Shown here in pieces: positions 1 to 32,000 of a DNA stretch of 32,000 nt; positions within the stretch are counted from its first letter, which is position 1; the number at the start of each line of letters is the position of its first letter. Source of the stretch: Xylanibacter ruminicola 23 (GTDB taxonomy: Bacteria > Bacteroidota > Bacteroidia > Bacteroidales > Bacteroidaceae); assembly GCF_000025925.1 (NCBI RefSeq), contig NC_014033.1:2190001-2222000 (forward strand), given 5' to 3'. The notes below the pieces were generated by a model, which was not told the origin of the DNA, ran no database searches, and saw nothing but the letters and a program-made list of their open reading frames with translations. The position numbers were made by a program, and so were the translations under genes.

Positions 1-1
1 C

Positions 2-1222
2 ATTAAGACCGTGGCCCTGTTTGGTGAGAACTCATACGACTTCCTGAGCGGTGGTACCGGTTCGGGTTGTGTTCACCCACCTTATGTGGTTGACATGCTG
101 GAGGGTTTGAAGAATGCCGGCATCAAATCGAGCGAGACTCTCACTGACATCTATCGCAAGTATATCGAGTTTGCAAGAGTAAAATTCCAGGCTGAGCGTC
201 ATCCTGCCAAGTGGTACCAGAACGAGTACTTCGGACAGCAGAAATATCCTGAGATCGGTCTGGATCCTATCTGTGTAAATAAGGAGGTGAATGGTGCCGA
301 TGCAGCTATCATCACCATCGGTCGTCAGGCTGGTGAGGGTGTGGATCGCGACATCAACACCGAGTTCAACCTGAACGCTGAGGAGCGTGCCCTGATTACA
401 AATGTGTGCAACGCTTTCCACGCTGCAGGCAAACCTGTGATTGTAATCATCAACTCGGGTAGTGTGATTGAGACTGCCTCATGGAGTGGTTATCCCGATG
501 CCATCCTGTGCGCTTGGCAGCCTGGTATGGAGGGTGGTAACTCGATTGCCGACCTGCTGACTGGTAAGGTGAATCCTTCGGGTAAGCTGACCATGACATG
601 GCCTATTGCTGCAACTGATCATGCATCGACCAAGAACTTCCCTGGACAGATTGACGACTACTCGCTGCAGCAGATGATTGGTAACAAGACCCCAATCCCT
701 GGACATGCCTACACCAACCATGAGGAGGATATCTACGTAGGTTATCGCTATTTCGACACCTTTGGTCGCGATGTGGCTTACCCATTCGGATTCGGACTGA
801 GCTACACCACCTTCGCCTTCTCAAAGCCTGTAGTAAAGGCCAAGGGTAAGGATGCTGTTGAGGTGAGCATCACCGTTAAGAACACCGGTAGCGTTAGTGG
901 TAAGGAGGTGGCTCAGGTATATGTGAAGGCTCCTAAGGGCAACCTGGAGAAGCCTGCACAGGAGCTGAAGGCCTTTGCCAAGAGTCGTGAGTTAAAGCCT
1001 GGCGAGAGCGAGGTGCTGACCATGACCATCCCTGTACGCATGCTGGCCAGCTTTGACGAGGCTAACAGTCAGTGGTTGACCGAGGCTGGTACCTATACCT
1101 TCTGTATAGGAAATAGCAGCCGCAACATTGCTGCGACTGCTACACTTAAGTTAGGTGAATATACCGAAAAGACTACGAATGCACTGGCACCTCAGCACAA
1201 ACTGAATCTGCTGAAGCAGTAA
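2..1222 (+). CDS. Glycoside hydrolase family 3 (beta-glucosidase-like), C-terminal part; 5' end lies outside the window
   Basis: The frame is open from the window edge. GH3 C-terminal hallmarks are present (YVGYRYFD, YPFGFGLSYTTF), followed by an Fn3-like tail (EVSITVKNTGSVSGKEVAQVYV). Confidence 0.85.
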   Translation: MKTVALFGENSYDFLSGGTGSGCVHPPYVVDMLEGLKNAGIKSSETLTDIYRKYIEFARVKFQAERHPAKWYQNEYFGQQKYPEIGLDPICVNKEVNGADAAIITIGRQAGEGVDRDINTEFNLNAEERALITNVCNAFHAAGKPVIVIINSGSVIETASWSGYPDAILCAWQPGMEGGNSIADLLTGKVNPSGKLTMTWPIAATDHASTKNFPGQIDDYSLQQMIGNKTPIPGHAYTNHEEDIYVGYRYFDTFGRDVAYPFGFGLSYTTFAFSKPVVKAKGKDAVEVSITVKNTGSVSGKEVAQVYVKAPKGNLEKPAQELKAFAKSRELKPGESEVLTMTIPVRMLASFDEANSQWLTEAGTYTFCIGNSSRNIAATATLKLGEYTEKTTNALAPQHKLNLLKQ

Positions 1223-1237
1223 GCACGTCGCATCTTT

Positions 1238-2977
1238 TTAGAATGATATTGTTAAGGAGCCGCCAATTACGAAAGTATGGCGGTTCTTTTTTATATGTGT
1301 GGTCACAGGCGACATCTCCGATATCATGTCAGCAGCATATGCCGGATCTATCTCCTGCATCATCTCCGCAAAGTCGAAATATGTCGGGAGAGCCGAATGC
1401 ATGAACTGTGTGGGATTATACTCCAACGTATAGGTCTTACGGGCCATATCATAATCTACAAACAGGCGCCAGGCATAATTCTCCTTGTAGGCATAGGTCA
1501 GCGAGATACCTGTTCCCCACTTAAAGGTGTTGTTGGCATTCAGCGTAAAGTAATCCCATTTGGTATCGTAGGTCTCATCTGTCTCGTAGAAAAAATTGGG
1601 ATCATCATCCAAGATGGCCATGGGGTTGACATCCACCACCTTACCCTGGTAATGGGCAGAGAGATTCAGCTCCTGCATGATACTACGACCGGCCAGCAAC
1701 TTGGCGCCCATAGCAAAACGCTTAGAGAGTGGCAGATTGAAATACACACCAAGGTCGGCAGCGAACTCTGTCAGGTGGTCGCTCTCAATCGTAAACTGAG
1801 GCTGTTTATCAGCTGTTCTGAAGACGATATTATTCAGTGGTCTCAGGTCCATGTCGGCATCAAGATCCTTAAACATCTCCTTCACATCCTGGTCGGCATA
1901 GTTCAACACGCGGTCCCAGCCATTGATAGGTGTGCTATTCACACGCAGACGACCACCCACACCAACATACTTATTGAAGAAATAGGCACCCTCGGCAGAT
2001 ACGGCAGTAGAAGCACCAAACTTCAGGTTAAAGTTGTCGTGGGCATCACTCATGGTCTCCGCACCGAAGTCGAGCGATTGCGAACCTAATCCTAATCCCA
2101 TCGAGATAGAGAAGAACGATGGATGGTCGATGATGCTACGCTCGCTGATGGCATCGCCACGCAACAGCCCCTTACCCTTGAAAATCAGGTCGCTCATGGC
2201 ATAAGCCAACTCACCCGACATGATACCTACACCAGCACCTGAGAGCACATCGCTTACCCAGTGACGGTTGTTCAGCACACGCATCACACCAGTAGCTGTG
2301 GCCACACCATAACCAGCCACAGAGTACCAAGGCGAACGGGTTAAGCCATACTCCTTATGCAGAATGGTAGCACCCACAAAGGCTGTTGCTGTATGACCGC
2401 TGGGCCATGAGTTACGTGTAGAACCATCGGGGCGCATCTCCTTGGCGGTGTACTTAATACTGTTGACAAACAAGGCCATGAAACCATACGACATAGCTGT
2501 AGAGGCCAGATAACGCCCCCAATCACTACGCCCCTCTACACCAGCAATCTTCAAGCCAGTAGCCATCACCGGACCAAAGAACTGGGTGTAGTTATCAATC
2601 TCGGTCTTAAAGTCGGTCACCAGTGTGTGCTTGTTCTCACTGGTGTTCTGACGAAACGATTTCTTCTCGCCCTTGGCAATGATACCAGCCACAAACAAAG
2701 GGATACCAGCAAAGGTGAGATCGTCCATCACCTTATAGGGTTTTACACCAGGGTTGGTACGCATCCACGTGAGCTGATATTTCTCGCTGCTACCCATCAA
2801 AGGCGACATGGGCAGTTCCAGTTCCTGACGATAGGCAGGGGCAGCCTGACAGTCGAGCTTCATCTCCATCTCAGGCGTCTGCAACTTCAACGGTTCCAGA
2901 TTGATATCAAGATCAGCGGCTTTTGCTACGTTGCCCATAGCAAACATCATGAGTAATACAAAAAAAGTTTTCTTCAC
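1238..2977 (-). CDS. PAP2-family phosphatase with signal peptide and long beta-rich C-terminal domain
   Basis: 579-aa ORF with signal peptide MKKTFFVLLMMFAMGNVAKA. PAP2 motifs are present: KEMRPDG, WPSGHTA, NNRHWVSDV. The C-terminal ~300 aa have an alternating beta-strand pattern and end in GGSLTISF. Confidence 0.8.
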   Translation of the reverse strand: MKKTFFVLLMMFAMGNVAKAADLDINLEPLKLQTPEMEMKLDCQAAPAYRQELELPMSPLMGSSEKYQLTWMRTNPGVKPYKVMDDLTFAGIPLFVAGIIAKGEKKSFRQNTSENKHTLVTDFKTEIDNYTQFFGPVMATGLKIAGVEGRSDWGRYLASTAMSYGFMALFVNSIKYTAKEMRPDGSTRNSWPSGHTATAFVGATILHKEYGLTRSPWYSVAGYGVATATGVMRVLNNRHWVSDVLSGAGVGIMSGELAYAMSDLIFKGKGLLRGDAISERSIIDHPSFFSISMGLGLGSQSLDFGAETMSDAHDNFNLKFGASTAVSAEGAYFFNKYVGVGGRLRVNSTPINGWDRVLNYADQDVKEMFKDLDADMDLRPLNNIVFRTADKQPQFTIESDHLTEFAADLGVYFNLPLSKRFAMGAKLLAGRSIMQELNLSAHYQGKVVDVNPMAILDDDPNFFYETDETYDTKWDYFTLNANNTFKWGTGISLTYAYKENYAWRLFVDYDMARKTYTLEYNPTQFMHSALPTYFDFAEMMQEIDPAYAADMISEMSPVTTHIKKNRHTFVIGGSLTISF

Positions 2978-3102
2978 CGTTATAATTATTTAGATTAGAA
3001 TGTTTACCTATTTATAATTGCAAAATTATGAAAAAATTGAGATAACCGGGTGGATTTCTGTTTTAATTTTTGTTAATTCTGCCAAAATTCCAAAAAATAT
3101 CG

Positions 3103-3110
3103 TATCTTTG
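3103..3110 (+). promoter_or_regulatory. Bacteroidetes -7 promoter box (TATCTTTG)
   Basis: Exact TAnnTTTG match about 48 nt upstream of the ATG at 3158, in an AT-rich intergenic region. Confidence 0.55.
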
Positions 3111-3157
3111 CAGACATAAAAGGGACGTTTTGTTATGAATGATTAAAAACTACGATT

Positions 3158-4618
3158 ATGATGCATAAGTACGAAGAAGCGGTACGCTGCTTGTTATGCG
3201 AGGATGCTCCTTGCACCAAAGCGTGCGGTAAAGGTGACGTGGCCAGAGCCATCCGTGCCATCCGATTTGATAACGAAAAGAATGCCTGGCGCTGGGTAGC
3301 GGGTTGTACTGACGACGATCTGTTACGTGCCGAACAGGCGTGTATCCACTACGATCAACCTATCAGAATCAAGGAACTGCTGGCAGATTGCGCATCTGCC
3401 AAGGAACAGACGGTTGATGCCATGCAACAATCGCTGGGTATCACATTCTGCGGCATTGACTGCGAGAATCCATTCTTCTTAGCATCATCGGCCGTATGTA
3501 CCAACTACGATATGGTGGCACGCGCCTTTGAGGCTGGTTGGGCAGGTGTGTTCTATAAGACCATCTGTAAGCAGGATATCCGTGAGGTATCGCCCCGTTT
3601 CGATGCAGTAAAGAAAGGCACTACCTTTGCGGGATTCCGTAACATGGAGCAGTTGTCGGAGAATCCCTATCAGGTAGATTTCGACATTCTGCGCCGATTG
3701 AAGCAGAACTACCCCACCAAGGTGGTAATTGCCTCGATTATGGGACAGTTTGAGGAGGAGTGGATAGAGCTGGCCAAGCTGGCCGAAGAGGCTGGCTGCG
3801 ATGCAATAGAGTTGAACTTCTCGTGCCCACAGATGCGACTGGCAGGTATGGGTAGCGACATCGGTCAGGATCCGGAGTTGGTGAACTTCTACACCAGCTA
3901 TGTAAAACGTAGCGTAAAGATTCCTGTGATACCCAAGATGACACCTAACATCACGCAGATGACCCGTCCGGCTATGGGGGCTTACTTTGCTGGTGCCGAT
4001 GCCATCTCGGCTATCAACACCATCAAGAGTGTGACCATGTCGAAAGAGGCTGAGGTGAGCGGTAAGCAAACCCTATCGGGCTACAGCGGACAGGCTGTAA
4101 AGCCCATTGCCTTGCGCTTTATCCTGGAGATGAGTATGGATCCTGTGATTAACGGTACACATGGCAGAGCCATAGAACTGAGTGGTATAGGTGGTATTGA
4201 GACATGGCGCGATGCCGTGGATTTCATACAGTTAGGTTGTAGGAACGTACAGGTTTGTACCGCCGTGATGCAGTATGGCTATCGGATTATAGACGACCTG
4301 GTATCAGGTTTGCAGACCTACCTGACAGAACGAGGATTTGAGAAGTTAGACGACCTGGTAGGCGAACAGCTGCCCAACTTTGTGAGACCATCCGACCTGG
4401 ATCGCGACACCATGGTATATCCCAAGGTGGACCATGAGCGCTGTATCGGTTGCGGGCGCTGTTATATCTCGTGTATGGATGGCGGACACCAGGCCATTGC
4501 GTTCGAGGAGCGCCAGCCACGCATCATAGGCACCAAGTGCGTAGGCTGTCACCTATGTCGACTGGTATGTCCCACTGGGGCCATCGGACTTACCAAACGT
4601 ATTCCAAAAAAGAGATGA
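3158..4618 (+). CDS. preA: Dihydropyrimidine/dihydroorotate dehydrogenase-family flavoprotein with 4Fe-4S ferredoxin domains (PreA-like)
   Basis: 486 aa with a DHODH-like TIM-barrel loop (IELNFSCPQ). Two C-terminal ferredoxin motifs are present (CIGCGRCYISC, CVGCHLCRLVCP), plus an N-terminal Cys cluster (CLLCEDAPCTKAC). Confidence 0.75.
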   Translation: MMHKYEEAVRCLLCEDAPCTKACGKGDVARAIRAIRFDNEKNAWRWVAGCTDDDLLRAEQACIHYDQPIRIKELLADCASAKEQTVDAMQQSLGITFCGIDCENPFFLASSAVCTNYDMVARAFEAGWAGVFYKTICKQDIREVSPRFDAVKKGTTFAGFRNMEQLSENPYQVDFDILRRLKQNYPTKVVIASIMGQFEEEWIELAKLAEEAGCDAIELNFSCPQMRLAGMGSDIGQDPELVNFYTSYVKRSVKIPVIPKMTPNITQMTRPAMGAYFAGADAISAINTIKSVTMSKEAEVSGKQTLSGYSGQAVKPIALRFILEMSMDPVINGTHGRAIELSGIGGIETWRDAVDFIQLGCRNVQVCTAVMQYGYRIIDDLVSGLQTYLTERGFEKLDDLVGEQLPNFVRPSDLDRDTMVYPKVDHERCIGCGRCYISCMDGGHQAIAFEERQPRIIGTKCVGCHLCRLVCPTGAIGLTKRIPKKR

Positions 4619-5325
4619 ACAGAATAATCGTTATACTTTGTCTGTTGCTTGGTACTATAACCATGCAGGCACAAAACGCATTTGTAGGTCAGCATCGCTA
4701 TAATGGTGAGCATAAAAACGAGATATCGGGCTATGCAATAGCAGGTAACAACGTGGTTGTTAGTGGCTATGGCGGTTTCGGTCTCTCGTATAAACGGCAT
4801 TTGAATGATCGTTGGCATGTGGGGGCTGATGTTCAACAACAGTGGGGCAAGCAGCTCTACTCGAACGACGTGCAGGGTGGTTACCGGTTGCCCGTCTGGT
4901 GGGGTGATATCTATATAGATGGCAAACTGATGTACAACCGCTACAATCGCTGGAATGCCAACGAAACTATCGGGAACCTCTCTCTGACTTGGGAGATGCC
5001 GTATTTCTATCTGCGAGTAGGTGAATCGTATATTCATTGGAAAACCGGTGACTTCGGCTATACCGAACCACTGACTCTTACCTTCGGATTCGGAGCCATG
5101 ATTCGTCCACGTACCAACTCATGGAATATTGGACTCTTTTTCCGTAACTACGACGATTTCTATTATGAGAACTGGAACATCAACTGGGGACTGAATTTTT
5201 ACGGGAGACTGACCAAACAGATGTACTTATTTGGCGAACTCAATATCCGTCCCGCTGGCAGTATGAGTCAGTTGGCCAGTAAATACGAAACATCGGGAAA
5301 ATTAGGACTTAAATACGCATGGTGA
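4615..5325 (+). CDS. Secreted beta-barrel-like outer-membrane protein, function unknown
   Basis: The in-frame ATG at 4615 overlaps the upstream stop (ATGA). Signal peptide is MNRIIVILCLLLGTITMQAQ. The sequence is aromatic and Gly-rich with a beta pattern, and ends in KYAW. The track start at 4450 lies inside the upstream gene. Confidence 0.6.
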   Translation: MNRIIVILCLLLGTITMQAQNAFVGQHRYNGEHKNEISGYAIAGNNVVVSGYGGFGLSYKRHLNDRWHVGADVQQQWGKQLYSNDVQGGYRLPVWWGDIYIDGKLMYNRYNRWNANETIGNLSLTWEMPYFYLRVGESYIHWKTGDFGYTEPLTLTFGFGAMIRPRTNSWNIGLFFRNYDDFYYENWNINWGLNFYGRLTKQMYLFGELNIRPAGSMSQLASKYETSGKLGLKYAW

Positions 5326-6305
5326 CAATGAAGACTACACATTATATATTATTAGGAGCTGTACTGCTGGTGCTTTCGGCTTGCGACAAAGTGAGTCCGA
5401 TTGGAGTATTGGTAAGTGGCACGGGTGTTGAGGATCGTGTTAAGATGTCGAATGCCTATTATCAGGGTCATAAGGGTGAAGGTAGTATGCTCAGTGGTTA
5501 TGAAGGGGATGAATACACATTCTTAGTGGGTGCCGACAGTCATCTGACAACCGATGATGGTCGTATGCGCGAAATGCTACAGATTGCGCTCGACAACAAC
5601 GATCTGCTGATAGCGCATCTGGGTGATATCGCCGATACCAAAGCAGAATACTACATCATACTTGAAGACCTGATAGATGAGTATCGAGAGAAATATGCGA
5701 AGAAATACTACGCCGAACAGTATTTGAACGATGAAAAATTCTCGCTTGATCAGGTGAGATATCCCTTTTATCCAGTGGTGGGCAATCATGATATCACACA
5801 TAATGGATGGGCATTGTGGTCGAACATATTCCACTCATCGTTCTATGATGTCTATGTGCTGGTAAATCTCGATCCTCCTCAGTTAGATCATTTTATTTTC
5901 CTCGACTCGGCCAGTGGTACGTTGGGACGTGAACAGGTCAGACTATTAGAAGAAGGCGTATTGAATGATTATTATGATACAGGTGAGAAAATAATCCGTC
6001 ATACCTTCGTATTCAGTCATACCAATATCTTCCGTCCGCGATCAGTAGAGTTCGCCTCTACCTTCCCGCGTGAGGAGATGTTCTTCCTGTTGAACAAGTT
6101 TAGTGAGTGGGAAACGGATATGGTATTCCTAGGGCATGTGCATAAATGGGACTATCAGAAAGTAGGCGATACCGAATACCTGACGCTCGACTCGATGTGT
6201 GAGGCCAACAATCCCCAACCTGGCGATTATCTGGTTCGTGTGCATGTGAAGAAAGACGGCACTATCAGTTGGGAGAAGGTTAGAATGAATTATACCAAAA
6301 AATAA
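5319..6305 (+). CDS. Calcineurin-like metallophosphoesterase lipoprotein
   Basis: 328 aa with a lipobox (LLVLSAC) and the motifs GDIAD, GNHD and GHVH. It overlaps the upstream gene by 7 nt. An alternative ATG lies at 5328. Confidence 0.75.
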   Translation: MVTMKTTHYILLGAVLLVLSACDKVSPIGVLVSGTGVEDRVKMSNAYYQGHKGEGSMLSGYEGDEYTFLVGADSHLTTDDGRMREMLQIALDNNDLLIAHLGDIADTKAEYYIILEDLIDEYREKYAKKYYAEQYLNDEKFSLDQVRYPFYPVVGNHDITHNGWALWSNIFHSSFYDVYVLVNLDPPQLDHFIFLDSASGTLGREQVRLLEEGVLNDYYDTGEKIIRHTFVFSHTNIFRPRSVEFASTFPREEMFFLLNKFSEWETDMVFLGHVHKWDYQKVGDTEYLTLDSMCEANNPQPGDYLVRVHVKKDGTISWEKVRMNYTKK

Positions 6306-6310
6306 AAAAA

Positions 6311-6340
6311 GGGCGCGCATCAACTGCGGGCCCTTTTGTT
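6311..6340 (+). terminator. Rho-independent terminator after the phosphoesterase gene
   Basis: GC stem GGGCGCGC...GCGGGCCC followed by TTTTGTTGTT and preceded by an A-run. Confidence 0.6.
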
Positions 6341-6583
6341 GTTAACTATTCGTTTAACATCTACTAACAAAGTTTTTAAAACCAACTACTAACTAAATTC
6401 GATTGCAAATATACAACATTGTATGACTGTTTGCAAGTATTTTAACAATATTTACCCGCAGAAATCAAAAAAGTACGCATCTTTGCAAAATGACGACTGC
6501 AAGTTATACAATTTTGCCTTAGGTATATGCGCATAAAAAATGTTAAAGTTTTAATTATCGTCCCGACTAATCGAAAAATATCG

Positions 6584-6591
6584 TATCTTTG
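6584..6591 (+). promoter_or_regulatory. Bacteroidetes -7 promoter box (TATCTTTG)
   Basis: Exact TAnnTTTG about 30 nt upstream of the ATG at 6622. The flank (ATATCGTATCTTTGCAG) matches the one at 3103. Confidence 0.55.
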
Positions 6592-6621
6592 CAGCGAGAT
6601 TTTAAGACAATTTAAGCTATT

Positions 6622-7419
6622 ATGCCAATTAAGAAATACATTCAGCCTGTTTATATACTTGCAATGTGCTTCGTGATTCTACTCACAAGCAGTTGCAAGC
6701 GCCAAGCAAATGCGACTGCCACAGTGGTTGCTCCTGATGATGCCAGTGGCTTTGTAACACTGACCGATGCTGTACCCGATGCCATCCTGGAGATACGTTA
6801 CTTTGGTACCTACAACTTTGTGGGACAGCGTATTGATGGTTATCTGGAACCCACAGCCCTGCTCACCAAGCAAGCAGCAGACAGTCTGCGTGCAGTGAGC
6901 GACGACGTGAAGGCGCAGGGTTACCGACTAAAGATTTACGATGCTTATCGTCCACAAAAGGGTGTTGACCATTTTGTACGTTGGGCAGAGGATATACCTG
7001 ATACACTGATGAAGCGCTACTTCTACCCCGACTTAGACAAGAGCGTACTGTTTGAGCAGGAGTATATCTATGAGAAGAGCGGACACACACGTGGCAGCAC
7101 GGTTGATCTGACCCTGTTTGACATGAACACAGAGAAGGAACTCGACATGGGTGGCACCTTCGACTGGTTCGGACCAGAGAGTCATCCTGACTTCTGCGGT
7201 AATCCCGAAACAGGCGATTACACGGGTGACAACTCGAAGTCGCCCCAGGGCCGTAAGATTACCGAAAAACAGTTTAATAACCGCATGATACTGCGCAACG
7301 CCATGCTGGCACATGGTTTTAAACCACTCGACAGCGAATGGTGGCATTTTACACTTGAGAACGAACCATATCCTGATACCTATTTTACTTTTGAGGTGAA
7401 ACAGCTAAAACAAAAATAA
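6622..7419 (+). CDS. ddpX: D-alanyl-D-alanine dipeptidase (VanX/DdpX, peptidase M15D) lipoprotein
   Basis: 265 aa with a lipobox (LLTSSC) and the VanX-type zinc motifs SGHTRGSTVDLTL and EWWHF. Confidence 0.85.
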   Translation: MPIKKYIQPVYILAMCFVILLTSSCKRQANATATVVAPDDASGFVTLTDAVPDAILEIRYFGTYNFVGQRIDGYLEPTALLTKQAADSLRAVSDDVKAQGYRLKIYDAYRPQKGVDHFVRWAEDIPDTLMKRYFYPDLDKSVLFEQEYIYEKSGHTRGSTVDLTLFDMNTEKELDMGGTFDWFGPESHPDFCGNPETGDYTGDNSKSPQGRKITEKQFNNRMILRNAMLAHGFKPLDSEWWHFTLENEPYPDTYFTFEVKQLKQK

Positions 7420-7443
7420 ATAGGGAAGGAAAATCTAACGAAT

Positions 7444-7490
7444 GAAAAAACGAAAGGGGGAGATGCTGTCGTCGCGACGGGGTCTCCCCC
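7444..7490 (-). terminator. Strong intrinsic terminator, functional on the minus strand
   Basis: The minus strand reads GGGGGAGA-(19-nt loop)-TCTCCCCC followed by TTTCGTTTTTTC. The plus-strand reading has no U-tract. Confidence 0.8.
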
Positions 7491-7559
7491 GAACTTATAT
7501 AATAATACACGTATGATTGCCTCAACCACCCTTACATCGAGAGTGTTTCAGCAACAAAA

Positions 7560-7712
7560 TCGCAGAAGGCTGGTCTTCAGACTTTCCTCCACTATCCGAC
7601 GCCTTCTCGCTCAAAACGGGGCAATGGCCTATAGTCGGACAGCCATAATGGAGTTCACTGCTGCGGGACAGTCGGAGATTCTCACTCACATTCCCAATTA
7701 AGCACAGTTACG
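7560..7712 (-). promoter_or_regulatory. Cobalamin (B12) riboswitch-like aptamer
   Basis: The minus strand carries TTGGGAATGTGAGTGAGAATCTCCGACTGTCCCGCAGCAGTGAA. This resembles the recalled core pattern GGGAA..GGTG.GAA.TC....CTG.C.CGCAGC.GTAA. It also carries GCCATTG...GTGGAGGAAAGTC and a B12-box-like AAGTCTGAAGACCAGCC. The comparison to the E. coli btuB leader and the Rfam consensus is from memory. Confidence 0.75.
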
Positions 7713-7724
7713 TGCACCTTCGCG

Positions 7725-7746
7725 GGTGATATTACGCAATATCACC
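7725..7746 (-). other. 9-bp perfect hairpin immediately after the lrp stop
   Basis: GGTGATATT-ACGC-AATATCACC. There is no U-tract on either strand. Confidence 0.5.
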
Positions 7747-7748
7747 AG

Positions 7749-8246
7749 TTATCCCTCGGCCGACGCTTCGGCTTCGGTATCTTGTGTCAGCAAATCGGCA
7801 ATAGGCAGCTGACGGTCGATAGCCGTATGGAACGATATCAGCGTCTCACTGCTTGAAAGGCCGAGTGGCTGCAGCTTATCATGGATAATAGTAAGCAGAT
7901 GGTGGTTATTGCGGGCATAGATCTTGATAAACATATCAAAGTTACCCGTGGTAAAGTGGCACTCCACCACCTCAGGAATCTGCTTCAGTTGTTCAAGTAC
8001 CTCGTCGAACTTAGCGGGGTCTTTCAGGTTCAGACCAATAAAGGCACAGGTCTCGTAGCCCACGCTTTCGGGCTCAATCAGGTACTGGGTGCCCTTCAGT
8101 ACACCCATGTTGTTCATCTTCTGGATGTGCTGGTGAATAGCAGCACCACTTACATTACAAGCACGAGCCACCTCCAGGAATGGAATACGGGCATCGGCGG
8201 CTATCAGACTCAGAATCTGCTTGTCGAGTTCGTCAATTTTTACCAT
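7749..8246 (-). CDS. lrp: Lrp/AsnC-family transcriptional regulator
   Basis: 165 aa with an N-terminal HTH (LDKQILSLIAADARIPFLEVARACNVSGAAIHQHIQKM) and a C-terminal RAM/AsnC domain. Confidence 0.85.
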   Translation of the reverse strand: MVKIDELDKQILSLIAADARIPFLEVARACNVSGAAIHQHIQKMNNMGVLKGTQYLIEPESVGYETCAFIGLNLKDPAKFDEVLEQLKQIPEVVECHFTTGNFDMFIKIYARNNHHLLTIIHDKLQPLGLSSSETLISFHTAIDRQLPIADLLTQDTEAEASAEG

Positions 8247-8254
8247 AGCAGTAG

Positions 8255-8707
8255 TTATTTTTTGATTTCTGTTGCACTATAATTAATCTTCAAGGCATAG
8301 GCCTGTTGCAGCTGGCGTTTCACCTCGCTGACCAAACCCATGGGGGCCTTTTTATCAACACGCAGACTAACGGTGAGTCGCTGTTGATTCTCTTGAGAGA
8401 GCCCACTACGAATCTCTTCGATACGGGCTGGAATATCGCCTGGCTGTACGATGTCGTTGTTGAGCTGTACATGCCAAGCCTCACCTTTATGGCCGATATA
8501 GATGTTTACCACGGCCTGCTTATTGGCTAACTTCTGCACCTCGCTGCCCTGAGGCACCTGCAGGCGCACCTTTACCTCGTCGCTACGCATGTGGGTGACA
8601 ATCATGAAGAAGAAGAGCACCGTAAAAATCAGGTCGGGCATCGAGGCCACATTGAGAGATGGCACACTGCGACGAGTCTGACTGAACTTGCTACGCATAG
8701 GTCTCAT
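8255..8707 (-). CDS. exbD: ExbD/TolR biopolymer transport protein
   Basis: 150 aa with a single N-terminal TM (DLIFTVLFFFMIV) and an ExbD-like periplasmic domain. It overlaps the upstream exbD by 4 nt. Confidence 0.8.
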   Translation of the reverse strand: MRPMRSKFSQTRRSVPSLNVASMPDLIFTVLFFFMIVTHMRSDEVKVRLQVPQGSEVQKLANKQAVVNIYIGHKGEAWHVQLNNDIVQPGDIPARIEEIRSGLSQENQQRLTVSLRVDKKAPMGLVSEVKRQLQQAYALKINYSATEIKK

Positions 8708-9228
8708 TGGGCACCTCCTTCCTGGGCTATCTGCCCTTCGCTGATACGTTGTGGATAGTACTCGTTGATCATCTCGCGCTGTTCGGCATTACAGGTCTCG
8801 TAGGTACAGCCATAGTGCTTCTGCGCATACTCTTGGCGCAGAGTATGATAGGCGCCCACAATGGCATCCTGCATACTGAAATAGGCCTCATAGGTGGTCT
8901 TGGCATCGGCTTCGATCTGCACTACATGACCAGTGCGGTTCACCATGGCCAACGTACGTACCTCGGCTGCCAGTTGTTGCAGTGTCACAGGTTTGCCATC
9001 ACACGAGAGTTGGTTCTGTGCATCCAGCTTAACCTGCATCACATTGTTGCGATTGATATCCTTAGGTGTCTCGTGTTCCAATGGCGGTGGTGCCATCTGA
9101 CGCATCAATCCCTTCTCCGTGTCCATCGATGAGGTCACGAGGAAGAAAATCAACAACATAAACGATATGTCGGCTGTTGATGTGGTGTTCAGCTCCGGAA
9201 TTTGCTGACGATAGCGCTTACGAAACAT
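8704..9228 (-). CDS. exbD: ExbD/TolR biopolymer transport protein (second copy)
   Basis: 174 aa with an N-terminal TM (ADISFMLLIFFLVTS) and an ExbD fold pattern. Confidence 0.8.
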   Translation of the reverse strand: MFRKRYRQQIPELNTTSTADISFMLLIFFLVTSSMDTEKGLMRQMAPPPLEHETPKDINRNNVMQVKLDAQNQLSCDGKPVTLQQLAAEVRTLAMVNRTGHVVQIEADAKTTYEAYFSMQDAIVGAYHTLRQEYAQKHYGCTYETCNAEQREMINEYYPQRISEGQIAQEGGAQ

Positions 9229-9548
9229 CCGATAATCAATATAATAGAGGTATATATAAACATATCAGCGGCACGCAACCAGAAGCCATCGGTAAGCCAC
9301 GTGCCATTAGTAAGGATGGGCTTGGTAGAACCTAAGGCAAAGGTAACCACCATGATGAGCACAAAGCCCACAGCCACCAGCCATCCAATGCGCCCTGCAG
9401 GCACACCGTTAACCACATCGCTGCCCTTACGACGGTTGCGCAAACCATGCCATACCGAATAGGCAGTTACACCTATGGCAGCAGCTAATATTATATACAT
9501 CAGCCACAGCATCACATCGGCAATAGCAGGCGAAATAAAACTATTCAT
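9189..9548 (-). CDS. Small integral membrane protein in the ExbBD operon
   Basis: About 119 aa with three predicted TM helices. The ATG at 9548 is preferred over the GTG at 9551. It lies between exbB and exbD. Confidence 0.6.
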   Translation of the reverse strand: MNSFISPAIADVMLWLMYIILAAAIGVTAYSVWHGLRNRRKGSDVVNGVPAGRIGWLVAVGFVLIMVVTFALGSTKPILTNGTWLTDGFWLRAADMFIYTSIILIIGCFVSAIVSKFRS

Positions 9549-9568
9549 CACTATTCACTCTTCACTAT

Positions 9569-10411
9569 TCACTCTTCACTCTTTGTCTTCCACTCAGCAA
9601 TCAGGTCGAGCAGTGTAATGGCAGCTTCTTCCATCTGTGCGGTCAAACGTTCAATCTTTGAGAGGATGTAGCTGTAGAACAGCTGCAATACCAACGCTAC
9701 TATAATACCAAAGATAGTGGTAATGAGCGCCACCTTCATACCCTGAGCCACGATGGTTGGACCGATATCGCCTACTTGCTGAATCTGGTCGAAGGCCATC
9801 ACCATACCAATCACAGTGCCCAGGAATCCGAGCGATGGTGCCATGGCAATGAAGAGCTTAATCCACGAGCAACCTTTCTCAAGATTAGCAGTTTGCAGAC
9901 CACCAAAGTTGGTGATGCTACGCTCGATGGCATCCATGGGCTGTTTGATATGCAGCAATCCCTGATAGCACACTGAGGCTACAGGACCACGGGTGTTACG
10001 ACAGAGTGTTTTGGCACCCTCTACATCATTGGCCTTCAGGCGCTGTTCGATATCTGCCATCAGCTGATGACTCTTAATCTCGCTCAGTGTCAGATAGATA
10101 ATACGCTCAATGCAGAATGCCAGACCCAGCACTAAGGCCAGGGCCACCAGCGACATGAAGGCTACGTTGCCATCAACAAACTTGGTCTTCAGCTGTTTGT
10201 GCAGACCACCACCCTCTTCAGCCTCATCGCCTGTAAGAGCTTCCAACTCACCATCCATCACGGTCATGGAGTCGGTAGCAGCCACAGAATCGGCAGGCAC
10301 CACAGCAGCAGCGCTCTTAACACTATCAGCTGCAACTGCGGACTGAGCGAAACAGGTTTGCGAAAAACTAAGCAGACCTATCAGTGTAAATAGAAAAACC
10401 AATCGTTTCAT
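9569..10411 (-). CDS. exbB: MotA/TolQ/ExbB proton-channel family protein
   Basis: 280 aa with a signal-like N-terminus and the conserved C-terminal TM core (APSLGFLGTVIGMVMAF...ALITTIFGIIVAL). Confidence 0.85.
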   Translation of the reverse strand: MKRLVFLFTLIGLLSFSQTCFAQSAVAADSVKSAAAVVPADSVAATDSMTVMDGELEALTGDEAEEGGGLHKQLKTKFVDGNVAFMSLVALALVLGLAFCIERIIYLTLSEIKSHQLMADIEQRLKANDVEGAKTLCRNTRGPVASVCYQGLLHIKQPMDAIERSITNFGGLQTANLEKGCSWIKLFIAMAPSLGFLGTVIGMVMAFDQIQQVGDIGPTIVAQGMKVALITTIFGIIVALVLQLFYSYILSKIERLTAQMEEAAITLLDLIAEWKTKSEE

Positions 10412-10428
10412 ATATATTTCTTAATCCG

Positions 10429-10516
10429 CGGAGAGAACAGGATTCGAACCTGCGAGCCGGTTTTGCCGGCTACACGCTTTCCAGGCGTGCCTCTTCAACC
10501 ACTCGAGCACCTCTCC
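10429..10516 (-). tRNA. tRNA-Ser (anticodon GGA)
   Basis: The minus strand reads GGAGAGGTGCTCGAGTGG...CACGC-CTGGAAA-GCGTG, then a long variable arm (GCCGGCAAAACCGGC), then GCAGGTTCGAATCCTGT-TCTCTCC-G. The cloverleaf was folded by hand. No CCA is encoded. Confidence 0.9.
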
Positions 10517-10521
10517 TTATT

Positions 10522-11301
10522 TCAAACATTTATATTTAATACTCTTCTACAATTCTCATTTGTTGCTGTCTCAACCTCTTCCTCGCTTACCTGATAGGCC
10601 TCGGCCAACTTCTTCAGCACGTAGGCCACAAAGGCGGGCTCGTTCCTCTCGCCACGCTTAGGCACAGGGGCCATATAAGGGGCGTCGGTCTCGAGTACCA
10701 ATCGATTCAAAGGCACCACAGCAGGCAGCACCTCAGGCAGATGCGACTTCTTGAAGGTTGACACGCCACCAATGCCCAGCACAAACCTGTCGAACTGCAA
10801 CAGTTCCTTGGCCTCGAGTTCATTACCCGTAAAGCAGTGGAACACGCCACCTGGCAACTGGTCCTTATAGCGTTTCAAGATGGCTACCATCTCGTTCTGG
10901 GCCTTGCGACAGTGAATCATCAGCGGCAACTGCAACTCAACCGACCATTTTACCTGCTCCTCGAAAGCTAACAGCTGCTCCTGCTCAAACTCACGACTCC
11001 AGTAAAAGTCCAGGCCCACCTCGCCAACAGCAATGGGTTTTACACCATCCTGCTGGAAGTAGGTTTTTATCTGATCCAGCACCTCCTGCCAGTCGGCCTT
11101 CACATCCTCGGGATGCAAGCCCAGCATGGGATAGCAGTAGTTGGGATAGCGCTTGCAAACGCTGATAACAGTATCGAGCGACTGCAGATTGATGCCTGGC
11201 ACACCGATGGCTTGCACGCCAGCCTCGCGAGCACGTGCAATAACTTCGTCGATATCCTCAACGAACTCTTCACCATCAATATGACAATGCGTATCTATCA
11301 T
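10522..11301 (-). CDS. tatD: TatD-family metal-dependent hydrolase
   Basis: 259 aa starting MIDTHCHID, with HPED, MIHCR, FHCFTG and LETDAPY motifs. Its start shares one nt with the upstream stop (TAATG). Confidence 0.85.
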   Translation of the reverse strand: MIDTHCHIDGEEFVEDIDEVIARAREAGVQAIGVPGINLQSLDTVISVCKRYPNYCYPMLGLHPEDVKADWQEVLDQIKTYFQQDGVKPIAVGEVGLDFYWSREFEQEQLLAFEEQVKWSVELQLPLMIHCRKAQNEMVAILKRYKDQLPGGVFHCFTGNELEAKELLQFDRFVLGIGGVSTFKKSHLPEVLPAVVPLNRLVLETDAPYMAPVPKRGERNEPAFVAYVLKKLAEAYQVSEEEVETATNENCRRVLNINV

Positions 11302-12275
11302 TAGCTCTGACGTTTCATCATTTCGGCAGCGTAAGCCTTGATCTCAGCCTTGCGCTCTTCGCTAGCGCTCACCTTTGTCAGGTAAACCAGACTCTCCTGG
11401 TAGTACTGCTCAATCTTCTGCTCACACAGCTTACGGATACCAATCTCGTTGTACAGGTTGGTTACTGCAGCCACCTTTTCGTTGCGGTCGAACTCCTTGG
11501 CCTCAACCCACTTGGTGAGCTCTTCACGCTGGGCAGGAGTAGCGCGGTTAAAGGCATTGATGAGCATATAGGTCTTCTTGTTCGAAGTGATGTCGCCACC
11601 AATATTCTTGCCAAACACAGCGGGATCGCCATACACATCCAGCAAATCGTCCTGCAACTGGAAGGCCAGACCTAACTTCTCGCCGAACTTATACATATTC
11701 TCGATATCCTCGGCTGGGGCATCAGCCATAATAGCACCCACCTTACAAGCACAGGCCAGCAGCACGCTGGTCTTCAGACGGATCATCTCAATATACTCAT
11801 CCTCGGTAACATCGTTACGCTGTTCGAACTCTACATCCAACTGCTGTCCCTCACCAATCTCGAGTGTGGTCTGGATAAACACCTTGAATACAGCAGGTAG
11901 CTTAGCAGGATCGCAATCCTCTACACGCTCAAAAGCCTGAAGCAACATGGTATCGCCCGACAAGATAGCACGGTTGGCATCCCACTTCTTGTGTACAGTC
12001 TCATGTCCACGACGCATATCAGCGTGGTCCATCAGGTCGTCGTGCAGCAGAGTAAAGTTGTGGTAGGTCTCCAGTCCGAGGGCCTGAGACATAATGCTCA
12101 GTGGATCGTCTTTATAGAGATTGTACGCCAGCATGGTGAGTACTGGACGTACACGTTTTCCGCCGATAGACAGTACGTACTTAATGGGGTCGTACAACGA
12201 GGCAGGCTGGCGATCGTAAACCAGATTATCGAGGGCCTCATTCACTTTCTTCAGTAGATCTTCTGATTTATACAT
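11301..12275 (-). CDS. Polyprenyl diphosphate synthase (trans-IPPS family)
   Basis: 324 aa with both Asp-rich motifs (LLHDDLMDHAD and FQLQDDLLD). Confidence 0.85.
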   Translation of the reverse strand: MYKSEDLLKKVNEALDNLVYDRQPASLYDPIKYVLSIGGKRVRPVLTMLAYNLYKDDPLSIMSQALGLETYHNFTLLHDDLMDHADMRRGHETVHKKWDANRAILSGDTMLLQAFERVEDCDPAKLPAVFKVFIQTTLEIGEGQQLDVEFEQRNDVTEDEYIEMIRLKTSVLLACACKVGAIMADAPAEDIENMYKFGEKLGLAFQLQDDLLDVYGDPAVFGKNIGGDITSNKKTYMLINAFNRATPAQREELTKWVEAKEFDRNEKVAAVTNLYNEIGIRKLCEQKIEQYYQESLVYLTKVSASEERKAEIKAYAAEMMKRQS

Positions 12276-12280
12276 ATCTT

Positions 12281-12976
12281 TTATAAATTAAATACAATAG
12301 GAATACACACCATCGTGCGACAGGGCTTGGCATTCATCATACCGGCCTTCCACTGTGGCATGGTCTTGAGCACACGCATCACTTCAGCATCGCAGGCAGG
12401 CTCCAGGGGCTGTACCACCTGCAGGTCGCTCAACGAGCCATCCTTGTTAACAACAAACTGTGCCACCACTCTGCCCTTGATTTTTTTCTGTTGGGCCGAG
12501 GGGGGATATTTCAGGTTCTGCGTGAGCCACTTCATAAACTCGACGGCACCACCAGGGAACTGCGGCAGGTCTTCAACCACGCGGAAGTCGATGGGTTCGT
12601 CGTACATATCCACTACCTGAGGCTTCTCTTCGGCAGCCTTCTCGGTGGGTTCTTCTTGTTCGGTCTCTTCCTGCAGGATGGGTTCGGGGGGTAGCTCCAC
12701 ATCATTATCCACCAAGTGTAGCTGCTCGCTCTCTTGTTTTTCAACTTTCTTTTCCTGAGGCATCATCATCGGCACTTCGTCCTTATCGCGCTTCAGGGGC
12801 GAGAGTTCCACCTCGGCTTCCAGACTGTCGTCGTCATCAAAAAGCGCCCAGCCAGTATCGCCACTGTTCCACTCGAGTAGCACAAACAGCGTGGCCAGCA
12901 CCACAATCAGTCCCAGCAGGAACCCCTGTGTGCGTTTCTGTTCCAAATCCGCTTCGCTACTCTTCTTGATTTCCAT
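12281..12976 (-). CDS. tonB: Energy transducer TonB
   Basis: 231 aa with an N-terminal TM, an acidic/Pro-rich linker and a C-terminal TonB domain (PQFPGGAVEFMKWL...GRVVAQFVVNKDGS). Confidence 0.8.
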   Translation of the reverse strand: MEIKKSSEADLEQKRTQGFLLGLIVVLATLFVLLEWNSGDTGWALFDDDDSLEAEVELSPLKRDKDEVPMMMPQEKKVEKQESEQLHLVDNDVELPPEPILQEETEQEEPTEKAAEEKPQVVDMYDEPIDFRVVEDLPQFPGGAVEFMKWLTQNLKYPPSAQQKKIKGRVVAQFVVNKDGSLSDLQVVQPLEPACDAEVMRVLKTMPQWKAGMMNAKPCRTMVCIPIVFNL

Positions 12977-12999
12977 CTACAGTTTCATTAAACCGAGTG

Positions 13000-13007
13000 C
13001 AAAGATA
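13000..13007 (-). promoter_or_regulatory. -7 promoter box for tonB (TATCTTTG on minus strand)
   Basis: Exact TAnnTTTG, 24 nt upstream of the tonB ATG. Confidence 0.55.
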
Positions 13008-13050
13008 GTATTTTTTTCTGTATAAATAGATATATATTAAGTTTTTTTGC

Positions 13051-13058
13051 TAACTTTG
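13051..13058 (+). promoter_or_regulatory. -7 promoter box (TAACTTTG)
   Basis: TAnnTTTG match 18 nt upstream of the ATG at 13076, divergent from the tonB promoter. Confidence 0.55.
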
Positions 13059-13075
13059 CGACCAAATTAGGAGAA

Positions 13076-14026
13076 ATGAACATCAGAAACGTCGTTATCA
13101 CCATCCTACTCACGTTTTGTACCTGTACCACTATGGCACAGGAAAGCAAAACCGTGTACAATTTCCTGCGACTGCCCGTGAGTGCGCATGCTGCAGCATT
13201 GGGTGGAGAGAACATCACACTGACCGACGACGACGCCACACAACTGTTCCACAACCCTGCCCTTATCAGTGGGGTTACCGACAAGACACTGAACCTGAAT
13301 TACATGACGTATATGGAGGGGGCCAAAACGGTGAGTGCCTCGTTTGTACGTCTGACAGGCGAACGTGCCTCGTGGGGTGTATCGGCACAACTGATGGACT
13401 ATGGCCGCATAAAGCAGACCTCGTTTGCCAACGAGGACCTAGGCGACTTCTCGGCCCGCGATATTGCCATTGGTGGCACGTTTGCCTACGAGCTGACCGA
13501 GCGTATCAGTGGTGGTATCACCGCCAAGTTCATTACCTCAACCATTGCTGGCTACAACTCCTTAGGCGTGGGCGTGGATTTAGGTTTGAACTATCTCGAC
13601 GTGGAGCGTGGCTGGAGTGTTTCGACTGTGGCACGTAACTTAGGTGGACAAATCAAAGCATATGACGATGAGTTTGAACGCATTCCCTTTGACTTGCAAG
13701 TGGGAGCCAGCAAGCGTCTGCTTAACTCGCCCCTGCGTTTCCACGCCACTATGAGCCGACTTACCGACTGGAGCGAGGGCATCGGGCGCCATTTAGCCAT
13801 CGGTGCCGATGTACTGCTTGGCGAGAATATCTACGTGGCAACCGGCTATAACTTCCGCAAAGCCAGCGAGATGAAGATTACCGACAGCGAAGGATCGTCG
13901 GCCCACGGCGCAGGACTCACCTTAGGTGCAGGACTCTCGCTGCAACGCTTCAAGCTCCACTTAGGCTGGGGCAAATATCATGTCAGCACATCATCGCTAA
14001 TTATTAATATATCATACACATTATGA
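13076..14026 (+). CDS. porQ: PorQ-like type IX secretion outer-membrane beta-barrel protein
   Basis: 316 aa with a signal peptide. The N-terminal block [20 protein letters not shown]...NPALISG matches my recollection of the PorQ family. It is adjacent to cmk and overlaps it by 4 nt. Confidence 0.6.
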
Positions 14027-14712
14027 AGAAGATAACAATTGCAATCGATGGCCACAGCTCGTGCGGTAAAAGCACAATGGCCAAGGACCTGGCCCGCGAA
14101 GTGGGCTATGTATATGTAGATACAGGCGCCATGTATCGCAGCGTAACACTCTACGCCCTGCGCCACAATCTGTTTAATGCCGATGGCAGCGTAAAGACAG
14201 CCGAACTGGAGCAGCAGATGCCACAGATACAGATTTCGTTCAAGTTCAATGCCGAGACCGGCCGCCCCGACACCTATCTTAATGGAGAGTGTGTTGAGAA
14301 GGAAATCCGCAGCTTGGAGGTGAGCAATCATGTAAGTCCCATTGCAGCAGTAGGTTTTGTACGTACCGCCATGGTTGCCCAACAGCAACAGATGGGTAAG
14401 GACAAGGGTGTGGTAATGGACGGTCGTGATATCGGTACCACCGTGTTCCCCGATGCCGAACTGAAGATTTTTGTAACTGCATCGGCCGAGGTACGTGCCC
14501 AGCGCCGTTTTGACGAGCTGAAAGCCAAGGGCATGCCTGCCGATTTCGATGATATCCTGAAGAACGTACAGGAGCGCGATTATATCGATTCGCACCGCGA
14601 GGTAAGTCCACTGCGCAAGGCCGATGATGCCATCGAATTGGACAACAGTTACATGACCATTCCAGAACAGAAACAGTGGTTAATGGACCGTTTTAAGGAG
14701 AAAATAGAGTAA
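14023..14712 (+). CDS. cmk: Cytidylate kinase
   Basis: 229 aa with a P-loop ([13 protein letters not shown]) and the motifs DTGAMYR and VMDGRDIGT. Confidence 0.9.
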
Positions 14713-14771
14713 TAATTGTTCTTTTTCTGCATTTTTCTCGTCATTTTTTCGCTTCTTTTGATTTTTTTGGC

Positions 14772-14779
14772 TACCTTTG
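14772..14779 (+). promoter_or_regulatory. -7 promoter box (TACCTTTG)
   Basis: TAnnTTTG match about 29 nt upstream of the ATG at 14808. Confidence 0.5.
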
Positions 14780-14807
14780 CAGCCAAATTTCATTAAGATC
14801 TAAAAAA

Positions 14808-16196
14808 ATGACGAGAAAATTAATTGTTTCAGGCCTGCTGGCAATAGCCTCGACAGCCACTGTCCACGCAGGTGGACTGATGACCAACACGAATTATCAC
14901 ATAGCATTCGACCGTATGTTTGCGCGCGGTGCAACGACCGAAATCGACGCAGCCTACAGTAACCCCGCCGGACTGGCTTGGGGTCACGAGGGATTCCAGT
15001 TTTCATTGAACTTCCAGAAGCCATGGCAGAATCGTGACATCGAGACAACTGTACCAGGTTTCTTAGGCACAGGTTTCCAGCAGAAGTATAATGGTAAGGC
15101 TTCGGCTCCCATCGTACCTGCCCTTTTTGCTTCTTACAAGAAGGATCGTGTGGCCTTATCAGCCATGATCGGTATTGTAGGCAGCGGCGGTTTCGTAAAG
15201 TACGAAGAAGGCATCCCCATGTTCGAGGTACCCCTCAAGGCCATGCTGGCACAGGCTGGCATGATGCCCAACAGCTACCGCTTCGACTCAGAGATGAAGG
15301 GTAAGCAGTACATCTATGGCGGTCAGGTGAACCTGACCTACAAGGTGAACGACAATTTCTCGGCTGCCATTGGTATGCGTGCCAACTACTACGATGGTTA
15401 CAACCGTGGCCATGTAGTAGCCGACATCCCCAACTATACCTCTTCGACAGCACCTGCAGCCAACATCGACCTGATTAACCTACAGCTCGACTGCATTCAG
15501 CGTGGTTGGGGCTTTGCACCTATCGTAAGCTTCGACTACCATGACGGTCCACTCACCATCGCTGCACGATACGAGTTCCGCACAAAAATCAAGACTGAGA
15601 ATGATACCAAAACACTTTCGGCTCGTATCAAGAACACTGATCCTACCACTGCGAGTGTAATGCCTTACATCGAGGGCGACCTGGCATTGGCACAGTTCGG
15701 CGACAAGGTGGCTGCCTATAAGGATGGCGCCGAGACACGTTACGACATGCCTTCGCTGTTTGTAGCAGCCGTAGGCTACGAGTTCTCAGAGAAGCTGCGC
15801 GGTACACTGGAGTACCATTTCTTCGACGATAAGCACGCCAAGATGGCTGGCGACCGTCAGAAGGAACTGACACATGGCACCCACGAGATTCTGGCTGGTG
15901 TAGAGTACGACATCAACAAGAAATTCACTGTTAGCTGCGGTGGACAACGCACCGACTATGGTTTGGCCGACGGATATCAGCAGAACACATCGTTTGCTTG
16001 CGACAGCTACAGCGTAGGTTGCGGTGGTGCCTGGAACATCAACGATAAGATGCGCCTGAACGTGAGCTACTTCTGCTCGCTCTACAGCGACTTCAACAAG
16101 AATCAGCAGCAGTATCAGGGCCTGCCCTACGCAGGCACCGACGTTTACAGCCGCACCAACCACGTGATTGGTGTTGGATTAGACTATAAATTCTAA
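14808..16196 (+). CDS. Outer-membrane transport beta-barrel protein (FadL/OMPP1-like)
   Basis: 462 aa with a signal peptide ending in VHA. It has a beta-barrel alternation pattern and a terminal GLDYKF. Confidence 0.6.
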   Translation: MTRKLIVSGLLAIASTATVHAGGLMTNTNYHIAFDRMFARGATTEIDAAYSNPAGLAWGHEGFQFSLNFQKPWQNRDIETTVPGFLGTGFQQKYNGKASAPIVPALFASYKKDRVALSAMIGIVGSGGFVKYEEGIPMFEVPLKAMLAQAGMMPNSYRFDSEMKGKQYIYGGQVNLTYKVNDNFSAAIGMRANYYDGYNRGHVVADIPNYTSSTAPAANIDLINLQLDCIQRGWGFAPIVSFDYHDGPLTIAARYEFRTKIKTENDTKTLSARIKNTDPTTASVMPYIEGDLALAQFGDKVAAYKDGAETRYDMPSLFVAAVGYEFSEKLRGTLEYHFFDDKHAKMAGDRQKELTHGTHEILAGVEYDINKKFTVSCGGQRTDYGLADGYQQNTSFACDSYSVGCGGAWNINDKMRLNVSYFCSLYSDFNKNQQQYQGLPYAGTDVYSRTNHVIGVGLDYKF

Positions 16197-16205
16197 ATAT
16201 CAAAT

Positions 16206-16628
16206 TCAATCTCTAATTTCACCGAGCGGGATCATCACAAAATCGCGCTCAAGCATCAGAGGGTGGGGAATCTGCAAGTCGGGTTCATCCACCCTCAGAT
16301 CGTCATATAGCAGAATGTCTATATCCATCAGGCGGTCGGCATAATGACCTCCTACCGACTTGTGTGTACGCCCTAACTCGCGTTCAATCTTCTGGGTGGC
16401 AAGCAGCACCTGGCGGGGCGTTAGTGTGGTTTCGCATAGCACGCAGGCATTTACGAACTGGTTATCCGACTCGAACCCCCAGGGCTCGGTCGAAATAAGA
16501 GAGGACTGGCGCACAACCAGTCCTACTCTTTCGCTGATAAGCGATATAGCGTTGCGGATATTCGCTTCCTTATCGCCAAGATTACTTCCCAGCCCAAGGA
16601 ATACCCGATGTAACTTTTCACTATTCAC
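16206..16628 (-). CDS. folK: 2-amino-4-hydroxy-6-hydroxymethyldihydropteridine diphosphokinase
   Basis: 140 aa with GLGSNLGD, RTLDLDILLY-like (RLMDIDILLY) and IPHP motifs. It uses a GTG start at 16628. Confidence 0.85.
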   Translation of the reverse strand: MNSEKLHRVFLGLGSNLGDKEANIRNAISLISERVGLVVRQSSLISTEPWGFESDNQFVNACVLCETTLTPRQVLLATQKIERELGRTHKSVGGHYADRLMDIDILLYDDLRVDEPDLQIPHPLMLERDFVMIPLGEIRD

Positions 16629-16645
16629 TTTTCACTATTCACTCA

Positions 16646-17710
16646 TTAATCGTCCAACATCAACAGGGCATCGCCGTAGCAACCAAACTTATAACCCTCC
16701 TTCAGCGCACGCTGATAGCCCTCGTACAGCAGGTCGTAGCCTGCAAACGAAGCCTCGGTCATCATCATGGGTGATTCAGGGTGATAGAAATTACCAATCA
16801 GTGCATTACACAGTCCGAACTCGTATGGAGGGAAGATAAACTTGTTGGTCCATCCCTCAAACTCCTTCAGCATACCATCGGTACCTACGGCACTCTCGGT
16901 AGCACGGGCGGTGCTCACACCTACGCAGCACACACGGTGTCCTTCCTCCTTGGCCTTGTTTACAATCTCACAAGCCTCGGCAGGAATAAACATCTGCTCG
17001 CTCGACATCTTGTGCTTGGTCAGGTCCTCAACCTCGATAGCATCGAAGTTACCCAGACCGCAGTGCAGGGTGATAAAGGCAAAGTTGATACCCTTAATCT
17101 CCATACGCTTCATCAGCTCACGACTAAAGTGCAAGCCAGTGGCAGGTGCAGTAACAGCACCCTCGTTCTTAGCGTAGATGGTCTGGAAATTAGTCATATC
17201 CTCCTCGGTAGCAGGACGACGGTCGATAATGTAGCGTGGCAGTGGAGCCTCGCCCAAACCGAACAGCATCTGCTTGAATTCATCGTGTGGACAGTCGTAG
17301 AGGAAACGCAGCGTACGGCCACGGCTGGTGGTGTTATCAATCACCTCAGCCACCATAGGACCATCTTCCTCGAAAAAGAGTTTGTTGCCGATACGAATCT
17401 TACGGGCTGGCTCTACAAGCACATCCCACAAGCGCTGGTCGGCATTAAGCTCGCGCAGCAAGAACACCTCAATCTTGGCATCGGTCTTCTCCTTGGTACC
17501 GTACAAACGGGCAGGGAACACCTTAGTGTCGTTGAAGATGAATGCATCGTCCTCGTCAAAGTAGTCGAGGATGTTACGGAAGTCGAGACCACTCTCGATT
17601 CGCTTACTCTTACGATGCAACACCATCAGCTTGCACTCGTCGCGATGGAAAGGTGGCTCAAGTGCAATCTGCTCTTCAGGTAACTTAAACTTAAACTGTG
17701 ATAACTTCAT
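16646..17710 (-). CDS. queA: S-adenosylmethionine:tRNA ribosyltransferase-isomerase
   Basis: 354 aa starting MKLSQFKFKLPEEQIALEP, with LHCGLGNF and the C-terminal YKFGCYGDALL. Confidence 0.9.
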   Translation of the reverse strand: MKLSQFKFKLPEEQIALEPPFHRDECKLMVLHRKSKRIESGLDFRNILDYFDEDDAFIFNDTKVFPARLYGTKEKTDAKIEVFLLRELNADQRLWDVLVEPARKIRIGNKLFFEEDGPMVAEVIDNTTSRGRTLRFLYDCPHDEFKQMLFGLGEAPLPRYIIDRRPATEEDMTNFQTIYAKNEGAVTAPATGLHFSRELMKRMEIKGINFAFITLHCGLGNFDAIEVEDLTKHKMSSEQMFIPAEACEIVNKAKEEGHRVCCVGVSTARATESAVGTDGMLKEFEGWTNKFIFPPYEFGLCNALIGNFYHPESPMMMTEASFAGYDLLYEGYQRALKEGYKFGCYGDALLMLDD

Positions 17711-17727
17711 ATTTTAATGTTTAATCT

Positions 17728-18432
17728 TTAATCATTAATGTTTAATTTCTCTTCAAGCCAGGCTGGGAACTCATCGAATGTGAGACAATCCTCCAGTCTG
17801 ACGTCGCCCACGCGAGTGCGGCACAGGGCAGTAAGATGTGCGCCGCTGCCAAGGGCCTCGCCAATGTCGCGAGCCAGCGAGCGGATGTAGGTACCCTTAC
17901 CGCATCCCACACGTATCTGCAGCTGCATCTTTTCGGGATCGAAATCAATGATTTCTATCTCATCGATATGCACTGGCTTCTCGGCCAACTGGTGGTCGCT
18001 ACCCTTGCGTGCCAGTTCGTAGGCACGGTCGCCACCTACCTTACAGGCCGAAAACAGCGGTGGTCGCTGCATAATATCGCCCACAAACCTGGGCAGTGTC
18101 TGCTCAATCAGCTCACGGGTGATATGCGCTGTGGGGTAAGTTGCGTCCACCTCATGCTCCAAGTCGTAACTGGGAGTGGTGGCACCCAACTGCAGGGTAG
18201 CCGTATACTCCTTTGAGTGCAGCTGCAAAGCCTCAATCTGCTTGGTGGCCTTACCGGTGCACAGCACCAGCACACCTGTTGCCAAGGGGTCTAAGGTGCC
18301 GGCATGCCCCATTTTCACACGTTTCACATGCAGTCGTTTGCTCAGCACATAACGGATATGCGCCAGCGCCCCGAAACTGCTCATACGATAGGGCTTGTTG
18401 ATATAGATATATGCGCCTTCCTGAAAGTTCAT
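17728..18432 (-). CDS. truB: tRNA pseudouridine(55) synthase
   Basis: The start is taken at the ATG at 18432 ([14 protein letters not shown]), which overlaps the uppP stop as ATGA. The catalytic motif [12 protein letters not shown] is present. The track start at 18477 lies inside uppP. Confidence 0.85.
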
Positions 18433-19232
18433 CGGGTGAGCTGATAAATGAGCACTGTTACACCGATGATGGCGCAATAAATTCCAAAGTAAACCAGCTT
18501 ACCCTTCTTAACCAGGTTAATCATCAGCTTGCAGGCAAAGCAACCCGACAGGAATGCAGCCACAAAACCAACAATCATGGGGAACAAGCCGATGCTATCG
18601 CTTACTACCTCGTCGCCCTTCATGGCCTTCAGCACATCCAGCAGGGCCTCGCCCAGGATGGGAGGAATCACCATCAGGAATGAGAACTGAGCCAGCTTCT
18701 CCTTCTTATCGCCCAGCATCAAACCGGTAGCGATGGTAGAACCCGAGCGCGACAGTCCTGGCAGTACGGCACAAGCCTGAGCCACACCGATGACAAAAGC
18801 ATCCCACATAGAGATATGCTCCTTTACACGGGGCTTGGCATAGTACGAGAAGATAAGCAGTACCGAGGTAACGCACAGCATCACACCTACAATCAGCAAG
18901 CCTGCGCCAAATGCCTCTTCTACCTTATCCTTAAAAAATACGCCTATGATGCCTACGGGAATCATCGACACCACAATGTTCAGGGCATATTTTGTTTCGT
19001 CGTTCATCTTAAACTTAAACAGTCCCTTCAGTATCCAGTCGATCTCCTTCCACAGGATAACCAGCGTACTCAGCACGGTAGCCACGTGTACAGCAACAGT
19101 AAACTGCAGGTTGTCGGCACCATCGATACCGAAAAAGTTTGAGAGAATAGTCAGGTGTCCACTCGAACTAACAGGCAGATACTCTGTGAGTCCCTGCACC
19201 AAACCAAGAATCAAAGCTTGAATCCAATCCAT
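18429..19232 (-). CDS. uppP: Undecaprenyl-diphosphate phosphatase
   Basis: 267 aa starting [12 protein letters not shown], with [10 protein letters not shown]. It is a polytopic membrane protein. Confidence 0.9.
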
Positions 19233-19272
19233 ATTTCAATTTTTACATTTTCTAATTATTACATTTACCCTA

Positions 19273-19497
19273 CTAGTCTTTTGGTTTACGAACTACGGCA
19301 TAAATCATCGACACGAAACCGAACAAACATACCACGGGTGCCACCTTGGTGCGACGCACACTAAAGATATCGGGTTCGAATGCGGTATCGGTAGAATTAG
19401 GACCTACCATCAGCAAAAAGCCAATCACCACGATGGCCATGCCGATTGCCAACAATATAAAGTTGGTCTTATCGAATGCAAAATTCTTCTTATCCAT
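19273..19497 (-). CDS. Small two-TM membrane protein (DUF3098-like)
   Basis: 74 aa with two hydrophobic helices. Its position between ftsX and uppP is conserved, as I recall, for DUF3098. Confidence 0.65.
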   Translation of the reverse strand: MDKKNFAFDKTNFILLAIGMAIVVIGFLLMVGPNSTDTAFEPDIFSVRRTKVAPVVCLFGFVSMIYAVVRKPKD

Positions 19498-19531
19498 ATT
19501 TCAATTTTTACATTTTCTAATTCTTACATTT

Positions 19532-20410
19532 TTAAATCTTGTACAGTTCTCCTGCCGACATACGCAGGAACTTGTTTACCGAGATATACGAGCATGCAGC
19601 GGTAATAATAATACCAAACAGCAGCACAGCCACAGCCGTAATCGTAAGCTCGCGCCAGGTAATAATGCTGATAATGTTGGGCTCGTAGTAGTAGAGCGCA
19701 TACATGCAGCCACCCAACACAGCAATGGCTATCAAGGCAGCTATCACACCCACCAACAGCGCCTGCTTCATAAACGGCTTACGGATAAAGCCCCACGAGG
19801 CACCCACCAGCTTCATCGTATGAATGATGAAACGGCGCGAGTACACACTCAGTCGTACGGTGTTGTTAATCAGCGAGAACGATACAAACGTCAACAGCAC
19901 GGCCAGCGCCAGGAGCACCAGATTAACCTTGGTAAGATTGCGGTTCACGCTGTCCATCAAGTCAACCTGATAGGCCACATCCGTAATCTTCGGATTCTTC
20001 TGCAGCTCGCGGGCAATCCACTTCAACGAGTCGCGGTTGGCATAATCCGAATGCAACTGCAGCTCAAGCGTGGCTGGGAACGGGTTTACGCCTAAGAACT
20101 CCGAAGGGTCGGAGCCCATAGCCTCGCTCTGTTCCTTCAGAGCCTGCTCTTTACTAATGTAGTCGATGTTACGCGAATAAGGACGATGATACAGGTCGCG
20201 ACACAACAGTTTTGCGCCGTTAACCGATACATCATCGCTCAGCATCACCGTCACTGTAAGGTTCTCCTTCACCCATTGTGACAGATTACGAGAGGTTTGG
20301 ACTGAAAATACCACCAGTCCAAGCAAAACCAGAACCATCGCTGTACTAATGCAAAGTGTTACCAACTGCACACCACGACGGTTGCCAGCATCTTTTTTTC
20401 GTTTTTTCAT
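19532..20410 (-). CDS. ftsX: Cell-division permease FtsX-like
   Basis: Four-TM FtsX topology with a large first periplasmic loop. The ATG at 20410 is chosen because the track start at 20446 falls inside the -7 promoter box. Confidence 0.8.
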   Translation of the reverse strand: MKKRKKDAGNRRGVQLVTLCISTAMVLVLLGLVVFSVQTSRNLSQWVKENLTVTVMLSDDVSVNGAKLLCRDLYHRPYSRNIDYISKEQALKEQSEAMGSDPSEFLGVNPFPATLELQLHSDYANRDSLKWIARELQKNPKITDVAYQVDLMDSVNRNLTKVNLVLLALAVLLTFVSFSLINNTVRLSVYSRRFIIHTMKLVGASWGFIRKPFMKQALLVGVIAALIAIAVLGGCMYALYYYEPNIISIITWRELTITAVAVLLFGIIITAACSYISVNKFLRMSAGELYKI

Positions 20411-20443
20411 TAATTTACGTACGTAAAAATTCGAATTCGGCTG

Positions 20444-20451
20444 CAAAGATA
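20444..20451 (-). promoter_or_regulatory. -7 promoter box for ftsX (TATCTTTG on minus strand)
   Basis: Exact TAnnTTTG about 34 nt upstream of the ATG at 20410. Confidence 0.55.
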
Positions 20452-20483
20452 CTATTTTTTTTCTTTATCACAAAAAAAAAGTG

Positions 20484-20491
20484 TAATTTTG
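20484..20491 (+). promoter_or_regulatory. -7 promoter box (TAATTTTG)
   Basis: TAnnTTTG only 9 nt before the ATG at 20500, which implies a very short leader. Confidence 0.45.
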
Positions 20492-20499
20492 CACCCGTT

Positions 20500-21276
20500 A
20501 TGAGTACAATTATCTATCCATCGCCCATTTTTGGGCCTGTTCACAGTCGCCGACTGGGCATTTCGCTCGGTATCAACCTGTTGCCAGCCGACGGTAAGGT
20601 GTGCAGTTTCGACTGCATTTATTGCGAGTGTGGTTTCAACGAGGACCATCGCCCCACCCTGCCCATGCCAACACGCCAGGAGGTGATTGAGAAGCTCGAG
20701 GCCAAGTTGCAGCAGATGGTGACCGATGGTCAGTTGCCAGATGTACTGACCTTTGCCGGTAATGGCGAGCCCACCTGTCATCCGCATTTTGCCGAGATTA
20801 TCGATGATGTCATCCGCCTGCGCAATCAGTATTGCCCCCAGGCCAAGGTATCGGTACTCAGCAACTCAACCATGATTCACCGTCAGCAGGTACACGACGC
20901 CCTGATGAAGGTGGATAACAACATCTTAAAACTCGATACCGTTGATCCTTTATATATTAATAAGGTAGATCATCCCAACGGCACCTACGATGTAGCCCAG
21001 ATTATCGATCGCCTAAAGGCCTTTAACGGTCATGTGATTATCCAGACCATGTTTATGCGCGGCCAGTGCCAAGGCGAGAGCGTAGATAATACCGGCGAGG
21101 AATACGTTGCCCCCTGGTTAGAAGCCGTTAAAGCCATCAAGCCCCAGCAGGTAATGATTTACACCATCGACCGCGAAACGCCCGCCCAAGGCTTAGAGAA
21201 AGCCACCCACGAGCAACTCGACACCATCCGCGACCGCGTGATCGCCACCGGCATCCCCTGCACCGCGTCGTATTGA
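20500..21276 (+). CDS. Radical SAM protein
   Basis: 258 aa from MSTIIYPSPIFGPVHSRRLG, with the CxxxCxxC cluster CSFDCIYCEC. The upstream part of the track ORF crosses the promoter region. Confidence 0.8.
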   Translation: MSTIIYPSPIFGPVHSRRLGISLGINLLPADGKVCSFDCIYCECGFNEDHRPTLPMPTRQEVIEKLEAKLQQMVTDGQLPDVLTFAGNGEPTCHPHFAEIIDDVIRLRNQYCPQAKVSVLSNSTMIHRQQVHDALMKVDNNILKLDTVDPLYINKVDHPNGTYDVAQIIDRLKAFNGHVIIQTMFMRGQCQGESVDNTGEEYVAPWLEAVKAIKPQQVMIYTIDRETPAQGLEKATHEQLDTIRDRVIATGIPCTASY

Positions 21277-21390
21277 ATCCACTTAGCCTTGATGGTCAGC
21301 CAGACTCTGACGCGTCTGATAGGAATCCCACAAATGGTCGACAATATCAATATCAAGAATACTATCATCTTGTTTTTAGGTTTAGTATAA

Positions 21391-21419
21391 GTCTGCCAAG
21401 TGACTGTCCCCTGGCAGGC
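21391..21419. repeat. 29-nt imperfect palindrome, copy A (inverted relative to B and C)
   Basis: GTCTGCCAAGTGACTGTCCCCTGGCAGGC. Its reverse complement matches copies B and C except for 3 central nt. Confidence 0.9.
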
Positions 21420-21512
21420 TCAATCTGTGCCAACTACGCCCGCAAAACTCTTTGCCAGTACCCAAAGTGGCGCAAACATCAAGAGGGGCAATATCAATTT
21501 TACCTTGTTCAT
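21420..21512 (-). pseudogene. 30-codon remnant resembling an Rhs signal peptide
   Basis: MNKVKLILPLLMFAPLWVLAKSFAGVVGTD* compares with the Rhs N-terminus MNKIKQLLGLLLFAPVCVLAQS. The stop codon directly abuts palindrome copy A. Confidence 0.4.
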
Positions 21513-21565
21513 TATATATTATGTCACTCAGGTAAAGAGAGATTGAGAGATTCTTTCCATGATTC

Positions 21566-22138
21566 CTAATAATTAAAACAATTGTTCCTACCTGTTACAA
21601 ATTTTAATCTATTAGTATCAACATAGAAACCGTATTTTTTATTTCCATATGGCATTTCGTTGGATTGTTTATAAATTGTTATCGAGTTATTGTTCTTATC
21701 CCAAAATCCAATACCTATATATACCGAATCTTCGGAAAGGGGGCGATCCAAGACTACAAATTCTCCATATTTCCCTATAATATTAGTATTGTCGTTTCTA
21801 TAACAACAAATACGATCAATGTGTATAACACTTTCAAAATTTCCTGATGATATTGTGATACAATTATCCCAGCCAAAGTCAACAGTTACTTTTCCACCTT
21901 TATATGGTATGTCTTTAAACGACATTCCTTTGGTAAGAAACAAGGCTTTTCTATATGTTTTAATACGTTCTTCATATGACAAAATAGTTTCATTAATGGT
22001 AGCATTTCCATAATCTGACTCTATCTGATCAAGTTGGCAGAATGGATAATATACAAATCGAAACCATAAGATACCAAACGCAAACAAAAACAATAACAAT
22101 GCAATTCTAAAACCACCAATATGTATTCTCATATTCAA
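21566..22138 (-). CDS. Candidate immunity protein for the Rhs toxin tip 1 (TM-anchored, no recognisable family)
   Basis: 190 aa with an N-terminal TM (FRIALLLFLFAFGILWF). It is AT-rich, and its start overlaps the Rhs 3' end by 32 nt. Confidence 0.55.
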   Translation of the reverse strand: MNMRIHIGGFRIALLLFLFAFGILWFRFVYYPFCQLDQIESDYGNATINETILSYEERIKTYRKALFLTKGMSFKDIPYKGGKVTVDFGWDNCITISSGNFESVIHIDRICCYRNDNTNIIGKYGEFVVLDRPLSEDSVYIGIGFWDKNNNSITIYKQSNEMPYGNKKYGFYVDTNRLKFVTGRNNCFNY

Positions 22139-25100
22139 AATTTTTTATTCCAGGTTTATCATTTCCATTATAATTTCCATTAATTGTTGGCTCTTTACCA
22201 TTTTTAATAGTATGCCATTCTCCTTCTTTGTATCCTTGGGGTGTATTATCCCCAATGCTAATACTAGTATCTGAAGCCACTCCGATACGTCTGTTTGGAG
22301 CGATAAATATTATGTCTTTAAATGCTTTATCTCTAGATATTTCTCGCACAACAGCACTTGAACCACATGAATAAAACACTATATGTAGGTCTTCTTTACT
22401 TATCTCACCTTTCTGGAATTTATTCCAAGTTTTGGAATTTGCAGAAAGAAAATCATTTAACTGCTTTCCATTTGAGATATAATTATGGTTCCATTCCTTG
22501 TTTTCTGTATTATAAGTTTGTATATCAATACTAGATGCAAAACGACTTTTTTCATTTTCGTATACTCCATGAGCAACAATCATAATTGAATTCTTGTCAT
22601 TATGTGCAACTAAATTTTTAGCAAGTTCTTTGAGAACCGCATTGTCTGCACAATAAGCTCCTAATCCATCGCGTACTTCTTTTCCATTTGGATCAATCAA
22701 CTTTATAGGATTATTTGCACAGTACGCATACGGACTGACATTATAATACTTTTCTGCCAATGGATCAATTCTATCCCATCTAGCGAGGATGGGGTCATGT
22801 TGTCTTGCACCATAGTCATAAGTATTCAATCCATGCATTTTGTCCAATTCCTTGCCGTTATATTTGTAGGGTTGGAAATCTGCGGCTGTAGATTCGGCAC
22901 ATGTGGCACCAAAGGGGTAGTAGTTCGTAACCTGTTGCACGGTGCCACTTGCATTTACCACTTCACGGATGTTACCCAGATGGTCTGGGGTATAATAATA
23001 GAACGTAAAGTTATCGCTCGTAGAACTTGTGGCTGATGCCTGAGCGTATCCACCATCGAACAAGTACTTATCAACCTTGCCATTCTTCATAACCAGACTT
23101 CCGCCAAGCAGATAGTCTGTTGAATCTGCCTGCAGGATTTGCGATGATGTCAGTTCTGCTGGCTTCACACCCCACGTGCGGCTGATATTTGGCTTGGCGG
23201 TATAGTGAACAGCGCGTAACTTCTGCCCCGAAGCAGTATATACATATTTGGTTACACTGCCATTCATAAAATATATCTGCTTTGGATTGTTGTTCAGGTC
23301 ATAAGTGATATAGGCTATACCGCGGCTCTTATCAGCTTGCAGCGAGCCATTGGCATTGAACTTATACCCAGAGCCGTTGGCCTTCTTGTATTCCATACCC
23401 CCGCTGGCGTTATTATCAGAGGCTGACTCAGAAACACTTGATGGCTGGTTACCAGTATAACTGATAGTGAGGTTGTCCATCAATGTACCATTACCATAGC
23501 GGGTAAGGCCGGTAATGTTGCCATTAGCATCATACGACATGGATTCACTGTACCTATTCGTATTACTACCAAGTGCATCACCCTCGCCATAGGCCCCCGA
23601 GGTCAACCTGTTGGCAGTATCATAGCTGAACTTATAACCACGCTTGGAACTTTGAGTGTTATCTTTCCAGCGGATGCTGCTGATATTGCCATTATAAAGT
23701 GTTGTGCCAGGACCGTCGGCATAGAACAGTTCTTCAGTAAAAGAACCTGTGGATATGTTCGTCAACCAGCCGCGCAAATCATAGGTATAACTGATGGCAT
23801 TTGATGAGTTTGAGCGTCCAACCGTTGACAGCCTGCCCAGGCTGTTGTGGGCATAGCTTACTGAACCATTGGCCGCTGTACCATGGTTTACTGTGAGTGT
23901 ATGGCTGCTCTGCTGGTTGTTATAGGCATTATAACCGAAACTCTCGCTCACGGTCATGTTGCTGCCATACTTTACATCGATAGTAGATGTGGATTGTGAT
24001 AGCTTGTTGGTATATGTGTAGCTGCTGGTGTTTGAGATAATCCTGCCACCGATTTCCTTGCTCTTGGAGCTGGTGATATTACCCTTGAGGTCGTACTGCA
24101 TGGCCTGCGCCAGCTCATCGCCATTGGTGGCTTTAGTAACAACACCTGTGAGCTGTGCTTTCTGCGAGACAGAAGATGAAAGCGTAAGGACTGAGAAACG
24201 GGAATTACTACTTTGGTTGCCATCGTAATAGTTGGCTATCTCAAGTTCGGCATTCGTTAACGCAGGGGTATTGCTATAGCCAGTACCAAGCACACCAGTT
24301 GAGCCAGAGCTGAATGTTGCATTCCAGACAGTAGAACTATTCAGGCAATTGGTGCACAGTCCCTGCACCACCAGACGATCGAACTTGTCGTAGATAAGAA
24401 AGCGGTATTTGTCTGCACTGCGCATCTCGGCATCACGCATACAAATCATCCTGTCGGCACCGTCGTACCAGTATTCTATATAGCCAGCCCCAGGAAGTTG
24501 CTTGTAGGTGATACGCCCCCTGTCGTCATAGCGGTATTCATAACCTGTAGCCGCAAGGTTCTTGTCCGACTGGTATTTGGGTGGCAGGACAAAACGCAGA
24601 TGGTCAAGGTTGTCATAGACATAATAGGTACAAAGACTGCCACCCACACGCTGCATGACAGTATTGCCAAACAGATTTGTGAATGTCTCCACTTCCTTGC
24701 CATCAGGGTCTTTCGTTGTTTCTTTTGTCAGGCTGTTAGCGGGATAATATCCGTCCTGCACCAGGCTATTGCCACTCACACCATAGCGGATCACCTCATT
24801 GGCTGCATTGGCTGCGTAGGCTATCGTGGCAGGACTGCTGGCATAGGCAGAACCAGGAGTGGTAACAGCAACAGGCCTGTCCAAAGCATCATACTGCGTC
24901 CGGCCATAAGGGGTATTCTCACCATAGCTGATACCTGTTGGGGTAGCATAACCTATGGACGAACCGATAGAAACAGGCGCATACTTACGTTCCTCACGTC
25001 CTAATGCATCGTATGTTATCGCTGAGTAGGACGTTTGTCCGCCGTCGCCAGTTGTACTCACTGACACAGTAGGATAGCCAAGACCGTTATAGTACTGCAC

Positions 25101-25229
25101 AGACTTCACGGTGCTACCACTCGAATTGAGCACCGTCTCTGTCTTGACATAGTTCTGGTCAGTGCTTTGCGCCAATACACAAACCGGCGCAAACAACAAG
25201 AGACCTAATAGCTGTTTTATCTTATTCAT
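22107..25229 (-). CDS. Rhs/YD-repeat polymorphic toxin, full length
   Basis: 1040 aa with signal peptide MNKIKQLLGLLLFAPVCVLAQ. It has many YD units (ITYDALGRE, YRYDDRGRI, FSYDTANRL, MSYDANGNI). The Rhs core ends at YDYGARQHDPILARWDRIDP...NNPIKLIDPNG (DPNG at 22683-22694). A 191-aa AT-rich tip follows. Confidence 0.9.
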   Translation of the reverse strand: MNKIKQLLGLLLFAPVCVLAQSTDQNYVKTETVLNSSGSTVKSVQYYNGLGYPTVSVSTTGDGGQTSYSAITYDALGREERKYAPVSIGSSIGYATPTGISYGENTPYGRTQYDALDRPVAVTTPGSAYASSPATIAYAANAANEVIRYGVSGNSLVQDGYYPANSLTKETTKDPDGKEVETFTNLFGNTVMQRVGGSLCTYYVYDNLDHLRFVLPPKYQSDKNLAATGYEYRYDDRGRITYKQLPGAGYIEYWYDGADRMICMRDAEMRSADKYRFLIYDKFDRLVVQGLCTNCLNSSTVWNATFSSGSTGVLGTGYSNTPALTNAELEIANYYDGNQSSNSRFSVLTLSSSVSQKAQLTGVVTKATNGDELAQAMQYDLKGNITSSKSKEIGGRIISNTSSYTYTNKLSQSTSTIDVKYGSNMTVSESFGYNAYNNQQSSHTLTVNHGTAANGSVSYAHNSLGRLSTVGRSNSSNAISYTYDLRGWLTNISTGSFTEELFYADGPGTTLYNGNISSIRWKDNTQSSKRGYKFSYDTANRLTSGAYGEGDALGSNTNRYSESMSYDANGNITGLTRYGNGTLMDNLTISYTGNQPSSVSESASDNNASGGMEYKKANGSGYKFNANGSLQADKSRGIAYITYDLNNNPKQIYFMNGSVTKYVYTASGQKLRAVHYTAKPNISRTWGVKPAELTSSQILQADSTDYLLGGSLVMKNGKVDKYLFDGGYAQASATSSTSDNFTFYYYTPDHLGNIREVVNASGTVQQVTNYYPFGATCAESTAADFQPYKYNGKELDKMHGLNTYDYGARQHDPILARWDRIDPLAEKYYNVSPYAYCANNPIKLIDPNGKEVRDGLGAYCADNAVLKELAKNLVAHNDKNSIMIVAHGVYENEKSRFASSIDIQTYNTENKEWNHNYISNGKQLNDFLSANSKTWNKFQKGEISKEDLHIVFYSCGSSAVVREISRDKAFKDIIFIAPNRRIGVASDTSISIGDNTPQGYKEGEWHTIKNGKEPTINGNYNGNDKPGIKNFEYENTYWWF
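22761..23318. repeat. Direct repeat R1 (Rhs core end), paired with 26412-26970
   Basis: Hand alignment gives a constant offset of about 3651-3652 nt. Most positions are identical, roughly nine in ten by eye (not computed). Confidence 0.85.
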
Positions 25230-25266
25230 CTATTACAAATAGCAATAACAAATCGTCCCCTTATAT

Positions 25267-25707
25267 TCATTGCTCAATAACATCTTCATCTATTCTTTCT
25301 CTATTATAGAAAGATACAAAATTTCCACGGCCATATATTATTATCAAAGGTTTATTTTGAGCCTTCCAGTCAATAACTGAATCTATCAAATTATAGTTAA
25401 TTTTAGGAGAAGATTTCACCTCTTTAATAATACTTGAATTTTTGGTGTATATATCTACAGATTTAAAATCCACATAATGTAATGGTATATCGGGAAAGTT
25501 TTTGTCGAAACTCATAAACTTTATATAATTGTCACCAAACTCCTTGCTATGGCTCAAATATACATAGCTTATATCTGTATAATAATTTGCTGTTACTTTT
25601 ACATACATTTTAATAGCAGGGATATAATAGATTCTGCTATGGGACGTCACATAATATTTTAAAACTAACATTATGATTGCTAAAATTATAATCACCCACT
25701 TTTTCAT
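25267..25707 (-). CDS. Candidate immunity protein for orphan toxin tip 2 (TM-anchored)
   Basis: 146 aa with an N-terminal TM (WVIIILAIIMLVLKYYV). It is AT-rich and lies 12 nt downstream of the orphan Rhs stop. Confidence 0.5.
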   Translation of the reverse strand: MKKWVIIILAIIMLVLKYYVTSHSRIYYIPAIKMYVKVTANYYTDISYVYLSHSKEFGDNYIKFMSFDKNFPDIPLHYVDFKSVDIYTKNSSIIKEVKSSPKINYNLIDSVIDWKAQNKPLIIIYGRGNFVSFYNRERIDEDVIEQ

Positions 25708-25719
25708 AACTCGTCTTTT

Positions 25720-27042
25720 TTAAGGGATTAAAAATGGATTACTACTATTAAACTTCTCTTTCACAAAAGGCATAGATTTTTTACCATATTTCCAACCATA
25801 ATATTCTGCATTTTGAGTAGATATTCCTTCTACGCCCCCTTGATATATATCAAAGCCTACTCTTGCGAGTTCCCATGTCAATCCATTTACAGCTGCTACA
25901 TATCCTGCAGCAATATTTCCAATATCACGCGCAGAAGAATATATCCTCATTCCACCCTGAGTTTTTCCAATAGGCATTCCTCTATATGGATTCACATCTT
26001 TCTTGCCTAACGTGCCATTTGTGACTTTAAAATCATATTCATGGTTTGTTCTTGCCTTATCCATATATGAAATAAGATCAGGATCTTTGAATATTTTTCC
26101 CAAAAAGATTTCCCCACTCATATCCGAAGGGTTAATTATACTATTTTCCCATTTCTTCTTATCACTATTATAAAAAGATGTCATTGTTGCAGAAACTCCG
26201 ATGGATTCTCCTCTTACCGTATAGTTTCCGTCGTCGTCTTGAGTATAAACATAGATATTACGATCCTTATCATTAATATCTCCCCCAATCACTTGATATG
26301 TACCATCTTCTAATATTTTTACTTGGGTACTTCTTCCATCTGGGTCAATTAAAACAACAGGATTATTTACACAATACACATAGGGACTAGTGCCATAGTA
26401 CTTCTCGCAAAGCGGATCGATCCTATCCCATCTTGCAAGGATGGGGTCATGTTGGCGGGCACCGTAATCGTAGGTGTTCAGACCGTGCATCTTGTCGAGC
26501 TCCTTGCCGTTGTATTTGTAGGGTTGGAAATCTGCGGCTGTAGATTCGGCATATGTAGCACCGAAGGGGTAGTAGTTCGTTATCTGCTGCACAGAGCCAC
26601 TTGCATTTACCACTTCACGGATGTTACCTAGATGGTCAGGTGTGTAATAATAGAACGTAAAATTGTCGCTCGTTGTGCTGGCAGCTGATGCCTGAGCGTA
26701 TCCACCATCGAACAAGTACTTATCAACCTTGCCATTCTTCATAACCAGACTTCCGCCAAGCAGATAGTCTGTTGAATCAGCCTGCAGGATTTGCGATGAT
26801 GTCAGCTCAGCAGGCTTCACACCCCAAGTGCAGCTGATATTTGGCTTGGCGGTGTAGTGAACAGTGCGTAGCTTCTGCCCCGAAGCACTATATACATACT
26901 TGGTTACACTGCCATTCATAAAATATATCTGCTGGGGGTTATTGTTCAGGTCGTAGGCATAACTGATGGCATTTGCCTGCCAGGGGACAGTCCCGTGGCA
27001 GACTCCATCAAAGATATATTTTACAAGATGGTACTGTTTCAT
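25720..27042 (-). CDS. 5'-truncated (orphan) Rhs C-terminal fragment with alternative toxin tip
   Basis: 440 aa. Residues ~25-236 are near-identical to the Rhs core end, up to LIDPDG (26335-26346). A distinct 204-aa tip follows. The first ~22 codons are non-Rhs and are partly encoded by palindrome copy B. Confidence 0.8.
   Translation of the reverse strand: MKQYHLVKYIFDGVCHGTVPWQANAISYAYDLNNNPQQIYFMNGSVTKYVYSASGQKLRTVHYTAKPNISCTWGVKPAELTSSQILQADSTDYLLGGSLVMKNGKVDKYLFDGGYAQASAASTTSDNFTFYYYTPDHLGNIREVVNASGSVQQITNYYPFGATYAESTAADFQPYKYNGKELDKMHGLNTYDYGARQHDPILARWDRIDPLCEKYYGTSPYVYCVNNPVVLIDPDGRSTQVKILEDGTYQVIGGDINDKDRNIYVYTQDDDGNYTVRGESIGVSATMTSFYNSDKKKWENSIINPSDMSGEIFLGKIFKDPDLISYMDKARTNHEYDFKVTNGTLGKKDVNPYRGMPIGKTQGGMRIYSSARDIGNIAAGYVAAVNGLTWELARVGFDIYQGGVEGISTQNAEYYGWKYGKKSMPFVKEKFNSSNPFLIP
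26412..26970. repeat. Direct repeat R2 (Rhs core end), paired with 22761-23318
   Basis: See R1. Homology stops abruptly at about 26970, 4 nt from palindrome copy B. Confidence 0.85.
26975..27003. repeat. 29-nt imperfect palindrome, copy B
   Basis: GCCTGCCAGGGGACAGTCCCGTGGCAGAC, identical to copy C. One flanking nt on each side also matches. Confidence 0.9.
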
Positions 27043-27087
27043 AATTTGGTATTTTAAGTTATTGTGGCGTTATAAAAACATCCGATG

Positions 27088-27095
27088 CAAAAATA
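27088..27095 (-). promoter_or_regulatory. Possible -7 promoter box for the Rhs operon (TATTTTTG on minus strand)
   Basis: TAnnTTTG match about 46 nt upstream of the ATG at 27042, in the AT-rich spacer between palindrome copies B and C. Confidence 0.35.
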
Positions 27096-27167
27096 TAAAA
27101 AGCAAATTTAAATACGACGTATTTAACAAAGAATAACGAAACTTTAATTTTTTATAGCACACATCAT

Positions 27168-27196
27168 GCCTGCCAGGGGACAGTCCCGTGGCAGAC
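27168..27196. repeat. 29-nt imperfect palindrome, copy C
   Basis: GCCTGCCAGGGGACAGTCCCGTGGCAGAC. Arms CTGCCA/TGGCAG and GGGAC/GTCCC can pair. Confidence 0.9.
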
Positions 27197-27234
27197 TTAA
27201 AGCTGTTAGTCGGGGGAATAGTTGATATCTTGGC

Positions 27235-27387
27235 CTACTTCGCAAGAAGTTCTTCGATTTTCTTTATGAAGTCTTTTGATGTCTGGATTTGATCTGCCAG
27301 GTCTTTTTCAGAAATGTCGTAAGCACAGTTGTAATCTGCTTTTTGACGTAACTGCATCATTCTTGCAAGGAAACCTTCAGCTTCCAT
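27235..27387 (-). CDS. Mini-HEPN-like ORF (50 aa), possibly a truncated toxin partner of the MNT gene
   Basis: MEAEGFLARMMQLRQKADYNCAYDISEKDLADQIQTSKDFIKKIEELLAK. It resembles only the C-terminal half of HEPN domains (the R..aDY region). Its ATG lies 2 nt after the MNT stop. It is too short to appear in the ORF track. Confidence 0.45.
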   Translation of the reverse strand: MEAEGFLARMMQLRQKADYNCAYDISEKDLADQIQTSKDFIKKIEELLAK

Positions 27388-27389
27388 AA

Positions 27390-27707
27390 TTATACCAGAA
27401 CTATGCCATCACGAGTCACATTCTCGTAGAATGGGGTAATACGATATGATTCCCACTCTTTAGTAGTGTACATGATGGGGTTGATTTCTTGACCTAAGTC
27501 GCAGCCTAATAGGACAAACGGATAACTGACATTGTCGTAATCAGATTGGTCAAGGGTGTCCTTATCTAATAGAATAAGGATATCCCAATCTGAATCTTTA
27601 TGAGCATCACCTCTGGCTCTTGAACCATAAAGGATGGCCTTACCACCTTTGGGAATAGTAGAGGCGGCTGTCTGCTTTATCCGTGTTAATGCTGCTCTTG
27701 TAGTCAT
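27390..27707 (-). CDS. Nucleotidyltransferase-domain protein (MNT-type antitoxin-like)
   Basis: 105 aa with the pol-beta NTase motif LYGSRARGDAHKDSDWDILILLD. Confidence 0.8.
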   Translation of the reverse strand: MTTRAALTRIKQTAASTIPKGGKAILYGSRARGDAHKDSDWDILILLDKDTLDQSDYDNVSYPFVLLGCDLGQEINPIMYTTKEWESYRITPFYENVTRDGIVLV

Positions 27708-27726
27708 AACTTCTTAACTTTCGCTG

Positions 27727-27734
27727 CAAAGATA
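27727..27734 (-). promoter_or_regulatory. -7 promoter box for the MNT gene (TATCTTTG on minus strand)
   Basis: Exact TAnnTTTG 20 nt upstream of the ATG at 27707. Confidence 0.55.
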
Positions 27735-27777
27735 CGATATGTTAGCGAAAAATGCAAATAAAATCGAAAAAAAATAT

Positions 27778-27785
27778 TATCTTTG
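27778..27785 (+). promoter_or_regulatory. -7 promoter box (TATCTTTG) with no protein gene downstream
   Basis: Exact TAnnTTTG, back-to-back with the MNT promoter. The next plus-strand landmark is the terminator at 27895. Confidence 0.5.
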
Positions 27786-27791
27786 CGGCGT

Positions 27792-27932
27792 ATGACGCGT
27801 GGTTTAAGTCCCGGTCTCCTATGTCGTATGGGGCTTATCACTCGTATGAACCTGACACGATTAGCACGAGGGATAGTGTGGTGAAGGAGATGATCATCCG
27901 AGAGCCTTTGTGCTCTCGGATGAATGTTTTTT
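27792..27932 (+). ncRNA. Candidate small RNA (~140 nt) bounded by a promoter box and an intrinsic terminator
   Basis: The promoter box lies at 27778. The terminator is CATCCGAGAGC-CTTTGT-GCTCTCGGATG + AATGTTTTTT at 27895-27932. It carries three TCGTATG/GCGTATG motifs. No family was recognised. Confidence 0.4.
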
Positions 27933-28233
27933 AGCGGGGGAGGAGATGCTCGCGCAGCTCACTGATGAGCTCTTTAAACAGCTGCTCCTGTCGCTCGGGA
28001 TTGTCGTCGTAGTGCGACAGGATGTCGCGCCAGATTTCGATCTGCTTACTGGTTTTTAACTCGAAGTCCGAAGGAAGTTTACCTTTTTAGGCTCCATTAA
28101 TACAGCCATGGCCCAGATTGTACTGGGCCTCTTTGGCACGGTGCATGCGGTAGAAAGTCGTGTGGACCTTCTCCAGCACCTTGACTGTCAGAGCGTGCGC
28201 TGCTGACAGTGGATCTAAATTGTACTTCTTCAT
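27931..28233 (-). pseudogene. 100-codon reading frame interrupted by one in-frame TAA (codon 49)
   Basis: It reads MKKYNLDPLSAAHALTVKVLEKVHTTFYRMHRAKEAQYNLGHGCINGA*KGKLPSDFELKTSKQIEIWRDILSHYDDNPERQEQLFKELISELREHLLPR*. The stop lies at 28087-28089. The second half has no start codon of its own. Confidence 0.45.
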
Positions 28234-28270
28234 CACGTTTTTTACGTAATTGTGTTAATAATTATATATT

Positions 28271-28290
28271 GTGTCCTGACTATAGGACAC
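28271..28290. promoter_or_regulatory. Palindromic operator candidate in a divergent promoter region
   Basis: GTGTCCT-GACTAT-AGGACAC, between the ATG at 28233 (minus) and the ATG at 28400 (plus). Confidence 0.4.
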
Positions 28291-28317
28291 TATTTTGTTA
28301 GCCTGCCGGAATCTTTT

Positions 28318-28325
28318 TACCTTTG
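28318..28325 (+). promoter_or_regulatory. -7 promoter box (TACCTTTG)
   Basis: TAnnTTTG match about 75 nt upstream of the ATG at 28400. Confidence 0.45.
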
Positions 28326-28399
28326 TTTTGTCAACCGGTGACACTTTATATCAATAACGTTCAATCATCTAAAATATTGTGTTTAAATCACAAAAAACT

Positions 28400-29530
28400 A
28401 TGAACCAGGAAAATTTAAACCTAATCAAAAGCAGTTTGCCCCTTATGGGGCAAGCTGCAACCCCTTCAGCGAAGAAAATAATTTCGATGCAGGATTTGGA
28501 TGAGTTGCAATCGGGTCGTATCACCCCTGAGATGGAACTGCCACCTATGCAGCCGCTGTTTTCGATCCATGGAGTGCCTTGCTTTTATCGTGGCGAGCTG
28601 ACTGCTGATTGTGGTAAGGCAAAGAGTGGCAAGACTACCTTCCTGTCGATACTGATGGCGGCTACCATCAAGCGACAGACACTGGCGCTGGAACGACTGA
28701 CCGACGAGCCGCTAAAGGTGCTCTGGATTGACACAGAGCAGAGTCAGCAGAGTACGCAGGAGATACTGAAAGAGCGAATCATGCCCCTGGCAGGCGTGGA
28801 CAAGCTTGACGATACGCAGTTTTTTGCCTTCAACCTGCGAGGTGTTGGTTTTGAGAAGCGTGGAAGAATGGTGGATGTGGCTATCCGATCGATAAAACCT
28901 GACATTTGTATTATCGATGGTGTGAAGGATCTGATGACTGATATCAACGATGCTGTACAGGCTACGCTGATTATGGAGAAGCTGATGGAGCTGGCTAAGG
29001 AAATGAACTGTTGCATCGTGTGCGTGTTGCACCAGAATAAGAGTGAACAGGATCGCAACATGCGTGGCTCTATCGGTACCGAACTTACCAACAAGGCTTT
29101 CGAGGTGTTTCAGTGCTCGATACTGGGTGATGATGAGACTTTTAAGGTGGAACAGACTTATAGTCGCAAACGAAAAATTAAGCAGAATTTTTATTACACC
29201 ATTAATAAGGATGGCTTGCCTGAGGCTTGTGCCAACTATCACGAACAGCCACGCGATGCGCAGGGACGATTTATGAGCATGAAGCAGGATATGAGTGCTG
29301 ATGAGGTTGATAAACTGTTAAAAGTTTTCGTAGATGCTTTTGAGGGTCGTTCGCAACGCCGTTTTAATGAGCTGATGGCTGTGGCATTGAAGAAATGCGG
29401 CGTGGCTGATGCTGCGACCTACTATGCCTACTTGGCCAAGGCTGAGGATGCGGGGGTTGTGCGCAAGATGGAGCATCCCGAAACGGGCGAGACTTGGGTG
29501 GAATTGCTTGACAACACGTTGCCCTTTTAA
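28400..29530 (+). CDS. RecA-fold AAA ATPase (RepA/DnaB-C-terminal-like, mobile-element replication helicase candidate)
   Basis: Walker A is CGKAKSGKTTFL and Walker B-like is ICIIDGVKDL, followed by VLHQNK. The ATG at 28400 is preferred over the GTG at 28379. Confidence 0.7.
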   Translation: MNQENLNLIKSSLPLMGQAATPSAKKIISMQDLDELQSGRITPEMELPPMQPLFSIHGVPCFYRGELTADCGKAKSGKTTFLSILMAATIKRQTLALERLTDEPLKVLWIDTEQSQQSTQEILKERIMPLAGVDKLDDTQFFAFNLRGVGFEKRGRMVDVAIRSIKPDICIIDGVKDLMTDINDAVQATLIMEKLMELAKEMNCCIVCVLHQNKSEQDRNMRGSIGTELTNKAFEVFQCSILGDDETFKVEQTYSRKRKIKQNFYYTINKDGLPEACANYHEQPRDAQGRFMSMKQDMSADEVDKLLKVFVDAFEGRSQRRFNELMAVALKKCGVADAATYYAYLAKAEDAGVVRKMEHPETGETWVELLDNTLPF

Positions 29531-29546
29531 TTTAATTAATTAATTT

Positions 29547-29564
29547 AGCCCCTATAAAGGGGCT
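29547..29564 (+). terminator. GC hairpin embedded in a TTAA/TAAT-rich tract
   Basis: AGCCCCT-ATAA-AGGGGCT, flanked on both sides by about 20-35 nt composed only of A and T. Confidence 0.45.
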
Positions 29565-29613
29565 TAATTTAAATTTAATTTAATTATTAATTAATTATAA
29601 CCCGCACGAGCCG

Positions 29614-30321
29614 ATGAAGTGGAATGAGGTTTTCTGCAACACGTTTAAGGCTATTGGAGAAAGGTTGGCGCCTGAGATAGAACGGAGGGTGAACTTTATG
29701 TTGCCTTCGCTGCCGATGGTTGAGGCTTGCAGGGCCAGCGAGTTCGATTTTCTGCAGGTGCTGATAGGGCAGGGGGTGATAACCACAGAGCAGGCGCTGC
29801 ATGCAGCTGAGTGCTATCGGTTGGGTAAAACCAAGACCGGGCGAACCATCTTCTGGATGATCGACGACATGATGACGCCGCTGGATGCTCATATCGGTGA
29901 TGGCTGGCTGTCGCAGATGCTGAAAGCCCGCGAAGAGCTGCTGGCTTACTGGACTGTGAAGCACTGCCTGTTTGGACTGCATCTGGTGGATGGCTCCAAG
30001 CCGATAGGCATCGTAGAGTCGGAGGCTTCGGCAGTGATTCTGAGCGAGCTGTATCCTGAATGTGTTTGGCTGGCTTATGCCGTTAACTCGCATTTGGTGA
30101 TGGACATGCTGGCGCCGCTGCAGGGTAGCACGGTAACCATCTATCCGCGAACCGACCCCACGATGAGCAACTACGTGTTTTTTCTCGACTATGCCAAGCA
30201 AGCAGAACAGTATTACGACATCCGGTTGCGGATTGACAATACCTTGGAACTGCATGCCACCGAGGAACAAAAGCAACGGTGTATCGACATCGTGGATTTT
30301 GTACTTGATTCTGCGAGATAA
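29614..30321 (+). CDS. Toprim-like protein of Bacteroidales mobile elements (DUF6371-like, from memory)
   Basis: 235 aa with the blocks YRLGKTKTGRTIFWMID, HCLFGLHL, IGIVESEASAVIL, VTIYPRTD and LELHATEEQKQRCIDIVDF. The opposite-strand ORF at 29587-30276 is rejected as a shadow ORF. Confidence 0.6.
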   Translation: MKWNEVFCNTFKAIGERLAPEIERRVNFMLPSLPMVEACRASEFDFLQVLIGQGVITTEQALHAAECYRLGKTKTGRTIFWMIDDMMTPLDAHIGDGWLSQMLKAREELLAYWTVKHCLFGLHLVDGSKPIGIVESEASAVILSELYPECVWLAYAVNSHLVMDMLAPLQGSTVTIYPRTDPTMSNYVFFLDYAKQAEQYYDIRLRIDNTLELHATEEQKQRCIDIVDFVLDSAR

Positions 30322-30407
30322 TCAACTTGTTTTATCATCAAAATCAACTTACTTTTTATCTATAATCAAATTACTTTTCATCCACAATCAATATGGTAAA
30401 TTACTAC
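30320..30407 (+). repeat. Four phased 22-bp direct repeats (iteron/operator-like)
   Basis: AATCAA starts at 30320, 30342, 30364 and 30386. The units are AATCAACTTGTTTTATCATCAA, AATCAACTTACTTTTTATCTAT, AATCAAATTACTTTTCATCCAC and AATCAATATGGTAAATTACTAC. Confidence 0.8.
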
Positions 30408-30722
30408 AATAAGCATCTGTTTATCAGTAAGGCTAAACTGGCCGAACTGGCTGGTGTGTCGTATCGCACTTTTAACCGCTATCTGAAGACCCGCCAACAC
30501 ATCCTGGATGCCCTGGGGGTGAATCGCTATGCCAGGCTACTGCCGCCACAAGCCGTGAAGTATGTTTGTGAGGATTACTGCATCGATCTGCCACCAGAGC
30601 TGCAGGATCAGCGTGTGCTGCAGAGTCATCAGCTGTATCAGAAGGTGGTGCGTGAGTTGCAACTGACTACCTTTTTTGAAGGTAAATGGACCAAAATCAC
30701 TGAAATACCACCCGATTTCTAA
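30393..30722 (+). CDS. Small HTH-type DNA-binding protein (DUF4248-like, from memory)
   Basis: 109 aa starting SKAKLAELAGVSYRTFNRYLK, with LLPPQAVKYVCEDY. Its position before the HU gene is typical of this module. Confidence 0.5.
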   Translation: MVNYYNKHLFISKAKLAELAGVSYRTFNRYLKTRQHILDALGVNRYARLLPPQAVKYVCEDYCIDLPPELQDQRVLQSHQLYQKVVRELQLTTFFEGKWTKITEIPPDF

Positions 30723-30773
30723 TTATTTTCACGCTAACTTGCCGTAACTGGACAATGGCCTCTTGCAATACTG

Positions 30774-30781
30774 TACCTTTG
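30774..30781 (+). promoter_or_regulatory. -7 promoter box (TACCTTTG)
   Basis: TAnnTTTG match about 60 nt upstream of the ATG at 30842. Confidence 0.5.
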
Positions 30782-30841
30782 CATTGTCATTCCGGATGGC
30801 ACTAATGTTTATTCTTTAATGTTTAATGTTTAATCTAAATT

Positions 30842-31381
30842 ATGGTACGTTACATTTTAAAGCAAATCAAAATCACTGGCAACAAGTGTTTCGGTAGGTG
30901 GTTCGCCAAGAACGTGGTGGAGGAGACTATCGACCTGGATGCTCTGGCTGAGCACATGAGTACTCACAACTCGCCTTACTCTAAGGGTGTTATCAAGGGC
31001 CTGCTCACCGACATGATCGGTTGTATCAAGGAACTCCTGCTGGAGGGTAAGAACGTGAAGATCGACGACCTGGCCATTTTCTCTCTTGGTATCAAGAACA
31101 AGGAGATGGCGGAGAAGGAAGAGGACTTCACTGTATCTAAGAACATCAGCGGTGTGAAGCTGAAGGCCCGTGCCACTGGCGACCTGATGAGTAAGAGTCT
31201 TAACCTGGAGGCTACCCTGAAGAAGGCTACCTTTGTGAATGGTAAGCTAGCTACTGAGCCAAGTAATGGCGATGGTGGTAATACCAGCGGCGGTGGCTCA
31301 ACCAGCGGTAATGGTTCAGATACGCCAAGCGGCGGTGGTAACACCGGTGGAGGCGGTAACCATGAGCCTATCGGAGATTAA
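30842..31381 (+). CDS. HU-family (Bacteroidales HU_HIG-like) DNA-binding protein with Gly/Ser/Thr-rich tail
   Basis: 179 aa. The N-terminal domain starts FGRWFAKNVVEETIDLDALAEHMSTHNSPYSKGVIKGLLTDM. The C-terminus is low-complexity (GDGGNTSGGGSTSGNGSDTPSGGGNTGGGGN). Confidence 0.7.
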   Translation: MVRYILKQIKITGNKCFGRWFAKNVVEETIDLDALAEHMSTHNSPYSKGVIKGLLTDMIGCIKELLLEGKNVKIDDLAIFSLGIKNKEMAEKEEDFTVSKNISGVKLKARATGDLMSKSLNLEATLKKATFVNGKLATEPSNGDGGNTSGGGSTSGNGSDTPSGGGNTGGGGNHEPIGD

Positions 31382-31407
31382 ACTTAACCCTTAAAATTGT
31401 ATTCTAT

Positions 31408-31512
31408 ATGGTGAAAGTAAATTGGACCAATGTTGCTAAAGTCCTTAAATTCATCGCAACAGTTATTACTGCAGTCCTGGGAACTATAGCTGTACAGTCA
31501 TGCGCACAGTAA
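31408..31512 (+). CDS. 34-aa small membrane/lipoprotein-like peptide (smalltalk-like)
   Basis: MVKVNWTNVAKVLKFIATVITAVLGTIAVQSCAQ. It has a single hydrophobic helix ending in SC, lies between HU and the amidase, and overlaps the amidase start by 13 nt. It is below the ORF-track size cutoff. Confidence 0.55.
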   Translation: MVKVNWTNVAKVLKFIATVITAVLGTIAVQSCAQ

Positions 31513-31937
31513 ACCTAATTATCATCCATTGCAGTGCCACTCGCAGCAACCGACGCTTCACCGTCAAGGACCTCGAGAGCTGTCACAACGCCCGATTCCA
31601 CAACAAGGGCATAGGCTATCACTACTACATTGAACGCGACGGACAACTCTATGCCACCCGCGACGAAGACGAGATTGGCATGCACGCCCGACACTACAAT
31701 GCCCACAGCATAGGCATCTGTTACGAAGGCGGATTAAACGAGAAAGGCCAGGAGGCCGACACCCGTACCCCAGCCCAGAAACAAACGCTCATAGCATTGC
31801 TACGTAGTCTGAAAGTTGACTACCCCGATGCCGAGATCATAGGTCACCACGACCTTCCCTGGGTAACAAAGGCCTGTCCCTGTTTCGACGCCCGCACCGA
31901 GTACCAGCACCTACAGCCATTAGCCTTAGAGCAGTAG
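31500..31937 (+). CDS. N-acetylmuramoyl-L-alanine amidase (amidase_2 / PGRP fold)
   Basis: 145 aa with IIIHCSAT, GYHYYIERDG, SIGICYEGG, GHHDL and KACPCFD. Confidence 0.85.
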   Translation: MRTVNLIIIHCSATRSNRRFTVKDLESCHNARFHNKGIGYHYYIERDGQLYATRDEDEIGMHARHYNAHSIGICYEGGLNEKGQEADTRTPAQKQTLIALLRSLKVDYPDAEIIGHHDLPWVTKACPCFDARTEYQHLQPLALEQ

Positions 31938-31950
31938 TAACCATAAAAAA

Positions 31951-31990
31951 TCCCTCAGCTTGTGATAAGCTGAGGGATTGAATTGTTTAT
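31951..31990 (+). terminator. Rho-independent terminator after the amidase gene
   Basis: TCCCTCAGCTT-GTGAT-AAGCTGAGGGA followed by the T-rich TTGAATTGTTTATTT. Confidence 0.7.
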
Positions 31991-32000
31991 TTACACATGA

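Follow-up and report, generated by a model that had tools for sequence, protein, structure and literature searches.

A full-length cobalamin riboswitch aptamer directly behind the stop codon of lrp in Xylanibacter ruminicola 23, a candidate 3'-UTR element

The accepted picture of bacterial riboswitches is one of 5' leaders that control whatever lies downstream of them, and we know of no established mechanism by which a bacterial riboswitch lowers an upstream cistron. Transcriptional OFF riboswitches of the cobalamin family (RF00174) join a full-length aptamer to a downstream hairpin and U-tract terminator. In EutX of E. faecalis and Rli55 of L. monocytogenes, a B12 riboswitch lies within an sRNA that sequesters the ANTAR protein EutV; these RNAs have their own promoter, carry ANTAR-binding hairpins past the terminator and serve the eut regulon, and B12 determines the form in which the RNA accumulates. 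In AspocR (Listeria) and the S-box antisense RNA of C. acetobutylicum ubiG, a riboswitch with its terminator faces a convergent gene, which is both antisense target and conserved partner. SreA and SreB of Listeria are terminated SAM riboswitch leaders acting in trans, and are considered here together with sRNAs derived from 3' UTRs, such as CpxQ. A TPP riboswitch, which Wachter and co-workers are said to have described in 2007, reportedly resides in the 3' UTR of plant THIC and lowers the upstream coding mRNA through 3'-end formation and stability.

The element considered here lies in a 32,000-nt stretch of the X. ruminicola 23 genome that was analysed as a whole (the window), and it resembles each of these systems in part. 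Like the OFF cobalamin riboswitches, it consists of a full-length aptamer followed by a hairpin and U-tract terminator, and its sister copies stand in 5' leaders of B12 uptake or salvage genes that are B12-repressed in vivo. Unlike them, it has neither a promoter of its own nor a downstream same-strand gene, the two attributes of a classical 5'-leader riboswitch; it sits 2 nt past the stop codon of another gene, and the B12-responsive gene is most probably the one upstream of it. As in EutX and Rli55, a cobalamin riboswitch lacking a coding target precedes a terminator, but those RNAs are independent units, whereas the window copy has no promoter motif, a conserved 22-mer precedes its terminator, and its context is exbBD-lrp. 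From AspocR and ubiG it differs in that the convergent gene varies between lineages and the four neighbouring KHP1 tags searched showed no B12 response, so that a conserved, ligand-responsive convergent target was not found. A short terminator-ended RNA from the locus could act in trans as SreA, SreB and CpxQ do; no trans target was found for it, and this likeness is a lead only. The THIC riboswitch is the nearest parallel in mode of action, as a metabolite aptamer in a 3' UTR, with no kinship: it is eukaryotic, works by alternative splicing and polyadenylation, and has another ligand and another aptamer family.

The genes surrounding the element, with their Pfam matches, are as follows.

6622–7419, plus strand: ddpX, D-Ala-D-Ala dipeptidase, the convergent neighbour (Peptidase_M15)
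7749–8246, minus strand: lrp, Lrp/AsnC-family regulator of 165 aa (HTH_AsnC-type, HTH_24, AsnC_trans_reg)
8255–8707, minus strand: second exbD, upstream of lrp (ExbD)
8704–9228, minus strand: exbD, upstream of lrp (ExbD)
9189–9551, minus strand: orf120, upstream of lrp
9569–10411, minus strand: exbB, upstream of lrp (MotA_ExbB)
10428–10516: tRNA-Ser
12281–12976: tonB (TonB_C)

The lrp gene, whose product combines an AsnC-type HTH with a ligand domain, is the last of an exbB-orf120-exbD-exbD-lrp run, and exbB-exbD-lrp synteny is kept across most of 80 Prevotellaceae loci. An earlier reading of the DNA from sequence alone (the sequence-only reading) had placed the element between the lrp stop codon (7749) and the end of plus-strand ddpX (7419), and had seen no minus-strand ORF between aptamer and terminator; both descriptions are accurate, the stop codon occupying 7749–7751. 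In the list of ORFs of at least 50 aa, the sole minus-strand entry in this region (7522–7689) overlaps the aptamer. Minus-strand ORFs antisense to ddpX (7033–7347) were rejected as lacking support, ddpX being a solid Pfam match.

Between the two genes lies a module whose parts follow one another in the order 5' hairpin, aptamer, hairpin, invariant 22-mer and terminator, with a short segment behind it.

7725–7746, minus strand: U-less 5' hairpin 'P0', GGUGAUAUU-GCGU-AAUAUCACC, from sequence and compensatory changes
7551–7736, minus strand: cobalamin riboswitch aptamer, from the RF00174 score and compensatory changes in P1 and P2
7517–7555, minus strand: 'P13-like' hairpin directly 3' of P1, apex CUCGAUGUAAGGG (RNAalifold helix, columns 214–253)
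7494–7515, minus strand: invariant 22-mer CAUACGUGUAUUAUUAUAUAAG
7445–7490, minus strand: intrinsic terminator, hairpin at 7456–7490 with a GCGA(C) apex and U tract at 7445–7455
7421–7444, minus strand: post-terminator segment CATTCGTTAGATTTTCCTTCCCTA, kept in most lrp-linked copies

The aptamer matched RF00174 in Rfam cmscan (E = 2e-17) with 76.6 bits, where the gathering score is 31.5, and the match covered all 189 positions of the model (1–189), indicating a full-length cobalamin aptamer; orthologues linked to lrp scored 72–77 bits. The B12 aptamer motifs that had been recognized by eye on the minus strand are thus borne out by the covariance model. Membership was judged by a conserved core (GGGAA, a GCCACUG-like motif and AGACCNGCC), and the window copy carries the B12 box AAGTCTGAAGACCAGCC (RNA form AAGUCUGAAGACCAGCC) at 7584–7568 and GCCAUUG from 7628 on, within an architecture of B12 box, P1–P6 and a peripheral extension. 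The box had been correctly spotted before; its span had been given one base too long, as 7568–7585 instead of 7568–7584. The window element is a genuine cobalamin riboswitch aptamer, and ligand binding is predicted.

At the 3' end of the module, the terminator hairpin GGGGGAGA...TCTCCCCC (7490–7456) is followed by the tract TTTCGTTTTTT (7455–7445). Folding of the whole element gave the hairpin a dG of -21 kcal/mol with stem pair probabilities of 0.93–1.0, and no T tract follows the hairpin on the plus strand, in agreement with the strong, minus-only terminator described previously at this site. A simple terminator scan did not list the 7445–7490 site because its loop limit was 3–8 nt and the hairpin has an internal loop. 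The terminator was predicted to form strongly in any case, and no conserved antiterminator pairing was found either by folding the window element or by eye across the family. Within the family, the terminator stem varies from copy to copy, carries a C-GNRA-G cap (GUGA, GGGA, GCGA or GAGA) and is followed by Us. The apex CUCGAUGUAAGGG of the P13-like hairpin is kept in most clusters of the family. The 22-mer showed 0/24 changes across four lineages that differ by 15–43% at 4-fold sites, and it recurs exactly in at least 120 metagenome contigs and 31 different contexts; copies with 1–4 substitutions were absent from the 1.8 Mb searched. It had no matches in viral contigs, the 22-mer with its hairpin hit no Rfam family at E ≤ 10, and no description of the string was found in searchable literature. 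A pairing of its 5' half with P2, predicted in the minimum-free-energy fold, was set aside as a general feature: L014, L133 and most paralogues have a different P2 loop, and the pairing may be specific to the window lineage.

The module belongs to a Prevotella/Xylanibacter riboswitch family with a common layout of promoter, 5' hairpin, aptamer, hairpin, 22-mer, GNRA-capped terminator and, usually, a gene. The genes behind other members encode a flavodoxin-like protein, TonB-dependent receptors and a CbiK-like lipoprotein. About one third of the family contexts are gene-less and yet have their own promoter (e.g., L174, L115, L187 and L095), and gene-less, promoter-bearing copies also adjoin an ECF-sigma gene (L081, L092 and L183 clusters). 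A TAnnTTTG promoter directly precedes the 5' hairpin in 30 of the 30 other family context clusters examined; in paralogues TAnnTTTGCA is followed, after 3–5 nt, by the hairpin equivalent to P0, which is there the first structure after the transcription start. No such box lies between lrp and the aptamer in the window, as had been noted before, and the lrp stop codon occupies the place that the promoter holds in paralogues. P0, the U-less hairpin that had been reported past the lrp stop, is indeed present at 7746–7725 and begins 2 nt behind that codon, and the module started at exactly this distance in all 22 lrp-linked copies found. None of the 22 has a close downstream gene on the same strand; the nearest, encoding PAP2 in L003, is about 400 nt away and has a promoter-like box of its own. 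As an internal promoter within lrp, TAACTTTG (7937–7944) was considered and rejected: it encodes the conserved GNFDM, is present in the riboswitch-less loci L004 and L005 and is absent from the riboswitch-bearing L002.

Paralogues L159 and L174 are closest to the window element (about 85% identical), and the element most likely originated from a paralogous leader that was copied without its promoter. In L012, lrp and ddpX stand 25 nt apart with no module between them, which marks the insertion site. Among the 80 loci, all searched by blastn or regular expression, the element occurred only in L001–L003 and L014, and Rfam found no RF00174 match in eight riboswitch-less loci from L004–L016. Lrp of the closest riboswitch-less relatives (L004–L012) is 86–89% identical, and the distribution fits a single gain in a clade whose Lrp proteins are at least 93% identical.

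Divergence of the module was compared with that of 4-fold sites in flanking genes. The respective values were 1.5% and 15% for L001, 7% and 33% for L002, 6% and 28% for L003, and 18% and 43% for L014 (Fisher p from 1e-12 to 1e-20), so that the module diverges at 0.1–0.4 times the 4-fold-site rate. The aptamer alone diverged by 1–14% against 15–43% at neutral sites. Compensatory double changes among lrp-linked copies fell in four helices: P0 (UA to CG and GC to AU in L014 and L133), P1 (GC to AU in L003 and L148), P2 (AU to GC in L014) and the P13-like hairpin, for which RNAalifold pair changes were AU to GC (L003, L148), UG to UA (L014) and, in the paralogue L174, CG to UA. Pairs of the P6 extension also showed compensatory substitutions. 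Double changes affected 17 of 95 pairs in a small sample of 10 sequences, nine of them orthologues. The divergence and covariation indicate that the element is intact, under purifying selection and evolutionarily maintained.

Expression data from X. ruminicola KHP1 bear on the function of the element; 17.5% of the genes respond to B12. Riboswitch #4 of this strain, listed in Table S5 of PMC11575231, matches 15 lrp-linked loci, and no others, at 185 of 185 positions. The Lrp/AsnC gene J4031_11665 changed with B12 by a log2FC of -3.75, a drop of about 13-fold that makes it the ninth most B12-repressed KHP1 gene, in counts for which featureCounts is stated only as run with defaults and to which antisense reads could add (PMC11575231). 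From tag arithmetic and product name, J4031_11665 is most probably the lrp adjoining riboswitch #4: the ratio of locus tags to coordinates places it near 2.79 Mb, with an error of up to tens of kb, and NCBI names the product of the MA2016 orthologue identically. Four neighbouring KHP1 tags were looked up in the differential-expression table (|log2FC| ≥ 1; PMC11575231), and all four were absent from it. KHP1 riboswitch #2 is a sister leader that contains the 22-mer and is 94–95% identical to leaders of the L091/L116 type; the adjoining gene J4031_06995 falls with B12 (log2FC -4.22; PMC11575231), which shows the family acting as a B12 OFF switch in vivo.

An upstream lrp that is strongly lowered by B12, with no gene downstream, suggests a riboswitch working backwards from the tail of the message. 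We put at even chances the reading that the element is an intact 3'-UTR riboswitch, a promoter-less leader copy acting in cis, whose B12-bound state leads to less lrp mRNA. The copy would have been inserted between the convergent lrp and ddpX and so would now provide the exbB-exbD-exbD-lrp transcript with its 3' UTR and terminator, from where, once bound to B12, it would reduce the accumulation of lrp mRNA. Two routes can be envisaged. B12 might promote termination at 7445–7455 and thereby create a short-lived 3' end, read-through transcripts being more stable; or the B12-bound fold might expose the 22-mer and the 3' region to RNases, with decay running back into lrp. Several observations weigh against such control in cis. 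B12 restores MetH, so methionine and SAM rise and an indirect route is possible (metY has a log2FC of -5.2 in the same data set; PMC11575231); an amino acid could act through autoregulation of an Lrp-type regulator; the minimal platform shows no antiterminator, the terminator being predicted regardless; and Lrp does not appear among the differentially abundant KHP1 proteins (PMC11575231). Among the roles that the sequence-only reading had offered, an appendage to the 3' UTR of the exbBD-lrp transcript is nevertheless the best supported, given the replacement of the promoter by the lrp stop codon and the 13-fold fall of what is most probably this lrp in KHP1 (PMC11575231).

The main competitor, which we consider unlikely, is a B12-sensing noncoding RNA that would be cut from the lrp 3' UTR, have its new 5' end shielded by P0 and act in trans as an sRNA or sponge via the 22-mer, the response of lrp to B12 being indirect or incidental. 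The 22-mer, which is identical in all family copies, forms a seed-plus-terminator layout with the terminator hairpin and U tail, the gene-less third of the family contexts points the same way, though with promoters of their own, and SreA/SreB and EutX/Rli55 are precedents listed in reviews. Yet in 1.9 Mb of Prevotellaceae DNA no meaningfully placed complement of the 22-mer (at least 11-mers) emerged, candidate trans targets being AT-rich chance matches, and the copies cannot target each other because all carry the same strand of the 22-mer. Such an RNA would also leave unexplained why only the window copy is without its promoter and directly adjoins a stop codon, as well as the 13-fold B12 effect on lrp. 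A stand-alone sRNA, proposed earlier, is not supported as such, there being no promoter at the window copy; a processed 3'-derived RNA is possible.

Improbable, in our estimate, is that the element merely terminates the operon, perhaps shielding it from ddpX transcription, with the aptamer a passenger whose similarity is maintained through gene conversion with its paralogues. In relatives that lack the riboswitch, convergent genes lie 10–100 nt from lrp, in some cases (L010, L011) together with a simple bidirectional hairpin; constitutive formation of the terminator is predicted; and there are paralogues of about 85% identity (L159, L174). The aptamer itself is constrained, however, the compensatory changes in P1, P2 and P0 of the lrp-linked lineage are not shared with paralogues, and lrp is B12-responsive in the KHP1 data.

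For the proposal that, without B12, read-through past the terminator yields an antisense RNA that silences ddpX, which we regard as very improbable, precedents exist in AspocR and, in the C. acetobutylicum ubiG operon, in an antisense RNA under S-box control, and the geometry is convergent, the ddpX stop lying 25 nt beyond the U tract. Against it, the gene downstream varies by lineage (ddpX, a metallophosphatase gene, a same-strand PAP2 gene or a GH3 gene); ddpX is absent beside the element in L002, L003, L014, L202 and L209, where the element is equally conserved, and 0 of the four neighbouring KHP1 tags searched reach |log2FC| ≥ 1. The B12-gated antisense role suggested earlier for ddpX thus finds no backing, and ddpX is not part of the element's system. 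That a leader lost its btuB-type gene by deletion and survives here as a decaying relic, also suggested earlier, has hardly any likelihood. In its favour, the leader family from which the element clearly descends has genes behind its other members. Against it, the element shows the reduced divergence and covariation given above, its junction to the lrp stop is precise and identical in every lineage, it misses the promoter rather than the gene alone, and no relative has a B12 gene at the lrp locus.

Returning to 3'-UTR control of lrp, we advance more tentatively, and with some doubt, the wider proposal that a bacterial riboswitch here controls an upstream gene and that the 22-mer with its GNRA-capped terminator is an RNA signal shared by the B12 regulon. 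The signal could mark a site of decay or processing or be bound by a factor, and would work in front of, between or behind genes alike. If true, the riboswitch would extend B12 control through Lrp to the regulon of a transcription factor, the locus would be a natural example of a riboswitch that exerts control from a bacterial 3' UTR, and a duplicated leader could bring an existing transcription factor under vitamin control. The proposal is directly testable, as directional RNA-seq with and without B12 (NEBNext, 2x150; SRA PRJNA1116615) exists for KHP1, a strain with an identical element. The absolutely conserved, B12-regulon-associated 22-mer offers a concrete handle on riboswitch platforms of Bacteroidota, and the B12-dependent propionate metabolism of X. 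ruminicola lends practical interest for ruminant nutrition.

Further candidates within the module were discarded. A small plus-strand ORF over the terminator and 22-mer (MKKRKGEMLSSRRGLPRTYIIIHV) varies in frame (two frames and a hybrid) and lacks its start in L202 and L209. A kissing interaction of L5 (GUCCCGC) with the loop of the terminator is contradicted by the variants of that loop: GUGA, GGGA, GCGA and GAGA follow the GNRA pattern and do not complement L5. The string GTGCGCATA...TGTAT..TTAT resembled the E. coli dif site, of which many copies, that of the window among them, lack a conserved left arm. A helix closing the lrp stop region onto the post-terminator segment was dismissed on account of L202 and L209, in which the segment is missing. 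This segment (7421–7444), only 24 nt long, is the whole of the conserved read-through stretch; it was probably part of the original insertion and, given its loss from these two loci, appears dispensable in some lineages.

On the minus strand, lrp is followed directly by a compact module of a hairpin (P0), a cobalamin aptamer, a second hairpin, a 22-nucleotide sequence (22-mer) and a terminator. The features are, from high to low coordinates:

12281-12976, minus strand: tonB, first of the listed minus-strand genes
between tonB and tRNA-Ser(GGA), minus strand: ispB, then tatD
10428-10516, minus strand: tRNA-Ser(GGA)
9569-10411, minus strand: exbB
between exbB and the exbD pair, minus strand: 120-aa ORF
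8704-9228 and 8255-8707, minus strand: two exbD genes
7749-8246, minus strand: lrp (Lrp/AsnC regulator)
7746-7725, minus strand: P0, 9-bp hairpin beginning 2 nt past the lrp stop codon
7736-7551, minus strand: full-length cobalamin aptamer (RF00174 match)
7584-7568, minus strand: B12 box
7555-7517, minus strand: hairpin with apex CUCGAUGUAAGGG
7515-7494, minus strand: 22-mer CAUACGUGUAUUAUUAUAUAAG, a single-stranded stretch
7490-7456, minus strand: GC-rich terminator hairpin (full fold)
7455-7445, minus strand: tract UUUCGUUUUUU
6622-7419, plus strand: ddpX (Peptidase_M15), the next gene, convergent

The aptamer matched RF00174 over model positions 1-189 with 76.6 bits (gathering score 31.5, E = 2e-17) and, on all sequence features tested, is a member of this family. 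The terminator hairpin had a dG of -21 kcal/mol and pair probabilities of 0.93-1.0 in the full predicted fold. These results confirm all features described in the sequence-only reading, which had proposed a minus-strand B12 aptamer with its B12 box at 7568-7585 and a strong terminator. No minus-strand gene was present 3' of the terminator in the window ORF/gene listing and, as that reading had also stated, no TAnnTTTG promoter box was found between lrp and the aptamer. On the plus strand (7421-7451 into 7525), a 24-codon ORF (ATG at 7441-7443) spans the terminator and the 22-mer. Its upstream segment is conserved, the reading frame is not, and the ORF is absent from the lrp-linked loci L202 and L209; it was rejected as a gene and is probably non-coding. 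Further upstream, 16 nt without a promoter box separate the end of tRNA-Ser(GGA) from the exbB start codon, and the two may share one transcript; tonB is located another 2 kb upstream on the same strand.

In a metagenome scan, the exact 22-mer was found on at least 120 rumen and gut contigs. Among the matches listed, these formed 31 context clusters, about nine copies were lrp-linked (directly 3' of lrp), and the 22-mer (CATACGTGTATTATTATATAAG) was nearly always inside cobalamin-riboswitch-controlled transcripts, in a leader, intergenic or post-gene position. An RF00174 aptamer was detected in 14 of 17 representative loci, 30-190 nt upstream of the 22-mer in 12 and 3.3 kb upstream in two. The family plan consists of a promoter (TTTG...TAnnTTTGCA), 3-5 nt, P0, the aptamer, the CUCGAUGUAAGGG hairpin, 0-150 variable nt, the 22-mer, UU, a terminator hairpin with variable, covarying stems and a C-GNRA-G cap, a U tract and, usually, a gene. 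Among the downstream genes are those for a 133-aa flavodoxin-like protein (weak Pfam match), a hydrophobic peptide of roughly 29 aa plus a histidine-phosphatase-like lipoprotein, and TonB-dependent receptors. Within riboswitch-controlled operons, the 22-mer and hairpin also occur directly past the end of a gene for a CbiK-like lipoprotein or a receptor, after its stop codon (L086, L113, L100, L143, L154, L171) and, in L098, 3' of a small peptide gene. Hence, the pair is a separable terminator module linked to the B12 regulon rather than a part that the aptamer switch requires. Copies with 1-4 substitutions were absent from the 1.8 Mb of Prevotellaceae sequence collected, and the 22-mer had no Rfam family at E ≤ 10, no match on viral contigs and, as a string, no match in the searchable literature. 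The 22-mer with its GNRA-capped hairpin has the look of a B12-regulon-specific signal, in RNA or DNA, that has so far escaped description.

The gene for the ~29-aa hydrophobic peptide (e.g. MIYSCIVVFEFVLAFIGVGLLIRHYNHKA and MHYIFIVALEFLVTFFGVAMLIRFYNHKA) is conserved, is controlled by a cobalamin riboswitch and often precedes the gene of a 442-aa histidine-phosphatase-like lipoprotein; it is located past the terminator in L094, L099, L106, L121 and L136, and before the 22-mer in L098. Gene-less riboswitch units with their own promoter, ending in the 22-mer and terminator, were found in the L081, L092 and L183 clusters (about 18 contigs) and in L174, L115, L187 and L095. The three clusters are diverged and share a context beside a divergent ECF-sigma-like gene. 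These units are candidate stand-alone riboswitch RNAs.

In every other inspected cluster, including the closest paralogues (L174 and L159, about 85% identical), the promoter directly precedes P0. In the lrp copy, the last lrp codons and the stop codon fill this position. The copy thus corresponds to the transcribed leader of the paralogues, approximately from transcription start to terminator, fused to the end of an ORF and, judging from this arrangement, the module, if transcribed, is the tail of the lrp message. The one TAnnTTTG match inside lrp (7937-7944) was rejected as a promoter, as it falls on the codons for the conserved GNFDM and is not confined to riboswitch-bearing relatives. Unlike classical leader riboswitches, the element has neither its own promoter nor a downstream gene; it also lacks the conserved antisense target of the AspocR type and the own transcription unit of the EutX/Rli55 type.

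X. ruminicola KHP1 has been compared with and without cobalamin, and four riboswitches are listed in Table S5 of that study (PMC11575231, mSystems 2024). Riboswitch #4 (2,792,551-2,792,735, plus strand; PMC11575231) differs from the window by one base and is identical (185/185) to 15 loci, in each of which it starts 14 nt past lrp. The ninth most B12-repressed gene was J4031_11665 (log2FC -3.75; PMC11575231). The tag-to-coordinate ratio (0.23-0.29 kb per tag unit) places this gene at about 2.76-2.97 Mb, its NCBI product name is that of the MA2016 orthologue of the window Lrp, and the other top genes of KHP1 adjoin riboswitches #1, #2 and #3. J4031_11665 is likely the lrp beside riboswitch #4 and, given this identity, the lrp transcript would be 13-fold lower with B12, with the exbD upstream and the neighbour downstream unaffected (PMC11575231). 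None of the four neighbouring tags searched (11650, 11655, 11660, 11670) was in the differential-expression table. The authors remarked that B12 genes follow just two of these four riboswitches; Lrp was not discussed, and the word is absent from the main text (PMC11575231). With the promoter position filled by the lrp end and lrp probably B12-repressed in KHP1, the evidence favours one role proposed for the element from sequence, a 3'-UTR appendage of the exbBD-lrp transcript.

KHP1 riboswitch #2 shares 94-95% identity with flavodoxin-type leaders that bear the 22-mer (L091/L116 type) and goes with J4031_06995 (log2FC -4.22; PMC11575231). Hence, in vivo the family switches expression OFF with B12. 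Riboswitch #1 is of the receptor-CbiK operon type, with a 22-mer module past CbiK. In its receptor-CbiK-receptor-cob operon, baseMean decreased about five-fold after CbiK (5677 to 1167) with the B12 fold-change unaltered (PMC11575231, Table S6). The drop coincides with the site of the 22-mer and hairpin in the homologous loci L086, L113 and L143, which fits a partial terminator.

We infer that the riboswitch acts in cis on lrp from its 3' UTR. B12 could favour termination at 7445-7455, as in the sister leaders, with the terminated lrp message being far less stable than the read-through form. Alternatively, the B12-bound fold could make the AU-rich 22-mer or some other site accessible to an endonuclease or factor; with the 3' hairpin lost, 3'-to-5' decay would run into lrp. 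Both routes fit the data. The second would account, through a single mechanism, for repression downstream of the element in #2 and upstream of it in #4, and for a response limited to the 3'-most cistron. In the unconstrained predicted fold of the window lineage, UACGUGUAU, which is the 5' half of the 22-mer, pairs with the 5' strand of P2 (GUGCACGUA), and this pairing would come apart once the aptamer folds. Because the P2 loop is different in L014, L133 and most paralogues, the pairing is only a lead. No antiterminator was found in the minimal platform of the lrp copy. The closest analogue in apparent action is the plant THIC 3'-UTR TPP riboswitch, which has no relationship to it by sequence or machinery. 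Should both the 3'-UTR mechanism and a specific 22-mer role be confirmed, this would be a clear departure from the known action of bacterial riboswitches.

The decrease in lrp could also be indirect, caused by methionine/Lrp physiology, with the element being either a plain terminator or an RNA that acts in trans. With B12, MetH-dependent methionine synthesis is restored, and an amino-acid-sensing Lrp could autoregulate. In the same KHP1 data, metY had a log2FC of -5.2 with B12 (PMC11575231). A trans-acting RNA has some support, as roughly one in three family contexts (the three ECF-sigma-adjacent clusters plus L174, L115, L187 and L095) is gene-less with its own promoter, but a search of 1.9 Mb of Prevotellaceae DNA for complements of the 22-mer gave no target.

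The exact Lrp protein is present on 857 public contigs, and the window module is identical to the copy in a 3.58-Mb X. ruminicola assembly (L206). Among 80 Prevotellaceae species-level loci collected via Lrp, most keep the order exbB-(orf)-exbD-exbD-lrp, and the riboswitch is limited to the closest clade (Lrp at least 93% identical; L001, L002, L003 and L014; 72-77 bits); further lrp-linked copies came from metagenomes and assemblies (L133, L148, L201-L210). Relatives with an 86-89% identical Lrp have a convergent gene 10-100 nt past lrp and no riboswitch, such as L012 with ddpX just 25 nt away. This pattern fits one event in which about 300 nt entered between a pair of convergent genes.

Past the terminator, most strains, like L001 and the window, have ddpX, whereas L002, L202 and L209 have a metallophosphatase and lack ddpX. 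In L003, a 400-nt AT-rich spacer leads to a PAP2 gene on the same strand, which has a promoter-like box of its own, and in L014 a convergent GH3 gene follows. No relative carries a B12 gene at this site. The L003 PAP2 gene is 97% identical to window 1238-2977, and the four plus-strand genes at 3158-7419 (DHO-dehydrogenase-like Fe-S protein, 291-aa protein, metallophosphatase and ddpX) are missing between riboswitch and PAP2 in L003 and partly missing in L002, L202, L208 and L209. Hence, these genes are variable cargo, and by these comparisons the spot past the element is a gene-turnover hotspot. B12-gated antisense control of ddpX, as earlier proposed, is disfavoured, because the downstream gene varies while the element is conserved, and the four KHP1 tags searched beside J4031_11665 are absent from the table (PMC11575231). 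In ddpX-less lineages, a good Bacteroidetes promoter match (GTCGTATATTTGCA) lies on the opposite strand 30-100 nt beyond the terminator, aimed back into the riboswitch and lrp (L003 about 6835-6850, L014 about 6860-6875, also L202 and L133). In lineages with ddpX, convergent transcription would come from the ddpX mRNA instead, and it may be that transcription converging across the element is itself conserved.

Module divergence was compared with that at 4-fold degenerate sites of six flanking genes, and was 1.5% versus 15% in L001, 7% versus 33% in L002, 6% versus 28% in L003, and 18% versus 43% in L014 (Fisher p 1e-12 to 1e-20). Compensatory double changes were present in P0 (UA to CG and GC to AU; L014, L133), P1 (GC to AU; L003, L148), P2 (AU to GC; L014) and the hairpin after P1 (AU to GC; L003, L148). 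The 24 nt around the 22-mer were unchanged in all four species-level lineages, with a chance of ~1e-6 for L014 alone given 43% neutral divergence. Low divergence despite neighbour turnover, together with compensatory changes within lrp-linked copies, rules out a decaying relic and so disfavours the earlier alternative of a remnant left by loss of a btuB-type gene; low divergence and compensatory changes also argue against the aptamer being a mere passenger of a useful terminator.

Elsewhere in the window, the stretch at 21500-27700 on the minus strand is low in GC (34-43% versus about 50%) and looks like a polymorphic-toxin island. It carries genes for a 1040-aa DUF6443/RHS-repeat protein and for a protein with a nucleotidyltransferase domain, together with small unassigned ORFs.

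Follow-up and report, generated by a model that had tools for sequence, protein, structure and literature searches.

In Prevotella-type bacteria, a 29-nt GC-rich palindrome, termed E here, lies where toxin and immunity gene modules meet. It is most likely an array-building recombination site, because the difference between related strains is precisely a single module together with a single palindrome. Our preferred reading, to which we assign a probability of about 0.55, is that E serves in cis as a recombination or junction site for the Rhs toxin and orphan-immunity arrays of rumen and gut Prevotellaceae and that it is used in trans. The element was noticed in a 32,000-nt stretch of the Xylanibacter ruminicola 23 genome (NC_014033.1, positions 2,190,001 to 2,222,000; hereafter the window), and the evidence on it derives entirely from a single narrow clade, in which about 10 loci were compared.

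The consensus of E is GCCTGCCA-S-GGGAC-W-GTCCC-S-TGGCAGGC. It can be parsed as two 11-nt arms, mismatched at positions 2 and 9, around a near-symmetric 7-nt center, GAC(A/T)GTC. In the window, E occupies positions 21391-21419 (copy A, in minus orientation with respect to the other two), 26975-27003 (copy B), and 27168-27196 (copy C). Shuffled sequences gave an expected count of 0.00, and no fourth copy was found in the window even when as many as 8 mismatches to the consensus were allowed, in agreement with the initial annotation, which had listed three occurrences and none elsewhere in this stretch. It had also called B and C identical, and this identity spans 31 nt. Copy A, described there as differing at three central nucleotides, in fact carries two substitutions inside a 3-nt block. 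The inverted repeat formed by A and C was recovered as 43 nt with 86% complementarity. The anticipated pairing of the arms into a hairpin was borne out by single-stranded DNA folding, which yielded -10.8 kcal/mol for B and C and -7.0 kcal/mol for A. A mid-stem G.G (or C.C) mismatch is conserved in nearly all copies of E, the base 5' of the element is almost always A, and the base 3' of it is A or T. Partial copies adjoin whole ones in some arrays. A sigma-54 promoter in copy C was considered and dropped; among all copies of E, the spacing suits C alone.

The array in the window has the order C, S, B, 5.5-kb segment, A, with S denoting a homologue of the native Rhs promoter. Its features, with the adjacent backbone, are as follows.

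27235..27707, minus strand: backbone beside the array, MNT gene and HEPN remnant
27168..27196, minus strand: copy C of E; the gene-sense (minus) strand reads GTCTGCCACGGGACTGTCCCCTGGCAGGC
27004..27167, minus strand: S, homologue of the native Rhs promoter/5' untranslated region (UTR)
26975..27003, minus strand: copy B of E, giving codons (V)CHGTVPWQ(A) of the leader-orphan fusion open reading frame (ORF)
25720..27042, minus strand: Rhs1 fusion ORF, 440 aa; leader, then E, then 5'-truncated Rhs core with toxin CT1
25267..25707, minus strand: putative immunity gene 1, 146 aa, 27% GC
22107..25229, minus strand: Rhs2, full-length secreted Rhs with signal peptide, DUF6443, RHS repeats, and toxin CT2
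21566..22138, minus strand: putative immunity gene 2, 188-190 aa
21420..21512, minus strand: Rhs3 start, first 30 codons (signal peptide), its stop codon touching copy A
21391..21419, plus strand: copy A of E, opposite in direction to B and C, with GCCTGCCAGGGGACAGTCACTTGGCAGAC on the sense strand
21277..21390, minus strand: final piece of the array, made up of 22 nt and then a small ORF (ATG at 21368) of which the 5' part is present

The full-length Rhs2 and a 5'-truncated orphan CT-immunity pair that shares its core identify an Rhs polymorphic toxin locus with orphan modules. The orphan core of Rhs1 is 87% identical to that of Rhs2 over 633 nt, and its 5' truncation point is the edge of copy B. 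The end of this homology had been placed 4 nt away from B; homology does stop at B, but the gap is 0 to 1 nt. In another strain (L074), toxin CT1 sits on an untruncated core, and apart from this untruncated Rhs1, homologue look-ups with both immunity genes returned no alternative arrangement of the window locus. At the other end of the segment, nt 21454-21512 of the Rhs3 remnant match the beginning of Rhs2 with 76% identity, and the 30-codon signal-peptide remnant does abut copy A with its stop codon, as first described. The GC content of the array is 40.7%, and that of the immunity genes is 27-32%.

The leader ATG lies within S at 27042-27040 and derives from an upstream ORF of the native UTR. 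Copy B is placed 14 codons into the translated leader, and reading of the fusion ORF agreed with the earlier proposal that B supplies some of its codons. At its 3' end, S carries a 17-nt scrap of Rhs core (27005-27021, AAATATATCTTTGATGG), which encodes KYIFDG and abuts copy B; direct reading showed this 17-mer to be identical to the orphan core of strain Ga6B6. Across the loci, the S-E leader is fused in frame to four different downstream sequences.

The outer limits of the array differ from those first proposed. Copy C, taken as the upstream outer edge, lies 38 nt beyond the intact stop codon of the HEPN remnant and inside a 10.67-kb island (window ~21276-31942) that is wholly missing from a related genome; the other edge of C joins the 5'-truncated copy of S. 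Upstream of the array are MNT/HEPN and AAA_25. The MNT gene (27390-27707) is intact, and the HEPN remnant (27235-27387) has an internal deletion between ATGGAAG repeats. Truncation of HEPN by C was ruled out, as the 3' end of HEPN is intact and the defect is this internal deletion. Copy A is likewise not the downstream edge. Beyond it, a further 114 nt of the array, in the form of a 5' gene fragment, reach to the stop codon of a radical-SAM gene, where the island boundary ends the small ORF. The window and Ga6B6 diverge from the core/CT junction onwards, and homology restarts 4 nt from copy A.

The distribution of E was assessed by public scans that demanded exact matches at 18-22 positions. 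With one genome for each of 185,579 species, only two Prevotellaceae genomes matched, and three contigs matched in the JGI metagenomes. All copies of E found lie within Rhs toxin or orphan-immunity arrays, and the representative genome of Ga6B6 matched at one locus only. A generic dispersed repetitive extragenic palindrome (REP), the outcome that the initial annotation had named as refuting its proposal, was thus not what these exact-pattern scans found. REP, BIME, and REPIN elements were ruled out by these counts, tens to hundreds of copies per genome being expected of them, and the very low copy number leaves a REP-type reading, including the suggested REP-mediated deletion hot spot, unsupported. 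Matches in Atribacterota, Streptomyces, Paenibacillus, Saccharibacteria, and viral contigs proved to be unrelated hairpins or other repeats with different outer arms and flanks; some matches outside Prevotellaceae are classic terminators with T runs. One phage-like contig (L041) carries a single E-like perfect palindrome between genes. Literature searches for the sequence of E retrieved only unrelated eukaryotic or viral matches.

E is not universal among arrays that contain Imm26, because other arrays of this kind (L051, L059-L063, L064, and L067) have neither E nor GGGACAG hairpins. L054, L058, and Ga6B6 harbor array-specific hairpins with a conserved core, GGGGACAG, and different complementary stems. 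For L054 and L058, the link to E consists of the 8-nt core, the shared architecture, and the niche. Folds were compared sequence by sequence across the subfamilies; the MAFFT alignment offsets the 5' stem by 1 nt. The L054-type motif is absent from viral contigs.

Five contigs (L047, L048, L049, L050, and L018) represent one and the same locus and share a neighboring 113-aa gene with 98% identity and the order VapE-like gene, 113-aa gene, promoter S, E, array; the first two are the genes upstream of the arrays in L047 and L050. L050 equals L047 plus 691 nt, comprising a 203-aa gene and E, and L018 equals L047 plus 654 nt, comprising a lipoprotein gene and E. In both comparisons, the alignments overlap by E alone. 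Similarly, a module consisting of a toxin stub and Imm26 begins at the junction of E with ACAAGGAGG in three distinct upstream contexts. About 10 distinct left and about 10 distinct right flanks were counted; none share flank sequence, whereas E itself is 90-100% conserved, and homology between different modules ends exactly at both edges of the element. These near-identical loci, which differ by one module plus E, support the earlier suggestion that E is a recombination-like joint at toxin cassettes.

Modules are bounded by E, typically contain a 5'-truncated toxin stub and an immunity gene, and usually have E 7-150 nt downstream of the immunity stop codon. Unrelated sequences join the edges of E directly, including at gene-internal points. 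Rhs1 is truncated at B, Rhs3 at A, the KYIFDG core scrap at B, and S at C, and the lipoprotein gene of L018, compared with that of L009, is truncated at codon 3 at E. The orientation of E along the arrays is irregular (CTC-CTC-GAx in the window, CTC-CTC in L047, CTC-GAG-CTC in L050, and GAG-GAG in L016), with mostly direct order in arrays other than that of the window. One copy, at 1412-1440 of L018, is a hybrid, which could have arisen through mutation. Whole-module indels of this type could equally result from RecA-type exchange between the 29-31-bp repeats.

This last point bears on a different explanation, in which E, located at the 3' end of toxin-immunity operons, is mainly a hairpin with a transcript-level or structural role (an mRNA stabilizer, processing site, or atypical terminator) whose repeats passively serve RecA-dependent indels. 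Whole-module indels require only E x E homology, and the usual location past immunity stop codons, the stable hairpin, the lack of a recombinase nearby, and the intergenic palindrome in L041 would all suit such a role. We nevertheless consider it rather unlikely. The terminator scan made no call at E, the flanks carry no T runs, and Rfam gave no match; an intrinsic terminator was ruled out, as the GC-rich hairpin has no T/U tract. Copy B sits inside a translated leader, and E directly abuts truncation points within genes. A native 3' UTR element would share flanks or diverge with its module, yet homology stops precisely at the edges of E, and the mid-stem mismatch has been retained rather than repaired.

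The sharp edges could also be those of a small non-autonomous transposable element, with E as its terminal repeat or hairpin (a MITE or PATE-like element, such as the 222-nt C-S-B, whose inverted ends measure 29 nt, or an end of the IS200/IS605 or rolling-circle type), mobilized by a transposase elsewhere and leaving truncations as adjacent deletions or one-ended events. A fixed end with a variable neighbor is typical of deletions adjacent to transposon ends, C and B are near-perfect inverted repeats enclosing a 164-nt AT-rich segment, and the flanking bases are biased as described above. However, no target-site duplications were present at any E junction, and S occurs without C in five contigs, in which it runs on into native upstream DNA; therefore, C-S-B is not a unit. 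On these two grounds, E does not fit a MITE or IS-type element. In addition, no case of E inserted into otherwise continuous sequence was found among the arrays compared, copy number is very low and confined to toxin and immunity arrays, and no transposase was seen, which makes this general class of explanation improbable. Far less credible still is a phase-variable, shufflon-like segment in which A and B/C act as inverted repeats switching the expressed Rhs toxin. Invertible regions are commonly used by Bacteroidales, and A, which runs opposite to B and C, flanks a 5.5-5.7-kb Rhs segment together with them. Yet inversion between A and B would turn every gene antisense to the S promoter and create no in-frame fusion, the locus has no invertase gene, and the copies in other arrays are mostly in direct order. 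The shufflon-like site suggested at the outset also conflicts with the single orientation seen throughout about 10 independent contigs from at least 8 samples, and neither circular nor inverted junctions turned up in the contigs compared.

Under the preferred reading of E as a recombination site, an enzyme encoded elsewhere would act on it, and candidates include a Xer-like or integron-like tyrosine recombinase and a hairpin-specific nuclease or transposase. The initial annotation had reported no recombinase gene in the window, and none of the window ORFs or flanks had a recombinase domain. More broadly, no recombinase, transposase, or RAYT gene was found within ~10 kb of the arrays with long flanks (window, Ga6B6, and L054), and RAYT (TnpA_REP) specifically was not present in the window. 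Searches for plasmid or phage matches gave none, viral contigs contained no relative of the VapE-like protein, and homologues retrieved with the SUKH query were on short contigs only. Exchange between two copies of E would insert or delete modules, while one-ended deletions from E may erode toxin genes, with selection retaining the immunity genes. In the window, the 5.5-kb segment would have been excised from Rhs genes in tandem, starting within Rhs1 and ending at codon 30 of Rhs3, and an Rhs promoter-leader (S-E) that was transplanted and joined in frame probably drives the array.

Several known systems resemble these arrays in part. In integrons, the promoter and short leader before the first site (Pc/attI and ORF-11) drive the cassettes, which is comparable to S-E. 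E modules likewise have one imperfect-palindrome site at each 3' end and are gained and lost as whole units with the site as the sole overlap (L050 and L018 versus L047; one cassette in three contexts). Their family of sites is recognized by structure and a short conserved core with variable stems, and the arrays are without integrase, as are CALINs. However, attC sites are 57-141 nt long, with R''/L''/L'/R' boxes and a GTTRRRY core, whereas E measures 29-31 nt and has neither R/L boxes nor GTTRRRY. E is not an attC site, because it is 29 nt long and lacks this core and an adjacent integrase. Also unlike integrons, E arrays have no intI, the orientation of the sites is not uniform, and the modules are often gene fragments ending at arbitrary gene-internal points.

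To our knowledge, E bears no sequence resemblance to known dif sites; its layout may recall that of pdif. The pdif sites of Acinetobacter plasmids are imperfect palindromes of ~28-29 bp with 11-nt arms and a 6-7-nt center (PMC6449649, PMC13141974, and PMC7399989). The 11-7-11 parse of E compares with a 28-bp pdif site that has two different 11-nt arms and a 6-nt center. Modules bounded by pdif, toxin-antitoxin genes included, occur in varied contexts, as do E modules, and their recombinase is a housekeeping enzyme encoded elsewhere, as proposed for E. In contrast to E, pdif sites strictly alternate in orientation; E arrays are chromosomal and belong to Bacteroidota, and the boundaries of their modules run through genes.

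Of the same phylum are the rAID-1 arrays of Bacteroidales, whose conserved repetitive intergenic motifs were called "reminiscent of integrons" (Ross et al. 2019, 10.1101/471110; PMC12247911) and whose defining gene, located 5' of the array and co-oriented with it, encodes a XerD-like tyrosine recombinase (Ross et al. 2019, 10.1101/471110). Both types consist of co-oriented low-GC orphan immunity genes, often with toxin remnants, the rAID-1 motif being compared with E by its description. E arrays contain at least two co-oriented short genes with a GC content of 41% or less and orphan immunity, as rAID-1 does, and Imm26 and SUKH orphans occur in E-type and related arrays as well. Unlike rAID-1, E arrays have no XerD-like recombinase in any flank, many of the contigs being short; they are headed by a decayed Rhs gene (promoter S, core scrap, and E), and full-length Rhs is still held in the array.

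How orphan toxin and immunity arrays are assembled is still an open question. Jackson in 2009 and Koskiniemi in 2014 reportedly attributed Rhs C-terminal displacement and orphan arrays to homology-facilitated illegitimate recombination, and current models combine homologous recombination in the conserved core with an undefined illegitimate joint. Integron-like behavior has so far been no more than a suggestion; in Vibrio, no evidence for an integrase-like process was obtained (Kirchberger 2017, PMC5361080). The arrays described here fit the displacement scheme in having full-length Rhs and orphan CT-immunity modules, with old toxins 5' truncated and immunity genes kept. Those models have no defined junction sequence, whereas a conserved 29-nt palindrome is present at every joint here. 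A defined site at the joints, together with natural variants that differ by a single module, provides a testable handle for genome-wide search, enzyme pull-down, and mutation. The arrays also illustrate how a decayed Rhs promoter-leader may be reused for the expression of captured immunity genes.

A bolder proposal, which we put forward tentatively as a possibility, is that E and its relatives with the GGGGACAG core and co-varying stems are the attC equivalents of a gene-capture system specific to Bacteroidota, which, with its enzyme in trans, would use fragments of Rhs toxin loci to build the orphan immunity arrays. If the gene-capture proposal is true, the arrays would preserve cassette birth itself, which has never been observed for integrons, because E is joined to arbitrary gene-internal points.

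The Rhs toxin locus reads in the gene-sense direction along the minus strand and carries three copies (A, B and C) of E, the 29-nt GC-rich imperfect palindrome. Its features, from the MNT gene to the radical-SAM stop codon, are as follows.

Features of the Rhs locus in the window
27707-27390, minus strand: MNT gene
27387-27235, minus strand: HEPN remnant
38 nt: spacer from the HEPN remnant to copy C
27168-27196, plus strand: copy C of E, match to the 29-mer
164 nt between C and B: segment S, AT-rich, with an ATG at 27042
27042-25720, minus strand: 440-aa ORF (leader, copy B and a 5'-truncated Rhs core with toxin tip CT1)
26975-27003, plus strand: copy B of E, match to the 29-mer, encoding CHGTVPWQ within this ORF
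25707-25267, minus strand: immunity gene 1 (imm1)
25229-22107, minus strand: Rhs2, full-length (signal peptide, DUF6443, RHS repeats)
22138-21566, minus strand: immunity gene 2
21512-21420, minus strand: Rhs3 start, first 30 codons, then inverted copy A
21391-21419, minus strand: copy A of E, two substitutions relative to B and C
114 nt beyond copy A: 5' fragment of a small ORF
21276: stop codon of the convergent radical-SAM gene

For the 29-mer, GCCTGCCAGGGGACAGTC[CCG/ACT]TGGCAGAC, 0.00 matches were expected in shuffled sequence. The initial annotation had reported three copies and none elsewhere in the window, and no fourth copy was detected there when up to 8 mismatches to the consensus were allowed. 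Copies B and C agree over 31 nt without any difference. Copy A is inverted, as described previously, and differs from them by two substitutions rather than by 3 central nucleotides; with C it forms an inverted repeat that extends to 43 nt. Single-stranded DNA folding supported the predicted pairing of the arms, with energies of -10.8 kcal/mol for B and C and -7.0 kcal/mol for A, through a stem of CTGCCA/TGGCAG, a G.G mismatch and then GGGA/TCCC. The consensus of E is GCCTGCCA-S-GGGAC-W-GTCCC-S-TGGCAGGC; its preceding base is A in 9 of 10 contexts, and its following base is A or T. Its two common forms are reverse complements of one another, and therefore both orientations of the site occur.

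Two other kinds of repeat were noticed in the window. Short tandem arrays of AT-rich heptamers (TTCACTA/TTCACTC, TAATGTT, GAACATT) are intergenic at 9534-9595, 16604-16665, 17715-17746 and 30803-30848, and the same type is present in a related metagenome contig (L054 11978-12075). A conserved block of about 20 nt, AAAA(A)TATCGTATCTTTGCAG, which includes the Bacteroidota -7 promoter motif TAnnTTTG, lies 5' of several unrelated genes on both strands (3092-3113, 6573-6602, 20440-20463, 27716-27743 and 27766-27789).

Exact-pattern searches of other genomes, as suggested by the initial annotation, placed every copy of E in an Rhs toxin or orphan-immunity array. A scan with 20 fixed bases of one genome per species (185,579 species) returned 15 stretches, only two of them related: X. 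ruminicola Ga6B6 (L015) and an uncultured Prevotellaceae MAG (L009). The remainder were rejected as E, their outer arms and flanks being different and some being ordinary terminators. Three contigs (L016-L018) were obtained from JGI metagenomes with at least 22 fixed bases, and four more (L047-L050) by a leader-peptide search. The genome and metagenome scans led us to reject E as a dispersed repeat. A further decayed E-like copy (L016 400-430, GCCTGTCACGGGACATCCTCTGTCATGCC) lies 3 nt from where L016 starts to match the 3' end of the lipoprotein module of L009; after this copy come a long terminator-like hairpin and an S-like promoter. A single intergenic perfect palindrome, ATCTGCCAGGGGACAGTCCCCTGGCAGGG, occurs in an IMG/VR phage-like contig with a terminase gene (L041 7895-7923); its inner 25 nt equal those of the E copy at L018 1412-1440 on the complementary strand, which could be chance or a hint of a host-level hairpin function.

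Module boundaries can be traced at a polymorphic locus represented by five contigs from five samples (L018 and L047-L050). Common to all is a VapE-like gene, a 113-aa gene (98% identical) and about 380 nt of intergenic sequence including S, followed by E. After this first E, L047, L048 and L049 continue with a toxin stub and Imm26, a second E and a 190-aa gene. Before the same Imm26 module, L050 has 691 nt extra (a 203-aa gene plus E), and at the same position L018 has 654 nt extra (a lipoprotein gene, a partial copy and E). In each pairwise comparison the two alignments share only E, an overlap of about 32 nt, and the Imm26 module thus begins where E meets ACAAGGAGG, in three contexts, and ends where CGAAATCAT meets E. 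Judged from the alignments, this indel pattern is what exchange between E copies leaves when whole modules are gained or lost. Arrays with the native S head (L050 587-2748; L047 1-1862; L018 14-340) adjoin a divergent 113-aa gene and the VapE-like primase/helicase gene (BT4734-like_N, VapE and DUF5906 domains); the window array neighbors a different helicase/primase-type pair, AAA_25 and DUF6371.

Truncated genes also abut E. Homology of the orphan Rhs1 to the Rhs2 core (95% match for 26975-26954 versus 23803-23782; 87% for 26955-26327 versus 23303-22673) runs right up to the edge of copy B, so the homology does end at B, as first proposed, without the 4-nt gap. That B supplies codons of the ORF was likewise confirmed. 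In another strain (L074), CT1-imm1 is attached to an Rhs core without truncation, and the next Rhs gene starts behind it. The B-to-A segment is therefore a piece cut out of a tandem Rhs array, reaching from the interior of Rhs1 to codon 30 of Rhs3. Rhs genes of L009 and L016 are preceded by a native promoter/5'UTR to which S is 80 to 86% identical, and the ATG of S is the uORF ATG of that 5'UTR. Immediately before B, 17 nt (27005-27021, AAATATATCTTTGATGG) match the Ga6B6 orphan Rhs core, which encodes DKYIFDGG, without any difference. The array head is thus an Rhs gene from which a very large internal stretch, ending at E, has been deleted. The native uORF has 5 codons (ATGAAACTGTACCCTAG) and lies about 25 nt 5' of the Rhs start codon (L009 2373-2420, minus strand; window 27030-27042); the leader-E fusion ORFs now start at its ATG. 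The 5' side of S is cut by C in the window and in Ga6B6; in L018 and L047-L050, S runs on into native upstream DNA without E.

Elsewhere, the L018 lipoprotein gene is joined to E at codon 3 of an ORF that is intact in L009, partial copies stand beside whole ones in L016 (GCCTGCCAG-A-E) and L018 (AGATCTGCCGGGGGACAGGTCC-A-E), and a copy at L018 2034-2062 is cut inside its right arm. About 10 different left and about 10 different right flanks, which share no sequence, join a 90 to 100% conserved E. The S-E leader, MKQYHLVKYIFDGV-CHGTVPWQA, is fused in frame to all four of its different downstream sequences: it continues in the Rhs frame in the window, in the native lipoprotein ORF in L018, and in two toxin stubs (P0001 and P0002), where the stop codon is either 8 nt short of the next gene start or overlaps it. 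We infer that translation from S would run through E and be coupled to the downstream immunity genes. A 358-aa "mini-Rhs" (L009 1297-2373, minus strand) has the Rhs signal peptide joined directly to the core end and toxin domain, the entire YD shell being deleted; this joint is without E.

Sister strain Ga6B6 has the same flanks as the window (MNT, HEPN remnant, C, S and B) and, from the core/CT junction on, a different, lipase-like toxin tip and an ankyrin immunity gene. Its array has no full-length Rhs; it includes one E-like copy that has decayed (L015 3520-3550) and one of the A type (L015 3597-3625). Homology between the two strains extends from 28397 to 26371 and resumes at 21423, 4 nt from A. 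The initial annotation regarded copy C as the outer boundary of the array. This was not the case: a related genome (L030) lacks an entire 10.67-kb island, window positions ~21276-31942 (L019 5766-16433), comprising Amidase_2, HU-HIG, a 109-aa gene, DUF6371, AAA_25, MNT/HEPN and the Rhs array. Neither end of the island showed an integrase or att-like direct repeats. In place of the island, L030 (10778-11218) has about 400 nt with repeated palindromes of the TTCCCA-N-GTTGGGAA type. The MNT-HEPN pair occurs in near-identical sequence in other contigs, where BREX or restriction genes adjoin. The window HEPN (27235-27387; compare L021 6750-7145) has lost its middle between two ATGGAAG repeats, leaving 50 codons in frame with the native stop codon beside an intact MNT; since the defect is internal and the 3' end intact, C is no truncation point of HEPN.

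Two other orphan-immunity arrays, L054 and L058, were reached via Imm26 homologues. Their intergenic elements hold the same core, GGGGACAG(G/T), inside different complementary stems (CAATCA...TGATTG in L054; GAATC...GATTC, AAATCAA...TTGATT and CTCACAG...CTGTGAG in L058), and intermediate forms connect these and the Ga6B6 hairpin (AGATCTGCC...GGCATCT) to E. The 4.6-kb L054 array contains GGGACAG 9 times, and a 2.6-kb stretch of L058 contains it 6 times, against a chance expectation of at most about 0.5 each. The motif is absent from the other Imm26 arrays L051, L059-L064 and L067, and is therefore clade- or system-specific. In L054, 300-nt duplicates of 99% identity (9057-9356 and 11244-11543), each spanning a hairpin motif, a promoter and the beginning of a nitroreductase gene, flank an Imm26 gene and a 192-aa gene, as if these two genes had been inserted with target duplication.

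The simplest account of all observations, among them the array specificity of E, the whole-module indels that it bounds, the homology breaks at its edges and the truncated genes abutting it, takes E to be a cis-acting recombination site for toxin/immunity modules. An enzyme encoded elsewhere would recognize E, whether in duplex form, where GAC(A/T)GTC lies between two non-identical 11-nt arms, or folded into a hairpin that bears the conserved mismatch. It would catalyze E x E exchange and one-ended events into adjacent DNA, and selection would retain immunity genes and drop toxin bodies. Three mechanisms fit the data alike: a dedicated site-specific enzyme, an illegitimate process that depends on the hairpin, and ordinary RecA exchange over 29-31 bp. 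The one hybrid copy, at L018 1412-1440, is compatible with a central crossover and also with mutation.

Three rivals to a recombination site were weighed. E might act as a hairpin at the RNA level and be used passively; a terminator scan gave no terminator-like call or T tract at E, and no Rfam match was obtained. E might also be a MITE-like element; no target-site duplications were found at the junctions. Finally, the inverted A and C could bound an invertible segment, in line with the shufflon-type inversion raised initially; about 10 contigs from at least 8 samples all displayed one arrangement of the window locus, with no inverted or alternative form.

The closest described counterpart of the E-bearing arrays is rAID-1 of Bacteroidales, in which orphan immunity genes are arrayed with a XerD-like recombinase and the repetitive motifs between the genes have been termed reminiscent of integrons (10.1101/471110). 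The likeness is one of description rather than of motif comparison, and such a recombinase was found in none of the E-array flanks examined. As the initial annotation stated for recombinase genes, a domain search of the window revealed no recombinase or transposase domain, nor was one present within about 10 kb of the long-flanked arrays. No plasmid or phage matches were found. Integron cassettes, CALINs and the dif modules of Acinetobacter operate along similar lines; E lacks the sequence and orientation features that define them. No joint sequence is defined in the accepted displacement model for orphan arrays (PMC5361080), and the window locus supplies one.
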